IMG/VR virus record: IMGVR_UViG_3300023184_009676
Location: 1 to 64,000 of that record
Length of the DNA: 64,000 nucleotides
Source of the DNA: a virus
Reading direction: 5' to 3' (one strand)
The notes under the pieces are model-generated. The model was given only the letters and a program-made list of their open reading frames with translations. It had not been told where the DNA came from and made no database searches. Numbering within the stretch: position 1 is the stretch's first letter; each line of letters opens with the position of its first letter. Of this stretch, positions 1-64,000 are shown in pieces. A program made the position numbers and the translations under genes.

Positions 1-771
1 AAAGAAGAAAAAGTAGAAATTATTTCCGAAAGTAAAGAAATCATTTCACAAATGCAAGAAAATAATGTAAAAAAGGAAAGAGAATATAATATGAAAATTA
101 CGTCTATACAAGATATTACCGACGAGAATTTGAAACAATGCAGTGCTTCTGTTATTACAGATTTCATTGCTTTTGAAATCAAAAAGGCCAGCGAATCTTT
201 CTCAGCCGAAAAAGCTGAAAAAGAAAACATGCTTCAAAAATTGCAAGCTCAACATGACGATTTAAACAAAAATGTTTCCGACATGAAAGCTACCATGGAA
301 GCTCTTTCAAAAGAAAAGAAAGACCGCGAAGACATGGATACATTTAATGCTCGCATGGGCGATGCTTGTGCCAAATACGATTTCCCACAGGACGTTGCAA
401 AAATTGTTGCTGATGATTTAAAGTCTTGTGCCGATGACGATATGTATGCCGCCTTTAAAGCCAAAGCTGAAACCCTTTTCCGTCCTTATTTGAAGAAAGC
501 CAAAGCTGAAGATATGGTTGAGGCTTCTGCCGCCAAAATTGAAGAAGTTAAAGAAGAGAAAGTAGACTCTAAGCAAGAAGAGACCAAGGCTTCGGAACAA
601 GTTAAAGAAGTTGCCAAGGAAGAGACAATTGCTTCTATCGTTGAAGAAGCCTTGGACAATTCCAAGCAAGAAAAAGCCAGTATGCCCAATTCTTCAAGTG
701 CTAGTGCACCTGGATTAAAGGAAAAATTCAAGCAAGCTTTTGCTGAAGAAAATTTTATTGTTAGATTATAA
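1..771 (+). CDS. C-terminal part of a capsid scaffold or protease-scaffold protein (5' end outside the window)
   Basis: Frame +1 is open from base 1 to TAA at 771. The protein is Glu/Lys/Ala-rich and coiled-coil-like and lies directly upstream of the decoration and major capsid genes. Confidence 0.6.
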   Translation, partial: KEEKVEIISESKEIISQMQENNVKKEREYNMKITSIQDITDENLKQCSASVITDFIAFEIKKASESFSAEKAEKENMLQKLQAQHDDLNKNVSDMKATMEALSKEKKDREDMDTFNARMGDACAKYDFPQDVAKIVADDLKSCADDDMYAAFKAKAETLFRPYLKKAKAEDMVEASAAKIEEVKEEKVDSKQEETKASEQVKEVAKEETIASIVEEALDNSKQEKASMPNSSSASAPGLKEKFKQAFAEENFIVRL

Positions 772-790
772 ACAAAAAAAAGGATAAATT

Positions 791-1396
791 ATGCCACTAT
801 TAAGACCATTCAGAGATTATAGCGAGAAAGATGTATTGAACATCTATACATTCTCGGGACAGACCAGCACCTCCCAAATCATCAACAGGGGTACCCTTGT
901 TCAGGTTGTTGGGCAGGGCTTTAGAAATGATAATGATCCCGTTAACATTATCGGAACTTACGGCGATTTCTCCGTAAATAACGTGCAAGCGTTGCGTTAC
1001 GGAACACCAGCCCAAGTGACCTATTATGGCACTGGAACTGGCACTGCTGGGACCAGCGGCGGTTTCCCTGGAGAATATCCACTCGGACTCACTTTGTTTG
1101 ATGTTCGTGAGCTCGATGAAAACTTGATTCCTCTCAAGTATAATCCTCGCAAAGCTGCTGAATTGGAAGCCTGTATTTCAGGTCAATCTGTTCCAGTTGT
1201 TGTGAGAGGTACATTCCTCTACAGCGGTTTAACTGGTACATTCAACGGTGGCGCTCCTATTTACGCGGGTTCTGGTGGTGTTATCACTGCTCAACCTCTG
1301 TCTTCTGGAACCACAATCGTTTCTACAAAAGTTGGCATCGCCCTTGGTTCTACTGGGGTAGATGGATCTGCGCTCATTCGCTTGACGTTGAACTGA
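791..1396 (+). CDS. Putative capsid decoration/cement protein
   Basis: 201 aa, Gly/Thr-rich beta protein between scaffold and MCP; AAGGA SD-like sequence upstream; codon usage like the MCP gene. Confidence 0.55.
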   Translation: MPLLRPFRDYSEKDVLNIYTFSGQTSTSQIINRGTLVQVVGQGFRNDNDPVNIIGTYGDFSVNNVQALRYGTPAQVTYYGTGTGTAGTSGGFPGEYPLGLTLFDVRELDENLIPLKYNPRKAAELEACISGQSVPVVVRGTFLYSGLTGTFNGGAPIYAGSGGVITAQPLSSGTTIVSTKVGIALGSTGVDGSALIRLTLN

Positions 1397-1431
1397 TTAT
1401 AGGATTATAAAGACAAAGGAGAAAATTATTT

Positions 1432-2664
1432 ATGGAAATCAAATTAAAAAATACACCAGAACAGGTTGAGCTTATCAAGGCGATGGGTTCAAAAAATTCA
1501 CAAGTTGCTCGTGAAGCAACTGAAGCCATTGCGGCATTTTTGGCCCCAGTCATCAAGAAAGTTCTTTTGACTGCTGGCACAGCGTCAACAGTTTATCGTG
1601 ACGTTGAATTCGACGAAGATTCGGATCCTTCGATCCCCTTGGATCTCTTCTACAATGAAGGCGCTGGATATGTCACCGTTTGGAGTCAATCCCAAGCTGG
1701 TGGTCTTCCAACCTCTCAAGTTGAAGGCATGAAGGAAGTTAAGTTTGGTACTTACCGCCTTGACTCTGCCGTTTCTTTCAACAAGAAATATGCCCGTAAG
1801 AGCCGCTTGGACGTTGTTTCCAAGGCTATTGAGCGTATGGTTAACGAAGTTTTGACCAAGCAGGAAAAGAATGCTTGGGCGGTTATTCTCAAAGCTCTCG
1901 CTGAAGCCTATACCCCAGTTTATGCTGGTGGTCAGGTTGCTCAGGCTACCTATGGTCACACAATTAACAGTGCTGCGAAGGGCACATTTACTCTCGCCGA
2001 CTTGAACAATCTTGTTGTTCGTATCAAGAGAATCAATGAGTCATACAGCGGAAACACCCCAATTCAGCCATACTCACATGGTATCACTGATTTGTATGTT
2101 TCTCCTGAAGTGAAAGCCAACATTCGTGCGTTTGCTTATAACCCAATTGCTACAAACCAAGTGGTTTCTGCTAGTGCCACAGTTGCTTCTGTTGACGCTG
2201 GTTGGGCTGGTACTCAGTATCTCAGCGATAACCTCCGTGACGAGGTTTTCAGACAGGCTGGTTTACAGAGCATCTATGGTGTAAACGTTGTTGAATTAGT
2301 CGAACTTGGTAACAGTCAGAAGTATAACACCTTGTTCACTGCTTTTGCTAACTCAACTCAGGGCAATCCTGCTGGATACCTTACAAATGGTTCTTCCACT
2401 CAGTATGCCTCTACTCAAACAACTGCTACATGGGTTAGCTCCGCTAATTCGCAGATCTGCGTAGGTATCGACAATACTCGTGGTGCTTATGTTCGCCCTG
2501 TGTCTGTGCAGGCTGAATCCGGTGGCACATTCTCTGTGCTCCCAGACGGTCAGTTTGATATGTATGGTTCACGCGTTCAGAAGGTCGGATTCTACGGGTT
2601 CCTCGAAGAAGGCCGCGTCTGTTTGGATGCTCGTTCTACAGTTGGTATCGTTATCAGCAACTAA
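1432..2664 (+). CDS. Major capsid protein (HK97-fold, inferred)
   Basis: 410 aa; AAGGAG SD; follows scaffold and decoration genes and is followed by a strong terminator. Segments such as RLDSAVSFNKKYARKSRLDVVSKAIERMVNEV, DLYVSPE and the C-terminal GFYGFLEEGRVCLD fit the HK97 backbone-helix/P-domain pattern. Confidence 0.8.
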   Translation: MEIKLKNTPEQVELIKAMGSKNSQVAREATEAIAAFLAPVIKKVLLTAGTASTVYRDVEFDEDSDPSIPLDLFYNEGAGYVTVWSQSQAGGLPTSQVEGMKEVKFGTYRLDSAVSFNKKYARKSRLDVVSKAIERMVNEVLTKQEKNAWAVILKALAEAYTPVYAGGQVAQATYGHTINSAAKGTFTLADLNNLVVRIKRINESYSGNTPIQPYSHGITDLYVSPEVKANIRAFAYNPIATNQVVSASATVASVDAGWAGTQYLSDNLRDEVFRQAGLQSIYGVNVVELVELGNSQKYNTLFTAFANSTQGNPAGYLTNGSSTQYASTQTTATWVSSANSQICVGIDNTRGAYVRPVSVQAESGGTFSVLPDGQFDMYGSRVQKVGFYGFLEEGRVCLDARSTVGIVISN

Positions 2665-2683
2665 TTGCTGTAATCTAATAAAT

Positions 2684-2715
2684 AAAACGGAAGGCCAAAA
2701 GCCTTCCGTTTTTTT
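2684..2715 (+). terminator. Rho-independent terminator after the MCP gene
   Basis: AAAACGGAAGGC-CAAAA-GCCTTCCGTTTT stem-loop followed by a T tract. Confidence 0.9.
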
Positions 2716-2781
2716 GTTTTTATATATTAGATATTTTTTATTTTAAAAGATATAATACACTATATAGATCAATTAATATTT

Positions 2782-3132
2782 ATGCCCAAAAAATTAAAAA
2801 AATTAGAAACACTCAAGCAGACTCATGCAAAAGAAGAAACGCAACAGATTACTTCTCTTGACGAAGTATGGGGGTACAATAGAAATTCTCGCTATCAAAC
2901 CATTGATGAAGCAACTTACGAAAGTTCTTTAAAAGAAATGACCCGTTCTGATTTGGAAAATCATGCTCGCGCATTGGGCAGCATCATTGTAGAAGATTCC
3001 GCAAGAATCAGAAATGAATTGATGAAATTATTTCGTGCTTATGTTTTGTCTTTAAAGAAACCCGCGCCCTCTACTGCTTCTAAAATAAAAGTGACTGCAG
3101 AAGTTCAAAAGATTTTGAATGAAGCTCGTTAA
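2782..3132 (+). CDS. Hypothetical protein (116 aa, helical, basic)
   Basis: Clean ORF between the terminator and the fibre gene. Confidence 0.6.
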   Translation: MPKKLKKLETLKQTHAKEETQQITSLDEVWGYNRNSRYQTIDEATYESSLKEMTRSDLENHARALGSIIVEDSARIRNELMKLFRAYVLSLKKPAPSTASKIKVTAEVQKILNEAR

Positions 3133-3157
3133 TTGTATAATTATTTTTTGCTGATAT

Positions 3158-3164
3158 GTGTAAT
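3158..3164 (+). promoter_or_regulatory. GTGTAAT motif, putative late promoter
   Basis: 8 nt upstream of ATG 3173; the motif recurs before many structural genes. Confidence 0.55.
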
Positions 3165-3172
3165 AATACTAT

Positions 3173-6100
3173 ATGTCAGCATTTGATTCGACGATAAGGC
3201 TAAGGCAAGCAAACCAACCTGAATTTTCTGGATATACTGTCCAAGTTATCCAGAATTATCTTTCTGGAAATCCTCCACTTCCATCTACAGGAGTTCTTTC
3301 TGGTGTATTTTATCCATTAGTTACTAACCCAAGTGGTTTTGTAACTAGCTCACAGACGGGAGTATTTAAAACTCAAACAGATTTAAATAGCCTCTATACT
3401 CAAACTCTTTATTATGTTGGGCAAAATTATTACCCCAATACAAATCCAAGTGGTTATATAACTGGAGTTGATTTTAGCGGTGGTAATTTTAGCGGTAATT
3501 TAAGTGGAGTAGTTTATACAACTGGTGATCAAACAATCTCTGGAATTAAAACTTTTATAAATCAAAGTAATTTTTCTGGAGCTGTAAATGTTAAAAATCT
3601 TACTCAAATTACTGACATATTAGGACTTGCTGGATCTATATCTGTAGGAAATGCCTCTAATAATAGCAAATTACTTTTAACTTTTGATGGTACTTATGAT
3701 CCAAGTATTTATGCTATTGATGATTCTTATAATTATTATCCCTTAAATCTAAAAGGATCTGAAATTTTCCTTAATCAATTTGACGGCGGAAATGTTGGAA
3801 TAAATACTCCTTCATTATTTTATGCTTTAGATGTAAATGGTACAATTGGAAATTCTAATGGAAATTTAATAATTGGCTCAACAAATAATCCTAGCCCCAA
3901 TGGTAATGGAATACAAATAATTGCTGGTCAAGCTCAATCCTATCCAGCCACTCAAGAAGGTGGCGGCATTTTAATTAATGCTGGTAACGATTTAAATGCC
4001 GGTAATGGACCAGGGTCAATTACATTAAACGCTGGAGACGCGAATGCCTTCAACGGAGGAGACGTAAATTTAAATGCAGGAGATAGTTCTGATGATTATT
4101 TTGAAGCCCGCATTGGAGGAAACGTAATTTTAACTGCTGGTTCTGCTCCATCTGGAAATGGATCAATTCAATTGTTAAATGGTAATGTTGGAATAAAAAC
4201 TTCTTCCCCAAATTATACCCTTGATGTCAATGGCTCAGGAAATTTTAGGAGTGGATTGTATGTAAGTGGAATTGCAGTTTTAACAGGCGTCCCTACAGTA
4301 ACAGTTACAAACGCAGTTTATACAACTGGAAACCAAAGTATTTCTGGAATCAAAACTTTTTTAACTGGCATAGTTGTGAATGGGTCTTTGATCCAAGGAA
4401 ATGGCAATATTGCAAGTGGTCTTTATTCCCATGCAGAAGGATCTGCTACAATTGCAAGTGGACAATATTCTCACGCAGAAGGCGCGCAAACAATTACTAA
4501 GGGACCATACAGTCACGCAGAAGGAGTATATTCAATTGCTTCTGGATATGGTTCTCATGCCGAAGGACTTACTACCATATCATCTGGCGGTTATTCACAT
4601 GCAGAGGGTTGGTTAGCAATATCAAGTGGAGATTATTCCCACGCTGAAGGATATGGCACATTTTCAGTTGGTCTTGCTTCCCATGCAGAAGGTTCAAGTA
4701 ATTATGCAAGGGGCGCAACATCTCATGCTGAAGGTGGAGGAACAACGGCATTTGGGCAAAGTTCTCATTCAGAAGGTACATATACATATGCAAGTGGGAT
4801 TTCTTCTCACGCAGAAGGAAATAATACATTTTCTATTGGCCAAAATTCACACTCAGAAGGAATTTCTACAAATGCAAATGGACAAGCTTCTCATGCAGAG
4901 GGTGATAGCACAATTGCAGATGGATACGTTTCTCATGCAGAAGGTGTTTCAACAATTGCAAATGGAACTTCTTCTCATGCCGAAGGAGGATATAGTATTG
5001 CGTATGGAGAAGAGTCTCATGCAGAAGGAGACGCCAATCAAGCAATTGGATTTGCTTCTCACGCAGAAGGAACTTTAACTTATGCAAACGGAGAAAATTC
5101 TCATGCAGAAGGAAATAGTACATATGCAAATGGACTTAATTCTCATTCGGAAGGATATCTTACTTACGCTTACAAAGATGATTCTCACTCAGAAGGATTT
5201 GTAACAATTGCCTCTGGACTTTATTCTCATTCAGAGGGTCTTTATACTGTAACTGTTGGAGCAGGGTCTCATGCAGAAGGAGCTTGGACAATTGCATCAG
5301 GAGATTACCAACATGTTGGTGGAAAATACAATCTGCCAAATCTTACTTCATTATTGATAATAGGAAATGGTACTTCAACTGGTGCTCGCTCAAATATCCT
5401 AACAATAGAATCCGGCGGATTAAATGTTTATGGCTCTGGTAATTTTACGGGCGGCCTTTATATAAATGGAGTGGCAGTTTCTACTGGCGCATCATCTTCT
5501 TCTGCTGCCGGAGTTTCTCAATTAAATACATTAACTGGAAATTTATCAATCGTAGGAGTGAGTGGAGTATCTGTTTATACAAGTGGAGCATCAGGGATAA
5601 TAATTTCTGGAAATTTTAATACTGGATCATTTGTTACAACCGGTCAGACTGGCAATTTCGTTACCACTTCCCAGACTGGTAACGCAAACACTCTCGGTGG
5701 TCAATCGGGATCGTATTACCTTAATTTGGCGAACCAAACTGGTTCCCTTGCGGGGACTGGCGCTTTTATAACTTCGGGTCAAACGGGAGTATTTGTGACC
5801 ACTGGTCAAACTGGAAGCTTTATAACCTCTGGTCAAACTGGAGTTTTCGTTACAACAGGTCAAACTGGCGTTTTTGCAACATCTACGAATTTAATTTCTA
5901 CAGGTTCTAATTTGCAAGGACAAATTACTAATCTCAGTGGAACGTTAACAGGAAATTACGCAACCAGTGGTTTCGGTGCATCGACCTATGCGACCATTAC
6001 CAATTTGGCCTCGACTGGCTCAACTTTACAGGGCCAAATTACTTCGTTAAGCGGAACTCTTACGGGTAATTATGCGACCAGTGGCTTTGGGGCATCGACC

Positions 6101-7690
6101 TATGCGACCATTACCAATTTAGGTTTAACTGGGGCACAGATTACGAGTCTTAGCGGAACATTAACAGGGAACTATGTTTTAACAACGACTGCAACGGGTA
6201 TTAGTGGGGCATTGACTACATCCATTGCCTCTACGGGATCAAACTTACAGGGGCAGATCAATGGTTTAAGCGGTAAAGTAATATTTACTACTGGTACTCA
6301 AACGATAAGCGGAGTTGGCATCAACAGCATTTTATCTGTTCTTGCTCCTTCTGGATTAACTGGCGATTATTATAACGCACTTGATTCTGGAAGAAACTCC
6401 GTATTTAGAGTTGGCCCAATTACCAATGGAACAAGATTAGCCCTATTCCCTTCTGGAAATCCAACAGCCTGGGGCAAACTTTCAATTGAACCGGACCCTG
6501 CATATGCAGCAGGTTGGGCAACATTTTTGGGAGTATCTACCAATGGAAATGGTGGAAGAATATATCTTTGCGGTCTTGATACAGCGGGTGCTCCAATACA
6601 AGGTTTTACAGCCTTAAATCTTTCTTACGTTAAAACTGTTGAAAGTTTTCCTTCTAAATTATCCATGCAAGCCAATGACAATGGTTTGGGATATAATTCA
6701 GCAAGTGTAAGTGCAATTGCTGGTGGAATTGGTGATCTTGTTCTTGCTGTTGGTAGTGCTGGTGGATTTATTACAAACGCGCAGATTAATACAAACAATA
6801 CCGCCTCTTTATCTTTTAAATCTTATAACAATACTGGTCAGCAATATGTCGCTCAACATCCAGAAGCTTATACTTTTGATACAGCATATAATGTGCCTAG
6901 TTTGGGCGGTCTTCAACATACCCGTTGGAAAGTTAGTGGATCAAATATCATGTCGCTCAATCCTTCGGGAAGACTTGGTATCAGAACAGATTCACCAAAT
7001 TATCAATTGGAAGTAATTGGTTCAGGAAACTTCTCAAGTGGTCTTTATGTAAGTGGTTTTTCTGTTTTAACTGGGGAGCCTTTCGCAATTAGTTTGAGTG
7101 GATTATTTTCTACTGGCAATCAAACTGGAACATTAGCAATAAGCGGCACAAAAACATTTACCGGAGTTGTTAACTTTAATAGTGCTACATTTGTTAATCG
7201 CCCAACTGTTAATGGAACAGGAGTTTTATTAAGTGGCGAAGCCTCTTCCGCTACGGTATCAAACGTTGTTTATACAACCGGAAATAGCACTCAAACAATT
7301 AGTGGCAGTTTAACTGTTACTGGTCACTTCTCTGCCAATACAAAGTCTTTCTTAATTAATCATCCAACACAAGTTGGGAGAAAATTACAATATGGAAGTT
7401 TAGAATCACCTTATCATGGAGTGAGATTAACTGGCAAAGGTAAAATAAAAAATGGTATATGTCAGGTGGAATTACCAGAATATATCAAAGGATTAGTTCA
7501 TCAAGAAGAAGTTAATATTCAAATTACCAATATTAATCATGATAAAATTCTATATGTAAAGTGGATAGATATAAATAATAATAATTTTATTATTGGTTGT
7601 AATAATGATTTTAATAATAATGAATATGAATTTTATTGGAGTTTCACAGCTGTGAGAAAAGACGTGGAATATTTAAAGGTCGAATATTAA
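3173..7690 (+). CDS. Long fibre/spike protein with YadA-like beta-roll repeats and a C-terminal KSFxIxHP domain
   Basis: 1505 aa; GNVGIxTxxPxYxLDVNG fibre motifs, 21 SH(A/S)EG 14-aa repeats, TGQTG and STGSNLQGQI repeats. Confidence 0.75.
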   Translation: MSAFDSTIRLRQANQPEFSGYTVQVIQNYLSGNPPLPSTGVLSGVFYPLVTNPSGFVTSSQTGVFKTQTDLNSLYTQTLYYVGQNYYPNTNPSGYITGVDFSGGNFSGNLSGVVYTTGDQTISGIKTFINQSNFSGAVNVKNLTQITDILGLAGSISVGNASNNSKLLLTFDGTYDPSIYAIDDSYNYYPLNLKGSEIFLNQFDGGNVGINTPSLFYALDVNGTIGNSNGNLIIGSTNNPSPNGNGIQIIAGQAQSYPATQEGGGILINAGNDLNAGNGPGSITLNAGDANAFNGGDVNLNAGDSSDDYFEARIGGNVILTAGSAPSGNGSIQLLNGNVGIKTSSPNYTLDVNGSGNFRSGLYVSGIAVLTGVPTVTVTNAVYTTGNQSISGIKTFLTGIVVNGSLIQGNGNIASGLYSHAEGSATIASGQYSHAEGAQTITKGPYSHAEGVYSIASGYGSHAEGLTTISSGGYSHAEGWLAISSGDYSHAEGYGTFSVGLASHAEGSSNYARGATSHAEGGGTTAFGQSSHSEGTYTYASGISSHAEGNNTFSIGQNSHSEGISTNANGQASHAEGDSTIADGYVSHAEGVSTIANGTSSHAEGGYSIAYGEESHAEGDANQAIGFASHAEGTLTYANGENSHAEGNSTYANGLNSHSEGYLTYAYKDDSHSEGFVTIASGLYSHSEGLYTVTVGAGSHAEGAWTIASGDYQHVGGKYNLPNLTSLLIIGNGTSTGARSNILTIESGGLNVYGSGNFTGGLYINGVAVSTGASSSSAAGVSQLNTLTGNLSIVGVSGVSVYTSGASGIIISGNFNTGSFVTTGQTGNFVTTSQTGNANTLGGQSGSYYLNLANQTGSLAGTGAFITSGQTGVFVTTGQTGSFITSGQTGVFVTTGQTGVFATSTNLISTGSNLQGQITNLSGTLTGNYATSGFGASTYATITNLASTGSTLQGQITSLSGTLTGNYATSGFGASTYATITNLGLTGAQITSLSGTLTGNYVLTTTATGISGALTTSIASTGSNLQGQINGLSGKVIFTTGTQTISGVGINSILSVLAPSGLTGDYYNALDSGRNSVFRVGPITNGTRLALFPSGNPTAWGKLSIEPDPAYAAGWATFLGVSTNGNGGRIYLCGLDTAGAPIQGFTALNLSYVKTVESFPSKLSMQANDNGLGYNSASVSAIAGGIGDLVLAVGSAGGFITNAQINTNNTASLSFKSYNNTGQQYVAQHPEAYTFDTAYNVPSLGGLQHTRWKVSGSNIMSLNPSGRLGIRTDSPNYQLEVIGSGNFSSGLYVSGFSVLTGEPFAISLSGLFSTGNQTGTLAISGTKTFTGVVNFNSATFVNRPTVNGTGVLLSGEASSATVSNVVYTTGNSTQTISGSLTVTGHFSANTKSFLINHPTQVGRKLQYGSLESPYHGVRLTGKGKIKNGICQVELPEYIKGLVHQEEVNIQITNINHDKILYVKWIDINNNNFIIGCNNDFNNNEYEFYWSFTAVRKDVEYLKVEY
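4409..5290 (+). repeat. 21 tandem 42-bp (14-aa) coding repeats, xxxGxxSH(A/S)EGxxx
   Basis: Counted in the translation; the period matches left-handed beta-roll adhesin heads of the YadA type. Confidence 0.9.
5978..6120 (+). repeat. Exact 29-bp direct repeat (5978-6006 and 6092-6120) within a 114-bp coding duplication
   Basis: GCATCGACCTATGCGACCATTACCAATTT occurs twice; the peptide LSGTLTGNYATSGFGASTYATITNL is duplicated. Confidence 0.85.
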
Positions 7691-8515
7691 ATGAAAAAAT
7701 TAATCTTAACAAATTGTAAAATTTGCGGAGAAGTGAAAAGTTCCAGAGGATTTTCTTTTCATATTTCTCAATCTCATGGTATTTCTGTCGAAAATTATAT
7801 TTTAAAATATGAATTAAATAATGAACCACCAAAATGTAAATGTGGATGTGGGCAAATTGTAACTATCCGTAATTATTGTATTATGGATTATAAAAATAGA
7901 CATTGTCCTACTTCTGGTTTCCAAATTGGTGAACCAGTAAAGAGGGGTAATCCTGAAAAATATAAAATTAATTTAAAAAAAGGAATAAATAATTATCATA
8001 AAAAAATGAGAAAAGAAAATCCATTATATAATAGTGGAAAAAATAATAATTTTTATGGAAGATCTCATTCAGCTAAAACTAAAAAAATAATTAAGGAAAA
8101 AGTAATTGAACAAATAAAATCTGGAAATCACGCTTTCATAGGCAATATTAAATCTAGAAGTAAAAAAACAAGTTTAGAAATAAAATTTGAAAAACATTTA
8201 CAACAAAAGAACTTAGATTATGAATATAATTTTAAAGTTAGCTACCCATGTAAAGATGGATATTTAAAATATAAATATTATGATTTTTATCTTAAAGATT
8301 TTAATTTATTAATAGAAATTCATGGAAATTATTGGCACCCAAAAGAGAATAACAAAAATCTCTCCGAAATACAAAAGAAAAATTTTCAAAACGATATTTT
8401 TAAAAAAGAATTAGCTCAGAAAAATGGTTATAAATTAATAGCGATATTTGAAAACGAATTAGACAATTTTATAAAAAAAGAAGAACTCTCTTCTTTATTG
8501 GAGGTTGAAATCTAA
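7691..8515 (+). CDS. Putative free-standing homing endonuclease (Zn finger, NUMOD3-like segment, DUF559/Vsr-like PD-(D/E)xK domain)
   Basis: CKIC..H...H, CKCGCG, NNFYGRSHSAKTK and YDFYLKDFNLLIEIHGNYWH motifs; very AT- and Lys-rich compared with the flanking genes. Confidence 0.7.
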   Translation: MKKLILTNCKICGEVKSSRGFSFHISQSHGISVENYILKYELNNEPPKCKCGCGQIVTIRNYCIMDYKNRHCPTSGFQIGEPVKRGNPEKYKINLKKGINNYHKKMRKENPLYNSGKNNNFYGRSHSAKTKKIIKEKVIEQIKSGNHAFIGNIKSRSKKTSLEIKFEKHLQQKNLDYEYNFKVSYPCKDGYLKYKYYDFYLKDFNLLIEIHGNYWHPKENNKNLSEIQKKNFQNDIFKKELAQKNGYKLIAIFENELDNFIKKEELSSLLEVEI

Positions 8516-8516
8516 T

Positions 8517-9197
8517 ATGTCAGTTAATCGTGGGCCAAAAATTGTTAGAGATGGGTTGGTATTGTGCTTGGATGCCGCCGATAAAAATTCTTATTCTGGC
8601 GCAGGAACAGTTTGGAAAGATTTAAGCAGTTTAAATAATAACGGAACTCTTACAAATGGCCCTACTTATAGTAGCATTAATAATGGTTCTGTAGTATTTG
8701 ATGGAGTTGATGATTATGTTCCTTTTGTTTCTAACCCTTCATTAACAAATCAAATAACTGTCGAAGCATGGATCAATTTAAGTGCCCCATCACCTAATGC
8801 AAATGGATGCGTGCTTGGCAGAGAGGGCTCATATAGATTAATATACAATACAACTAGTTTCACTTGGGTTTGTGCTACTATTAATAATGCATGGTATACT
8901 GCGGGAACTAATATTCAGCCATCTTTTTCAACAACAAATGGCATATGTAATGTAGTTGGAACATATGATGGTTCAAAAAATAGTGTTTATATAAATGGGG
9001 CTTTAGCAACTACTGGAAGCGCCATATCTGGAAATATATTAACTGCTGGAACTTATTATTTATTTAGAAACGATTCAGCAAATATATCTTATGGAAAAGG
9101 AAATTTATATTCACATAGAATATATAATAGGGGATTATCTTCTTCTGAAGTTTTACAAAACTATAATGCCACAAAAGGGAGGTTTAATTTAGTATGA
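8517..9197 (+). CDS. LamG/concanavalin A-like lectin domain virion protein, paralog 1
   Basis: GPKIVRDGLVLCLDAA...FDGVDDY...YNRGLSSSEVLQNYNATKGRF. ATG 8517 is preferred over TTG 8505 by alignment with the paralogs. Confidence 0.75.
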   Translation: MSVNRGPKIVRDGLVLCLDAADKNSYSGAGTVWKDLSSLNNNGTLTNGPTYSSINNGSVVFDGVDDYVPFVSNPSLTNQITVEAWINLSAPSPNANGCVLGREGSYRLIYNTTSFTWVCATINNAWYTAGTNIQPSFSTTNGICNVVGTYDGSKNSVYINGALATTGSAISGNILTAGTYYLFRNDSANISYGKGNLYSHRIYNRGLSSSEVLQNYNATKGRFNLV

Positions 9198-9874
9198 GAT
9201 ATGGGCCCTCAATAGTTAAAAATGGATTGGTATTATGTTTGGATGCTGCCGATAGGAATTCTTATTCTGGCACTGGAACAGTTTGGAAAGATATTAGCGC
9301 CAATAATAATAGTGCAACATTAGCTGCTGGTCCAGGTTATAGTTTTTCTAATGGTGGATATTTTACTTTTAATGGAAGCACTCAATATGCATTGGTTAAT
9401 AATTCAATAATATCTTCTGTAACAAATAGTTCTATATTTATATGGTTTTATCCAACTGCAGCAGGTCAAATTATTAGTGAATTAGGGCAATCTGCCATTA
9501 ACACCAGCTATCATGATTCTAATATAGAGATATCATCAGGCGGGGTCATTTCATTTTCTTGTTGGCATGGATCTTTAACTAATAAAGTTACTTCAGCGCA
9601 ATCTTTTAATTCTTGGTATTATTTAGGGTTTAGTTATTCTGGTACTTTATTGACTGCATATATAAATGGGATAAGTGTAGGTACAACCACATTTACTAGG
9701 AGTGGTCCAGGTTCTTTATATTATGGATTATGCGCTACTGACACTACAAATATGGGAACATTAGGATATGGTGCGGGAAGCATGGGAAATTTTAAAGTTT
9801 ACAATAGAGGTTTATCTGCATCAGAAGTTTTGCAAAACTATAACGCCTTAAAAGGGAGATTTAAATCGTTATGA
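9194..9874 (+). CDS. LamG-like lectin domain virion protein, paralog 2
   Basis: Same conserved N- and C-terminal frame as paralog 1 with a divergent core; ATGA-type overlap. Confidence 0.75.
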   Translation: MRYGPSIVKNGLVLCLDAADRNSYSGTGTVWKDISANNNSATLAAGPGYSFSNGGYFTFNGSTQYALVNNSIISSVTNSSIFIWFYPTAAGQIISELGQSAINTSYHDSNIEISSGGVISFSCWHGSLTNKVTSAQSFNSWYYLGFSYSGTLLTAYINGISVGTTTFTRSGPGSLYYGLCATDTTNMGTLGYGAGSMGNFKVYNRGLSASEVLQNYNALKGRFKSL

Positions 9875-10536
9875 GCGGCAGAACTGGACCTAACATTGTT
9901 CGCAATGGTTTAATTTTTGAACTTGATGCTGCTGATAAAAACAGCTATCCTGGCGCCGGAACACTGTGGAAAAATTTAGCCTCAAACACTTACAATGGCA
10001 CCTTAACAAATGGTCCAACATATAGTAGTGCCAATAATGGATCAATTGTTTTTGATGGAGTTGATGATAGAGTAATAATTTCTCCAAGTATTTCCATGCC
10101 AAGCAGCTATACAATACAAGCTTGGTTTCAAAAAAATGCACTTAATGTATATGATCCAATATTAGCTGAAGCAAATTCTGCTGATGGATTTTGGATAGAT
10201 TCAAATTTATTAGCATGTTATTTTAATAGCGCTACGTATGTTATTTATGGAAATTCAAGTTTATCATTAAATAAATGGTATAATGTTTGCGTGTCTATGA
10301 ATAATTTAGGATCTTCTTATATTATAAATATGTATATAAATGGAATTTTAGATAAAACATATACAGGTGTGGGTTCTGTTACTACTTTTTTCCCAGCAGA
10401 TTCTATTGGTAGTGATGGATTTGGTGATACAATGAATGGAAAAATAGCTTGTGATCTTGCTTATAACCGCGTATTGACAGATTCAGAAATTTTACAAAAT
10501 TATAATGCAACCAAAGGCAGATTTAATTTACAATAA
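9871..10536 (+). CDS. LamG-like lectin domain virion protein, paralog 3
   Basis: Same frame motifs; overlaps paralog 2 by 4 nt. Confidence 0.75.
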   Translation: MSGRTGPNIVRNGLIFELDAADKNSYPGAGTLWKNLASNTYNGTLTNGPTYSSANNGSIVFDGVDDRVIISPSISMPSSYTIQAWFQKNALNVYDPILAEANSADGFWIDSNLLACYFNSATYVIYGNSSLSLNKWYNVCVSMNNLGSSYIINMYINGILDKTYTGVGSVTTFFPADSIGSDGFGDTMNGKIACDLAYNRVLTDSEILQNYNATKGRFNLQ

Positions 10537-10540
10537 ATAT

Positions 10541-10798
10541 ATGTACCAAAAAAGACAATTTATGATCTTTAATGTTTCTGAACTAGAAACAATTGATTTT
10601 AGCGAGGTATTAGAGTCTTCTGCTGAAACAGTAAGAAAAAGCGTTGATGGGACCAAAACATTTGTTAAATGGGAGTCAGAAGATGACTCTATACCCCCTT
10701 CAGTAGATATTTTGTTAACAAAAGAAGGTCCTTATACTTATGATGAGATAGTTAGTATTTTGGATACCAGTGAATGGTCGCTCCGTATTATAGTGTAA
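10541..10798 (+). CDS. Small acidic protein, possibly a chaperone or partner of the LamG proteins
   Basis: ATG 10541 lies 4 nt after the previous stop; contains IDFSEVLESSAETVRKSVDGTKTFVKW. Confidence 0.55.
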   Translation: MYQKRQFMIFNVSELETIDFSEVLESSAETVRKSVDGTKTFVKWESEDDSIPPSVDILLTKEGPYTYDEIVSILDTSEWSLRIIV

Positions 10799-10799
10799 T
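10793..10799 (+). promoter_or_regulatory. GTGTAAT motif
   Basis: 9 nt upstream of ATG 10809; overlaps the previous stop codon. Confidence 0.5.
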
Positions 10800-10808
10800 T
10801 AAATTTAT

Positions 10809-11870
10809 ATGTCAAATATTGTCTTATATCCAGGTTCAGGGATTTTGGAGTTCAATACAGGTGTTGCAGGGCAGTCTGTATTAGATAACTCTTTAACTGG
10901 AGCATCCCGCTTTTTTTTTAACAGCGGGGAGATTAATTTGACAAATTATGCAACTGGCAATTTAAATAGATTTACTATAGATGGTTCCCAAGGCAGACTT
11001 TTTCTTATTGATGACCAATTGTCAGGTAGTTTATTTAGCGTCAATACAATTGCTGGTTTACCAGTGGTTGAGGCTTTTAGTGACAATACAGTAACTTTGG
11101 GTCAATATGGTAAATATGATTTAGTTGTTACTGGAAATGCAGTTGGAATTGGAGCACTCCCAGATACAGGGTCGCAAAAGTTATGCGTATCTTTAAGTGG
11201 CATAACTCCTTATGTTTTGCCATCTAATCCATTGTGTGTGGTTGGTAGTGGAAATACTTATGTTCAGATAAATATTCAAAACCGCGCAACTGGTAATAAT
11301 GCTTCAACAGATTTAATTATTACTGCAAATGATGGAACAGATAGCTCTTACTATCTTGATCTTGGATTAAATAACGTAGGATACAATCAAGCTGCATATG
11401 GGAATGTTTCTGGGCATGACGGATATTTATATGTTAATGGGGGTAATTTAACAGTTGGTACTCAAACTGTTGGAACGGCAGTTGAAATTCATGCAGGTGG
11501 TACAGCAGACGCAGACCAAGTTGCTAATTTAAATGCTACTGGAATTTGGTTCAAGCCAGTTACAACATTTATAAGTGGTTTAAATTTAAGTGGTTGTTTA
11601 GGTTTCTCATCCCAAACTTCTGCTTCTAGTTTTACTCTTGGTAACAATCCATTTTATGTCCATACTGGCGCCGCCGCAACATGGACGCTACCAACAATTG
11701 CAAGTACAAGTGGCCGCACTTATTTAATTAAAAACAAAGGGTCAGGATTAACCCTTTCTGGGAATGGTTCTGATACTCTTTATTCCTATAAAGCAACAGG
11801 AGTTTTTGTGTTAAATTCTGGAGATGCTAGTATAATTGTTAATGATGGCACAAATTGGTCAATTTTCTAA
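10809..11870 (+). CDS. Fibre/spike-like virion protein
   Basis: 353 aa, beta-rich; DGSQGRLF..SLFSVNTIAGLPVVEAFSDNTV and a C-terminal TLP...GRTYLIKN...DGTNW fibre-tip-like segment. Confidence 0.55.
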   Translation: MSNIVLYPGSGILEFNTGVAGQSVLDNSLTGASRFFFNSGEINLTNYATGNLNRFTIDGSQGRLFLIDDQLSGSLFSVNTIAGLPVVEAFSDNTVTLGQYGKYDLVVTGNAVGIGALPDTGSQKLCVSLSGITPYVLPSNPLCVVGSGNTYVQINIQNRATGNNASTDLIITANDGTDSSYYLDLGLNNVGYNQAAYGNVSGHDGYLYVNGGNLTVGTQTVGTAVEIHAGGTADADQVANLNATGIWFKPVTTFISGLNLSGCLGFSSQTSASSFTLGNNPFYVHTGAAATWTLPTIASTSGRTYLIKNKGSGLTLSGNGSDTLYSYKATGVFVLNSGDASIIVNDGTNWSIF

Positions 11871-11876
11871 TATTTT

Positions 11877-12398
11877 ATGAATAAATTAAAAGTGTTTTTA
11901 GTAGTGCTGTTCTTGGGGGTATTTTCTTTAATTGGAGCTCAGTACTTAATGGACTTTGACTATGGTAATATTAGTAGCGACGGGAGTGGAAATATTAATG
12001 CATCAACAATAAATATAAATAGTGCCTTTATCATCAGAAACAATGCCACAGTCCCAACATTAGTTCAAAATGTTAGCAGCTCACTTGTTTCATCATCTTC
12101 ATTAACTGGAAACGACGGTTTGATGCAATTGACTTATACTTGTACAATATCGGGTCAAGCCAGTACTTCCAACTATTTTACAATTACTCTGGGAGGGGCC
12201 GCAACTTCCACAAATTCATTAATTGTGATTCCTTGCCCTAATACTACAACAAATGGCGCAAGTTTAGCGACTGGCAATGCGACAATAAATCGTTTACTTG
12301 TCACGGCTAGTTCAAATTCTTTTCTATTAAGTACTGGCCCATCTCTCCCCGCAATTTCAGCCACTCACGGTTTAGCGATTCGAGTATTTCGACAATAA
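11877..12398 (+). CDS. Signal-peptide protein, tandem paralog A
   Basis: MNKLKVFLVVLFLGVFSLIGA|QY; 173 aa, Ser/Thr/Asn-rich. Confidence 0.7.
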   Translation: MNKLKVFLVVLFLGVFSLIGAQYLMDFDYGNISSDGSGNINASTININSAFIIRNNATVPTLVQNVSSSLVSSSSLTGNDGLMQLTYTCTISGQASTSNYFTITLGGAATSTNSLIVIPCPNTTTNGASLATGNATINRLLVTASSNSFLLSTGPSLPAISATHGLAIRVFRQ

Positions 12399-12415
12399 AT
12401 TAGAATATAAAATTT

Positions 12416-12937
12416 ATGAATAAATTAAAAGTATTTTTAGTGGTGTTATTTTTTGGAGCATTTTCCTTAATTGGTGCCCAATATTTAATGAATTTTGATT
12501 ATGGTAATATTACTAGTGATGGGACTGGAAATATTACTGCGTCAGCAATAAATTTTAATAATGCTTTTAGGATCAGAGCCAATACTACAGCCCCAACGCT
12601 AGTTCAAAATGTCAATAATACGGCGGTTACATCGTCTTCTTTAACTGGAAATGATGCTGTAATGCAGCTAACTTATACTTGTGCGGCGTTAACTCAACCT
12701 ACTGTATCCAATTATTTTACAATTACTTTAGCGGGAGCAGCAACTTCAACAAATTCATTAATTATAATTCCATGCTCTAATAGTACAACAAATGGCGCAA
12801 ATTTAGCAACTGCCAATGCAACACTAAACCGCTTGCTCGTTACAGCTAGTTCAAATTCTTTTATATTAACCGTTGGCGCATCTGCCCCAACTGCATCAGT
12901 CACTCATGGTTTAGCAATTCAAGTATTCCGACAATAA
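12416..12937 (+). CDS. Signal-peptide protein, tandem paralog B
   Basis: Colinear with paralog A, same length, highly similar. Confidence 0.7.
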   Translation: MNKLKVFLVVLFFGAFSLIGAQYLMNFDYGNITSDGTGNITASAINFNNAFRIRANTTAPTLVQNVNNTAVTSSSLTGNDAVMQLTYTCAALTQPTVSNYFTITLAGAATSTNSLIIIPCSNSTTNGANLATANATLNRLLVTASSNSFILTVGASAPTASVTHGLAIQVFRQ

Positions 12938-12941
12938 AATT

Positions 12942-13490
12942 ATGTCATCATTTGATAGCACAATTAGACTTAGGCAGCTCAATTCTTCTGAATTGTCTGG
13001 ATATATTTCTTTGGTTTGCCAAAGTTTATTATCGGGTGTCACAGGCATTCAAACTGGAAATTTAACTGGCGCATTTTATCCTTTAAATGGCAATCCTAGT
13101 GGATTTGTAGTTTCTGGTCAAACTGGAGTTTTTATGACCCAGTCAAATTTAAATAGCCTTTATTCTCAAACAATTTCATACGTTGCTGCAAATTATTATC
13201 CTGTTTCAAATCCAAGCGGCTATATTTCTAGTGCCACCATTCCTGCAATTTTATCTTTTGTTACAGGATGCTCAAGCGGCGTAAGCAGCGAATTTGTTCC
13301 TTTTTATTCTGGTGGCGCTCCATATACCTTTTCAAATACTCCAAGGGTAGTTTGCTCATTTCAAAATGCAATAGATTCTAATGTATACGCCACTTCATTA
13401 GGCAATATTTTACCATATGGATTTTATATAAATTATAGCCAGCCAATTGCGCAGAGTGGATATTATTTAAATGTCGTTTCAACATTATAA
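12942..13490 (+). CDS. Virion protein sharing its N-terminal domain with the 3173 fibre
   Basis: MSSFDSTIRLRQ...FYPLNGNPSGF...LNSLYSQT...YYPVSNPSGYI aligns with the fibre N-terminus; short C-terminal lectin-like segment (FSNTPRVVCS). Confidence 0.65.
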   Translation: MSSFDSTIRLRQLNSSELSGYISLVCQSLLSGVTGIQTGNLTGAFYPLNGNPSGFVVSGQTGVFMTQSNLNSLYSQTISYVAANYYPVSNPSGYISSATIPAILSFVTGCSSGVSSEFVPFYSGGAPYTFSNTPRVVCSFQNAIDSNVYATSLGNILPYGFYINYSQPIAQSGYYLNVVSTL

Positions 13491-13493
13491 CCT

Positions 13494-15056
13494 ATGATAA
13501 GTTTATTCCAAAATGCAAAAATAGGCATCATTGATACAAGTGGTCAAATTGTTAATAGTACCAGCGGCAATGTATCTTTTGCTGCCAGACCATTTGTAAA
13601 TGGAACTGGACTTTTATTAAGCGGCGAAGCTGCGCCTTCTGGAATTTATGGTTCTCAATGGACCACAACTGGATCAAAAATTTATTATAATTCAGGTAAT
13701 ATTGGCGTAAATAATTCTAATCCACTTTATAAATTAGACATCTCTGGAACAATTGGAAACAGTAATGGCGGTCTTAATTTTGCAACTTCTGGAATTCAAT
13801 TATTAGTTACTGGGGGCACAAATAGCGGAGTAAATACTGGCATAATTGGCATTTGGATTTCTGGGGTTTCGCCTAGTATACCAAATCCCTATACTGGCGT
13901 ACCTCAAATAGGTTGGATTGCTCAATTCCCAAATGATTTAACATTGCCAAATAGAATAGCCAGAGTAACTGGTAGCGAATTTGCAAATACATCATATTGG
14001 AGAATATACTTTGATTCTTCTTTTGTAATTAGCTATCCACACACATATTACTCTAATCCAAATGTTAATATTATTCCTTATGGCGGTGGAAATGTTGGCA
14101 TAGCAAATAATAATCCTCAATATACTCTTGATGTGAGTGGAATGGGTAATTTTTCAAGTGGATTGTATGTTAATAGAAATCCTGTATCAACTGGGGAACC
14201 AATCGCCATTTCTTTAAGCGGCAGTGTTGTATTATTAACTGGCGGGCAAAATGTGACGGGAGCTAAAACTTTTAATGATGCAGTTATTTTAAGTGGAACA
14301 GCGGGACCCAATTCAATTACTCTTTCTGGAAATGGAACTGCCGTTTTTTCTAATGGAGCTGGGGCTTATTCAAATTTTTTACCAGGAGTATTTACTGTAA
14401 ATGATAATGCGGGCAGCATTCTTTCATTTGGTAATACTGCGGGCGGAGGGAGTCTTAGTGTTCAATCTGATGCAACTTTTTCAAAACGTCCAATTGTAAA
14501 TGGAACAGGAGTATTACTAGTTGGAGAGGCAGTAAGTCAGTGGGGATCATATGGTAGCGCGATTTATTATGACGCTGGATCAGTAGGCATTGGTACAGCC
14601 ACTCCATCTTACACTCTTGATGTCAATGGTTTTGTAAACACAAATAATGGATATAAAATATATGACGCAACTAATGACTTTACATGGACATTAAGTTACG
14701 GCGATCCTTATTTATCTTTTGACGCTCCAGATTCTGCAAACTTATTAACTTTATTAAATGGTAGCCCAGGGACCGTTGGAATAAATACTTACTCTCCCTC
14801 TTCATCTTATGCTCTTGATGTTAATGGATCAATACATTGCAACGGAAAAATAACTGCAGTTGGCGGCGTTGATCCGCCCTATGTTTTATTTGACTTAAAT
14901 ACAAGACAATCTGTCAAAATAAGAGTCTTGGCAGAAGTACCCATTGATAAACAATCTGGGGCAGCACAATTTTGGAACTTAGATACAAAAAAGATGGAAG
15001 TCTATATTGCATCTGAAGACAAATTTTATGACTTGAATGGCAATTTATTACAATAG
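13494..15056 (+). CDS. Fibre protein
   Basis: 520 aa; repeated GNIGVNNSNPLYKLDISG-type motifs; RPxVNGTGxLLxGEA shared with the 3173 fibre. Confidence 0.65.
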   Translation: MISLFQNAKIGIIDTSGQIVNSTSGNVSFAARPFVNGTGLLLSGEAAPSGIYGSQWTTTGSKIYYNSGNIGVNNSNPLYKLDISGTIGNSNGGLNFATSGIQLLVTGGTNSGVNTGIIGIWISGVSPSIPNPYTGVPQIGWIAQFPNDLTLPNRIARVTGSEFANTSYWRIYFDSSFVISYPHTYYSNPNVNIIPYGGGNVGIANNNPQYTLDVSGMGNFSSGLYVNRNPVSTGEPIAISLSGSVVLLTGGQNVTGAKTFNDAVILSGTAGPNSITLSGNGTAVFSNGAGAYSNFLPGVFTVNDNAGSILSFGNTAGGGSLSVQSDATFSKRPIVNGTGVLLVGEAVSQWGSYGSAIYYDAGSVGIGTATPSYTLDVNGFVNTNNGYKIYDATNDFTWTLSYGDPYLSFDAPDSANLLTLLNGSPGTVGINTYSPSSSYALDVNGSIHCNGKITAVGGVDPPYVLFDLNTRQSVKIRVLAEVPIDKQSGAAQFWNLDTKKMEVYIASEDKFYDLNGNLLQ

Positions 15057-15083
15057 GAATCTTATTTATTAAAAAATTAAATT

Positions 15084-15090
15084 GTGTAAT
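15084..15090 (+). promoter_or_regulatory. GTGTAAT motif
   Basis: 11 nt upstream of ATG 15102. Confidence 0.55.
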
Positions 15091-15101
15091 ATAATAATAT
15101 T

Positions 15102-15353
15102 ATGAACATTGAACCAAAAATAGTAACAGATACAAAAACCGTCACCTCATCATTCTCACTCTCTAAATTGAATGATTCTCATGTGACCATGGATGACCCA
15201 ATGAGAAAAACATTGAGAATTCAGTTGGTTGAGGCTATGCCACCCCAAAACGTAATCATTTCTGGTGAAGAATATGATTCTTTGGGTCAATGGACTGATG
15301 AATCATTGAGCGCCTTTCTGGTCGCTAAATATGGTCTTGTAGCTGCTTCCTAA
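15102..15353 (+). CDS. Small hypothetical protein, possible fibre assembly chaperone
   Basis: 83 aa; has its own upstream motif; contains GEEYDSLGQWTDE. Confidence 0.5.
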   Translation: MNIEPKIVTDTKTVTSSFSLSKLNDSHVTMDDPMRKTLRIQLVEAMPPQNVIISGEEYDSLGQWTDESLSAFLVAKYGLVAAS

Positions 15354-15390
15354 GTCTTTTAAAATATTAGAAAAACAATATCCATTTGCC

Positions 15391-15397
15391 GTGTAAT
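15391..15397 (+). promoter_or_regulatory. GTGTAAT motif
   Basis: 8 nt upstream of ATG 15406. Confidence 0.55.
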
Positions 15398-15405
15398 ATA
15401 CTTAT

Positions 15406-15768
15406 ATGGCAAATGTATATGATATTTCAATAGATCAAGGCTCCAGTTTAAACTTAACCTTAACAGCGACAGACTCGGCTGGGGCTTATTTAAATCTCTC
15501 TGGATATGCTGCCAGAGGCAAGATTAAGTATGGTTATGGTTCTACCGGTTATTTGCTTGATATCAATCCCACCGTTGATTCTAGTTACGTTAGCGGATTA
15601 ATTAATATTTCTCTTAGTGCAACCAGTACTTCTCTGCTTCCCATCACAAAAGCAGTCTATGACATAGAAGTTTATACTACGGGAACAATTGGAGCAATTG
15701 CCAGTGGCTATACTTTTAAAGTACTAAAGGGATACGCCGATGTTTCCCCAGAAGTAACAACAAGTTAA
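15406..15768 (+). CDS. Ig-like (BppU N-terminal-like) fibre adaptor
   Basis: YDISIDQGSS...LNLSGY.A...GLINISLSAT.T..L...AVYDIEV...VLKG...VSPEVT pattern; precedes a fibre gene. Confidence 0.55.
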   Translation: MANVYDISIDQGSSLNLTLTATDSAGAYLNLSGYAARGKIKYGYGSTGYLLDINPTVDSSYVSGLINISLSATSTSLLPITKAVYDIEVYTTGTIGAIASGYTFKVLKGYADVSPEVTTS

Positions 15769-15772
15769 ACTT

Positions 15773-17512
15773 ATGGCTGATATTAACGTGACAGTTCAGG
15801 ATAATCCTCTTAGCATTACTGTTAATACCAATCCTAATGTTTTTATCTCTGCTGCAACTGCTGGAGTGCAAGGACCAGCAGGTTCACAAGGGGCTTCTGG
15901 AGTTGCAGGACAATTAATTAGTTTAAATAGTTTAACAGGGTATGTTGACATCACTGGACTTGGCAACATCTCTATAACAACTGGTAGCAGTTTAATTTAT
16001 GTTTCTGGAGCAACTGGAAACTTTTACCCAATCAACAATCCAAGCGGATATACTGCAACTGGATTTGTTACTGGAATAAGCGGTTATTTACAAAATCAAA
16101 TAACATCTTTAAGTGGGACACTAACTGGTAATTATGTTTTAAATTCTTCTACCGGCGTTTTTGCCACAAGTGCAAATTTGATTTCAACTGGCTCTAATCT
16201 TCAAAATCAGATTAATTCTTTGAGCGGAACCTTAAATGGAAATTACGTTTTAAAATCCGCCACAGGAGTATTTGTAACAACTGGACAAACTGGAGTTTTT
16301 GCTACTTCAGCCAATCTTATATCAACGGGTTCAAATTTACAAGGTCAAATCTCAAGCCTTAGTGGAACTTTAACTGGCAATTATATATTAACAAATACTG
16401 CAACAGGAATTAGCGGCACATTAGCCTCATCTATTGCATCAACTGGTTCAAACTTACAGGGGCAAATAAATTCGTTGAGTGGTACATTAACAGGAAATTA
16501 CGTCTTAAATTCTAGTACTGGAATATTTGTTACAACAGGTCAGACAGGCAGCTTTGTAACAACAAATCAAACTGGTAACTCAAATACTTTGGGTGGACAA
16601 TCAGGTTCATATTATTTAAATTATGCAAATATGACTGGTTCTATAAATGGGACTGGTTCATTTGTTACTGCAAGTCAAACTGGCCAATTTTATCCAAATT
16701 CAAATCCATCTGGATATATTACTGGATTTAATTCTGGCATTTACGTTCAAACTGGACAAACTGGAAACTTTATAACTACAAGTCAGACTGGACAATTTTA
16801 CGCCAATTCAAATCCTTCTGGTTATATTACGGGGGTAAATCTTTCAAGCTATATTACTACTGGACAAACTGGAGTTTTTGCCACTAGTGCTAATTTAATC
16901 CTAACGGGTTCAAATCTTCAAGGTCAAATATCTTCTTTAAGCGGAACTTTGACTGGTAATTATGTTTTAATTTCAACCTCAACAGGAATTAGTGGAATTT
17001 TATCCTCTTCTATTGCTTCAACAGGGTCGAATTTACAAGGGCAAATTAATTCATTAAGTGGAACTTTGACTGGAAATTATGTTTTAAAATCTTCTACTGG
17101 CGTATTTGTTACTACAGGTCAAACTGGGGCTTTTTATCCAAATAGTAATCCATCTGGTTTCATCTCTGGTTATCAAAATGCCCAAGGATGGATTGGTATC
17201 ACTCAATCCCCAACATATTTTAATATAGACTCGCCCAATATTGGCAACTCTTATACAACTTTTGGAATTGGAGCATCTCAAGATGTTTCAATTACTCCAA
17301 ATAGAAATTTATTATTAAGTCCTGTTGGCAAAGTGGGCATTCAAAACTCTAATCCAGTATATGATTTAGATGTAATAGGCTCGGGGAATTTTAGCAACAA
17401 TCTTTCTGTTTCTGGCAGCATTTATACTGCTAGTGGGTTCCAGTTGTATGATGCCGGATTGGGGCGCATAGTTACAATTACCTGCTTTAATGGAATTTTA
17501 AGTGTTGATTAG
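15773..17512 (+). CDS. Repetitive fibre protein
   Basis: Short collagen-like GVQGPAGSQGASG stretch; multiple NLISTGSNLQGQISSLSGTLTGNY and FYPNSNPSGYITG repeats shared with the 3173 fibre. Confidence 0.7.
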   Translation: MADINVTVQDNPLSITVNTNPNVFISAATAGVQGPAGSQGASGVAGQLISLNSLTGYVDITGLGNISITTGSSLIYVSGATGNFYPINNPSGYTATGFVTGISGYLQNQITSLSGTLTGNYVLNSSTGVFATSANLISTGSNLQNQINSLSGTLNGNYVLKSATGVFVTTGQTGVFATSANLISTGSNLQGQISSLSGTLTGNYILTNTATGISGTLASSIASTGSNLQGQINSLSGTLTGNYVLNSSTGIFVTTGQTGSFVTTNQTGNSNTLGGQSGSYYLNYANMTGSINGTGSFVTASQTGQFYPNSNPSGYITGFNSGIYVQTGQTGNFITTSQTGQFYANSNPSGYITGVNLSSYITTGQTGVFATSANLILTGSNLQGQISSLSGTLTGNYVLISTSTGISGILSSSIASTGSNLQGQINSLSGTLTGNYVLKSSTGVFVTTGQTGAFYPNSNPSGFISGYQNAQGWIGITQSPTYFNIDSPNIGNSYTTFGIGASQDVSITPNRNLLLSPVGKVGIQNSNPVYDLDVIGSGNFSNNLSVSGSIYTASGFQLYDAGLGRIVTITCFNGILSVD

Positions 17513-17524
17513 TTATAATAGATT

Positions 17525-18721
17525 ATGAAAAAATGGTTTTTAACAGTTTTTTTGGTGATGACGGCATTTTTATTAAATGCGCAATATAGCCCCATTACAA
17601 TCAATCGAAGTGGTACAGTAGTAAACACTAATGAAAGTATCATATTTTCAAATAATATTATTTTATCATCTGGCAATCTTTATATTACCAATCATGCTTA
17701 TGATGTATCCACAAGCCAGCTTGACCCGATTGCTAACGAATATGTCACGGCTCAATATGTCCAGTCTATAATGGCTGCTAACTTTGACCTATATTTCTCG
17801 ACTAATTCTTCAGGGATTACAGTAACAAATGGTACGGGAGCCTTGTTTATTCCCTCGACAATGGTGCTAGCAAATCCAATAACTGCCCAGACCAACACAA
17901 TCTCATCATTCACAAACGGGACGTATTTTACAGCTCGTCTCCAGACCAACTCCATCTCTTACATCCAGTCTGTTCCCATTAACCTTTATACCTACGTCCA
18001 AATCACTGGCGGTGGTTCAATTACAGCTCATCCTGAAATATGGCTTTACAATACCAACGGGACAATTGTTAAGCTTGGATATTCTTCGGACAATACTTAC
18101 AGTTCGGACATTGCGGTTCCCGTGAACTTGTCAATCGCCATGACCAATACAGCTTACCTTAATGTGAATCTAACTAACAGCCCGCAGCTACTCCTGCGTT
18201 GGTATGTCACCTCATCTCAAGGCAATCCAACGTGGAGATTCTTGATTGGTGCTGGCAATGCTTCGCACATTACTGTTGGAACTATTCCGTCAGCAAATCA
18301 AAATTATGTGGGCACGTTCACTGGCACTCATATTGGCGATGGAGCTGGTTTAACAAACATATACTCGACAAATATCGTGACACAGGCTGGAACATTGGCG
18401 GTGGCCAGTGCCGCAACGAACTATACGGTCAACCTGCTTCCTGGTGGAATGGCCAATCTGCAGCAGATCTATCTAGCCAATACCAACTGTTATATCACAT
18501 TTACGGGAACGAATGTTATTGACTCTCAGCGTGCAGTATTATTCAGAGGGTGGACGAATATAGTAGTTAGCACATTAACCTTTGCTCTTCCTACGTGGCG
18601 CACAAACTATACGACGGCAAACTACTTTGTGACTAATGGTCAATCTGCTGTATTCAACTTCTATAATACAGATACAACTGGATCTAACGTGATGGTGTCT
18701 GATGGAGGACGATGGAAATGA
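17525..18721 (+). CDS. Signal-peptide, Thr-Asn-rich beta protein
   Basis: MKKWFLTVFLVMTAFLLNA|QY; about 18 TN dipeptides; GDGAGLTNI fibre-like motif. Confidence 0.65.
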   Translation: MKKWFLTVFLVMTAFLLNAQYSPITINRSGTVVNTNESIIFSNNIILSSGNLYITNHAYDVSTSQLDPIANEYVTAQYVQSIMAANFDLYFSTNSSGITVTNGTGALFIPSTMVLANPITAQTNTISSFTNGTYFTARLQTNSISYIQSVPINLYTYVQITGGGSITAHPEIWLYNTNGTIVKLGYSSDNTYSSDIAVPVNLSIAMTNTAYLNVNLTNSPQLLLRWYVTSSQGNPTWRFLIGAGNASHITVGTIPSANQNYVGTFTGTHIGDGAGLTNIYSTNIVTQAGTLAVASAATNYTVNLLPGGMANLQQIYLANTNCYITFTGTNVIDSQRAVLFRGWTNIVVSTLTFALPTWRTNYTTANYFVTNGQSAVFNFYNTDTTGSNVMVSDGGRWK

Positions 18722-19545
18722 AGTGGGCTATTTCTATATTATTATTTATCTGTCTGACGGCGCGTTCACAGTTTGATTTTAGTGGACCAATGGTTGGTGC
18801 ATTTGGGGGCTCTGCTCCTGTTAGTCAGTATAATTTTAAACAGAACTTAGTAATGTATTTTGCATGGGAAGAAACAAATGCTGCTACTCTAAGAACGAAT
18901 TACAATTCTCCACCACTATATTCAATAACAAACTCTGCGGCAGCTACACCATGGGTACAAACTAATGGTATTGTATTGCAAGGCGGTTTTAATAAAAGTT
19001 CTACGGGGGGCTATAGAGGAAATGGGCCAGCTATAAACTGGACTAGCAATGATTTTACCATGACCGCATGGGTAAAATTAGTCACAGGTACATATACATC
19101 ACAAGGTATATTTGCCTATGGCGATAATACTGGCGGTGGAAACGGTGTAAGCATTGCATATCGCGCTTCAACTGATGCGTCTCCCAGAACTAAAAGTATC
19201 ATGGCTACAGCATACATGACAAATGCTTCTACATATGTTCAAATCTTGTCTGGATTAAATTCAATGACCGAAAATACGTGGACACATGTTGCATTTATTA
19301 GAAGAAACTTGACGAATTATCAGATATGGTTAAATGGTGTTGTAAAATTTTCGTCCAATTATAACGCTGTTATTGGTAATGGCTATACGGCTGGTGCAAC
19401 TAATGTGGAAATAGGTATGATCAATGCGGGTTATCCGATTCAAGGAGCGGTTGACGAATTTGGTGCGTGGAGCAGAGCATTATCAACTAATGAAGTTCTT
19501 CAGCTATATAATTCTGGCGCAGGTTGGGGATATACAAATTTTTAA
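18712..19545 (+). CDS. Signal-peptide LamG-like lectin domain protein (start 18712 or 18718)
   Basis: MKWAISILLFICLTARS|QF; FTMTAWVK, WTHVAF, IWLNG and GAVDEFGAWSRALSTNEVLQLYN motifs. Confidence 0.7.
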   Translation: MEMKWAISILLFICLTARSQFDFSGPMVGAFGGSAPVSQYNFKQNLVMYFAWEETNAATLRTNYNSPPLYSITNSAAATPWVQTNGIVLQGGFNKSSTGGYRGNGPAINWTSNDFTMTAWVKLVTGTYTSQGIFAYGDNTGGGNGVSIAYRASTDASPRTKSIMATAYMTNASTYVQILSGLNSMTENTWTHVAFIRRNLTNYQIWLNGVVKFSSNYNAVIGNGYTAGATNVEIGMINAGYPIQGAVDEFGAWSRALSTNEVLQLYNSGAGWGYTNF

Positions 19546-19548
19546 TTT

Positions 19549-19851
19549 ATGAAAAAACTAATATTAAGTTTATTACTATTGTCTTATTGTTTAATTTATT
19601 CACAGGAAACTACAAATCTTCCTGCGTTTACAAATCCAATTATTTTAAGACCAGGCCAAATGGGAGACATCATCAATTATGTTCAAAGTCTTGGGGCAGG
19701 CACAAATTCAATTTATGCCATTACTTCTACCAATTTGCAATGGGTAAATGTTATCAGAAATGTGGATGGAACAAATGATTACTTTCAGGTGTCTGCTATT
19801 GTAAATGTACCAATTACTAATGTTGTAAACTCTTCAACCAATAACCCATAA
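19549..19851 (+). CDS. Small signal-peptide, Thr-Asn-rich protein
   Basis: MKKLILSLLLLSYCLIYS|QE; 7 TN dipeptides in 100 aa. Confidence 0.6.
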   Translation: MKKLILSLLLLSYCLIYSQETTNLPAFTNPIILRPGQMGDIINYVQSLGAGTNSIYAITSTNLQWVNVIRNVDGTNDYFQVSAIVNVPITNVVNSSTNNP

Positions 19852-19892
19852 TAAATAAAACAACCACGTCCTAATACATGGGTCTTATAAAA

Positions 19893-19899
19893 GTGTAAT
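19893..19899 (+). promoter_or_regulatory. GTGTAAT motif
   Basis: 8 nt upstream of ATG 19908. Confidence 0.55.
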
Positions 19900-19907
19900 A
19901 CATATAT

Positions 19908-20417
19908 ATGAAAGTTGTTGACATTGCCAATGAAATTTACCTAGAAAATGCTTCCCCAAGCGATACAAGCATTTCTGCCATTGCTTTTTGGATTCGCTCC
20001 AGCGTAGGCAAGTTAAATAACTTGGTTTATGAGAGTTTTGTTGTAGATTCTACCTCTTTGGAAGTTGTAGATGGTTCTGGAAAAGAAATTTCTACCCTTG
20101 CCGCCGCCATTATAAAAATGATGTATAAAGTCTATAGAATAGACTTAGACATTCGCAGCAACATGACTTCTCTTACAAATGATACTGTTTTAGAAGCAGT
20201 GGATGAAAATTTTAAAATTAAAAGAATCAATCGCAGCGAAGTATTAAAAACTCTTGCAACATTAAAAAAAGATTCATTAAAAGAATTAACTGATATTGTT
20301 CATTACTACCGCAGTTACAATGGCTCCCCAGATTCAATTAGTGGTGATGATACTCAATGGGGTTATTATCAGGGCACTTCAACTCAATACGTCAGAAGCG
20401 TGGTTGGTCCAGTATAA
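19908..20417 (+). CDS. Putative head-tail adaptor (neck) protein
   Basis: 169 aa, helical; first of four genes before the tail tube gene. Synteny-based call. Confidence 0.45.
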   Translation: MKVVDIANEIYLENASPSDTSISAIAFWIRSSVGKLNNLVYESFVVDSTSLEVVDGSGKEISTLAAAIIKMMYKVYRIDLDIRSNMTSLTNDTVLEAVDENFKIKRINRSEVLKTLATLKKDSLKELTDIVHYYRSYNGSPDSISGDDTQWGYYQGTSTQYVRSVVGPV

Positions 20418-20425
20418 TTAAATTT

Positions 20426-20887
20426 ATGGCAGGATTAATATCTAGCTCCGAAATGCAGATTGTTAGTGGATTGTATGATGATACTTTTAATACATTCCAA
20501 AGGAATATTGTTGTTTACAAAGAGCCAATTAAAAACGCCATAATTAGCAAGACAGATCCCAATAACCCAAATCTTTTTGGTTTTGGCGATGCTCAAGTTG
20601 AAACACAATATACTTATACGCCAATAAGCGGCGTTTTCCCTGCAATTGTTAGATACGTTTCCAAAGGAAACATTGGTAAATCCGAAACAATGATGGATAC
20701 CAATGCATTTATTCCCGTTGGAGAAGTAAAAATAAAAGTCAAACCAGATTGCTATAACTTTATAGAAAGTGGCACCACAGATAAAATTACTTTTGATAAT
20801 AGAGATTTTTATTTTGTTGGAAAAGCTCAAGCAATGCCGTTTCTTGGAAATCTCTTTTATACCTATCAATTAAAGCCCAAGCCTTAA
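20426..20887 (+). CDS. Putative head-closure (stopper) protein
   Basis: Likely start is ATG 20426 (after GTATAAT) rather than 20357; beta-rich; synteny. Confidence 0.45.
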   Translation: MAGLISSSEMQIVSGLYDDTFNTFQRNIVVYKEPIKNAIISKTDPNNPNLFGFGDAQVETQYTYTPISGVFPAIVRYVSKGNIGKSETMMDTNAFIPVGEVKIKVKPDCYNFIESGTTDKITFDNRDFYFVGKAQAMPFLGNLFYTYQLKPKP

Positions 20888-20903
20888 CATCTAATAAATT
20901 ATT

Positions 20904-21545
20904 ATGTCAAGGGTATCTCTTAATATTGATTACAAAGTTATTGAGAAAAAATTTTATAGAGAAGCTGGTAAATTGCAATTAGTAATGGCAAAAGCCAAAA
21001 CAATTGCTGATAGAAACTTCAGAAGAATTCACCAAGCTCTATTAGATGAGTTTGATCAACATGATATTACTCAAGAATTAAAAGCCGGTCCAAATCCTGA
21101 CGAAAATCCAAGCGGAACTCTAGGTTCAATGAGTGGCAATCTATTTTCTTTTTTAGGATTTAGTGCTGGAACAGACCCAACAAAAGAATTACGTACCCTA
21201 TTAATGAATATAAATTTAGGCAGGGGATACTATTCAAATGGAATTATTTCTTTTTCTGTTCGAAATATCCCAACCAAAAATAAAATTATTGATGCTACAA
21301 GAATGGTTTGGGGCAACCAAACTAGCTGGGCTTTTGCTGTTGAAACAGGACAATTTAGTGGGGATGCAGAATTGAGTCATTTTATCTTTAAAACTTGGGC
21401 GGGCTCCCGTTCAGGCACGGGATTTCAGCTTAAAGGCGTTAAATATACTGAGGAGGAATTTGTTCCAAAACAATATATATCTGAGATACTTGGAAAATTT
21501 AAAGAAAGAGTGGGTAATTATCAATATAGATCCAGGAGAGTGTAA
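20904..21545 (+). CDS. Putative neck/tail completion protein
   Basis: 213 aa, basic; synteny. Confidence 0.4.
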   Translation: MSRVSLNIDYKVIEKKFYREAGKLQLVMAKAKTIADRNFRRIHQALLDEFDQHDITQELKAGPNPDENPSGTLGSMSGNLFSFLGFSAGTDPTKELRTLLMNINLGRGYYSNGIISFSVRNIPTKNKIIDATRMVWGNQTSWAFAVETGQFSGDAELSHFIFKTWAGSRSGTGFQLKGVKYTEEEFVPKQYISEILGKFKERVGNYQYRSRRV

Positions 21546-21596
21546 TAAATGATATGGATACGGTAATTTTTACAATAAAATACAAGGGGGTTTCAA

Positions 21597-22430
21597 TTGA
21601 TTCCGCAGCTAGACAATCAAATATTAAGTAATTTATTATTATTTATAGATTATCAGGTTCAAAGACAGGGCTCTAGTTTTACCAACAAAACAGGGCTATT
21701 CTACCCTGCCAATCGCACTATAAATGGCTTAACGACCTATACTTGTGCCTACAAACAGCTTTGTAATGATACCTCCATCAGCGGGGCAACGGTAATGTCT
21801 GGAGTTTATATCAATGGAAACTACACTCCTGTTGGTACAAGTGGATTGTATGCTATAAATCACTATCAAGGGGCAATACATTTTTCATCTCCCCCCGCCT
21901 CAAACGCAGTTATAAGCGGCAGTTTTGGTGTTAAAGAGATAGCTGTATATGTTTCTGATCAACCTGATTATAAGATAATATTTGAAGGCAAATACCAATC
22001 TAATCCCAAATATGGTGATGTACCTTCTGGTATGCCATTGGATGTAAGGGTTGCCCCTGGAATATTCCTTGTTCCCAAAAACCAAGAAAATAGACCCTTT
22101 TCCTTTGCTGGTATTGATGATAACTATAATCGCGTCAGGGCAGTTGTTGTAACAGATAGTCTCTACCAAAGAATGGCATTATCTAATATTTTAAAGAATT
22201 TGAGATTAAAACCATTGCCATTGGCAACATCTACGCCGTTTGATTATCTTGGAAATATTACTGGTCAAAATGCCTATAACTATACTGGATTATCATTTGC
22301 CACGAATATTTCTCCAATAATTATGACTGCAAAAGCAATCGAAATACCTCAAAAAGCAGAATACGTGGATATTTACAAGCAATTTTGCATGGTAGATTTT
22401 GAAATATCTACTTGGGCGGGACACATGTAA
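21597..22430 (+). CDS. Putative tail terminator/completion protein (TTG start)
   Basis: AAGGGGG SD-like sequence before TTG; directly precedes the tail tube gene. Confidence 0.4.
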   Translation: MIPQLDNQILSNLLLFIDYQVQRQGSSFTNKTGLFYPANRTINGLTTYTCAYKQLCNDTSISGATVMSGVYINGNYTPVGTSGLYAINHYQGAIHFSSPPASNAVISGSFGVKEIAVYVSDQPDYKIIFEGKYQSNPKYGDVPSGMPLDVRVAPGIFLVPKNQENRPFSFAGIDDNYNRVRAVVVTDSLYQRMALSNILKNLRLKPLPLATSTPFDYLGNITGQNAYNYTGLSFATNISPIIMTAKAIEIPQKAEYVDIYKQFCMVDFEISTWAGHM

Positions 22431-22516
22431 GATTCATTTTTTTTTCACGAAACAACTAAAAAAATGTATTAATATTCAGAAGTTAAAATCATTTTTAAAC
22501 AAAGGAAAAAATTTAT

Positions 22517-23416
22517 ATGGCAATACCAAGAATAGTATATTTTGCACAGACGGTGTCAATCAGTTCTGCAACTGCTGGAACAGGCGTGTTTCCAATTAGT
22601 TCGGCGAACGTTGAAGTAACAAGACCAATTGAGGCTATCACTACTTTCGGAAAGTTTTCTTCCTTAAATACTGCTCAGACCAATTTGACTACTTGCAAGA
22701 GCACTTTAAAGGGATATTTGGGCGCTGGGACAGGTATATCTGGATTCACATCCACATTCCTAAATGCTTTGATTACGGATACAAAAGCCAGTAACCCCGC
22801 CTCTATTACTGTGTCTCCTGGTGGATTTGCTATGACTGGTATTCTTACAAGTCTTGGTATTGATATTTCCATGGGTGGTTTTGGTATGATTGATTTGGGA
22901 TTTGCCGGTATTGGTAACCCATCAATTGTTGCTCCTACAACCACTTATGCTACTGATCCTAATAGTTCATATGCAATTTCTCCAATTACCACAATGAGTA
23001 TCGGAACTGGTGGTGGATTGGCCGGCGCATCCGCGACCTCAATCAAATTCTCTTATGACTTGCCAAGTGATACGCTCTCCGCTCTTGGAGATAATCCTAA
23101 TGCAAATCAAGGAAATTTAAACAGCCAAATTGCTACGAAACCTCCTTATAAAGCAACAATCAATGTTGAAGGATATGGTGTTGATCCAACAAAACTTGAT
23201 AGTGCTTTTGCTGCGGCTGTTTATGGTATCGGTGACATTGGAGTTGCCCTTCCTAATGCTAAAGTTAGTGCTCGTTCAGTGAATAACGCTGCCGGACAAG
23301 TCAGCGAATCATTTGCTTATACAATTGAAGACACAACTGCAACACTTACAACAGTTAGCATTGCAGCTTATAGCCAACTTGGTACCGCTCAAACAAGCCC
23401 AGCTTACGGAGCTTAA
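22517..23416 (+). CDS. Putative major tail tube protein
   Basis: 299 aa, Ser/Thr/Ala/Gly-rich; AAGGA SD; followed by a strong terminator as the MCP gene is; upstream of chaperones and the TMP. Confidence 0.6.
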   Translation: MAIPRIVYFAQTVSISSATAGTGVFPISSANVEVTRPIEAITTFGKFSSLNTAQTNLTTCKSTLKGYLGAGTGISGFTSTFLNALITDTKASNPASITVSPGGFAMTGILTSLGIDISMGGFGMIDLGFAGIGNPSIVAPTTTYATDPNSSYAISPITTMSIGTGGGLAGASATSIKFSYDLPSDTLSALGDNPNANQGNLNSQIATKPPYKATINVEGYGVDPTKLDSAFAAAVYGIGDIGVALPNAKVSARSVNNAAGQVSESFAYTIEDTTATLTTVSIAAYSQLGTAQTSPAYGA

Positions 23417-23433
23417 TTCTAATTACAGATCAC

Positions 23434-23461
23434 AAACCCTGGCTTCGGCCAGGGTTTTTTT
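23434..23461 (+). terminator. Rho-independent terminator with a cUUCGg loop
   Basis: AAACCCTGGC-TTCG-GCCAGGGTTT followed by a T tract. Confidence 0.92.
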
Positions 23462-23512
23462 GTTTCTATATCTCTTTTTCTTGTGTAACTATATTTAAGG
23501 GAAAGGAATATT

Positions 23513-23860
23513 ATGAACACACCAGAGAGTAAGCTTATTGCTATAACTTGCGATAAAGAAATAACAAATCTTTATAAAGACTTCTTAGAAATCATTGAAG
23601 ACCTTCAAAAAGACCATTCTATAATGGTCGAAAAAATAAAAGAAAAACACGGCGAAGAATACGCTGAAAATATCAATTATTTTAAACCCATCAAATACGA
23701 TCAAATTAGAAAAAGAGTCCTTGACCATGGAAATGAATGCAATAGAAGTTTATTAAATTTTCTTGGATTTTTTGATTCAACAATCAATATAGAAAAATTA
23801 AATAAAGAAAAAGTAGTTTATAAAAAAACCATTGTTTCTCCCCCTTTCTACATAGAATAA
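23513..23860 (+). CDS. Hypothetical protein
   Basis: 115 aa; GTGTAAC at 23483 and an AAGGA SD upstream. Confidence 0.6.
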   Translation: MNTPESKLIAITCDKEITNLYKDFLEIIEDLQKDHSIMVEKIKEKHGEEYAENINYFKPIKYDQIRKRVLDHGNECNRSLLNFLGFFDSTINIEKLNKEKVVYKKTIVSPPFYIE

Positions 23861-23876
23861 TAATAAGAATAAAATT

Positions 23877-24779
23877 ATGGAAAAAGTAAAATATCTTTAT
23901 GAATCAACCGTTGAAAAGATTGTTGAAGAAAAAGTGACTGAAAAAAGACAGGAAAATGGTCAAGAAATCGAGGTCTCGAAGACTGTTAAAACTAAAAAGC
24001 CTTTTAAAATTGCGGTACTAAAGCCCGATAGAAAAAAGTTTAAAGAGGCAGAAATTTTCTACGCCAAGACGCTTTCTCATTACTTAAAAGAAGGTCTTCT
24101 TCCATATTCACTTGTGTCAAAAAGATACATGAATGATGGCGGTCCATTGAGCGATGATGAAAAGAAATTTATCAATACCCTCCGAGAAAAGTATGCCGAA
24201 ATTCAAGAAGAGTATTTTTCTATGCCTTCAGAATTAACCGAAGCACAAGGCAAAAGAAGAGCAGAGATTCTTTTGGAAATGACTGATATCAATAAGATTC
24301 TTAATGAAATCCAAAATAATTATGCCGAATTGTTTGACAATACCGCAGAATCCAAGAGTAAAAATGATACCATCGAATGGTGGATTTTAAATTTAAGCTG
24401 CGCTGATGAAGATGGAAAAGGTGTCAAACTTTTTTATGGAGAAGAAGATTTCTCTTCTAAAATGAAAAAACTAGAAGATAATGAAGCCAAAGATGACCCC
24501 TTCCTTAACGAAGTTATAAAAAAACTTTCTTATTTTATTAGCTTTTGGTATGCCAGTAAATCGCAATTAAAAGAAGAAGATTTTAAATCGGCAGAAGAGC
24601 ATTACAAACAAAATGTTACAACTTATCTTCAAGATGAAGATATTGCTCCTGCTACCACAGAAGCAAAGCCCGACGAAACAAAACCAGTAGAACCCGTTGC
24701 TCCCACCGCACCAGCTGTTGAACCCCCTGCTGTAGCTGTCGTTGAAACTCCTATTCAAGTTGCCTCAACGCAACCCTGA
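23877..24779 (+). CDS. Putative tail assembly chaperone
   Basis: Acidic helical protein between the tail tube gene and the TMP; Pro/Ala-rich C-terminal tail. Confidence 0.45.
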   Translation: MEKVKYLYESTVEKIVEEKVTEKRQENGQEIEVSKTVKTKKPFKIAVLKPDRKKFKEAEIFYAKTLSHYLKEGLLPYSLVSKRYMNDGGPLSDDEKKFINTLREKYAEIQEEYFSMPSELTEAQGKRRAEILLEMTDINKILNEIQNNYAELFDNTAESKSKNDTIEWWILNLSCADEDGKGVKLFYGEEDFSSKMKKLEDNEAKDDPFLNEVIKKLSYFISFWYASKSQLKEEDFKSAEEHYKQNVTTYLQDEDIAPATTEAKPDETKPVEPVAPTAPAVEPPAVAVVETPIQVASTQP

Positions 24780-24785
24780 TAAAAT

Positions 24786-25649
24786 GTGGAATCGTTTAGA
24801 GAATATAAAGTTTCAGAAATAGATGAATTAAAACTCATCTATTATGAAATTATTCGCGGTAGTAGTTTTGAGCCAGATATTAATCTGTATGTAAAACATT
24901 TTTCAGAATTAGAATCATTTTTTATTTTGAAAAAAAGAACAGAATTGTTTCATTTTTATTCTAAAGAAGGTGTCCCACACGAATTAGAATTGCTAAAAAA
25001 TGCCCTAGCTACAGAAGAATGGTCGGAGGAAAAAGAAAATAAAATTCTTGAATTCAAATATTTAATTTCTGATAACGAAAAAAATATCCATAATATTATT
25101 CCCGAGCAACGCGCCCCCATTCAAAAAATCATTGAAAATACAAAAAAACAGCTCAGTGAGATACTTTTTGATAGAAAAGGCATATTAGGCAGAAGCATAG
25201 AAGATCTTATTGATGATGATATAGAAGATTATCTATCATATCTTTCTTTTTTTAAAGATGAGCCTTGTACAATTCCCTGCGTATCTGATTATGAAGAGTT
25301 TCAAAAGTTAGAAATGTCTGAAATTAATAAATTTAATACCAGTTTGAGTAAGACGTATAAAAAGTTTTCAGAAGAAAATATTAAAAAAATAGCCTGTTTA
25401 CCCTTCTTTTTAAATAAATTTTCCTATTCAAAAGAAAGAATTGATGGATTTTTAGGTAAACCAATTAATTCATTGACCAATAACCAAACCTCTTTATTTT
25501 CACTAGGAGTAAGGAATTTAAACGTTTTATCCCACGCAAAGGGTAGTCCCCCCGATATATCTCTTGAAGCAAAACCCTTGGATGTTTTAAAATGGTATGA
25601 TATACAGCATTCCATTATGATTGCCAAGCAAAATCAATCTGATTCTTAA
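24786..25649 (+). CDS. Putative second tail assembly chaperone (GTG start)
   Basis: Acidic helical protein immediately before the TMP. Confidence 0.4.
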   Translation: MESFREYKVSEIDELKLIYYEIIRGSSFEPDINLYVKHFSELESFFILKKRTELFHFYSKEGVPHELELLKNALATEEWSEEKENKILEFKYLISDNEKNIHNIIPEQRAPIQKIIENTKKQLSEILFDRKGILGRSIEDLIDDDIEDYLSYLSFFKDEPCTIPCVSDYEEFQKLEMSEINKFNTSLSKTYKKFSEENIKKIACLPFFLNKFSYSKERIDGFLGKPINSLTNNQTSLFSLGVRNLNVLSHAKGSPPDISLEAKPLDVLKWYDIQHSIMIAKQNQSDS

Positions 25650-25668
25650 TTGTTAAATCTAAAAAATA

Positions 25669-25675
25669 GTGTAAT
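25669..25675 (+). promoter_or_regulatory. GTGTAAT motif upstream of the TMP gene
   Basis: In the intergenic gap, 30 nt before ATG 25706. Confidence 0.5.
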
Positions 25676-25705
25676 TACTATTGTTAATTAACAAAGAATA
25701 AGATT

Positions 25706-28700
25706 ATGGAAGATAATTTAGGCCAGGTAAAGGTATTAATAACTCCAGTAATTGATCAATCAAGACTTGATTCTGGTATAACGGATGCTGCTGAAAAAAT
25801 GGCAGCACGTTTTGACAAAGCCTTTACTGGTAGAGGTCAACCACTTGGAAGAATAACTGGCAAAGTTACAGAGTTTGAAAAGTCAATGGAAGCGGCAAAT
25901 GCCCGCGTTATTGCTTTCGGTGCTTCTGCTGGTGGTATTTATCTTGTTAAATCTGCATTTGATAAACTTGTTTCTTCAACAATTGATGTAGAAAAAAATA
26001 TCACAAATATTAACATGATTTTGGGCTTAGGAAGTTCCAGCCTAAAAACTTTTTCCGCAGAAATGTTCAAAGCTGCCTCTGCTTCTGGACAAACATTTGA
26101 GACTGCTAGTAAAGTTGCTCTTGAATTTGCTCGTCACGGTGTAAGCGCGGCAGAAACCTCAAAAAGAATGAGTTCTGCAATGCAGTTAATGAGAATTTCT
26201 GGTTTAGACGCCGGAGAATCAGTTGATGTATTGACTGCTTCAATTAACTCTTTTAATAAAGAGGCGTTGACTTCTGCTGATGTTGTAAACAGACTCACTG
26301 CTGTTGATACAAAATTCGCTGTTAGTGCTCAGGACTTAGCAAAAGCAATTGAACGCGTGGGCTCCACCGCTGCTGAAGCTGGGATACAGTTTAATCAATT
26401 ATTAGGCTTCGTTACTGCCGCCCAGACACAAACTTCTCGTGGTGGTGCAGTTATTGGTAACGCTTTTAAATCAATCTTTACAAGATTAGCTCGTCCAGAA
26501 GTGCTTTCTGATTTGCAAGCAGTTGGAGTAACGACAAAAGATGCTGCTGGGCAAATTCTACCGATGGTCCAAATCATGAAAAATTTGGCCTCCCAATATA
26601 GTCATCTTGGTGCAGCGCAAAAATCATTCATATCTGAAACCGTTGGCGGTGTTTATCAAGTTAACATTCTTAAGGCGTCTTTGGCAGATTTAGGAAATGG
26701 AATTACTATTTTTGATAAAGTTGCCGCAACCGCCGCAAATTCTACAGGAGTTGTTGATAAAAGAATGGCTCAATTAAATGAGACAATTTCTTCTAAATTA
26801 AATGTTTCTGCAAATCAATTGACTGAATTATTTTCTAACTTGGGTAATGTTTCTTTTGGCGGAAACATGAAAAAGGGTCTTGATAGCGTAAATGGTCAAT
26901 TAGACTTTGTAAAACGTCAATTGGCTGATTTTTCAGAAGATGATACTTTTGGACAATCATTTGGAAAAACAATTGGCAGAGGATTGGCTGATGCATTTGG
27001 TAATATTTTATCTGGACCAGGACTTCAAATTGGCGCGATGTTATTGACCAAGGTTGTTCTTGGTCTTGGTAAATTTGCTATTGACGCAGGCAAAAACATG
27101 ATGGGGATAACTGATGCTTTAAAAGGTCAACAAGGTCTTTTGTCCAGCGTGGGTAATTTTTTACAAAATCATAAAACTTTATTGGCGGAGCTTGAGTCTG
27201 GTCAAATAAGCATAAATAAAGTGACTGAACTTTATTTAGCAGACCTCGGAAAAGAAGAAGCGCATTTCGCTGCAATGGCCAGATACCAAAGAGAAATCGC
27301 TAGTTTGGCTCGTCCGTCTTTAAGTGCGGACGCATTTGCACATTCTAAAGGAGCTGGTGCTTCGGCGGGGTATGTTCCCGCTTTTGCACAAGAAGAAAGG
27401 GACGCCAGAGCAAAGGGGGCTTCTCCTAATGTTAAGGCTATGTTTGGTCCAAATATCCCTGGAGTCGGACCCACAATTATTAATAGTGAAGAAGTTGTAA
27501 GACAAAATTATGGTGGATCTGGAAAACCAGCAATCCTTCGTACTTATGGACCTCCTGGACCAACAAAACTTTCAGGAGGACTTGTTCCAAATTTTGCAAA
27601 TATTTTAGGAACAATATCTGTCGAAGGAACAAGATACCAAAAGCCTGATGGAGAAATTCAAAATTTAGATTACCCATTTATAGATTTATTATCAATGATT
27701 CAGGGGCAATATGGCAGACAAATTCTTCCAATCTCTGCTAAATCTGGATACGAAGCTGTAGAAAAAGTTGGCAGTCCAGCAAAGTGGAATAAGAAAGGAT
27801 ATAACAAGCCTGGGGCAATTGCAAATTATGTTCACGAATTATCTCGCCCAGAAATGTTTATACAAGAAAGTCCTGAGCGTTTAAGGCACATAAGATCAAG
27901 TAAAGAAGTTTTTGAAAATCGTTTTATAAAACAAATTGGTGCATATAACACCCAAGGTTTTGAAAATTTAGAATTTTTAAATCCAGTTGTATTTGCGGCA
28001 AAAGAGGAGGGCCAAGAAATATATCACCAGATGCAAAAACAACCATTGTTGTCGTCTGCCGACGCATCTCCCGCAATAAAATCAGCAAGAAATTTGCCTT
28101 GGTATAGAGGAGGAAAATCTTTTTCTCCTACAACTATGGTTAAAGGCGAAAATATTATCGGCGGCCCCAAAACATATGGTCCATGGTATGAAGATTATCT
28201 TCAAAAATTTTTAGGAGCGCATCCAGATATTCTTTCGTTAATTGGCCCAGGAATGACCACGGAAAGCCAAGGTCAATTAAATCAATTATTAAGAAATTTT
28301 TCCAAAGACTATCAAGGAGAAGAAAGATATTTTGAAGAAAAATACATAAAGAAATCTGGTGGAGTTGTTCCAAATTTTGCTTTAACGAATTTAGGGAAAA
28401 ATCAAAAAATTACAATAAGTCAATCGCAAATTCAATCTAAAATTAACGAAGCAAAAAAAACGGGAGATTTTACAAAAGCCGAATCGTATCTTTATGAGAG
28501 CCTAACAGATAAAGACCCAAACATTTCCTCTTCTGATGTATTCGGTAAATTAACAAAAGAAGAAAGAGAAGCGTATAGAGCCGGTACTTCTTCAAGCGAT
28601 AAATCAAATCCCGCCTGGGCGCAATGGGATGTTATAAAAACGGGGCAAAAAGCCGCCGATCCAGCAGTTGGAAATTATAAGTCTTATTTTTCAACAGATT

Positions 28701-31700
28701 TAAATTCTTTATCAAAAATAAATGAAAATTCTTTGGAATTAAAAGCGGCTTTAAAACCTATTTCGGAAAAATACGGGATGGATTTAAGTTTTAAAACTCC
28801 TGGGACATTAACTGCCGCGACGAAACACAATGATTCTTTAGTGGTTCATTACACAAACCCAAAAGCGGCCTCAGAAGTTGAATCTACAATACAAAAATTT
28901 GCTTCATCTAAGGGAATTTCATTTGGGTCAAGGGCTTATACTAGAGGCGTTGATCTTCGTGATCCTAAAGGAAAGGAACAGATTAGCTATGGAAATGTAT
29001 TAGCGAAGCAAATGACTTATGATTTAGCCACTGGAAAATCATTAAATGAGACTTTATCAAGTAGAGTTAAAAATGCGTTTGCAAGTGGATATGCTCCAAA
29101 TTTTGGAAAAATAATTAGTAAAGGCGGTTCTGACCTTGATCTTTCTGAAGATGGAACATTAAAAATACATTATCTTTCTTCGTCTATTTCCAATAACGTT
29201 TTTCACGAACTTCTTGAATCATTAAACGCTGGAGAAATAACAAAAATAGATGGAGGAACAATTGTCGGCCCCAAAGTTCCAAATTTAATTCATCATTTAT
29301 CAAAGCTTTTACCAAAGTTAAGAAAAAATAATCCAAAAATTCCAAGCTCTATTCCAATAACTGGTTATTTTACCCCTAACGATTTATATCGTAACGCTTT
29401 CAAAAATAGGGGTGGAATGGTGCCTCACAGAATATTGGATTCAGTGCATCAAAAAAAATTAGAGGAGCTTGCGTCTAGCCAAGGATTGAGAATTGTAAAA
29501 GCTGGAAGATTTACTCGTTTCGTAAAAAAAGAAGAAAAAGATAATTATAAAACCGTTGACGAAGTTAATATTCCTGGACAAAAATATCCAAGCAGTGGTC
29601 TTTTTACGGAAGAGGATATACAAGGCATATTCCCTCAAGCGACATTTACTACAAAAATACAAAGAGATTTATCTTATAGTAGCGCAACTAGTAGAAAAGA
29701 CCTTACGCAATTAAGAGCCGCTGTAAAAGTAATGGCTGGCCCAAATAAACAAAACATAGAACAAAGATTTAATAGGGAATACATTGAATTATCAAAAGTT
29801 TATGCTCGTGGATTGGCTTCGGGATATAATCCTATTGCCGATGCATTTAGCAGGGAGAATTCTCCAACTGCAAAACTTGGTTTTTCTTCAAGAGTAAAAA
29901 GTCCTGGAAATCCTGGGGGAGCACTAGTTTATGATTCTTCTTATCAGAATGGTCCAGCAGATGCAATTAGACAACATCTTATGTCTGGAAGACCAGATAT
30001 AGTAAATGCTGGAACGCCTAATGAAAAAATTCCAAACTTTGCAATGGATATGTCTGCCGTAGGAAGTATTGCTCTTGGAGCCATGCAAGGTATAGGATTA
30101 TCAGATTGGACAGCTAAAAAGATGCCTGCAGTTTCTTATGGTTTTGATAAAATGCAGCATGCAGTTGGTACTGCTACAGAACAGTTGTTGTCAATGCAAA
30201 AAAGGTTGGAAGCAGGTCAAAATGTAAAATATGGTGGTCAATCATATGCACCGGACGAAGGGCTAAAATTGGCCGCAGAATTTAAAAAAGTTTTTGATCA
30301 AAAATTTAAAGGACAAGGTTTTCAATTTGGTACATCTCAAGAAGAATTAAAATCTCAACACGAATCATACATTCCGTATGCCCAAAAAATGCAAGAAAGA
30401 GAGCAGTCAATTCGCTCTAAAGGATTTGCCGCAAGCATGATTGCTCCCGCAGTTGGTGGGGTTGTTTCTCAAGGGCTTCAAGCCGGTGGATATCTTAATG
30501 CTTCAAAAGCTGTATCAGCATTAACAGATAGCGCCACTATGGCAGCGCAATTCATGATAGCTTTTCCAAATAAAATTGGGACAGCCCTTTCTGGCGCAGT
30601 AATGGCTTCTGGAGTTTCTAATGCTCTTAATGAAATGGTTTATAAAACTGGAACCCTAGAGAGATCATTTGATTTAATAAGTACAAAATTGGAAAAAACT
30701 GCTTCAGCAGTTAATACAGTTAATCAAAGTTATGATGCTCTTGATTCTGCATTAAGATCTGGATCGGTAAGCACTGGTCAGTTAGCGGCTCTCCAAAGAA
30801 ATTTAGCAAAATCTTATGCGGAATTAGGCGGAGTAAAAGGTGGTGGAGCAATTGTCGCCGCAATGAAAGGCGCAGGCACAGCCGAAGCAAGAGCAACGGC
30901 TGGGGCAGAAGCAGTTGATACATTACAAAATGAAAAAAATAGAAGCGGATTTGAATTACAATTTGCAAAACAACAACAAGCTCGTTCTGAATTTGGAGTC
31001 AATCTTGGAAATGGTGCCCAGGGAAATTTTACCCCAAGAAATAAGCAAGAACAACTTGAAAATATAGAATTAATGCGTAGTGCTGCATCAAATATTCAAG
31101 GGGAATTCATTACCGCTCAAAGTAAAAAAGGTGGAAATGCGGAGTTAGTACAAAGAATGGCTACGGGAGTAGTTTCCAGATCAGATGTTGAAACAATTAA
31201 AAAAGGAGCAACAGAAACAGAATCCTATAAAAAATTATCAGAGAAAGACGCCAAAGTAGTAATGGAGGAATTAAATAGACAACTCCAAGAAATCGCTATA
31301 CCAGATGATCAAATTGGTGCATACAAAGAAAGTCTTGCAAAATTAAAAAGCCTCCAAATACAAGAAGTCTATTTGCGCCAAAGCTACAATCAGTCTCTGC
31401 AAAATAAATTGCAAAGCGGTTCCATTGCTTCTTCAATGGCTAATACCAAAAATATATATGGTATTCAGAGCAAGGGGATGCAAGAAGGTTATGAATATTC
31501 CAAAAAAGAAAAGGGATTGGGATTAGAAGCTTTATATACTGGCGAACAGTCAATGATTTTAAAGAGAGGAAAGGAAGAGCAGTCTCATATTGCAGAACAA
31601 ACTGGTCTTAAAGCTCAAGCTGTTAAAGCTCAAGGAGGCGCAGATATTGGTTCTTTAATTAGTGGGCAAATTAGTCAATTTATATCTTCATCTTTAGGAA

Positions 31701-34003
31701 CGGCAGAAGTTTCTGGAAAAACTGGTACTGTACAGCCAAGTGAAGCATTGAGCAAAGCAACAGAATATCTTGGTACCAGACAAAAAGAATTTTCCGGAGC
31801 AGGTGGGGCAGAAAAGTTATTTGATTTGCAAAAAAACGCTGCCTCTCCAGACGAATTTGCCAAAAGTTATCTTGGAGAATTTAAAGACTTTCAAGCTGGA
31901 ACAGGAGGAAAAGGCACAGAGGCAGATTACAAAACTTTACTCAGTCAAATTTCAACAATGTCCGCAGGAGATGTAAATGAAAAAATGTACAAAACTCTCC
32001 TTGATATTCAAAAGGTCGGTGAAGAAGGCAACACTCAGCAAAAAGAAAGCTCTGATGCAATGGTTGCCGCTATTGCCGCTTCTAAATTTAAAGAGGCTGC
32101 CGGTCAATTAGGCGGAGTAGGAATTTTAGATAGAAATACTTTTCGTCAGCAACGTAGAGAAATAAGAAGAGCAGAATCTAGACTGCGCTCAAGAGATGCT
32201 GGAGTAAGAGGCGAAGGGGCCGCAAGATTATTGGCTGCAATTCCCGAAAGCCAAAGAGATTATAATGACCCATATATTAAGAAATTGTATGATACCGCCT
32301 CTGGAGGTATAGCAAATAGACAAGCTCGTACCACGCAAGGCAGCGGCATTGGTAGATTTATGGCTTCTGGTGCAGAAGCTGGCCAAGCTGCAATTTTTGA
32401 GAAATTTAAAGGCACAAATCTACCTATTCCAAAATCAGTACAAGAGGGATTGGAAAAAATGAAAAAGGGGCAAGGCGTAAACCCAGAATTCGACGCCGCT
32501 TTAAAAAAATCCGCAGAATCTCTTAAGTTATCTACGGATGCCGTTGATGCTTTTGCGACTAAAATTAACTCGTTTAATTCTGCAATTGATCTTGGTAAAA
32601 AAGCTGGAGCCATTGAGCAAAACAAAGTTGAACAAGATCAAGTTAAAGCAGAAATGGAGAAACAAAAGGGTGAACCACCCGCAGGCACTGCAAAATCTAG
32701 CGAAGCAATTCTTCCAATAACAGATAGTCTTATTACAAGATATGGTCAAGATACCGTTCGTCTTTTGACTGGTATTTTGGGCGCCATGATTGCTTTGCGC
32801 GTTCTTGGTGGCAAGGGAGCAATTGGTGAAGTTGGCGCAGGAATTGCTGCTGGTGGAAGAAAAGTCATGGGTGGTATAAAAAGCATTGGTAGAGTTTTTG
32901 GTATTGGCGCGGCGGCAGAAGGAGCTGTTGCGGCAGAGGGCGCTATTGCAACAGGGGCTGCCACAGCGGCAAAGGGGACAATTAGAGTAGATCTAGCTAC
33001 TCAACAGGCAAAAGCCTTGGAAAGACAGATGGCTCATATCCCAGAATCTTTTGGGGGTCCAAAAGCTGCAGGTCTATCTTTCGGGGAAGTTTTGCCAGGA
33101 GAATTAACTCATCTTGAACCAACTTCACAACTTAAACCACAATTTAAACCTGGGGTTCCCGTAACTGATGCAGAAATAAATTCTGCTTTAAATGCAGGAA
33201 GAGAATCTGGAAGACAAGCGGCGAGCACAAGTAGAGCCATTGCCGCCACGGAACAGGCAGCAAAGACCGCCAGCGAAGCTTCTAAAGCTGGTAAAGTATT
33301 AGGTATGGGAGCAAAAGTTGGAAAATTCGTAGGAGGTAGTCCATTTTTAGGAGATTTAGTAGATGTTGCTTCTATTGGTGCAGGAGCCCTCTCTGGAGGA
33401 GGAAACGCATCTGAAACAATGGGCGATATGATGTTAGAATCCGCGCAAGAAAGAGTAAATAAACCTGGTGCGCACATGGGCGGCGACTTTTTAGCAGGCA
33501 TGAGCGTAAGAGGAATGACAAGTTCTTTCTTAGCTAAAGATGTTAATAAAATGCAAGAGGGCGAAGGTGGCATAAATAGATTAGAAAATGCCATGAAAAT
33601 GAAAGAATTGATAAAATCTCAGGGTGGCAGCGTCAGAAACTCTGAATTATTTAGCCCAGATTTTAGAAAAAATTTAACAGATCCAGAATGGCAGAAATCT
33701 CATGGTCTTGCTCCTCATTTAGACAAATCTGGTGGCGTTGTTGCTCCAACTGGTGCGGCAATCCCAACTGGAGATGCTGCTGCAAAAGCCAATCCAAAAT
33801 CAGAAGCTTCTAAAACCGAGGCAAAGCCACAAGAACCACAAAAGGTTGATGTCAAAATGAGTGCAGAGCCATTGCATGTAAATGTTACTGTTACTGACGA
33901 AAACGGCAAAAAAATACAAGAAATGCAGCAACAAATTGTTCAGTTCAAGCAAAAATTAGAAGAAGTAACTGGAAATAAAACTCCAGCAACTGTAAAAGCA
34001 TAA
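25706..34003 (+). CDS. Tape measure protein with an internal cargo-domain array
   Basis: 2765 aa. N-terminal TP901-type TMP core (AVDTKFAVSAQDLAKAIERVGSTAAEAGI...RGGAVIGNAFKSIFTRL); Ala/Gly-rich helical remainder; follows chaperone genes. Confidence 0.88.
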   Translation: MEDNLGQVKVLITPVIDQSRLDSGITDAAEKMAARFDKAFTGRGQPLGRITGKVTEFEKSMEAANARVIAFGASAGGIYLVKSAFDKLVSSTIDVEKNITNINMILGLGSSSLKTFSAEMFKAASASGQTFETASKVALEFARHGVSAAETSKRMSSAMQLMRISGLDAGESVDVLTASINSFNKEALTSADVVNRLTAVDTKFAVSAQDLAKAIERVGSTAAEAGIQFNQLLGFVTAAQTQTSRGGAVIGNAFKSIFTRLARPEVLSDLQAVGVTTKDAAGQILPMVQIMKNLASQYSHLGAAQKSFISETVGGVYQVNILKASLADLGNGITIFDKVAATAANSTGVVDKRMAQLNETISSKLNVSANQLTELFSNLGNVSFGGNMKKGLDSVNGQLDFVKRQLADFSEDDTFGQSFGKTIGRGLADAFGNILSGPGLQIGAMLLTKVVLGLGKFAIDAGKNMMGITDALKGQQGLLSSVGNFLQNHKTLLAELESGQISINKVTELYLADLGKEEAHFAAMARYQREIASLARPSLSADAFAHSKGAGASAGYVPAFAQEERDARAKGASPNVKAMFGPNIPGVGPTIINSEEVVRQNYGGSGKPAILRTYGPPGPTKLSGGLVPNFANILGTISVEGTRYQKPDGEIQNLDYPFIDLLSMIQGQYGRQILPISAKSGYEAVEKVGSPAKWNKKGYNKPGAIANYVHELSRPEMFIQESPERLRHIRSSKEVFENRFIKQIGAYNTQGFENLEFLNPVVFAAKEEGQEIYHQMQKQPLLSSADASPAIKSARNLPWYRGGKSFSPTTMVKGENIIGGPKTYGPWYEDYLQKFLGAHPDILSLIGPGMTTESQGQLNQLLRNFSKDYQGEERYFEEKYIKKSGGVVPNFALTNLGKNQKITISQSQIQSKINEAKKTGDFTKAESYLYESLTDKDPNISSSDVFGKLTKEEREAYRAGTSSSDKSNPAWAQWDVIKTGQKAADPAVGNYKSYFSTDLNSLSKINENSLELKAALKPISEKYGMDLSFKTPGTLTAATKHNDSLVVHYTNPKAASEVESTIQKFASSKGISFGSRAYTRGVDLRDPKGKEQISYGNVLAKQMTYDLATGKSLNETLSSRVKNAFASGYAPNFGKIISKGGSDLDLSEDGTLKIHYLSSSISNNVFHELLESLNAGEITKIDGGTIVGPKVPNLIHHLSKLLPKLRKNNPKIPSSIPITGYFTPNDLYRNAFKNRGGMVPHRILDSVHQKKLEELASSQGLRIVKAGRFTRFVKKEEKDNYKTVDEVNIPGQKYPSSGLFTEEDIQGIFPQATFTTKIQRDLSYSSATSRKDLTQLRAAVKVMAGPNKQNIEQRFNREYIELSKVYARGLASGYNPIADAFSRENSPTAKLGFSSRVKSPGNPGGALVYDSSYQNGPADAIRQHLMSGRPDIVNAGTPNEKIPNFAMDMSAVGSIALGAMQGIGLSDWTAKKMPAVSYGFDKMQHAVGTATEQLLSMQKRLEAGQNVKYGGQSYAPDEGLKLAAEFKKVFDQKFKGQGFQFGTSQEELKSQHESYIPYAQKMQEREQSIRSKGFAASMIAPAVGGVVSQGLQAGGYLNASKAVSALTDSATMAAQFMIAFPNKIGTALSGAVMASGVSNALNEMVYKTGTLERSFDLISTKLEKTASAVNTVNQSYDALDSALRSGSVSTGQLAALQRNLAKSYAELGGVKGGGAIVAAMKGAGTAEARATAGAEAVDTLQNEKNRSGFELQFAKQQQARSEFGVNLGNGAQGNFTPRNKQEQLENIELMRSAASNIQGEFITAQSKKGGNAELVQRMATGVVSRSDVETIKKGATETESYKKLSEKDAKVVMEELNRQLQEIAIPDDQIGAYKESLAKLKSLQIQEVYLRQSYNQSLQNKLQSGSIASSMANTKNIYGIQSKGMQEGYEYSKKEKGLGLEALYTGEQSMILKRGKEEQSHIAEQTGLKAQAVKAQGGADIGSLISGQISQFISSSLGTAEVSGKTGTVQPSEALSKATEYLGTRQKEFSGAGGAEKLFDLQKNAASPDEFAKSYLGEFKDFQAGTGGKGTEADYKTLLSQISTMSAGDVNEKMYKTLLDIQKVGEEGNTQQKESSDAMVAAIAASKFKEAAGQLGGVGILDRNTFRQQRREIRRAESRLRSRDAGVRGEGAARLLAAIPESQRDYNDPYIKKLYDTASGGIANRQARTTQGSGIGRFMASGAEAGQAAIFEKFKGTNLPIPKSVQEGLEKMKKGQGVNPEFDAALKKSAESLKLSTDAVDAFATKINSFNSAIDLGKKAGAIEQNKVEQDQVKAEMEKQKGEPPAGTAKSSEAILPITDSLITRYGQDTVRLLTGILGAMIALRVLGGKGAIGEVGAGIAAGGRKVMGGIKSIGRVFGIGAAAEGAVAAEGAIATGAATAAKGTIRVDLATQQAKALERQMAHIPESFGGPKAAGLSFGEVLPGELTHLEPTSQLKPQFKPGVPVTDAEINSALNAGRESGRQAASTSRAIAATEQAAKTASEASKAGKVLGMGAKVGKFVGGSPFLGDLVDVASIGAGALSGGGNASETMGDMMLESAQERVNKPGAHMGGDFLAGMSVRGMTSSFLAKDVNKMQEGEGGINRLENAMKMKELIKSQGGSVRNSELFSPDFRKNLTDPEWQKSHGLAPHLDKSGGVVAPTGAAIPTGDAAAKANPKSEASKTEAKPQEPQKVDVKMSAEPLHVNVTVTDENGKKIQEMQQQIVQFKQKLEEVTGNKTPATVKA
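27362..30043 (+). repeat. Dispersed GxxPNF(A) linker repeats in the TMP
   Basis: SAGYVPAFA 27362, SGGLVPNFA 27572, SGGVVPNFA 28355, ASGYAPNFG 29081, ASGYNPIA 29816, KIPNFA 30026. Confidence 0.8.
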
Positions 34004-34021
34004 GTATAATATTATAACTAT

Positions 34022-35854
34022 ATGGCAAATTTTGTAGGTTTAATAACTGGCACACTAGGGTACGAAAAAAAGAAAGAATTTTTCGGCAACGCCCTTATGC
34101 TCAGGGAGGTTGATACATACAACTATGAAATTTATAGTACTGATTTTGCTACTCAAAGCGCAGATGTAATTCAAAACAAAATTCAACAGCAATTTTCAAG
34201 TGTTTACTCTGGAGATGTTAATGTCAAAGTATTTAATACCCAAAATACTTATCAATTTCCCAGCGATAGTTTAAGGGCTTCAAGATTTTCAGTAACAGTT
34301 GAAATTAAATTGCCATATGCCAATTTATCTAGCGACTTTACTGAATTAGCGGGAAATTATTATAAAGGTTTAGATTCAACATTTTTTACTAACTATGGTA
34401 AATATTTATTGGATTTTAAAGAAGATTTCACCTTTGCAACCAATGCAAATGGAAACAGAGAATTTGGACACAGTGTTTCTTTTGGATTGCAAACTGGTTG
34501 GGCAGGAAGCAATTCTCAAACAGGAAGAAAATCTTATGCACAGCAATTAGTTAGCGGTATTTTTAGTCAAGACAAAAATACCACATTTGGCATAGATACA
34601 ATGGTGGGTAATGTTCTTTATGTTGGGGACAGCGCGGTATTTAGAAATTATTATTCAGAGTCTTATGACTTAATGAAAAACTCTTATACTTTTTCAAGAA
34701 AAAGAGAGCAGTTACCAATTGATTCAACGAATTCAATTTATAACTTGAATTATTCAATTAACTTAAATACAGATGGAACCGTTGATGTTTCAGAAAAAGC
34801 TTCCACAATGGCAAAGATTAGCTTTGTTTCTGCAAAGACTGATTTTGAAAATTTTTATACTGGATCATATGGTCGTTGTAATATTATGTTTAATAAATTT
34901 TATAATTCAAACATTATGTTGCAAGATACGCAATATTCCACTTATGGAATAAATGCTATTTCTGGATTAATAAATTCTCCATTAAAATTAACAAGATTTT
35001 ATGATACAAACAGCTTGCAGTTAAATTATGATGTTACTTATACCAATAATCCAAACTATTCTGGCCCAGGAACAATACAGTCAGAAACACTTGAATTTAA
35101 TATTGATAAATATAATAGAGTTGAAGCGTCTCATGCTTTTGACTTTGTATCTAATAGGATTACGGGTAATGCCTCTACTTTTTCTAGTTTGATAAATTCT
35201 GCTATTTCTTCAACTGGGCCAACAGTAAGTGGGTATTATAGTTCAAATTTTTCTAATATCAACTCTATTTATCCAAAAATTAATTTGATTAAAAGCGCTG
35301 CAAGTTATCCTAATATTAAAACGAAAGCAATGGCAAAGTTTGAATATAGCAACAATCCAACTTATTTTGTCGCATATAATGGGGTAGTATTTAAGGTTTT
35401 AGATTATGATATCGAAAAGAAATCTCCCCCAGACATTATTAAAGAATACAAAATTGTTAATCGCCCTACAAAAAAGTCAATAATGACTTATGAATATCAA
35501 TCGGAAAGGGGCATGATATCAGTAAATGTAAAAGCTTCAATTGGCAAACAAAATAATCAATTTTATCCAAATAATGTTGGCAGTTTTTCACCATTAAATG
35601 ATGATTCGAATGGTAATAGTTTACCGCTATATCAATATTTAAATGCGGTTTATCAATACGCTGGGCAATTATTCATGACTCAATTTGGCGATCCAACCGT
35701 GGCTTTTAATTGGTTCATTGCTGATTCTAGTTATTCTTTTAGCTCCGAAGGAGAGCTGAATGTAAAAATAGATTATAATTATACATTAAAGAAAAGATCC
35801 GACGTTATACAAGCAAATCAAAGACCGACGACAGTGGCGCTCGGTGGTTATTAA
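34022..35854 (+). CDS. Putative distal tail/tail-tip protein
   Basis: First gene after the TMP; beta-rich; GTATAAT upstream. Confidence 0.45.
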   Translation: MANFVGLITGTLGYEKKKEFFGNALMLREVDTYNYEIYSTDFATQSADVIQNKIQQQFSSVYSGDVNVKVFNTQNTYQFPSDSLRASRFSVTVEIKLPYANLSSDFTELAGNYYKGLDSTFFTNYGKYLLDFKEDFTFATNANGNREFGHSVSFGLQTGWAGSNSQTGRKSYAQQLVSGIFSQDKNTTFGIDTMVGNVLYVGDSAVFRNYYSESYDLMKNSYTFSRKREQLPIDSTNSIYNLNYSINLNTDGTVDVSEKASTMAKISFVSAKTDFENFYTGSYGRCNIMFNKFYNSNIMLQDTQYSTYGINAISGLINSPLKLTRFYDTNSLQLNYDVTYTNNPNYSGPGTIQSETLEFNIDKYNRVEASHAFDFVSNRITGNASTFSSLINSAISSTGPTVSGYYSSNFSNINSIYPKINLIKSAASYPNIKTKAMAKFEYSNNPTYFVAYNGVVFKVLDYDIEKKSPPDIIKEYKIVNRPTKKSIMTYEYQSERGMISVNVKASIGKQNNQFYPNNVGSFSPLNDDSNGNSLPLYQYLNAVYQYAGQLFMTQFGDPTVAFNWFIADSSYSFSSEGELNVKIDYNYTLKKRSDVIQANQRPTTVALGGY

Positions 35855-35857
35855 TTT

Positions 35858-37522
35858 ATGACAAATAGCATAACAGTATCATATAATGGCACAGCACTAA
35901 GTCCCACGCCATTAATTAATTATTCAAAATCGCCAATTAATTTTGGTTATATCTATGGATACAATACAGATATAACTTTGGATGGTCTTTATTCTGGTAT
36001 ATCAACTACTGGGGCAGCAATATCTGCTTTGACAACCATATTCGCAAATCAATTTAAAACATTAAGCGTTGACACAGATACAACAGCAAATCTTTATAAA
36101 TGGGATAATGTAACCGTTGATTCTATATCAATTGAACCAAATCCTTATTACTCGGGTAGCTTTGTTAAATATTCTATTAAATTAAAATCTTATGATTTTC
36201 CCAGTGGAGTTATAGATCCTTCGAATGAATATTCTTTCACTCAAAATGATGATGGAACAGTAAATGTTAATCATAAAATTAGCGCTAGGGGCGTAAGAAA
36301 CAATGTTGGAGCGTTTGCAAATGCAATCGCTTTCGTAGGTCAGTTTACTGGAAAAGACCCTTATTCAAATTGCGCACCTTATTTTATTCCAAATGGAAGC
36401 GGGGTATTATTGAGTTCTTCAGAAAGTATAAATCGCGCAGAGGGCATATATAGCGTTAATGAAGTTTATAAATATATAACAGGAGATATAACAAGTCCTT
36501 ATTTTCATACCACCAATTTAAGTATTGATGATAGCATTGAGGCAGACTTTAGAAAAATAAATTACGAATTAAAAATACAAGGGTCGCCAATATCAAAAAA
36601 TTTAGAAAATGTTATTTCTACTTTGAATTATAATCTCCAATCAGACATTGGAGACGAATTTGGATTTGATGTTTCCAACTGGGTAAAGGATACTTATTCT
36701 GCCACAATTGACTCTGGATCCGCATCAATTGATATTAAAGTCGGTTATATCTCTGGCGCATCAATAAAAACTGGATTTTTTGATTATGATGTATCTTGGG
36801 ATAATGATAGGTTAACAAATACAGAAAATTGGAGAATAAATGGGGATTTTAGATGTTTTGGTCCATTAGAATATAAAAGAAATCAATTAGATAAATTTAA
36901 GACCGCCAATAATATAAATTTCTCGGGAAACGATGCTTACCGTCCTTATTTGTCGGGACTGATAACTTCTTCTCCAATTTTTTCAAGTTTGCATGATTCT
37001 TTTAAGAGGTTGTCTTATAATTCAAAAATTGTTGTGAATGAGAATCAGAAATTAGCTACATTAAGGCTATCTTTGGAATTAAATGCTTCTTATGAGCCCG
37101 CTGGAGTTTCTGAATTAAGATATTCTTTGGATGGCTCTCCTTCTAAATGGATATATGAATTACTTCCTTCCGCAAATATTGAAGGATCTTTTGTTGTTCA
37201 AGACTTGCAATTACAGACACAGCCAAAGCAAAAATTTACAATTTCGGCAAAAACATATGATAAAGCAGCCGCAGCATCTGCCATTTATGGATATATGAAT
37301 GGATTAACTTCAACATATGTAAATTCTGGCACGGACACCGATGTGGGGGCATTTTTAATTGATGAAAATTTACGCACGGGTGTTTATGATATTTCTTTGT
37401 CCAAAGAATTTTTAGGAAATGATAATGCCTCAATTTCTTCTACTTTGTTAAAATTGCAGGCAATTGGTACATATTCTGGAACTGTTGCAGTTCGTCCTGG
37501 AGGATATAATTTTGGTTATTAA
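35858..37522 (+). CDS. Putative tail-tip protein, paralog-like to 34022
   Basis: YSFTQNDDGTVNVNHKISA resembles FTFATNANGNREFGHSVSF and YSINLNTDGTVDVSEK in the previous gene. Confidence 0.45.
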   Translation: MTNSITVSYNGTALSPTPLINYSKSPINFGYIYGYNTDITLDGLYSGISTTGAAISALTTIFANQFKTLSVDTDTTANLYKWDNVTVDSISIEPNPYYSGSFVKYSIKLKSYDFPSGVIDPSNEYSFTQNDDGTVNVNHKISARGVRNNVGAFANAIAFVGQFTGKDPYSNCAPYFIPNGSGVLLSSSESINRAEGIYSVNEVYKYITGDITSPYFHTTNLSIDDSIEADFRKINYELKIQGSPISKNLENVISTLNYNLQSDIGDEFGFDVSNWVKDTYSATIDSGSASIDIKVGYISGASIKTGFFDYDVSWDNDRLTNTENWRINGDFRCFGPLEYKRNQLDKFKTANNINFSGNDAYRPYLSGLITSSPIFSSLHDSFKRLSYNSKIVVNENQKLATLRLSLELNASYEPAGVSELRYSLDGSPSKWIYELLPSANIEGSFVVQDLQLQTQPKQKFTISAKTYDKAAAASAIYGYMNGLTSTYVNSGTDTDVGAFLIDENLRTGVYDISLSKEFLGNDNASISSTLLKLQAIGTYSGTVAVRPGGYNFGY

Positions 37523-37529
37523 GTGTAAT
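37523..37529 (+). promoter_or_regulatory. GTGTAAT motif
   Basis: Immediately after the stop at 37522; upstream of an AAGGA SD and ATG 37553. Confidence 0.5.
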
Positions 37530-37552
37530 TAATCATATTAGGACAAAGGAAA

Positions 37553-39346
37553 ATGAATACTAACTCTTTTTTAACTTGCTTAAATGCAGCAGGAGTAAAC
37601 ACAGGAATTTCTATTCTTGGTCTATATTCATTTTCTAGCGGCGTTCCTTCTTTGGTTTATAACCAAGTATATACAACCGGCGCTAATCTATTTAGTGGCT
37701 CTCCTTACGCCCCTTCTTTGCCATTAATTTTTGTCGGTACAGGTAATCAAACTAGTGGTATTTTTTCAAAAACACAACCTTATCAAATAGGTACAGGTAT
37801 ACCTAGTATTTTTTCCACAATTTTTTCCTTGAATTATAGCGGATGCTTAAATAATCAGAGTAATAATTATTTGCTTGCTTCAACGGTTTTCGATTATAAT
37901 AGTTCTACTTCTGGGGTATCATTAGGCATAACTCCTTCTAATAGACTTTTTTTTAACACTAAAAATTATTCATATACTTTATCACAAGAAATTGGTAGTG
38001 GTGATTTTGCTTATTTTAGTGTTCAAGACAATAGATTTGTAAATATTGGATTAATGAATTTGAGAGACAATTCATTTACTCAGAAATTTTATGATGCGGG
38101 GAGTGGGGCGCTAGATTCTTCTCAATTGTTTATTGGAGGAATGAAAAATTATCCACCTAATTTCACCGGATATTCTGGAGTTATAAAAGATATATATTTA
38201 TTTAGCGGCAATTTGTCAAATCAATTCATAAGTAATTGTGTTGATTGCTCTTTTGCTACTGGTTCATCTTATTCTTCCTCAACATCTGGATATAGCTCCG
38301 CAAAAATAACTGGATCTTATTGGACGGGTATTTATGAAACTGGCATAACAGGTTATAAAACCGTTTCTACTTCATATGTAAAACAAGATGGAACTTCTGG
38401 AAGCCTTTATGTTAGTTCTGGGCTAACGGGAAATATTTTATCTTATTATGGTCTTACTCCTCAAATTCAAAACGTCCAGTATACCCTTACTGGTACTGGA
38501 ATTTCAATTCAATATGATACAGGTACAAGAGCAAGCTACTCCGCCTTTGATTTATATATTCAGCAAGGGCTTGTTTCTGGGGACGTCGTAGAAGTTTATA
38601 CTTATCCCGTAAATAACTCTAATATTGAATTATCTATCTTTAATAATTTTTATCCAATTGTGAGTGGGGAAGCACAGATATATGGCAATGGTCTTGCGGA
38701 AACTTCTGGAGTAGATTATACCGTTGCCTTTAACAATTTAATTAGTGGTTTTGATAACAATGATATTCTTCTGTATGACATTTATCCTGTAACTTTCACA
38801 ATGCCTTATCAAAGCGGGTATGTTTCTACTGGCGCTTCTGGCGCTGGATATATTTCAATTACTGGTATAAGTGGTATAAATTTGGCTTCGGGATTTAACT
38901 ATGATTTTTACCTAAATGGTCAAAAAATGATTAGTGGCTTAAATTATACTTCTAGTGGGTCTACATTAAGGGTTTCTGGCAATGATTTATCCGACATTAA
39001 TGACCCATATCAAGACTATCTTGAGGCTAAATTTATACCTATTTATTCTGGTTTTTTAAGAAATCTTTATCAAATATCTGGAAATCAATACTATATTAGC
39101 GGAATTTTAGGTTTTAATCAACAAATTTGGGTTAATGGCCTTAGACAAAGCCTTAATATTGATTATTATAAAAATAGTAGATGTAGATTTTGTTCTGGTG
39201 ATTTTAATGACCCTAATTATTCATTTAATTTATATAATAGTATAACTAATTTAGTTAATCTTTCACCAATTTATCCAGGTAGTGTGGTCCTAGGATTTGA
39301 TGGATTACCTATATTAGACATTAACGGGGAAATAATTTATTTTTAA
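37553..39346 (+). CDS. Tail-associated protein with a LamG-like N-terminal region
   Basis: LFIGG...YSGVIKDIYLFSGNLS; repeated (Y/W)xNGxxxxxGxxY motifs; SG/TG-rich. Confidence 0.5.
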   Translation: MNTNSFLTCLNAAGVNTGISILGLYSFSSGVPSLVYNQVYTTGANLFSGSPYAPSLPLIFVGTGNQTSGIFSKTQPYQIGTGIPSIFSTIFSLNYSGCLNNQSNNYLLASTVFDYNSSTSGVSLGITPSNRLFFNTKNYSYTLSQEIGSGDFAYFSVQDNRFVNIGLMNLRDNSFTQKFYDAGSGALDSSQLFIGGMKNYPPNFTGYSGVIKDIYLFSGNLSNQFISNCVDCSFATGSSYSSSTSGYSSAKITGSYWTGIYETGITGYKTVSTSYVKQDGTSGSLYVSSGLTGNILSYYGLTPQIQNVQYTLTGTGISIQYDTGTRASYSAFDLYIQQGLVSGDVVEVYTYPVNNSNIELSIFNNFYPIVSGEAQIYGNGLAETSGVDYTVAFNNLISGFDNNDILLYDIYPVTFTMPYQSGYVSTGASGAGYISITGISGINLASGFNYDFYLNGQKMISGLNYTSSGSTLRVSGNDLSDINDPYQDYLEAKFIPIYSGFLRNLYQISGNQYYISGILGFNQQIWVNGLRQSLNIDYYKNSRCRFCSGDFNDPNYSFNLYNSITNLVNLSPIYPGSVVLGFDGLPILDINGEIIYF

Positions 39347-39352
39347 TAATAT

Positions 39353-42300
39353 ATGATTCAAGTTTTACAAGGAGTAAAGGTTACGCCAAAAGGTGCAAAA
39401 AATCGTTTTTTGAGTGACGCCAAATGGAAGCAGCAATCATATGCTTTCGGGGGATGGATTTATGATGTATCTACTGAATTAAATTTCAGCACAAGTCCCA
39501 CGGAAATTCAAATGCATGTTGCTTTGGAAACGTCTTCATTTTCTCAGTCCGTTGCCCTTTTTGATATTAATCAGGGGGATTTAAATTGTAGCGCTGATAT
39601 AGGTGGGGCATCAAACGAAAGGACTTTTGATATAGATTTAGATGGGCTTGTTTTCTCTGACTTTCTTTTGTATTCTTATGATATTTCAATAGAAGCCGGC
39701 CAGAAAATTCTTCATATTGTTTTCAAAGACCATTCTCTTGTTCTTGATAAAATTTACGTGGGATTATTTAGAAAAGAAGGTTTTACTTTTCCTCATTTTG
39801 CCAGCTCACTTATTCAAATGCCAATGAGATGTCAGACTTGTCAATATGACGGCAGCGTCGTAAGTGGTACAGGCGTGGTTTCCAGAGATATTGGTTATGC
39901 GTCTTACGCTGGTATGAATGGAAAAGTTTACGATGGATTTTCAAATGTTTATTATGGAGATGGAAACGTTTATGATTCTTGGGATAAATTGATTAAATTT
40001 TCAAATAACAAAGGCGCATCTCCTGGAACTTTTGGTACGTTTGATTTAAATGGCGGATATTTAATTCTTGGCTCTGAAAGCGCAACAACAGAAAGATGCA
40101 ATAGTTCTCCTGATGTTACTTATAGTTTCATTGAATTACTTTCATCTCTAAGAAGCAACGGCTTATCTTTTAAAGGAGCTTTTCCAATTGGTTATATAGA
40201 TTCAGATTCATTATATAGAAAAAATTACAATGGTCCACTAAGAAATGTTTTGGAAAATTGGTGCTCTGATTTGGGTTATACATTTTATTGTAGTGGTAAA
40301 ACATTTATTGGCGTCAATTTAAAGAATCCTATTGATATCAGTAAATTAACTGGAATAGCTGATCCCACAAGTGAACTTGGTCAAGGATTCCAGATTAATT
40401 ATGGTGGTAATACAAATGGTACAGCTATTCTTTCTATGAATAGCAAGGTTTCTCTTGATGGAACATTTAAGCAGTCTGTGGTTGTAGAAAATGACTATCC
40501 TATTCAAGAAAAACAAACGAGCAAAAATGTTAAAAAATATATTGGCATAACTCCGATGCATCCCATTTCTTTAAACGAAATAAATCAGGCCCAGATCAGT
40601 GATATCAATGTATATGGCACGCCTTTCTATAGAAGTGCTTATGATACAGATTGTTTTGATAAAGTATTCACTGCTGGTGGCCCTGCTACTGTAGAAAATT
40701 CTGCTTGGTATCTTAATTTTGCCAGATTAGATGGTAGAAGCTATGGTGATGTTGACGCGGCAATTGCGCTAACAAATTATAATTCTTCTTTAAGGGATAT
40801 GTTTGTTGCTCAAAGAGCTTTGCGTAATGTAAGCTATGGCGCAAACACCATATTAAGATATCAAAATGGGCAGCCTGTTACTGATGCAAATGGCGTCACA
40901 TTGTATGATTCTTTAGCTAATCCATATTGCGTTGCAAATTTTAATGCCCTTGGAATGTTCCCAGTTTTAGAAATAACTGATCAACAATTCAAAACAGATA
41001 TTTTATCAGATAACATTACTAATGCAGAAAAAGATGGTTTATCTAATTTGAATATTGATCAACAATATTACAGAGTTTTCTTGGGTTATTATTTTTCTGA
41101 TTATAAAGAAGATATAATAAACTGGGAAAAAGCCGCCGCAGACTCAATGTATAAATATGGCGCAGTCACACGCGGAACACTAACAACTTTTCCATTTGTG
41201 TCTGGAAATCTTTTGGAAGATATTTCTCCAACGGCTGGATTTTATGGTCAAAATGGCCTAGTTTATACAAGACTAGAAAACTCTTTTGATCCATCAACAG
41301 ACAGATATCAAGACGTTAAGACTTTTCCAAATCCAGATGTTTTTGTTGGTTCTGGATATGTAAAATCCCTTTCTCAAGGAACTTATTACAGAAATAATTC
41401 TACTTATACTTCATTTATTCCTCCTGGTTATAGCGATTATCCTGGAAGAGTTCCGACGGGCCTATGGATTGCATCATTAGATAATCCCTGGGGAACAACT
41501 CAGGAAGATTTCAATAGACAGTTAACGATGCAATTAACTGATGTCTGCGCGCAAAATTATAGTATCAGTCAAAGCGCACAAGAGCAACTAACTCAAACAG
41601 ACAGACAAAATCAAGATTGGAGATTAGAAGATTTTCTTCCTATCGCTAATCCAGATTTAGAAAAGGTGGATGATTTAATTAGAACACTTGTTTATGATGG
41701 ATATAATATAGATACCTTTCCAGACGAAGTTGTAACAACTTATGTTGATATTCACCGCATCCAAAAGAAGCATTGTAAAAAACTTCACATCTTAATCATT
41801 CCAGATACCATTACTCATCCGAATATCTATGCACAATTTAATTCAAGGCCAATTAATAAAATTAATCAAGCCGCATTAAAGGCTTACAAACAGAGACTCT
41901 ACGAGACTGACTTGAAAAAATTCACGACAGAGACTCCGAGTATTTGCAGCTTAAGTCTCCTTGACGAGATGTGTAGAAATTTATTAACTGGCGCGCAGGG
42001 ATCAAATTATACCCTTCAAGGATTTAATTTTCCATCTACCCAGGCAAATGGTTGCATTTTGTTAGAAGATAAAAATAAACCATTCTTTTATGGATTTCAA
42101 AATGATACACTATATCGTCCAAATTCAAGGAGCCTAGATATTTATATTCAGAAAAATCCAAATAAAAATTATTCTATGCCAACTGATGTTAATGGAGATA
42201 TTTATTTCTCTGATTTAGATGGGACTGTCGTTTTGCAAGATGGGTCATTAAACACATCAATTGTTTATCCCGTGCAACCAAATTCACAACAAAATGTCTC

Positions 42301-42832
42301 ATATGGATATGGTTCTCAGGCAAATTATTCTGGAGTACTATCTACTAATATATTAGAAGAATATCGCATTCCAAAGATAACAAACATCTATGGTTCTCCA
42401 GTAAATACCACTGGAAATAATACAATTAAACAAAAAATGATCCATACTCCAGTTGATGATACATTACAGCCTCAATTGGATCCAAATTCAAATAAAGCTA
42501 CTACATATATTACCGTCATTTCTGGCGGAGGATACTCTAACATAGTTACTACTCCGCAACAATATTATAATTTAATTTCAGGTATTAATAATTACAATCT
42601 TGATGTTCCAACAAAAACAATTGATTTGAGCTTGGCTGGTTCTCCAAGATTTTTCCCATCTGGATTTTTGCCTTATTTAACTCCTTCCAATGGTTTAATA
42701 AGTATAAAATTAAGTGTGGGAGAAAATGGTGTAAAAACTGATATGACTTTTTCTGATAGGCCAAAACAGTTGCCAACCGAGGAAGCAATATTGAACAAGA
42801 TTGGACCAAGGATAAAAGGAATCTATAACTAA
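39353..42832 (+). CDS. Putative tail hub/central tail-tip protein
   Basis: 1159 aa; YNGPLRNVLENWCSDLGYTFY resembles hub-type segments; position in the tail module. Confidence 0.45.
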   Translation: MIQVLQGVKVTPKGAKNRFLSDAKWKQQSYAFGGWIYDVSTELNFSTSPTEIQMHVALETSSFSQSVALFDINQGDLNCSADIGGASNERTFDIDLDGLVFSDFLLYSYDISIEAGQKILHIVFKDHSLVLDKIYVGLFRKEGFTFPHFASSLIQMPMRCQTCQYDGSVVSGTGVVSRDIGYASYAGMNGKVYDGFSNVYYGDGNVYDSWDKLIKFSNNKGASPGTFGTFDLNGGYLILGSESATTERCNSSPDVTYSFIELLSSLRSNGLSFKGAFPIGYIDSDSLYRKNYNGPLRNVLENWCSDLGYTFYCSGKTFIGVNLKNPIDISKLTGIADPTSELGQGFQINYGGNTNGTAILSMNSKVSLDGTFKQSVVVENDYPIQEKQTSKNVKKYIGITPMHPISLNEINQAQISDINVYGTPFYRSAYDTDCFDKVFTAGGPATVENSAWYLNFARLDGRSYGDVDAAIALTNYNSSLRDMFVAQRALRNVSYGANTILRYQNGQPVTDANGVTLYDSLANPYCVANFNALGMFPVLEITDQQFKTDILSDNITNAEKDGLSNLNIDQQYYRVFLGYYFSDYKEDIINWEKAAADSMYKYGAVTRGTLTTFPFVSGNLLEDISPTAGFYGQNGLVYTRLENSFDPSTDRYQDVKTFPNPDVFVGSGYVKSLSQGTYYRNNSTYTSFIPPGYSDYPGRVPTGLWIASLDNPWGTTQEDFNRQLTMQLTDVCAQNYSISQSAQEQLTQTDRQNQDWRLEDFLPIANPDLEKVDDLIRTLVYDGYNIDTFPDEVVTTYVDIHRIQKKHCKKLHILIIPDTITHPNIYAQFNSRPINKINQAALKAYKQRLYETDLKKFTTETPSICSLSLLDEMCRNLLTGAQGSNYTLQGFNFPSTQANGCILLEDKNKPFFYGFQNDTLYRPNSRSLDIYIQKNPNKNYSMPTDVNGDIYFSDLDGTVVLQDGSLNTSIVYPVQPNSQQNVSYGYGSQANYSGVLSTNILEEYRIPKITNIYGSPVNTTGNNTIKQKMIHTPVDDTLQPQLDPNSNKATTYITVISGGGYSNIVTTPQQYYNLISGINNYNLDVPTKTIDLSLAGSPRFFPSGFLPYLTPSNGLISIKLSVGENGVKTDMTFSDRPKQLPTEEAILNKIGPRIKGIYN

Positions 42833-44709
42833 TGACACTCACTGGTATAAATTATCTTTATTTGCCACAAGTTAGCGGATTTTATTTTGACTTGTCTAAT
42901 ATAACTTTGTCGGATTTTAATAATCCTGTAACATTCTCTTTTATTGATAAGAGCTCGAACTCCTTTTCTTTTCAATTTCTGAGCGGATATGTCTACGATA
43001 ATTCTGGAAAAATTATTTCCTCTTGTAATTTATCGGATTATCAAGCTATAAATGGTTATATTGGTAATAATATCTTGAATTATCAGATAAATGGTATTTT
43101 TAATAAAATTCCCCTTCCTTTTAATAATTTAAATATATTGTATATATCATCTAGTTCAACTACAGTAAATTGTGATGTTTCTATAAACTCAAATCCTATA
43201 AATTATTCTGTATCTTTCCCAAATACATATAATGTTAGTGGGCAATTAGTTGGCATCATAAATTCTGATACAAATTTTACCGTTTATAATCCGAATTTGT
43301 TATTCTACAATAACTCTTTTCAATTATTGACTCCTCCATCGAGTGTTTTTACAATTAATTCTGGCTCTAATAGTTTTCCGCTTCAAGACGTTGATCCTGT
43401 TAGCGTGAGCTATTTAAATACATTTTCATTGGGTCTAACCTCTTCTTTTGGAGATATTGGTGGAAAATTTTCCTCTAATCGACAAGTTTATGCAACGAAT
43501 TTATTAACATTGTCTGATTATGATTCAAATGTTTATTATCAAGATTCTTTATTTAATGGAAGTTGGAGTGGAAATTCATTTTCTTATAGCGATAATCCTT
43601 TGAACTATAATCTTTCTTTTAATACTATTTATGGGGATATTTTTGGAGATAGCTTGCCATCAATTGTTTCTATTAAATATGAATCGTTGTATCCAATTGA
43701 TAATTCTGGATACGCTTCTTCTTATGTGACTGGTTTTAATTTAACAAATAGCGGATTATATTCTGGCTCTGCCCCAAGTGCATCATTCACTAATTATTAT
43801 TATGTTACTGGGTTAGAAAAGGCTAACGAGAGCTTTTTATTTAGCTCTGGATGCTCGAATCAAATTTTAACCACTTTTTCTGGAGGGTCGCCAAGTGGCA
43901 ACGCTAGTGGGTATTTGAATCTCGTAAATGTTTACTTGAGTGGCATATATGGCTCTGGTGTTAAAAATTATAAAGCTGTCACCAATTATTCTGCTTTAAA
44001 TAGCGGATCTGGTTATAAATTTTCTCCAAGTATTATCTTGGCAACAGGAGGTTCTTGCTACAGTTTACCAGATTATTCTGGGATAGAACTTGGTCAATTT
44101 AAAAAAATTAGTGGATCTGGCTCTTTGCTTTCTCAAGCTGGGGGCCTCTATGGAGAAGTTTTAACAAGTCAAATAACTGGTTCTGGAGGAGTAGTAACAG
44201 GATATAGAGTTACAGGATTAAACCTCACAAACATAGGATATGGATATGGGTCCAGCTATCCACCCACTGTATCCTTTATAAGGAGTACTGGGGATCCTTT
44301 GACTAGTAACGCTTCTGGAACTTTATCCTATAAATCCACTGGATTATATAATTTTACTGGATTTTGGACCACAACCGTTGGATCTTCTACTTTGCCAATT
44401 TATTCCGCAGGGGGGAAAAATTATTATTCCGGAAATTTTCAATTGGGTCAATTTCAAAATTATATAAATTTAGGCGTGGCAGTTTCTGGATTAGATAATA
44501 CTTCTCCTGTGACTGGTCTTTTGACTGTATATTTATCTGATGGCTTTACTGGAGTATCCGCCCAAAGATTAATATTTCAATCTAGATCTTTTAATTCTTA
44601 TACTGGTGCGCTTTTACCAAATCCATCTTTAATAAGTTATACTCCTCCGCCTGATTTAAGTGGGGTCTTCCAACAAAATCAACTCCAGTCTCAGACAATT
44701 TATTTTTAA
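42832..44709 (+). CDS. Tail-associated SG/TG-rich protein
   Basis: Repeated VTGxNLTNxGxGY..PxxxF motifs typical of phage structural beta repeats. Confidence 0.5.
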   Translation: MTLTGINYLYLPQVSGFYFDLSNITLSDFNNPVTFSFIDKSSNSFSFQFLSGYVYDNSGKIISSCNLSDYQAINGYIGNNILNYQINGIFNKIPLPFNNLNILYISSSSTTVNCDVSINSNPINYSVSFPNTYNVSGQLVGIINSDTNFTVYNPNLLFYNNSFQLLTPPSSVFTINSGSNSFPLQDVDPVSVSYLNTFSLGLTSSFGDIGGKFSSNRQVYATNLLTLSDYDSNVYYQDSLFNGSWSGNSFSYSDNPLNYNLSFNTIYGDIFGDSLPSIVSIKYESLYPIDNSGYASSYVTGFNLTNSGLYSGSAPSASFTNYYYVTGLEKANESFLFSSGCSNQILTTFSGGSPSGNASGYLNLVNVYLSGIYGSGVKNYKAVTNYSALNSGSGYKFSPSIILATGGSCYSLPDYSGIELGQFKKISGSGSLLSQAGGLYGEVLTSQITGSGGVVTGYRVTGLNLTNIGYGYGSSYPPTVSFIRSTGDPLTSNASGTLSYKSTGLYNFTGFWTTTVGSSTLPIYSAGGKNYYSGNFQLGQFQNYINLGVAVSGLDNTSPVTGLLTVYLSDGFTGVSAQRLIFQSRSFNSYTGALLPNPSLISYTPPPDLSGVFQQNQLQSQTIYF

Positions 44710-44714
44710 AACCT

Positions 44715-45671
44715 ATGGCAGACACAAAAAGCTTGGCTTACGCAAAACAAACGAAGAAAAATGTAGATAGTCTAAATACTAACTCTCTCATTACTGCCAC
44801 TGTCATTGCCAATTACGGCGATCCAGGGCTCGATGAAGATTATTATTTTGATGTGTTGAGTAGATATGTTGTATGCGTTATAGAATCTTCCAATAGATTA
44901 ATTACTTCAAACGGGTGGGCAAATGGAAAAAGTCTAATAGTCGTAAAAAGACCAGAGAGTTTATGGATAAATTATCAAGGTGGCTTTACTAACGATGTAG
45001 CCACTCAGCAAAGAATAGATTATAATTTAAATACAAATGTCGGTCCAGCGGGTAATTACGCCACGAATGTTATACCAAGAATCAATTATCCTTATCAAAT
45101 GGGGGAAACTATTCAGGTTAGAAGACTGACCGAAACAGTATCTTCTTTAGTTCAAAATAATTATCAAAAGTTCTTTTATTCACAATGCACAAACAGTTTG
45201 ACCGACACAAGATATAAAAACTATGGAATCTGGCATGAACAAGGGATGGGTACACTATCTTACTACGGCAGTACTCAACAAGCACAAATAACAGAAAAAA
45301 CTTTGGCAAATATCGCGGGTTATCCAAATTATTTTAATATTCGCCTTAATAAATATCAATATGAGGCGTTTATGCTTACAAAGTATCCTGAATTGACAAA
45401 AGCCTTAACTCCATTTTTTTTAAGTAAAACGACTCCAAATCAAGCATACAAGAGTTATCAAGGAGGGTATCTTTTCTTTCAAAATGAATTTATTGCAATA
45501 AATAGAGTTCTATATGAAGATGTAAATGCTGGTCCCTTAACAAAACAAAGATTAAGCATTGATAGCTGTATACCGCTTATCGTTACCACGCCAAATTCAT
45601 TTTCTGTGCCAAGCACAAGGGCAACAGCAACGATAAGTTATACGCCTACATATATAACAAAAAGTAATTAA
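44715..45671 (+). CDS. Hypothetical virion protein
   Basis: 318-aa ORF at the end of the plus-strand run. Confidence 0.5.
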   Translation: MADTKSLAYAKQTKKNVDSLNTNSLITATVIANYGDPGLDEDYYFDVLSRYVVCVIESSNRLITSNGWANGKSLIVVKRPESLWINYQGGFTNDVATQQRIDYNLNTNVGPAGNYATNVIPRINYPYQMGETIQVRRLTETVSSLVQNNYQKFFYSQCTNSLTDTRYKNYGIWHEQGMGTLSYYGSTQQAQITEKTLANIAGYPNYFNIRLNKYQYEAFMLTKYPELTKALTPFFLSKTTPNQAYKSYQGGYLFFQNEFIAINRVLYEDVNAGPLTKQRLSIDSCIPLIVTTPNSFSVPSTRATATISYTPTYITKSN

Positions 45672-46409
45672 TTACTTCTTTTTGGAAGCGGCTTTCTTTT
45701 TAATTCTTTCGATCAATTCAAATTGCTTGAATTTAGGAATATCAGAGACTGATTTCAATTCTTGTGCTCCATCAAACTTTTCTTCAATGAGCTTTTCTTT
45801 TATCTTTTCAAAAGTCACGGAGTTTGCCGCCATAATCTCTTTTAAGAGAGAACTTGAAGAGTCTTGAGCTTCAGCGTCTTGCGAAGGAGTGCCGCCAATC
45901 TCTTCTTGGGAGACAATATTAATGCGAAGAAAATTTCTAACGCAGCGAACAAATGCTCTATTTTCAGCGATTGGACCCAAATAATTCTTTGCAAAGCTAG
46001 TTGTATTATATGGACTTGCATCCCCAATGCTAGTAAATTTGATGACTCTTCCCTCTGTTTCAAAATTTGGAATCCAACTCATGGCGCAAGTAGCAATAAC
46101 ATAATCAGAAGCGGGAGAACTGGTTGTATATTCTACCGAATTATAACCCCTGATTTGGGCTAATTCTTTAATTCCCGCAAGGAGAATCATTAAATCTTTG
46201 TCTTCTAGTCCCTCAATGGTCTTCGGCACGGGTTTATTGTATCTTTCAAAATTAAGCTTATTGGGGACAAGATGCTTGGGGTTAATCATCTTTCTCCAGT
46301 CAATTAAATTATCCGCCCCATAGATATAATTAATTGCAGGACTACAAATCAACCCATATTCGTTTCTTGAAATGACTTTACTTGGAATGCATGTATTTTT
46401 TTCGCTCAT
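45672..46409 (-). CDS. Putative Rad52/Sak-like single-strand annealing protein
   Basis: LLAGIKELAQIRG..., beta meander, GDASPYN...IAENRAFVRCVRNFLRINIVSQEEI matches the AExRAxxRxxR pattern of Rad52-fold SSAPs. Confidence 0.5.
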   Translation of the reverse strand: MSEKNTCIPSKVISRNEYGLICSPAINYIYGADNLIDWRKMINPKHLVPNKLNFERYNKPVPKTIEGLEDKDLMILLAGIKELAQIRGYNSVEYTTSSPASDYVIATCAMSWIPNFETEGRVIKFTSIGDASPYNTTSFAKNYLGPIAENRAFVRCVRNFLRINIVSQEEIGGTPSQDAEAQDSSSSLLKEIMAANSVTFEKIKEKLIEEKFDGAQELKSVSDIPKFKQFELIERIKKKAASKKK

Positions 46410-46447
46410 ATTAAAAGATTAACCCGTATTTAAAAAATGTCAAGCTT
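46410..46447 (-). promoter_or_regulatory. Sigma70-like promoter (TTGACA-N16-TAATCT, 6 nt before the ATG)
   Basis: The minus strand reads AAGCTTGACATTTTTTAAATACGGGTTAATCTTTTAATATG. Confidence 0.5.
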
Positions 46448-47624
46448 TTGATTTAACAATTGTAAAAAAGTCTAAATTATCCCAAAAAGAAGGTGAATCT
46501 ATAACTTTTTGATATTCAAAATTATTATTGGCAATAATATTATTTTCAACAGCGGCCAAGCTATAATAAAGCTGACCATTTGCTGCAACTGTTTTAGCAG
46601 AACGATAATAGAGGTAATCCTTGTCTTTTTTAAGCTCTTCTACTTTTTCTTTGCTTGGCTTCTCCATCGGATTGATTGTGCCAAAAGAATAATATTTTAT
46701 TTTTAATTTTTCTACTTTAGCCTGATCAAGGTCCGAGATTAAAATGAGTTTCAACCCTTCATCCCTGAGCTTCTTTAAAAAGTCTAACTGGTCTGTTTCG
46801 GTGATTTTAAAAACTAAATTTGCAATATTTTGTTTGAACTGCTTTAGCAAATTAATATTTACGGGTTTATCCATTATTAAAAAAGACTTTTTGTATTGAG
46901 CTAGTTGGTAACCAAGGCTTTCGTCGTCGCAAATTACGTCTGCGCGAATTTCGACTATTCCTTCTGGATTAAAAATGGCCTTTTTATAATTGGGGAGAGA
47001 TTCTTGTATTGAAAAATGAGAATATTTATTACCGATAAAAACAGTTTCAAATGGAATTTTAAAATTAATATTTAATTTTTCTAAAATAGAGTTTGCTATT
47101 TCTTCTGGATTAATTAAATTTATAGTTTTTGGATTTTCTTGCTCATTAAAAGATGGTTTTTTATTATCAGTCCTTAAAAAACTTTCAAAAACGAATTGAT
47201 TATCTTTTTCTCCGAAATATGGTCCATTATTATTCGCGTAAGATACAGTGCTAATACTAACAATAGGTTTATTCTCTGAGCCAGCTATTTGGGATTCAAT
47301 TCCATTGACGCCAAAAAACAACAATGACTTTTCCATTAGATAAGCCATCTGATTTATGGAAGTTTTTCCGCATAAATTAACCACTCCGCCATAATTAATT
47401 GAGTCTGGATTGCCAAGTTGCAAAATTTTTATATTATTCTCTTCTAACTTCGGAGACAAGCAATTTATTACATCCTGCCAATAAAAATAGTCTTTTGCTG
47501 GAATTTTATTGTCTGGACGAAAAAGAATATATTTTTCGATAGGCAAAGGAAAATAGGCTTTATAAACAAAGGGTTTATCTATTTTTGCACCGCAGGATAA
47601 TGCGTAAGATTCTAAAGTATGCAT
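46440..47624 (-). CDS. GT9-family (heptosyltransferase-like) C-terminal half plus an unknown domain
   Basis: KYILFRPDNKIPAKDYFYWQDVI...ILQLG...NLCGKTSINQMAYLMEKSLLFFGVNG...IAGSENKPIVSI...GPY. Confidence 0.65.
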   Translation of the reverse strand: MHTLESYALSCGAKIDKPFVYKAYFPLPIEKYILFRPDNKIPAKDYFYWQDVINCLSPKLEENNIKILQLGNPDSINYGGVVNLCGKTSINQMAYLMEKSLLFFGVNGIESQIAGSENKPIVSISTVSYANNNGPYFGEKDNQFVFESFLRTDNKKPSFNEQENPKTINLINPEEIANSILEKLNINFKIPFETVFIGNKYSHFSIQESLPNYKKAIFNPEGIVEIRADVICDDESLGYQLAQYKKSFLIMDKPVNINLLKQFKQNIANLVFKITETDQLDFLKKLRDEGLKLILISDLDQAKVEKLKIKYYSFGTINPMEKPSKEKVEELKKDKDYLYYRSAKTVAANGQLYYSLAAVENNIIANNNFEYQKVIDSPSFWDNLDFFTIVKSKA

Positions 47625-47626
47625 AT

Positions 47627-49564
47627 TTAATTATATTTTAAAGAAAAATCAATTTTATCACTTCCGTTATGCATGAATGCTGGAAGCTTTTGGGTCGTTA
47701 GATACGGCATATAAGCGACGTTAAAATAACCTTTATGAGAATTGTTACCTTCCAAAAAGACAATGTTTTCCATTGCTGGATTAAATTCTATCCATTTATC
47801 TACAAGAGAATTGCCATCAACGATTTCTTTATATTCTCTTTTTGTAGAAACATACAAAGCCCATTCGGGATACTTTTCTTTGATTGACCTAAAGAGAGAA
47901 GAGAGGAGAAATATATCTTCTGCGTTTCCAGGTTGAACAACAATTACCCTACCTTTGTCATTTGAATTTAAAAGGTCTTCAAATTTTATTCCTTGGGTAT
48001 TTTTTTCTTGACCATTTTTAAATGCAACTTGACGAAAATAATCTTCTATTTGTTGGCGGTTCAGGTCTTTGTCTATTCTGGCAATCCAATGTTTAAATCC
48101 ATCATCATTCCTGTCTATTGACTTCTCATCAAGAATATTATGATACAGATGCAAAATCCATTCTGCGTTATCTTTAATTTCTGGGACTTTGTAATTAGGG
48201 CTTGGGTTATTTTTGGTTGGTTCAAAAGCAGAATCATCATTAACTTTAGGAGCGGAGTCAATAAAGTTTTCCAAAAATTTACCAATAACTTCCACAGAAA
48301 AATTATCAATGACCCATTGCCTGCCAGTTTTTCCAAGCTGTCTTTTTACTTCTGGCTTCATATTCAATACCTTAGTTAATTGCTTTGATATTGAATTCGG
48401 ATAAGTGCTTGCTTTGATAAACATTGTGTCTGGCTCTCTATACTCTGCCCAATCAAGGGGCAGGGAGCCTGCTCCATCTTCGCAAGAGTCTTCTCCACAA
48501 CTATAATTGGTAACAAGCGTGACGAGTTCGGTCAATTTTGCTTCTTGAATTGGTATTTCTTGACCACCAGAAGTGAATGGGTGACAATAGACATCCATTA
48601 AATTATAAATTTCATTTAATTGAACTTCATCTACGCCAAATCCAGGTCCAGTTGTTGTTTGACTTTTTTCAGCCCTACAAAATCTACAATTTTCATCATT
48701 AGTAGAGAATGACTTTATTTCATACTTGCCGCAATTTCTACAGACATAAGTAGTCAATACATCAGAGAGTTTTAATCCGTGCTCTTCTAGGAGCTTTTGG
48801 ATATTCCATCCTTCTACCCAGGAAGTATGAAGCAATAGCTTTGTCTTCAAAGATGGATTCGCCTGTTTAAACATTTTGAATCCTTGAATCAAATTTGGGA
48901 CACTCTTTCTAAGCTGATTCCTAAACACAAATCCGACGATAAATGTTTCTGGGTCAATGTTGTTTGCTTTTCTGATGGCTAATCTTTGGGCTTCTGGTAA
49001 TCTATAAAAATTATTTGTATTTAATGAACCTCTGACTGTTTTTGTATGGGTATGACCCATTTTATGTAGAGCTTTTGTGGCAAAATCTGCCCAGCTCCAA
49101 TAATTTTTTGTCTTTTTGGCTGCAACGACTGCTTTATCAAGAATTGGAAGAGAATCTAATGTAGTCCATAAAGCGCAAGTAATTTTATTAAACCAAGGCT
49201 TCTCTATTGCGAAATCAATTCCCCAAATGTCTTGGATACCAATGTAAACATCTGGCTTCTCTTGTCTCACTGCGTCATCAATAGCGAAAGCTCCATATCC
49301 AGCCATTCTGCTGATTCCGTCCCAATTCTTGGGGTCATTTTGTTGTCTAATGAGCTCTATCTTATTGGGTTGAATAGTAGCTAAGGTTTTCCAAGGGGTT
49401 CTATTTAACTCTTGAGCATTACCTTCGACTGAGCCAACCGCAAGATTAACCAGTTCATATTTATCAGTATTAAAAAGATACTCTAGAATATTTCTTGCAT
49501 TTTTACCAAAACCTGTATTTGCCAATGGGAAATCAGTGTGAATAAGAACTTTCTTTTTTGCCAT
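47627..49564 (-). CDS. GT4-family glycosyltransferase with a Zn-ribbon insert, a DUF4214-like domain and a C-terminal GT9 N-half
   Basis: KKVLIHTDFPLANTGFG, VFRNQLRKSVPNLIQGF, LNEIYNLMDVYCHPFTSGGQEIPIQEA; CRNC...CRFC; tail RVIVVQPGNAEDIFLLSSLFRSIKEKYP. Confidence 0.8.
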   Translation of the reverse strand: MAKKKVLIHTDFPLANTGFGKNARNILEYLFNTDKYELVNLAVGSVEGNAQELNRTPWKTLATIQPNKIELIRQQNDPKNWDGISRMAGYGAFAIDDAVRQEKPDVYIGIQDIWGIDFAIEKPWFNKITCALWTTLDSLPILDKAVVAAKKTKNYWSWADFATKALHKMGHTHTKTVRGSLNTNNFYRLPEAQRLAIRKANNIDPETFIVGFVFRNQLRKSVPNLIQGFKMFKQANPSLKTKLLLHTSWVEGWNIQKLLEEHGLKLSDVLTTYVCRNCGKYEIKSFSTNDENCRFCRAEKSQTTTGPGFGVDEVQLNEIYNLMDVYCHPFTSGGQEIPIQEAKLTELVTLVTNYSCGEDSCEDGAGSLPLDWAEYREPDTMFIKASTYPNSISKQLTKVLNMKPEVKRQLGKTGRQWVIDNFSVEVIGKFLENFIDSAPKVNDDSAFEPTKNNPSPNYKVPEIKDNAEWILHLYHNILDEKSIDRNDDGFKHWIARIDKDLNRQQIEDYFRQVAFKNGQEKNTQGIKFEDLLNSNDKGRVIVVQPGNAEDIFLLSSLFRSIKEKYPEWALYVSTKREYKEIVDGNSLVDKWIEFNPAMENIVFLEGNNSHKGYFNVAYMPYLTTQKLPAFMHNGSDKIDFSLKYN

Positions 49565-49583
49565 ATTTTAAATTATTATATAC

Positions 49584-50084
49584 TCAGAACGAGTTTTTTT
49601 CTGGAAGAGTTTCTTGTTTTTGAAAAGATTTATTTAAAGCGTGGATTAAAAATTCACGGATTAATCTTCCTTCAGCAAAAGTTAAGCCAATATAAAAACT
49701 GTTTTTTGCGCTAGAGTCTTCTTTGTCAGTAACAGCTATACTAAATGAATAACCTCTTTGAGAAGGTTTTTCTCCTTCTGCGACTTTATTCATCCATTGA
49801 TTAAACTTGATTGCCTTTAGCTGCTTATCGCTATCGTGAACGGTTAAAAACTCCCTGCCTCTATCTAGGGCATCTAAAATAGCCGCAGCCTCAACTTGTC
49901 CAAGCTTAACATTAACTTGTTTAAATGGGTCATTTCTACTGGCTGAGAACGTTCCAATTTGACTATTTGGATCCCAAGTTGATTGTTTTATTAAAGTTGC
50001 AAAAATAGCATTATCTTTTGAAGATTGGGAAAAAGAGCAGGCAAACCCAGTATTGTTTTTATTCGGATGATATATGGCCAACAT
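49584..50084 (-). CDS. Hypothetical protein, possibly Whirly/PC4-like ssDNA-binding
   Basis: Two beta-meander plus helix units ending in VKLGQVEAAAIL and IGLTFAEGRLIREFL. Confidence 0.35.
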   Translation of the reverse strand: MLAIYHPNKNNTGFACSFSQSSKDNAIFATLIKQSTWDPNSQIGTFSASRNDPFKQVNVKLGQVEAAAILDALDRGREFLTVHDSDKQLKAIKFNQWMNKVAEGEKPSQRGYSFSIAVTDKEDSSAKNSFYIGLTFAEGRLIREFLIHALNKSFQKQETLPEKNSF

Positions 50085-50131
50085 AGTGTATTTTATTATA
50101 TAATAGAATGGACAAAGGTTCTAATAATTAG

Positions 50132-53100
50132 ATGAATATTACGACAAATAATTCAATTAAAAATAATATTTTTGATGGCTCTTATCAAATTACTGTTTTG
50201 CCGATCCCTACTGGTACAGCATACTCTTTTTGGTCTAGTAAAATACTTAATCCCGCTGGGATAACTGGAAGTCTTGTATATTTATCTAATGAGCAGAGGG
50301 ATTCTGGTTATCTTTTTTCTGGATATTCCTATACTGGGGACTCTTTTCCTTTTCCAAAGGGTATATTTTTAAGTGGTGCTACTTCGGAAGCTACGCCTGT
50401 TAGTGGTTATTTATATTATTCTTTAAATACTCCATTATTGGGTGTTTGTCATGGCGTGGGAAATACGGGAGAAAACATGTGGTATAATGGTTATAATTTT
50501 TATAACGCATTTCATCCAGAGGGAACTTTTTCTCCACCATTTGGTCAAAATATTTCTGTTTATAAATCTAATTCAAATGGCACCGACGCCCTTGCTCAAA
50601 ATGGTAATTGTTCAAGTTTAACAAGTCAAGAATATAATGATTTTTTTGGTATTGTTTCTAAGGCAGATATAAATGCCGAGGCTTCTGCGGATGGTATAGC
50701 TAATGGCGGAACTTCATTTATTAATTCCCCTGCTTATGCCTGTCCTGAAGAGGTTATTACGGTCTATTATTGGCACGAATCCCAATACAATATTATTGGC
50801 GGTACGGTTGGGGCAATAACTGCAAATACTTTCTTTAATACAAATCCCATTCCTACTTCTTTGGACAATTTTGACCGAAAAACTGCTTTAAGATATTCTG
50901 TTTCTAGTGAACAAGGTGGAACTTTACCAAATGGACAAAAAGAAACCATACAACATGTTTTATATGATGGTGGAGGAAAGCCAATCCCAGCTTATCAAAC
51001 TGTTGGCGCAAATATTTTAAATACTGTTTTATGTCCATCTATTACCGCCGAAAGCTCTCTTTCCGTTGGAACACAAACAGAAAGCCAATTATTGCTTGCC
51101 GCAGATGTATTGAGTAATCCCTCTAAAGGGTTTTTTGATTATTTTAATTGGTGGAACCTTTGGCACTTTCTTTACAAAGAAAATACCGATGGGTTTCCAT
51201 TTCAAAATGATTATGGACTTTTTCAAGGAGAGGGTATCGTTATTCCAGCGGGAAAAAGCTCTAATTATGGTAGTCAACTTTTTGAGGCTCAAATTTCTAA
51301 TGAAAATAATTATTGGGATAGGAGGCAGTGCCCGATGGGAATTAATTTTCTTCCGCATACATTTGGCGGGGCGATTTATGCTTGTCCATCTTATACTTTT
51401 GAAATTCCATATTATGCTGCAACTAAAAAATTTGGATTTTATGGAGCTAGATTTCTCGATGGATGCATTAGCTTAACTTTAGATAATACGCTCAATGGCC
51501 AGCCAAACTCCTCAGATTTACCGCCTAATTTTACTTATACTATACCACAAGAAGAAGAGCCAAGCCCAGATGTTGGCACGCTCTCAAGCAACAGTCGTTA
51601 TGATAATCTTTTGGATATTGCTAATAAAGAAGAATTACATTCTGATTTTTACGCTATGAATAAGGGCTTATTCTTGTGGACAAATTCCACATTAATTAGT
51701 TCATCTAGTGATTTTATTAATTTAAGTTTAGTCCCAGGATTTCCTCAATTATATAGCAATTTATTGTCTCAGTATTCCGCTGTTTTTCCTAATGGAAAAT
51801 CTGATATATTAAAAAACGATTATTTATATATTAGCGGAGAAGAAAGTCAGTTTTATGATACTGGTATTTATTCTTTAATATTGTCTCAAAATTCTAATTA
51901 TCAAAACTTTAAAAATAATTTATACGATATTTTATCAGGATCTTTACAGATTAGTTATTGGAATAATATAGAAAAAGATTATTCATACGCCGTTCTTTCT
52001 CAGAAAAATCAAGTCGATAATAGTTTTTATACTCAATTACAAGCGGGGAAACAATCAAGATTTTTCACTAGATATTTAGAAAATTATGTAAAAGGCAATT
52101 CCGTTGATTTGTATCCAACGAATAAGATTTATTTTAGTTACGATTCTGCTAATAGTTATGTTGAAAGTTCTGGATGGGCAAAGTCTCCAAATTCTTTTGG
52201 AACAGCTAGTAATTTTGATCCAAAAATAACTAGAAGATATTTTCTTGGGGCATATAGCAATGGTCAAGATGTTACTGGAGTAGCTAATTTTTCTCAAAAT
52301 TTTGCAGGGATTAATTTAAATAATTACTCCTTTTATCCTGGATATTTTAATGGAAATATAGGATTAGAATTGCCCCCTCCTTCTTTTTTGCCAGTTATTT
52401 CTGGAGTGTATGATTCAACAAATAACCCTAGCTTTAATAACGAATCAATTCAAGGTAATAGTTTCCCAACTGTAACAAATGGTTGGAATTTGGTCGGATA
52501 CAATGGAATAGGTAGGCTAAATTTAAACTTCTCTTGCTTTACTCCCATATTCGTTCAAAATCCTCTGCCTATAACTCATTGTAAAATTGGTCAAGCTCCT
52601 ACATTTAGGGCTTACGCAGTAGATTATCATACTATCCCCGAAGATAAGATGAACAATCGCTATCCTGAAATTAGATATTGGATGGATAAATTAAAAATAA
52701 GTAATGGTAATAAATCAGTTAGCGCTAAAACTACAAATGCTTATCCGTTGTCTTATAAATGGTATAGAATTAAAAAAAGTGATTGCACTGGACCAGTTTC
52801 TGACCCAACAATTCAGGACGGCGACTTTAAGAAATTTCTATTAAATCCTGATTTTTCTAAAATTGTGCCTTCTAGTCAATCTGGTGATTGGTGCTGCTTG
52901 GAAGGAGATGACCAATATTGTACTTTGATTCACCCATCTGGATGCATCCCTCCTTTGCCTTCTCCAATATCAAGCTTAAAATATAAGTATGCCAATTATC
53001 CAATGCAGCAGACTTTAAAACAAAATAATTATAACATGACTTTCGTTAAGGGGGCGCAAAAAAATGAAGATGAAAATTATTATTATTTCTGTATGGCAAG

Positions 53101-54985
53101 GGGAAGATTTGGTATAAGAATAAGCGAGCCTTCTCAATTATTTATTGAAGATTGGATAGATTTTGATGTAAGTATGCGTAATGGAGGAAATAATGCATTT
53201 ACAGCAAGTAAAGCCCTAACAGTTTCTTTCGACGCAGGAGATGTAACAATAAATTGTAATGCTTCTTCCGTTCCATCTTATGCTGGATTTGTTCAAGACG
53301 CCGATGCCATTCCAGAAGATGTGGTAGAAGAACAAATTCCTCCGCCAAATCGTGGATATGGAGATGTTTTTTCTTATAAATTTGTTGGACCATGGGGATA
53401 TAGAGGGGCAGTGCAAAGTTATACCCCTGGGACATTAAATGATACAAGGGGACTTAGAGAAACCTGGGGTAGGCTTTTGCATTATGGTTCTCTTTTTCAT
53501 TATCATAGGGCGCTTTCCCAAACAGAAGGCGATGCATTATATGGAAGAAATCATTTGCCAGTTTGTAATAGCAGCAATCAAATGTCCGCCAAGCAACAAG
53601 GGATAAAGGTTGTTGTCAATGGAATTACTCATTGGGCTAATATGCAAAATCCTATTGCAGATACAAAGGGTTCATATGGAGTTAAATGGAGCAAGCTTGG
53701 TAACGCCGCAGAGCTTTATAATCCCGCCGCCTCTATTGTAAATGGTGGTATTGACACCAGCGCCTCGCCAGGATTGGGTCAATGGCAATATGGAAATAAT
53801 TTTGGAACAATCCATAGCTTTGGATGGAATAGTAACTTGCTAAATCCTGGGACGACCTTGACAGCGACGAACATAGAAAATGGCGATTTAACTACCACTC
53901 CTGGAACTTTATCAACCACTGAATTTCAAAAATTAAAAACAAATCTTCTCGGTGCGGGAACTCTTGCGGGAAAAAATTGTGGTTGGCACAAGGGAGGACT
54001 AGGGAGATCTACTTCTTACTGGATAGAAGGTTTTAATGCTTTTTATATTTTCTGTGACCCTTTAAAAAAGAAAAATGTCACAAATTATAATTATATGAGT
54101 CCAGGATTAAGACAGTCTAATAGCTCAATTCAATATTTCTGGTTGGGTAAACCAAATAATTCATATCTTGAAAGATATCCAATGTTTGGCCCTTACGCTT
54201 ATCAATGGAGGGTAAGAAGGCAAAATAGAGATAGAAATGGTAATGGTGTTTCAGAAGGATTTTATTCTTATGGATGGGGATCAAATTATAGTTTAATATA
54301 TGATAATCCAGCTATTTATGGCCTTTTTACTAAATATAAACAAAAAAATCAATCTACTCTTGCAGAGATTAATAGCTATAGAATTTCTGCGTTTGGGTCT
54401 GCGGATGCTGCCTTGAGTGTTTCAAGCACTCGATTTGGATTTACAAATGGTGATGGAGGGGCAAGGACGTATGGAAATGTTTGGATAGGTAATATTTCTG
54501 ACCCAACTCCAAATACCACCAGAGATTATGTAAATAAAGGATATGCCAATGCTTTAAGCCCACAGTTTTCTTTATATGGATGTTCTGATGCCGATATTAA
54601 CGCTGGAAACTGTTTTGATCCATGTATCAGTATGAGATATCAAAATGGGTTCTTGCCAGGCGGCAAAAGACAAGACCTTTTTACGGCAAATAATTCATAT
54701 CGCATTATTGCAAATAATCCAGTAGTAAATAATGTCACTGGCTCTTCAACAATCGTTTTATCAGAAAATACTTCTTTTCGTGGTCCTTTTGGCTCTCCAC
54801 ATATAAAATATTTGTCATCTTTAGGTACAAAAGTGAATGGATTTTCTCCCTGTTTTGATGGTGGCGCAGACCATTGTAATTATATTACCCCCACTATTAA
54901 TATTGGAGATTCAACTTATTATGAAGGCAGGGGTCCAGCTATAATAAATACCGCAATAAGCGTATCACAGGTCACGAATTTTTAA
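50132..54985 (+). CDS. Large virion/tail protein with an interrupted Ig-like domain
   Basis: 1617 aa; Gly/Asn/Tyr/Cys-rich; PIFVQNP...GQAPTFRAYA...LSYKWYR...YYYFCMARGRFG..ISEPSQL. Confidence 0.55.
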   Translation: MNITTNNSIKNNIFDGSYQITVLPIPTGTAYSFWSSKILNPAGITGSLVYLSNEQRDSGYLFSGYSYTGDSFPFPKGIFLSGATSEATPVSGYLYYSLNTPLLGVCHGVGNTGENMWYNGYNFYNAFHPEGTFSPPFGQNISVYKSNSNGTDALAQNGNCSSLTSQEYNDFFGIVSKADINAEASADGIANGGTSFINSPAYACPEEVITVYYWHESQYNIIGGTVGAITANTFFNTNPIPTSLDNFDRKTALRYSVSSEQGGTLPNGQKETIQHVLYDGGGKPIPAYQTVGANILNTVLCPSITAESSLSVGTQTESQLLLAADVLSNPSKGFFDYFNWWNLWHFLYKENTDGFPFQNDYGLFQGEGIVIPAGKSSNYGSQLFEAQISNENNYWDRRQCPMGINFLPHTFGGAIYACPSYTFEIPYYAATKKFGFYGARFLDGCISLTLDNTLNGQPNSSDLPPNFTYTIPQEEEPSPDVGTLSSNSRYDNLLDIANKEELHSDFYAMNKGLFLWTNSTLISSSSDFINLSLVPGFPQLYSNLLSQYSAVFPNGKSDILKNDYLYISGEESQFYDTGIYSLILSQNSNYQNFKNNLYDILSGSLQISYWNNIEKDYSYAVLSQKNQVDNSFYTQLQAGKQSRFFTRYLENYVKGNSVDLYPTNKIYFSYDSANSYVESSGWAKSPNSFGTASNFDPKITRRYFLGAYSNGQDVTGVANFSQNFAGINLNNYSFYPGYFNGNIGLELPPPSFLPVISGVYDSTNNPSFNNESIQGNSFPTVTNGWNLVGYNGIGRLNLNFSCFTPIFVQNPLPITHCKIGQAPTFRAYAVDYHTIPEDKMNNRYPEIRYWMDKLKISNGNKSVSAKTTNAYPLSYKWYRIKKSDCTGPVSDPTIQDGDFKKFLLNPDFSKIVPSSQSGDWCCLEGDDQYCTLIHPSGCIPPLPSPISSLKYKYANYPMQQTLKQNNYNMTFVKGAQKNEDENYYYFCMARGRFGIRISEPSQLFIEDWIDFDVSMRNGGNNAFTASKALTVSFDAGDVTINCNASSVPSYAGFVQDADAIPEDVVEEQIPPPNRGYGDVFSYKFVGPWGYRGAVQSYTPGTLNDTRGLRETWGRLLHYGSLFHYHRALSQTEGDALYGRNHLPVCNSSNQMSAKQQGIKVVVNGITHWANMQNPIADTKGSYGVKWSKLGNAAELYNPAASIVNGGIDTSASPGLGQWQYGNNFGTIHSFGWNSNLLNPGTTLTATNIENGDLTTTPGTLSTTEFQKLKTNLLGAGTLAGKNCGWHKGGLGRSTSYWIEGFNAFYIFCDPLKKKNVTNYNYMSPGLRQSNSSIQYFWLGKPNNSYLERYPMFGPYAYQWRVRRQNRDRNGNGVSEGFYSYGWGSNYSLIYDNPAIYGLFTKYKQKNQSTLAEINSYRISAFGSADAALSVSSTRFGFTNGDGGARTYGNVWIGNISDPTPNTTRDYVNKGYANALSPQFSLYGCSDADINAGNCFDPCISMRYQNGFLPGGKRQDLFTANNSYRIIANNPVVNNVTGSSTIVLSENTSFRGPFGSPHIKYLSSLGTKVNGFSPCFDGGADHCNYITPTINIGDSTYYEGRGPAIINTAISVSQVTNF

Positions 54986-55006
54986 ATATATTAGTATAAT
55001 AATAAA

Positions 55007-58000
55007 ATGAGTATCAATAGTCAATTATTTGGTTTGGCATCTTCCGTCGTTTATATAAGAGAGGGAGGCAGTGCCACGGCTAAAAATATTATACAAGCCA
55101 TGAGTAATGCCTTTGGCGGAACTAATGACGATGGGACATATGCGTATAATTTGTTTCAAGCTGATACGGGTATACTTTACACAAATGGCTTTGATTTGTC
55201 ATATGCAAGTTATGCTAATCTTGAAAATACCGTTTCTCCATTTGTCGGTAACGTTCCAGTTTTAAGTGTGGGGGTGTCTGCTCTGACTTATGGATATGGA
55301 AACTATTATTCTATTGGCGAATCTAAAATAGTAAATTATATAAATAAATTTAATGCAGCAATGGGGTATTCTAATATTTCCATTACAGAATCAAATTTTG
55401 ATAGTATTTTTTCAAGTTTGTCTTTGCATGGAATTAATAATGATGTAATAAATTCTCCAGACGCCGCAAATCCTCTTGGTAAAAATGTTAATTATAATTG
55501 GTATGATTCTTCTGTTTTATTTGGTTTAGATAAATCTACAACGCACACTAATGTCATCAAAGACATAGAAAATCAATATTATTATCTTACGGGAAAACTA
55601 ATTTATGATCCTATTCCTGGAGATTTGGTAAAATGTATCTCTTCTGGAGCTTTGATAAATACTTCAAGTGGGGTAATTTCTATTAATTATATCTTGAATC
55701 AACCCTGCTACGATGCAGATTCTTATGTTGGTCCAGTTTCTGGAATTAATTTTTATAGAACATTTAATGATGGGCCAGGAACCTCTGGTTATTTTGATGA
55801 TGCTGTTGCACAAGAATACGCGAATTTTGACAAAGCTATTTTAGCAAAAGAAGATTATTCTTCAAATAATAGAGCCTTGTATTCTTATCAAACCGACCAA
55901 AGCGGCAACTATTTATTTTTAAAATCTGGAGTAAACATTGATGTTCCTGGCGTATTTAATCAATCGGAGGAATATGGCGCAGGACACACCAACAAGATAT
56001 CGGTTGGACAATATTGTTCTTTTACTGGCTACTATGCGGAAGGCGTGCCATTAATGAGAATGCATCAGGGAGATAATCAATTAAAATGGAACGTCCAAAA
56101 GAGTTACGTTGGAGACTATCCTAATGGTATTTGTGTCATTACTAGTTCTTTAAAGAATTGGACTGGTTGGAAATTAGTTGATTTTGAATTAGACGAAAGT
56201 CAATCTGTATATTTTGAAAATGTTTTAACTAATCCAGACGCCAATTTAAAAAGATTTTTAAAAAGATGCTTAAGTTTAACTAATTCAAAAGATTCTCATG
56301 GTGACCCCATAACTCCTTATAGTTTGGTATATGAATATGATACTGGGGTATTGGCTTGCTATGGGCCTTATAATGCTCCCACTGACGAATTGGGTCACCT
56401 TATCCCAACCTACGTTGGTCCTCCTCAATTAAATGGATCTGCTGATTTACCTGGGCTTGCCTTTTATCAGACTTTTGATAATTCAAATTTTCCAGATTCG
56501 GGCGGAGAATATATTACAATTAATATTCGCCCAGTAATATCTAGTTCGTCTGCGGGGTCAATAAATGGAGATTCTACAAGGACTTTTTCTTCTAGCGTAT
56601 CGACCTCCACTCTTTTTTCTTTGTCTGGTTCTTCTCACGCAGGTTTAAATGCTGCGAAATTAAATTTTAGTAAAAAAATTGATTCTTCGGGCCTCTCTGG
56701 TTACGACGATATATTTAAAAAATGTTTATCTATTGGTGATAATTTTCAAAATTCTATTTCTGGCACCTTATATCCACAATCAAACGCTGGATTTAATTAC
56801 TCTGGAGGAGTGTATTTTTCTGGAAATGAAGCCATATATCCTCAAGATTTGTTGCATTTATCCAAGCTTATTGGGTCAGAATATTCTGGCGTAATGTTTT
56901 TGACTGGCTTCCAAAATATAAATGATAATTCTGTATCATTAGTAAATAGATATGATTCCCAATTCTATACTGGTAATGTTTCTAATGGGGTCAAAACCAC
57001 TGGAGAAAATATAGGGTATTATTATTTTCAAGACACAATCTTGGGGGCATCAAACGCGGGATGGGAAAATTTTGCTCCAATTCCTCCTGATGTTCAAAAT
57101 GATGCTGATTATTTACCTTATTTCTCGGGAATCTATTCTGGAATTTCTTTAACTAGTAAAGTGGAGAACTATCTACCAAGATATTATTCTGGACCATATA
57201 GAAGCTATTCCATAAAATTTTTATATCCAAATGCTTCTGGCGCAACAGCGGCGTATAATTCTAAATTAAATGGTTTTCCATATAAAATTACGTATTCCAT
57301 GACGATTAAGGAGGAGTCTGCGAGAGAACTATATTGCTTGTCTGGGCTTTATAGCAGCACTCAAAATTTATACCCAATTAGAGCTAATTCTTTTGGAGGA
57401 ATATCCGCATTAAATGAATTAATGCCAACCATGTTTTTAAGTCCTTATACATATAATTTTGAAGCAAATAAAACTATTTATCCAGACTCTGGTCAATTCA
57501 GTAATTCTGCTTATTTTAATGGATTTGTTAATGGTTTTTACGTACCCAATTTTAGAAATAATCTTAGTGACCCTTATTATGCACCAAATTATTGCACTCA
57601 ATCTTTTTTAAATAGCAATACGTATCAAGACTCTTGCTCTTTTGTAAATGGAATTAAAACTACTGGAAAAGTTAATTATAAAGTCATTTATACAGGCGGA
57701 GGATTAACTAATAAAGTTGGTTTCATTGAGCCTGCGCTAGATTCTACCTTGTTTTGGAATTATTCATCTAATAAAATAACTGGCGAAGCTTTTTATACTC
57801 CTCCAGTTTTTGATTTATCAACTTATAAAATCAATCCCCCTCAAAGTTTTTTGGATGCGACTGTGAATAAATTGTTTGGTAAAAAAACTGATCCAACTTT
57901 TTCAAATAATGGCCTTGTAAGAACTGGTATTTTGGTTGATGGTTTTGACCCAATTTTTTATGAATACGTCGGGGGAAGAATAGGCTCTGGAGCAAATAAT

Positions 58001-59806
58001 GAAGGCGGATATCATAGTAAAAATATTATCGGTGATCAATGGCTGGACTTTTATGTAAAAAATTGGGGAGTTTACGCTGCTCCAAATTGTCCCAATTATG
58101 GAACTCACGAAGAACGTCTTGCTAAGAATGATAATTATTTGATACTTTCATCATTTACAAGCGGCGCGCTTAATATTTATGCCCGAGGATTAAACTATTA
58201 TCCTTATTTTAGTAATTGGACTTATAGCAAAATGAATGGTCTGGGAAATATAGGAGTTGCAACCAAGCAAATTAATTTAGTTAGTGAATCTTATTATAAT
58301 TTTGATTTAAAAAATATATTTCCTACTAAGACTGTCCCTTTAAGTGGCGATTTCTATTTTTCTGGGGGTTTTAATATTGGCCCCTTCCCTCAAGACGTTG
58401 AGCTTTGCGTTTCTGGAACAGACTCTATAATTCCTAGTGGCTATCTTTTTGTAGATGGGGAACAAATGACTTTTGATTATCTTGGCAACTGTCCAATAAA
58501 TAATATGGAAAACTTTGTTCCTAATTCTGGAATTATCCTAGGCCAAGCAGGAAGGGGCTCTCTTTTAACTACTTTTAAATTGATTCCTTCTGGTTCATAT
58601 GTAAATTTAAATGTCAAAAGTTTTACTTCTATTGGATCTGGATTAGTTGGATTTACTGGAGCTTCAACTGTAACTATTCGCCCAAGGACTTTATTGGGGG
58701 CGGTTAACGTTGATAATTATGATGATTATGGATATCCATTCATTTCTGGAGACTATAGGGCCAATATGGATTCTTCTAATTATATAAATAATGGCTCAGA
58801 AAGTCTTTTTTCAATAAGTCTTAATCAATTTACGGATTTGATTGGTCAAACTATATCAAAGCAGACCCCCGTACTCTCAGAAATCATTTTCCCTATTCCT
58901 GGTTCTGATTTCATTCCTTATTTGAGTGGATTGGGTCTAGTTAGATCTGATGCAAATGGCAACTATGTATTTACTACTACAAACGGACCCACTTATGATT
59001 ATTGGATAAATAAAAATCCTTATGCTCTTTTTACTGGCGTTAGAGAATCTACAAGGCTTTCAGTTAAGATTGAAGATATCTCCATGGATTATTCTGCTAT
59101 ACCATATCAAAATTATAAAAATATCGTTGTATCTGGTGGATGTACAATAAGTGGAGAATTTTCTTATACTGGACAAGCAGAGAGCGCAATAATTTCCCAA
59201 GGTATAGTTTTGTCTGGATGGACTGGAAGCGGATATTCTGCCGCCGTATTAAAAGATCTTTCCGCCCCAATCTATGTGTCTGATATATTGAGTCGTCTTC
59301 CTGGAAATTCAATTCCTTCTGGACAAGGTATAAATTATCTTTTGGAGGCCCCTTCTTTGATGAAAAAGAGAAAGAACTTTTTTAGAATTACTGGAGGCGA
59401 TACTTATATTGATGCCGCACCACCAGACGTAACTAATTATAATAAATTTGCTTGGCCAGCCTTGAGCGATTTAGCGACATTAAATCCAAAAATAGTTTAC
59501 GAAGAACTTCCTCCAGAAGATGGATTTATATTTCCCACGGACAATTTGATATTTAGCGCCTCTCAAGGTCAAACTATTTTGACGGGTGCGACATCTGGGA
59601 CGAAATTTAATCCAATAGAAAATGTCACTTATCAAGCGATTTTGAACTACGCTTTCCTAGATAGTACCGCAACCAATTCATTATATAATTCTGGTAAATG
59701 TATTTTCCCATTTGCAGAAGGGTCTAATATAATAAACAGCGGTAATTTGACTGGAGTCCTTGTTAACGAAGGTACTCCATTGGCAGTCTATGTGAATTTT
59801 GTATAA
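55007..59806 (+). CDS. Large SG/TG-rich virion/tail protein
   Basis: 1599 aa; composition like the other structural genes; GTATAAT 6 nt upstream. Confidence 0.55.
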   Translation: MSINSQLFGLASSVVYIREGGSATAKNIIQAMSNAFGGTNDDGTYAYNLFQADTGILYTNGFDLSYASYANLENTVSPFVGNVPVLSVGVSALTYGYGNYYSIGESKIVNYINKFNAAMGYSNISITESNFDSIFSSLSLHGINNDVINSPDAANPLGKNVNYNWYDSSVLFGLDKSTTHTNVIKDIENQYYYLTGKLIYDPIPGDLVKCISSGALINTSSGVISINYILNQPCYDADSYVGPVSGINFYRTFNDGPGTSGYFDDAVAQEYANFDKAILAKEDYSSNNRALYSYQTDQSGNYLFLKSGVNIDVPGVFNQSEEYGAGHTNKISVGQYCSFTGYYAEGVPLMRMHQGDNQLKWNVQKSYVGDYPNGICVITSSLKNWTGWKLVDFELDESQSVYFENVLTNPDANLKRFLKRCLSLTNSKDSHGDPITPYSLVYEYDTGVLACYGPYNAPTDELGHLIPTYVGPPQLNGSADLPGLAFYQTFDNSNFPDSGGEYITINIRPVISSSSAGSINGDSTRTFSSSVSTSTLFSLSGSSHAGLNAAKLNFSKKIDSSGLSGYDDIFKKCLSIGDNFQNSISGTLYPQSNAGFNYSGGVYFSGNEAIYPQDLLHLSKLIGSEYSGVMFLTGFQNINDNSVSLVNRYDSQFYTGNVSNGVKTTGENIGYYYFQDTILGASNAGWENFAPIPPDVQNDADYLPYFSGIYSGISLTSKVENYLPRYYSGPYRSYSIKFLYPNASGATAAYNSKLNGFPYKITYSMTIKEESARELYCLSGLYSSTQNLYPIRANSFGGISALNELMPTMFLSPYTYNFEANKTIYPDSGQFSNSAYFNGFVNGFYVPNFRNNLSDPYYAPNYCTQSFLNSNTYQDSCSFVNGIKTTGKVNYKVIYTGGGLTNKVGFIEPALDSTLFWNYSSNKITGEAFYTPPVFDLSTYKINPPQSFLDATVNKLFGKKTDPTFSNNGLVRTGILVDGFDPIFYEYVGGRIGSGANNEGGYHSKNIIGDQWLDFYVKNWGVYAAPNCPNYGTHEERLAKNDNYLILSSFTSGALNIYARGLNYYPYFSNWTYSKMNGLGNIGVATKQINLVSESYYNFDLKNIFPTKTVPLSGDFYFSGGFNIGPFPQDVELCVSGTDSIIPSGYLFVDGEQMTFDYLGNCPINNMENFVPNSGIILGQAGRGSLLTTFKLIPSGSYVNLNVKSFTSIGSGLVGFTGASTVTIRPRTLLGAVNVDNYDDYGYPFISGDYRANMDSSNYINNGSESLFSISLNQFTDLIGQTISKQTPVLSEIIFPIPGSDFIPYLSGLGLVRSDANGNYVFTTTNGPTYDYWINKNPYALFTGVRESTRLSVKIEDISMDYSAIPYQNYKNIVVSGGCTISGEFSYTGQAESAIISQGIVLSGWTGSGYSAAVLKDLSAPIYVSDILSRLPGNSIPSGQGINYLLEAPSLMKKRKNFFRITGGDTYIDAAPPDVTNYNKFAWPALSDLATLNPKIVYEELPPEDGFIFPTDNLIFSASQGQTILTGATSGTKFNPIENVTYQAILNYAFLDSTATNSLYNSGKCIFPFAEGSNIINSGNLTGVLVNEGTPLAVYVNFV

Positions 59807-59807
59807 C

Positions 59808-62369
59808 TCAGGATTCTTTCAGTTCCGCGAGCTTACTATAAATTTTATTTTGCTGTGTGGCTATGATGTCTGCGAATACGCAATCATCTTCCATTTTTGT
59901 GCCGCATACAATAACAATGTCCCCTTCTTTTGGCATACCATTATTTAAAGACTTGCATTGCTCAAGTTTATCTTTAAAAATCATCACCTTCAAGCTTCCT
60001 GTTTCGTCGCTAATTTGAAATCTGCCATAAGCATTTCCATTTTTCGTTTTTCCCGTCTTTGGCGACTCTTCTAATATTCCAATAAAATCGCACTTTGTTT
60101 TTTCTCCATATCCTTGAATATCCGCAATAGATTCAAGTGTCTCTTTTTTTGAAATGAATATATCAATCAATTTTTTACCATGAGTATATCCAATCAACTT
60201 GTTCTCATACCACCAATTTGCAAAATCCATACATCCTTTATTCTGCAAATAAATTAATTTATATTTTTCAGAATGCTTTTTTATGGTTTCAAATCTGGAA
60301 GCCTTGATAAGGTTTTTGCCTTTTTCGTCTTTAATCGTTTCTACAAGAGCTTTAACTGTTTTAGATACGCTATCTTCATAATTTCTGGCATAATTAATAA
60401 CATGCCTCTTCTCTTTATCGGTCAAAATATTCCAAAGTTGAGCTTCATAAACCAGTAATGGGCGATTATTAGATAAACTATCAAGTGTCCCCGCCTGAAT
60501 GAGCGCAGAAAGAACTCCTATTCCAAGACCAGCCTCCTTAGAAGATTCAAAAAGTTCGAATTTATTAGAGTGACGTCTTTTAAAGTTGTTAAACTTTTCA
60601 ATTGTTTTTTCACTTACTCCTCTAATAGAAGACAAGCCAAATCGAATATTCTTATCTTCAATAGAAAAGTCAACTTCAGAAAGGGTTAAGCTAGGAGGCA
60701 GCAACTCTACTTTTAAGGCATTCATTTCTTTGTGAATTTTGGATATCTCGCCAATGGGGTCGGGTTCATGCCTAGTCATTTTCAATAATGACAAATAGAA
60801 CTGAGTGGGATGATTAAACTTCAAATAGACTGTCTGCGCGCATAGGACAGAATAAGAAAAGCTATGAGATTTATTAAATTGATAGCCGCCAGAGTCTTCA
60901 ACGATTTTCCAGAAGACTTCTCCCACTTCTTTTGGAAGGTTATTTTCTTTAACTTTTTCTTCAATCTTGGCTTTCCAAGTCTTGATTTCTTCGATTTTCT
61001 TTTTACCAATGCATCGACGAATCTGTTCTGATTCATCCAGAGTAAATCCAATTTTATTAGCCATTTTCATAGCCTGCTCTTGATAAAGACACAATCCACC
61101 AGTTTCACGCAATACATCGTCAAAAAATGGGTGAATTGAATCTACCGTTCCAGTATTGGAATAATTAGCAAAATTATCGGCAAACTGCAAAGCTCCTGGT
61201 CGAGCAATTGCCAATACAGCACTAATTTCAGACAAACTCTTTGGTTTAACCTTTTTTGCAACCTTAAAGTTAGTCTCCGCTTCAATTTGGAATAGTCCAT
61301 GAGGATGTTTTAAATCCTGCAAATGCAAATAAATAGATTCATCATTGACATTGATATCTTGAGGTTTAATACCCAAAGATTTACAGCAATCATCAATTAC
61401 AGATACGCTTCTTAAACCAAGTGCGTCCAGCTTTACTGCAAATTCTGCGACCCAGCCCATGTCATAGCTAGAAACCTCTTCTTTGTCAGAAGAAAGTTCT
61501 GTTGGACAACAATCCTCCAATTTATCAAAAGAAATAAGAATTCCAGAAGGATGCACTCCCTTGTTTTTAATTAAATCTTTTAATTTTAAGGCGGTATCAT
61601 AAATCAAAGAGTTGCTCCTGCACCATTCCTGAAATTCTGGCGAAGTCTCATACGCCTCTTTCATATCCATGATGACTCCATGATTCTTTGGAATAAAACC
61701 TGTGACCATAGTCATTTCTTCTTCTGGTTTCATGCCCAAGACTTTGCCAACTTCTTTAATGCAAAGCTTTGCAGAAAGAGTATTCAAAGTAAGAATTTTT
61801 GAAGTTTTACCTTTGTATTTTTGATTGATATAATCAATAACCTTTGAACGCTGATAATAATCAAAATCAATGTCCACATCCATCAGAAGAGAACCTGCAA
61901 GATAAATAATTCCATCAATGACTGTCTTTTTTGAGCGAGTCTTTGAAATGAAGCGTTCAAAATATAATTCGTTTTTTAATGAATCAATTTTTGTTACACC
62001 AATGAGAAAAAGAACAAGGCTTCCTGCCGCAGAGCCTCGACCTGGACCAGTTGGAATATTTTGCTCTCTACAAAAGTTTACAACATCCCATACCAATAGA
62101 ATATAATCAACAAGGCCAAGGTCATTAATTGTATCTAATTCGTATTTGACTCTTGTAGAATAGTCTTTGTATTCCTTTGAGCCTTTAGGATGCCCCAAAG
62201 CAAGAAAACCTTTTTTACAAAGAGAACGCAAAAAATCAAAATTAGAACAATCTTCGCCTAAACCTAAATCTTTTCTATGTCTTTCTTCAATCTTGATTTC
62301 TGGAAGACGAACTCCCTTGATTGGGCTTTCAATAGCGGAGAATTGACTGACAAAATCCAAAGTATTCAT
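59808..62369 (-). CDS. dnaE: DNA polymerase III alpha subunit core (no PHP domain)
   Basis: GPGRGSAAGSLV, LYFERFI, DVDIDF, GVHPSG, KLDALGL, LFQIE, ARPG, YQEQ, YQFNKSHS, IRFGLSSIRGV and a C-terminal OB fold. Confidence 0.93.
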   Translation of the reverse strand: MNTLDFVSQFSAIESPIKGVRLPEIKIEERHRKDLGLGEDCSNFDFLRSLCKKGFLALGHPKGSKEYKDYSTRVKYELDTINDLGLVDYILLVWDVVNFCREQNIPTGPGRGSAAGSLVLFLIGVTKIDSLKNELYFERFISKTRSKKTVIDGIIYLAGSLLMDVDIDFDYYQRSKVIDYINQKYKGKTSKILTLNTLSAKLCIKEVGKVLGMKPEEEMTMVTGFIPKNHGVIMDMKEAYETSPEFQEWCRSNSLIYDTALKLKDLIKNKGVHPSGILISFDKLEDCCPTELSSDKEEVSSYDMGWVAEFAVKLDALGLRSVSVIDDCCKSLGIKPQDINVNDESIYLHLQDLKHPHGLFQIEAETNFKVAKKVKPKSLSEISAVLAIARPGALQFADNFANYSNTGTVDSIHPFFDDVLRETGGLCLYQEQAMKMANKIGFTLDESEQIRRCIGKKKIEEIKTWKAKIEEKVKENNLPKEVGEVFWKIVEDSGGYQFNKSHSFSYSVLCAQTVYLKFNHPTQFYLSLLKMTRHEPDPIGEISKIHKEMNALKVELLPPSLTLSEVDFSIEDKNIRFGLSSIRGVSEKTIEKFNNFKRRHSNKFELFESSKEAGLGIGVLSALIQAGTLDSLSNNRPLLVYEAQLWNILTDKEKRHVINYARNYEDSVSKTVKALVETIKDEKGKNLIKASRFETIKKHSEKYKLIYLQNKGCMDFANWWYENKLIGYTHGKKLIDIFISKKETLESIADIQGYGEKTKCDFIGILEESPKTGKTKNGNAYGRFQISDETGSLKVMIFKDKLEQCKSLNNGMPKEGDIVIVCGTKMEDDCVFADIIATQQNKIYSKLAELKES

Positions 62370-63010
62370 ATTTCTATTTGATATTTTAGCTTATTCCAGA
62401 CTTTGAGATTTAATTGCAAATCAACCAGTGCATTATGCAAGTTGTCATAGTCATGATCTATATTATACTCCTTACCAAGAGAAGTCAAGTTTGTTTTGAT
62501 GCCTTTTATATGTGCGTTCGCCATTGTATACTGATAATCCATCCAAACATCATCATTTGGTCGATAAGGGCGATTCATCTTGACTCCTTGTGCCACGGAC
62601 TTTGTGTCAATTACTTTATTAAGGATAAACGACCAATCTTCACCCATGTATTCAAAATATCCTTTTAATAAATAAATATCAAATCGCAGGCCATTATGCA
62701 TAATGATTTTATCTGCCCATTTTAATGCTTCAAGAATTTTGGGAAACGCTTCGTCGGGCGTGACGCTATTCTTATCAAAATGAGCTTGATTGAATTTCGT
62801 GACCATTGCTGCCCCCGCTCCTATTTTAAATTTACAATCATCCCATTTAATCAATGAATCTATTTCTTCAATGATTTCTTCTCCCTCTACCTTTAGCACA
62901 GCAATTTGCCAAGGTCTATTTACCTGAAAATTTAAATTTAAATTAAATGTTTCGCAGTCAATAAGAGCAATCTTTGCTTTTTTATTAAATCTGATAAGAT
63001 GTTCGTCCAT
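62366..63010 (-). CDS. DEDDh 3'-5' exonuclease (DnaQ/epsilon-like)
   Basis: ExoI IDCET, ExoII HNGLRFD, ExoIII HNALVD; overlaps the dnaE start by 4 nt. Confidence 0.85.
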   Translation of the reverse strand: MDEHLIRFNKKAKIALIDCETFNLNLNFQVNRPWQIAVLKVEGEEIIEEIDSLIKWDDCKFKIGAGAAMVTKFNQAHFDKNSVTPDEAFPKILEALKWADKIIMHNGLRFDIYLLKGYFEYMGEDWSFILNKVIDTKSVAQGVKMNRPYRPNDDVWMDYQYTMANAHIKGIKTNLTSLGKEYNIDHDYDNLHNALVDLQLNLKVWNKLKYQIEI

Positions 63011-63014
63011 AATA

Positions 63015-63776
63015 TTATTTGTTGTTTTCGATTAACCAGCGGTCATAATTAAATGAATCGCTACAAAGATGATTAAACTCTGGCTTTTCTATATTTGTTC
63101 TTTCTGAAATGCATCTAAAAGTGTTATAGGCAATAAAATCAAGTTTTGATTTATAATAAATGCTTTGCGCCTCAAGAGTTTCTAATTTATTATTTTTGCT
63201 ATAGTCAATAGCTTTTTTCCTGAGCAGCCCATCAAATGGGATACCATTGTCTTCTAGAAGCATTATTGGCTTAATTGCGCCAAACTCGGGAACATGAAAA
63301 TGACCTTCGAAAGAATTTAAATGGAGAAAAGAATCGTAGAATGGGATAGCAAGACTCAAATCCTCAGACCACAATCTATGAAGATTTTCAAAGTCTAGAC
63401 AAGCATTATAGTAAAATCCTTCTTTTGCCGCAACACTCCATAGTTTAATTAAAGCTTGATAACCTTTATTGCTCTTGGCAAAGATAATGTATTTGGCTCG
63501 GTTCTTTAACGAGTCGCCGTTCTGATTTTTAATGTCTTTGGTGATCGAAATCCTTAAACCAAATATTAATTTAAGTTTATTCTCTGTGCATCGGGCAATC
63601 GCTTCTAAAAAAGAAGAGACATTATCCTCGACAAGACAAAGATGGTCTTGCTTGGAATGAAGAACTAAATCAATTATAGAAACAGGATAATTTTCAATTG
63701 AACCCGATGATTTATCTAAAGTATTAATTGACTTTCCCAAAGAAAAGTGGCTTTTGTAACAAGCAAGTTTTTGCAT
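63015..63776 (-). CDS. Stand-alone degenerate PHP domain of DNA Pol III alpha
   Basis: KSHFSLGKS, LKLIFGLRI and IIFAKSNKGYQALIKLWSVAAKEGFYY match the DnaE N-terminus; metal ligands are substituted. Confidence 0.8.
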   Translation of the reverse strand: MQKLACYKSHFSLGKSINTLDKSSGSIENYPVSIIDLVLHSKQDHLCLVEDNVSSFLEAIARCTENKLKLIFGLRISITKDIKNQNGDSLKNRAKYIIFAKSNKGYQALIKLWSVAAKEGFYYNACLDFENLHRLWSEDLSLAIPFYDSFLHLNSFEGHFHVPEFGAIKPIMLLEDNGIPFDGLLRKKAIDYSKNNKLETLEAQSIYYKSKLDFIAYNTFRCISERTNIEKPEFNHLCSDSFNYDRWLIENNK

Positions 63777-63816
63777 ATGTTATCATAGTGCCATTGGTTT
63801 AAAAAAAGTCAAGCTT
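63777..63816 (-). promoter_or_regulatory. Sigma70-like promoter (TTGACT...TATGAT, 5 nt before the ATG)
   Basis: The minus strand reads AAGCTTGACTTTTTTTAAACCAATGGCACTATGATAACATATG; shares 17 of 18 nt with the 46410 element. Confidence 0.45.
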
Positions 63817-64000
63817 AAAAATCATCCAGTGCGTCTTTATATTTTTTTTCTACCTTTGTCTCTGGCAATTCGCCTATTGCATTACAATATCTTGGACAAC
63901 CTTTATAAACTGCTTCTTCTATGATTTGCCCTTCTTTGAGAATAATATCTTCTTTCTTTTTGTAAGACTTGATTTCTTTTCCATCTTTTTTAACAATATA
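63815..64000 (-). CDS. C-terminal 61 aa of a gene that starts beyond the window
   Basis: Open frame YIVKKDGKEI...YKGCPRYC...DALDDF followed by a stop. Confidence 0.55.
   Translation of the reverse strand, partial: YIVKKDGKEIKSYKKKEDIILKEGQIIEEAVYKGCPRYCNAIGELPETKVEKKYKDALDDF

Follow-up and report, generated by a model that had tools for sequence, protein, structure and literature searches.

A few ready-made proteins are known to be injected by phages, and single enzymes are known to be fused to tape measure proteins (TMPs). TMPs with embedded cell-wall enzymes or motifs include T5 pb2 and that of mycobacteriophage TM4 with its Rpf motif, while lambda gpH (which becomes H*) and SPP1 gp18 are TMPs that are processed. 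The TMP described here resembles these proteins in its extra activities and possible processing, but theirs are single, directed at the envelope and fixed in place, whereas in this TMP the array is exchangeable, its folds are of the cytoplasmic type and one delimiter is common to the whole family. In Thermus phage P23-45, gp96 is a 5002-aa TMP fused to a virion RNA polymerase that has been proposed to accompany the TMP into the host and to act early (PMC10770324). Like the TMP studied here, gp96 places a functional globular enzyme in the TMP of a long-tailed phage. Unlike it, gp96 has one fixed N-terminal enzyme, and neither a delimiter repeat, nor an array, nor module exchange is described for it; gp96 also has no sequence relation to the insert block of our TMP, for which no similar sequence turned up in cultured phages.

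In polyvalent proteins, which phages and conjugative elements encode, many unrelated conflict-type domains are combined in a highly mosaic fashion; it has been proposed that the domains accompany the invading DNA and that proteolysis sometimes sets them free (Iyer et al. 2017, PMC5512222). The TMP described here is comparable in that it holds three unrelated cassettes, within the two to fifteen unrelated domains that characterize a polyvalent protein, and in that 76 TMPs of its family hold 55 cassette families. In contrast, polyvalent proteins are not TMPs (the term 'tape measure' occurs 0 times in PMC5512222), no common short delimiter is described for them, and their release is ascribed to embedded MPTase peptidase domains; the characteristic set of MPTase, DdrB-ParB, ArdC-N and other domains was not found by Pfam in this TMP. 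Sle1-type effectors of actinobacterial contractile injection systems (CIS) join exchangeable functional domains, diverse in both structure and function, to a TMP-derived scaffold and are loaded in a tail-like tube (PMC13277306). These differ in being CIS cargo of Actinobacteria instead of phage TMPs, in having one C-terminal functional domain and a partner, Sle2, and in not using the motif described below. Finally, polymorphic toxins, to which the original prediction likened this locus, carry their variable toxin domain at the C-terminus, whereas the variable modules are internal here and the C-terminal 1300 aa are conserved TMP. The analogy therefore holds only loosely.

Layout of the tape measure gene

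The window, a 64,000-nucleotide stretch of viral DNA, derives from an uncultured, probably long-tailed phage. Its TMP gene, the longest of the tail module, lies between genes in the position of tail assembly chaperones and putative distal tail genes (Table 1); these neighbors carry no annotation of their own. In agreement with the TP901-type core that had been proposed, PF10145, the sole Pfam domain in this TMP, scored 90.7 bits against a gathering cut-off of 33.2, and the protein matched nine PHROG tape-measure families (best E 3.9e-43). The C-terminal half displays hydrophobic segments and an Ala/Gly-rich composition. The intervening block had been described as unlike a TMP, and aa 600-1400 indeed contain less Ala/Gly and more Pro and aromatic residues than the rest of the protein.

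This block is punctuated by six copies of a short motif: SAGYVPAFA (aa 553-561), SGGLVPNFA (623-631), SGGVVPNFA (884-892), ASGYAPNFG (1126-1134), ASGYNPIA (1371-1378) and KIPNFA (1441-1446). Each was found at exactly the residue predicted, the spacing of the inner motifs was confirmed as 261, 242 and 245 aa, and the three 20-mers quoted earlier for the linker DNA were correct to the letter; the latter share 16-19 of their 20 bases within the window. The pattern G..PNF[AG] was observed 3 times compared to 0.004 expected per shuffle of the TMP, and PNF[AG] 4 times compared to 0.038. Among all ORFs of the window the motif occurs in the TMP only, and its sites coincide with stretches predicted to be flexible.

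As had been claimed for the three intervals, we detected no mutual similarity among cassettes 1-3, and the possibility that they represent diverged copies of one repeat was rejected on this basis. Only the bracketing units A and B resemble each other, and weakly so (31% over 88 aa). Unit A aligns with 20 class-A units from related TMPs, while class-B units are present in 33 TMPs; unit B is predicted to be flexible (pLDDT 31-58, AF2).

Table 1. Coordinates of the TMP gene, its modules and the adjacent upstream genes in the window
Feature	Position (nt)	Strand	Residues and remarks
TMP gene	25706-34003	+	2765 aa; ORF list and translation, Pfam PF10145, PHROG TMP families
PF10145 (PhageMin_Tail / TP901-type) core	26072-26638	+	aa 123-311; within conserved N-module (aa 1 to ~546)
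Unit A	27362-27598	+	aa 553-631; starts with degenerate SAGYVPAFA (27362-27388), ends with SGGLVPNFA (27572-27598)
Cassette 1	27599-28381	+	aa 632-892; ends with SGGVVPNFA (28355-28381); orphan domain
Cassette 2	28382-29107	+	aa 893-1134; ends with ASGYAPNFG (29081-29107); HopA1/LanY/OspF-like predicted fold
Cassette 3	29108-29815	+	aa 1135-1370; alpha/beta module
Unit B	29816-30043	+	aa 1371-1446; starts with ASGYNPIA (29816-29839), ends with KIPNFA (30026-30043)
Ala/Gly-rich C-terminal half	30044-34003	+	composition and hydropathy
Moderately hydrophobic segments in C-half	30038-30094 (at last motif), 30422-30478, 32756-32812, 32894-32950	+	hydropathy
Two conserved genes just upstream of TMP	23877-24779, 24786-25649	+	tail assembly chaperone position; context

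Module turnover at the motif

At least 373 uncultured viral contigs encode a member of the family to which this TMP belongs, with N-modules at 35-45% identity. Members of this family share a layout consisting of the N-module, unit A (~80 aa), variable cassettes, unit B (~75 aa) and a helical/hydrophobic C-half, with a copy of the motif ([AS]xG[FY][IV]PNFA) at every module boundary. Distinct TMPs (n=76) carry from 0 to 8 or more cassettes each, and most cassette families are singletons. Among 50,697 cultured-phage records, the N-module matched only distant TMP cores (<=27% identity), and tblastn searches with the insert block and with class-A and class-B units returned no match.

One relative, L002, is collinear with positions 19877-43979 of the window (~24 kb) at 89-91% nucleotide identity, and its TMP C-half is 88% identical. 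The sole gap between the two corresponds to positions 28380-29094, such that exactly cassette 2 is missing, with the crossover located inside GGxxPNF. Four further TMP pairs exhibit a cassette switch or gain at the motif. Among these, the TMPs of L077 and L080 are 99.7% identical up to aa 981 and unrelated thereafter. In the pairs L066/L080 and L030/L070, the difference is one cassette, inserted or deleted between two copies of the motif. Judged by these alignments, recombination at the motif adds, removes and swaps entire modules among relatives. The comparison of homologous TMPs that the original prediction had proposed thus found that modules vary in number, identity and order, that the flanks are conserved, and that break points fall at the motif.

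Across the family, the module-ending peptide follows the consensus [AS]-x-G-[FYHL]-[IV]-P-N-F-A, with G, P and N conserved at 100%, F at 94% and A at 95%, and no conservation past the A. At the DNA level, 120 distinct 21-nt versions were found among 177 copies, with codon use near background. Because motif codons vary synonymously to this extent, it is the peptide that selection keeps: at the level of sequence, the motif is conserved as a peptide and is not primarily a DNA signal, and a DNA-only recombination signal is ruled out. The earlier suggestion that the linkers act as recombination anchors is accordingly borne out in that swaps occur at the motif, but not in the sense of a dedicated DNA element, since the peptide is conserved while its codons are free. 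The family TMP ORFs contain 181 copies of the motif, compared to 0 in 991 kb of flanking DNA read in six frames. A literature search for the motif found no paper describing such a peptide.

These same data bear on whether the cassettes are merely neutral or selfish inserts tolerated in a length-flexible TMP, with the motif providing in-frame microhomology for recombination and nothing more. Such inserts would be expected to have break points at the motif, as observed, and the bases shared by the three motif copies of the window, as well as the predominance of singleton cassette families without known function, are compatible with this explanation. However, the synonymous variation among motif copies argues against it, as do the retention of one motif in TMPs that have no cassette and the persistence in cassette 2 of all seven residues that are invariant in its family. 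We therefore consider neutral insertion very improbable.

Predicted folds of the cassettes

The AF2 model of cassette 2 (pLDDT 89, pTM 0.86) aligned with HopA1 (4rsx; Z 10.4, rmsd 4.3, 193 of 234 residues aligned) and with LxmY (9dk3_B; Z 10.0). Ranks 1-17 of this fold search were all related lyases, with lanthipeptide-synthetase lyase domains and SpvC/OspF (Z about 6) among the lower-ranked matches. The resemblance to HopA1 (4rsx/4rsw), LanY (LxmY 9dk1-3; CaoY) and OspF/SpvC extends over most of the domain, and we confidently assign to cassette 2 a HopA1/LanY/OspF-like predicted fold, of the phospho-Ser/Thr-lyase type. The phospho-lyase reading is drawn entirely from this predicted fold. Unlike HopA1, cassette 2 has no sequence-level Pfam HopA1 match: neither the HopA1 model (PF17914) nor OspF-family models hit any of 34 cassette-2 family members at E up to 10. 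A BFVD structure search with cassette 2 likewise gave no match, and a PDB profile search gave nothing.

The catalytic Lys of these lyases, K136 in SpvC and K219 in CaoY, acts with Arg or Lys and with Tyr (PMC9486802). Cassette 2 retains 7 of 7 invariant family residues (W971, Y994, K1030, D1043, R1076, D1083 and S1094), and its invariant Lys, Arg and Tyr are residue types used by the HopA1/LanY/OspF lyases. The spacing of K1030, R1076 and Y994 along the sequence nevertheless differs from that of the CaoY/SpvC catalytic residues. About 60 free-standing homologues, 230-300 aa in length, cover cassette 2 from end to end. The motif is absent from them, and the start of a free-standing homologue aligns with the first residues of the cassette; by this alignment, cassette 2 is a whole captured protein.

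The original prediction had described all three intervals as globular in composition. Modeling bears this out for cassette 2 and in part for cassette 3, whose model reached a pLDDT of about 60, with its N-terminal 100 aa at 70-84 (AF2). The best PDB match to cassette 3 (Z 5.1) was within noise, and homologues of this cassette were found inside other TMPs only. The single homologue of cassette 1 resides in the ~90%-identical relative L002, and the ESM Atlas yielded nothing usable for cassette 1 or cassette 3. Elsewhere in the family there are an SNase cassette and cassettes that weakly match HATPase_c and GNAT; these are cytoplasm-type activities. Taken together, the models support the view that at least one TMP module adopts a compact, enzyme-like predicted fold of an effector family.

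Possible roles of the motif and the cassettes

Every family member has at least one copy of the motif, and in cassette-free TMPs it is likewise present, where the N-module meets the C-half. This distribution would suit an assembly element in place of a cutting site, namely a short peptide that docks tail assembly chaperones, the tail tube or the TMP trimer and resets the register after non-helical inserts, with the cassettes remaining attached and either acting at the envelope or tuning tail length. Also consistent with such a role, the two upstream genes in chaperone position recur in 78 and 80 of 81 loci, the motif is exclusive to the TMP as expected of a TMP-specific partner, and no protease candidate was recognized near the TMP. 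On the other hand, motif spacing across the family is irregular (45 to about 1000 aa), which argues against a periodic ruler contact; conservation ends sharply after the Ala, as might equally be seen at a protease site that is recognized through its non-prime side; and the SNase, GNAT-like and HopA1-like cassettes suggest cytoplasmic targets. We view an exclusive assembly role as unlikely.

Gene order upstream of the TMP is conserved in 67-80 of 81 loci. Neither upstream gene family had a Pfam, PHROG or PDB match, and readthrough or frameshifting that would join the two genes was rejected, as they show no consistent frame relation. Confinement of the motif to the TMP also differs from the pattern of prohead protease substrates, since no other virion protein contains it, and this counts against a processing site.

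Alternatively, the TMP could serve as a late-expression polyprotein vehicle, from which the cassettes are released by cleavage, either ahead of tail assembly or in the course of it, to act in the cell that makes the virions or to be lost, without injection. Folded 240-aa domains are poorly suited to a tail tube, units flanked by the motif would permit clean excision, and cassettes that are whole captured proteins, with starts matching those of free-standing homologues, are in keeping with this possibility. However, a separate gene could do the same without risk to an essential structural protein, and P23-45 provides an example of an enzyme that is fused to a TMP and can be carried in the virion (PMC10770324). 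Moreover, the retention of the cassette bay in hundreds of phages suggests that linkage to the TMP is itself selected. For these reasons we regard this alternative as improbable.

Instead, we consider it on balance likely that the motif, which bounds the exchangeable modules in the cassette bay of this TMP, is recognized in trans, and that the cassettes are carried in the tail to the host. The bay, situated between the TP901-type N-module and the helical/hydrophobic C-half, is a string of independently evolving modules; everything beyond this module architecture is what we infer. Recognition in trans would most likely make the motif a processing site, or else a docking site. The cassettes would travel into the virion tail as part of the TMP and exit with it at infection, bringing ready-made proteins to the host envelope or cytoplasm before the DNA or at the same time. 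Counting against this reading, the lumen of a tail tube is about 4 nm wide and three copies of a folded 240-aa domain would be a tight fit, such that storage of the cassettes would require partial unfolding, staggering or a place outside the tube.

More tentatively, the motif may be a dedicated release or docking signal that makes the TMP a programmable delivery scaffold, such that a protein placed between two motif copies would be loaded in the tail, ejected before the DNA and freed in the host. Its cargo would include a predicted phospho-Ser/Thr lyase that irreversibly erases host kinase signaling, for example in kinase-based anti-phage defense. This fuller proposal strikes us as doubtful in its entirety. 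If true, a motif-delimited slot used by hundreds of phages would represent a general and evolvable means by which long-tailed phages deliver pre-made effectors. The cassettes would then be a source of novel anti-host and anti-defense domains, since most of the 55 families are without annotation, and one could try to engineer phage-delivered proteins by the natural design rule of joining a 9-residue tag to the cargo. The window and L002, near-isogenic and one cassette apart, constitute a natural experiment.

With respect to the wider distribution of cassette 2, searches for free-standing homologues found nothing in viral contigs or genome contigs, while a metagenome scan identified 4 loci. One of these, on a 292-kb contig, adjoins a LAGLIDADG endonuclease and a HATPase_c_3 protein; none of the other neighbors at the 4 loci matched any cassette. 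In genome contigs, the search for a host yielded MAG contigs alone, and these were of mixed taxonomy (Flavobacteriales, Proteobacteria and Halobacteriovorax).

Motif-bounded architecture of the tape measure protein

The record analyzed here is a 97-kb IMG/VR provirus with an estimated completeness of 62%, and the window represents its first 64 kb. The tape measure protein (TMP) bears a PhageMin_Tail domain at aa 123-311 (PF10145; 90.7 bits against a Pfam cut-off of 33.2) and matched nine PHROG tape-measure families. The structural genes adjoining it failed to match Pfam or PHROG, indicating that the phage is very divergent and uncultured.

The original prediction described this TMP as carrying an array of cassettes delimited by a GxxPNFA linker. 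All six of the linker positions that it gave (copies starting at aa 553, 623, 884, 1126, 1371 and 1441) were exact, and its 20-mers of linker DNA were correct. Strict copies of G..PNF[AG] were observed 3 times, compared to 0.004 expected per shuffle. Within the window, the motif is confined to the TMP. The three inner intervals (261, 242 and 245 aa) were likewise unrelated to each other upon comparison, as had been proposed, and the sole similarity among parts of the block was that between bracketing units A and B (31% over 88 aa). The block with the cassettes also differs in composition from the remainder of the TMP, with lower Ala/Gly and higher Pro and aromatic content.

Coordinates of the TMP gene, its bracketing units and the gene pair upstream
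Feature	Position	Strand	Size	Remark
Upstream gene 1	window 23877-24779		300 aa	tail assembly chaperone position
Upstream gene 2	window 24786-25649		287 aa	tail assembly chaperone position
TMP ORF	window 25706-34003	+	8.3 kb, 2765 aa	
Unit A	TMP aa 553-631			bracketing unit
Unit B	TMP aa 1371-1446			bracketing unit

A word-indexed search recovered five long TMPs containing portions of this block, all of them studded with G[FY][IV]PNFA. An IMG/VR scan with the conserved N-module then placed relatives on at least 373 contigs, 80 loci of which were retrieved for analysis. Across 76 distinct TMPs, which range from 1837 to 4641 aa in length, 185 strict motif copies were counted. The motif logo is [AS]-x-G-[FYHL]-[IV]-P-N-F-A, in which G, P and N are invariant, F and A are 94% and 95% conserved, respectively, and conservation ends directly after the Ala. 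Family members follow a common plan, consisting of an N-module (~546 aa), a class-A unit (~82 aa), cassettes, a class-B unit (~75 aa) and a C-terminal half, with the motif present at every module boundary. The number of cassettes per TMP ranges from 0 to at least 8, and the 55 cassette families counted are mostly singletons. One divergent cassette (233-425 aa) is present in 48 of the 76 TMPs but missing from the window TMP, which has three uncommon cassettes in its place. In one relative (P0003, 4641 aa), the motif bounds nine or more modules, and an Excalibur calcium-binding domain (aa 2590-2624) is among them.

Cassette turnover among related TMPs

In the most decisive comparison, the relative at locus L002 (IMGVR_UViG_3300037189_024986) is collinear with window positions 19877-43979 at 89-91% nucleotide identity. 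The single gap in this collinearity (window 28380-29094) corresponds to cassette 2. The TMPs of L002 and the window share 93% protein identity across aa 1-891 and 88% across aa 1128-2763, and the L002 junction (...KYIKKSGG-HI-PNFG-KIISKGG...) joins the left half of the motif that precedes cassette 2 to the right half of the motif that follows it. Relative to the window, L002 amounts to a natural deletion of precisely one cassette in a near-isogenic background.

Other pairs of relatives also differ at the motif. The TMPs of L077 and L080 are 99.7% identical to aa 981, which lies four residues beyond a motif copy, and contain different cassettes from there on. Those of L066 and L080 differ by one 230-aa cassette between two motifs, and those of L030 and L070 by one of 111 aa that likewise lies between two motifs. 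The L043 and L058 TMPs are 87% identical as far as the motif at aa 622, and divergent beyond. Cassettes were also found elsewhere: a copy of cassette 2 (48% identical) occupies aa 1891-2164 of a 4641-aa TMP, and homologues of cassette 3 are placed differently in five additional TMPs. These sequence relationships indicate that cassettes move between contexts. Thus, the turnover that the original prediction called for is real, as evidenced by L002 without cassette 2 and by motif-sited swaps, and the refuting condition that the prediction set for itself, identical domains in a fixed order, does not hold.

Two further observations concern these loci. L077 encodes three tandem diverged copies of one ~205-aa cassette (L077:12899-15346), each fenced by the motif; in its relative L080, one 768-aa block takes their place. 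Upstream of window position 19877, the part of L002 retrieved (L002:1-2217) has no nucleotide similarity to window 15773-19876; from this comparison, the block of fibre and secreted-protein genes preceding the tail genes seems to be exchangeable as well.

Folds and homologues of the cassettes

When 1.84 billion representatives were searched exhaustively with HMMER, ~60 free-standing homologues of cassette 2 (aa 893-1134) were identified. These proteins are 230-300 aa in length, align over nearly their whole length, and none carries the motif. With the homologue alignment, AF2 confidently modeled cassette 2 as a compact alpha/beta domain (pLDDT 89, pTM 0.86) whose best PDB matches are all members of a single superfamily. 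They include HopA1 (4rsx; Z 10.4, rmsd 4.3, 193 of 234 residues aligned), LxmY, the lyase subunit of a class V lanthipeptide dehydratase (Z 10.0), lanthipeptide synthetase lyase domains (Z ~7) and the phosphothreonine lyases SpvC, VirA and OspF (Z ~6). The seven residues that are invariant in its family (W971, Y994, K1030, D1043, R1076, D1083 and S1094) are all retained in cassette 2. The view that cassettes are neutral insertions, against which this retention speaks and which the many singleton families favor, ranked third among the rival explanations.

In LanY and OspF enzymes, Lys, Arg or Lys, and Tyr drive beta-elimination (PMC9486802). The invariant residues of cassette 2 fit this set when compared by type rather than by superposition. 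Cassette 2 failed to match HopA1 in Pfam, and we regard 'phospho-lyase' as a lead suggested by the modeled fold, as opposed to family membership. Cassette 3 has homologues only inside other TMPs, and its mediocre AF2 model (pLDDT 60) gave no fold match above noise. Cassette 1 is an orphan, with a homologue only in L002. Among relatives, two cases of SNase cassettes were found, together with weak HATPase_c and GNAT matches.

Taken together, these findings reveal that the TMP contains a bay, fenced by the motif, whose modules fold independently and can be exchanged. One or more of these modules is an entire captured protein with an effector-type fold.

Several individual modules merit description. 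Positions 6001-6702 of locus L093:1-12696 (metagenomic contig Ga0080013_1000006, 292,595 bp) encode one of the free-standing cassette 2 homologues. Its neighbors include a HATPase_c_3 protein of 544 aa and a LAGLIDADG endonuclease that is fused to a MerR HTH; the contig is packed with short ORFs and may be a jumbo phage. The common cassette (for example L058:11777-12640, and at 43 other loci) is very divergent (15-35% identity) and failed to match Pfam or the PDB by sequence. Its C-terminal pattern, G..FE ... FD ... D-x-K (G180, E184, D210, D235 and K237), recalls PD-(D/E)XK nucleases. In P0006 (2622 aa) and L056, a staphylococcal-nuclease domain directly follows the first motif.

Proposed reading of the motif and fate of the cassettes

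The seven motif codons vary synonymously across the family, in proportions near the overall codon use of the genes, and 120 distinct 21-nt versions exist among 177 copies, indicating that selection acts on the peptide. Consistent with this, TMP reading frames contain 181 copies, compared to 0 in six frames of 991 kb of flanking DNA. In an AF2 model of cassette 3 together with unit B, the motif region had a pLDDT of 31-37 and unit B one of ~50-58; the low values suggest that the motif region behaves as a flexible linker. A near-invariant short peptide set in flexible linkers that connect unrelated folds, and conserved no further than its last residue, is the hallmark of a short linear motif recognized in trans by a partner. 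Cutting by local self-catalysis seems unlikely, since the folds upstream of the motif differ.

Seven gene families upstream of the TMP are conserved among its relatives. Of the 81 related loci, 78 retain the first and 80 the second of the two genes directly upstream of the TMP. Both products are unusually long for the tail assembly chaperones expected at this position, neither matched Pfam, PHROG or the PDB, and the two genes lack a consistent frameshift or readthrough relation. No protease gene was recognized near the TMP, and the first-ranked rival holds that the motif serves assembly or docking with the cassettes left uncut.

We infer that, at the junction of N-module and C-terminal half, the motif serves as a processing site or, if not, as a docking site, a role that would be integral to how TMPs of this family work. 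TMPs without cassettes still hold at least one motif-like copy at that junction. Cassettes would exploit this site to be carried along by the TMP, and may be released as it exits the tail at infection. Against delivery, three copies of folded 240-aa domains would fit poorly in the tail tube; according to the second-ranked rival, the TMP is a late-expression polyprotein and its cassettes stay out of the virion altogether. The original observation holds, and its interpretation as ejection-coupled effector delivery is supported in part, its cassette architecture and turnover at the motif having been borne out. The design is of interest as general and testable, with every functional step one that we infer.

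TMPs and polyvalent proteins carrying extra domains are already known as kinds. Fused activities occur in the TMPs T5 pb2 and that of TM4, which has an Rpf motif. P23-45 gp96 is a TMP carrying a virion RNA polymerase (PMC10770324), phage polyvalent proteins are mosaic multi-effector polypeptides (PMC5512222), and a 2026 report described TMP-like CIS effectors whose functional domains can be exchanged (PMC13277306). However, polyvalent proteins are a class separate from TMPs, and embedded MPTase domains are credited with their release (PMC5512222). Unlike the TMP family of the window, P23-45 gp96, T5 pb2, the TM4 TMP, polyvalent proteins and TMP-like CIS effectors are not known to have a recurring delimiter peptide at which modules are exchanged. 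The motif turned up in no paper in a full-text literature search.

Directly after the last motif, window 30038-30094 encodes a moderately hydrophobic, Gly/Ala-rich stretch of ~20 aa that reads MDMSAVGSIALGAMQGIGL; its counterpart in L066 is EFGGADAFILIAAFGTLSTAL. Were the motif cut, this stretch would form the new N-terminus, a suggestive but not universal feature, being present in many family members but not all.
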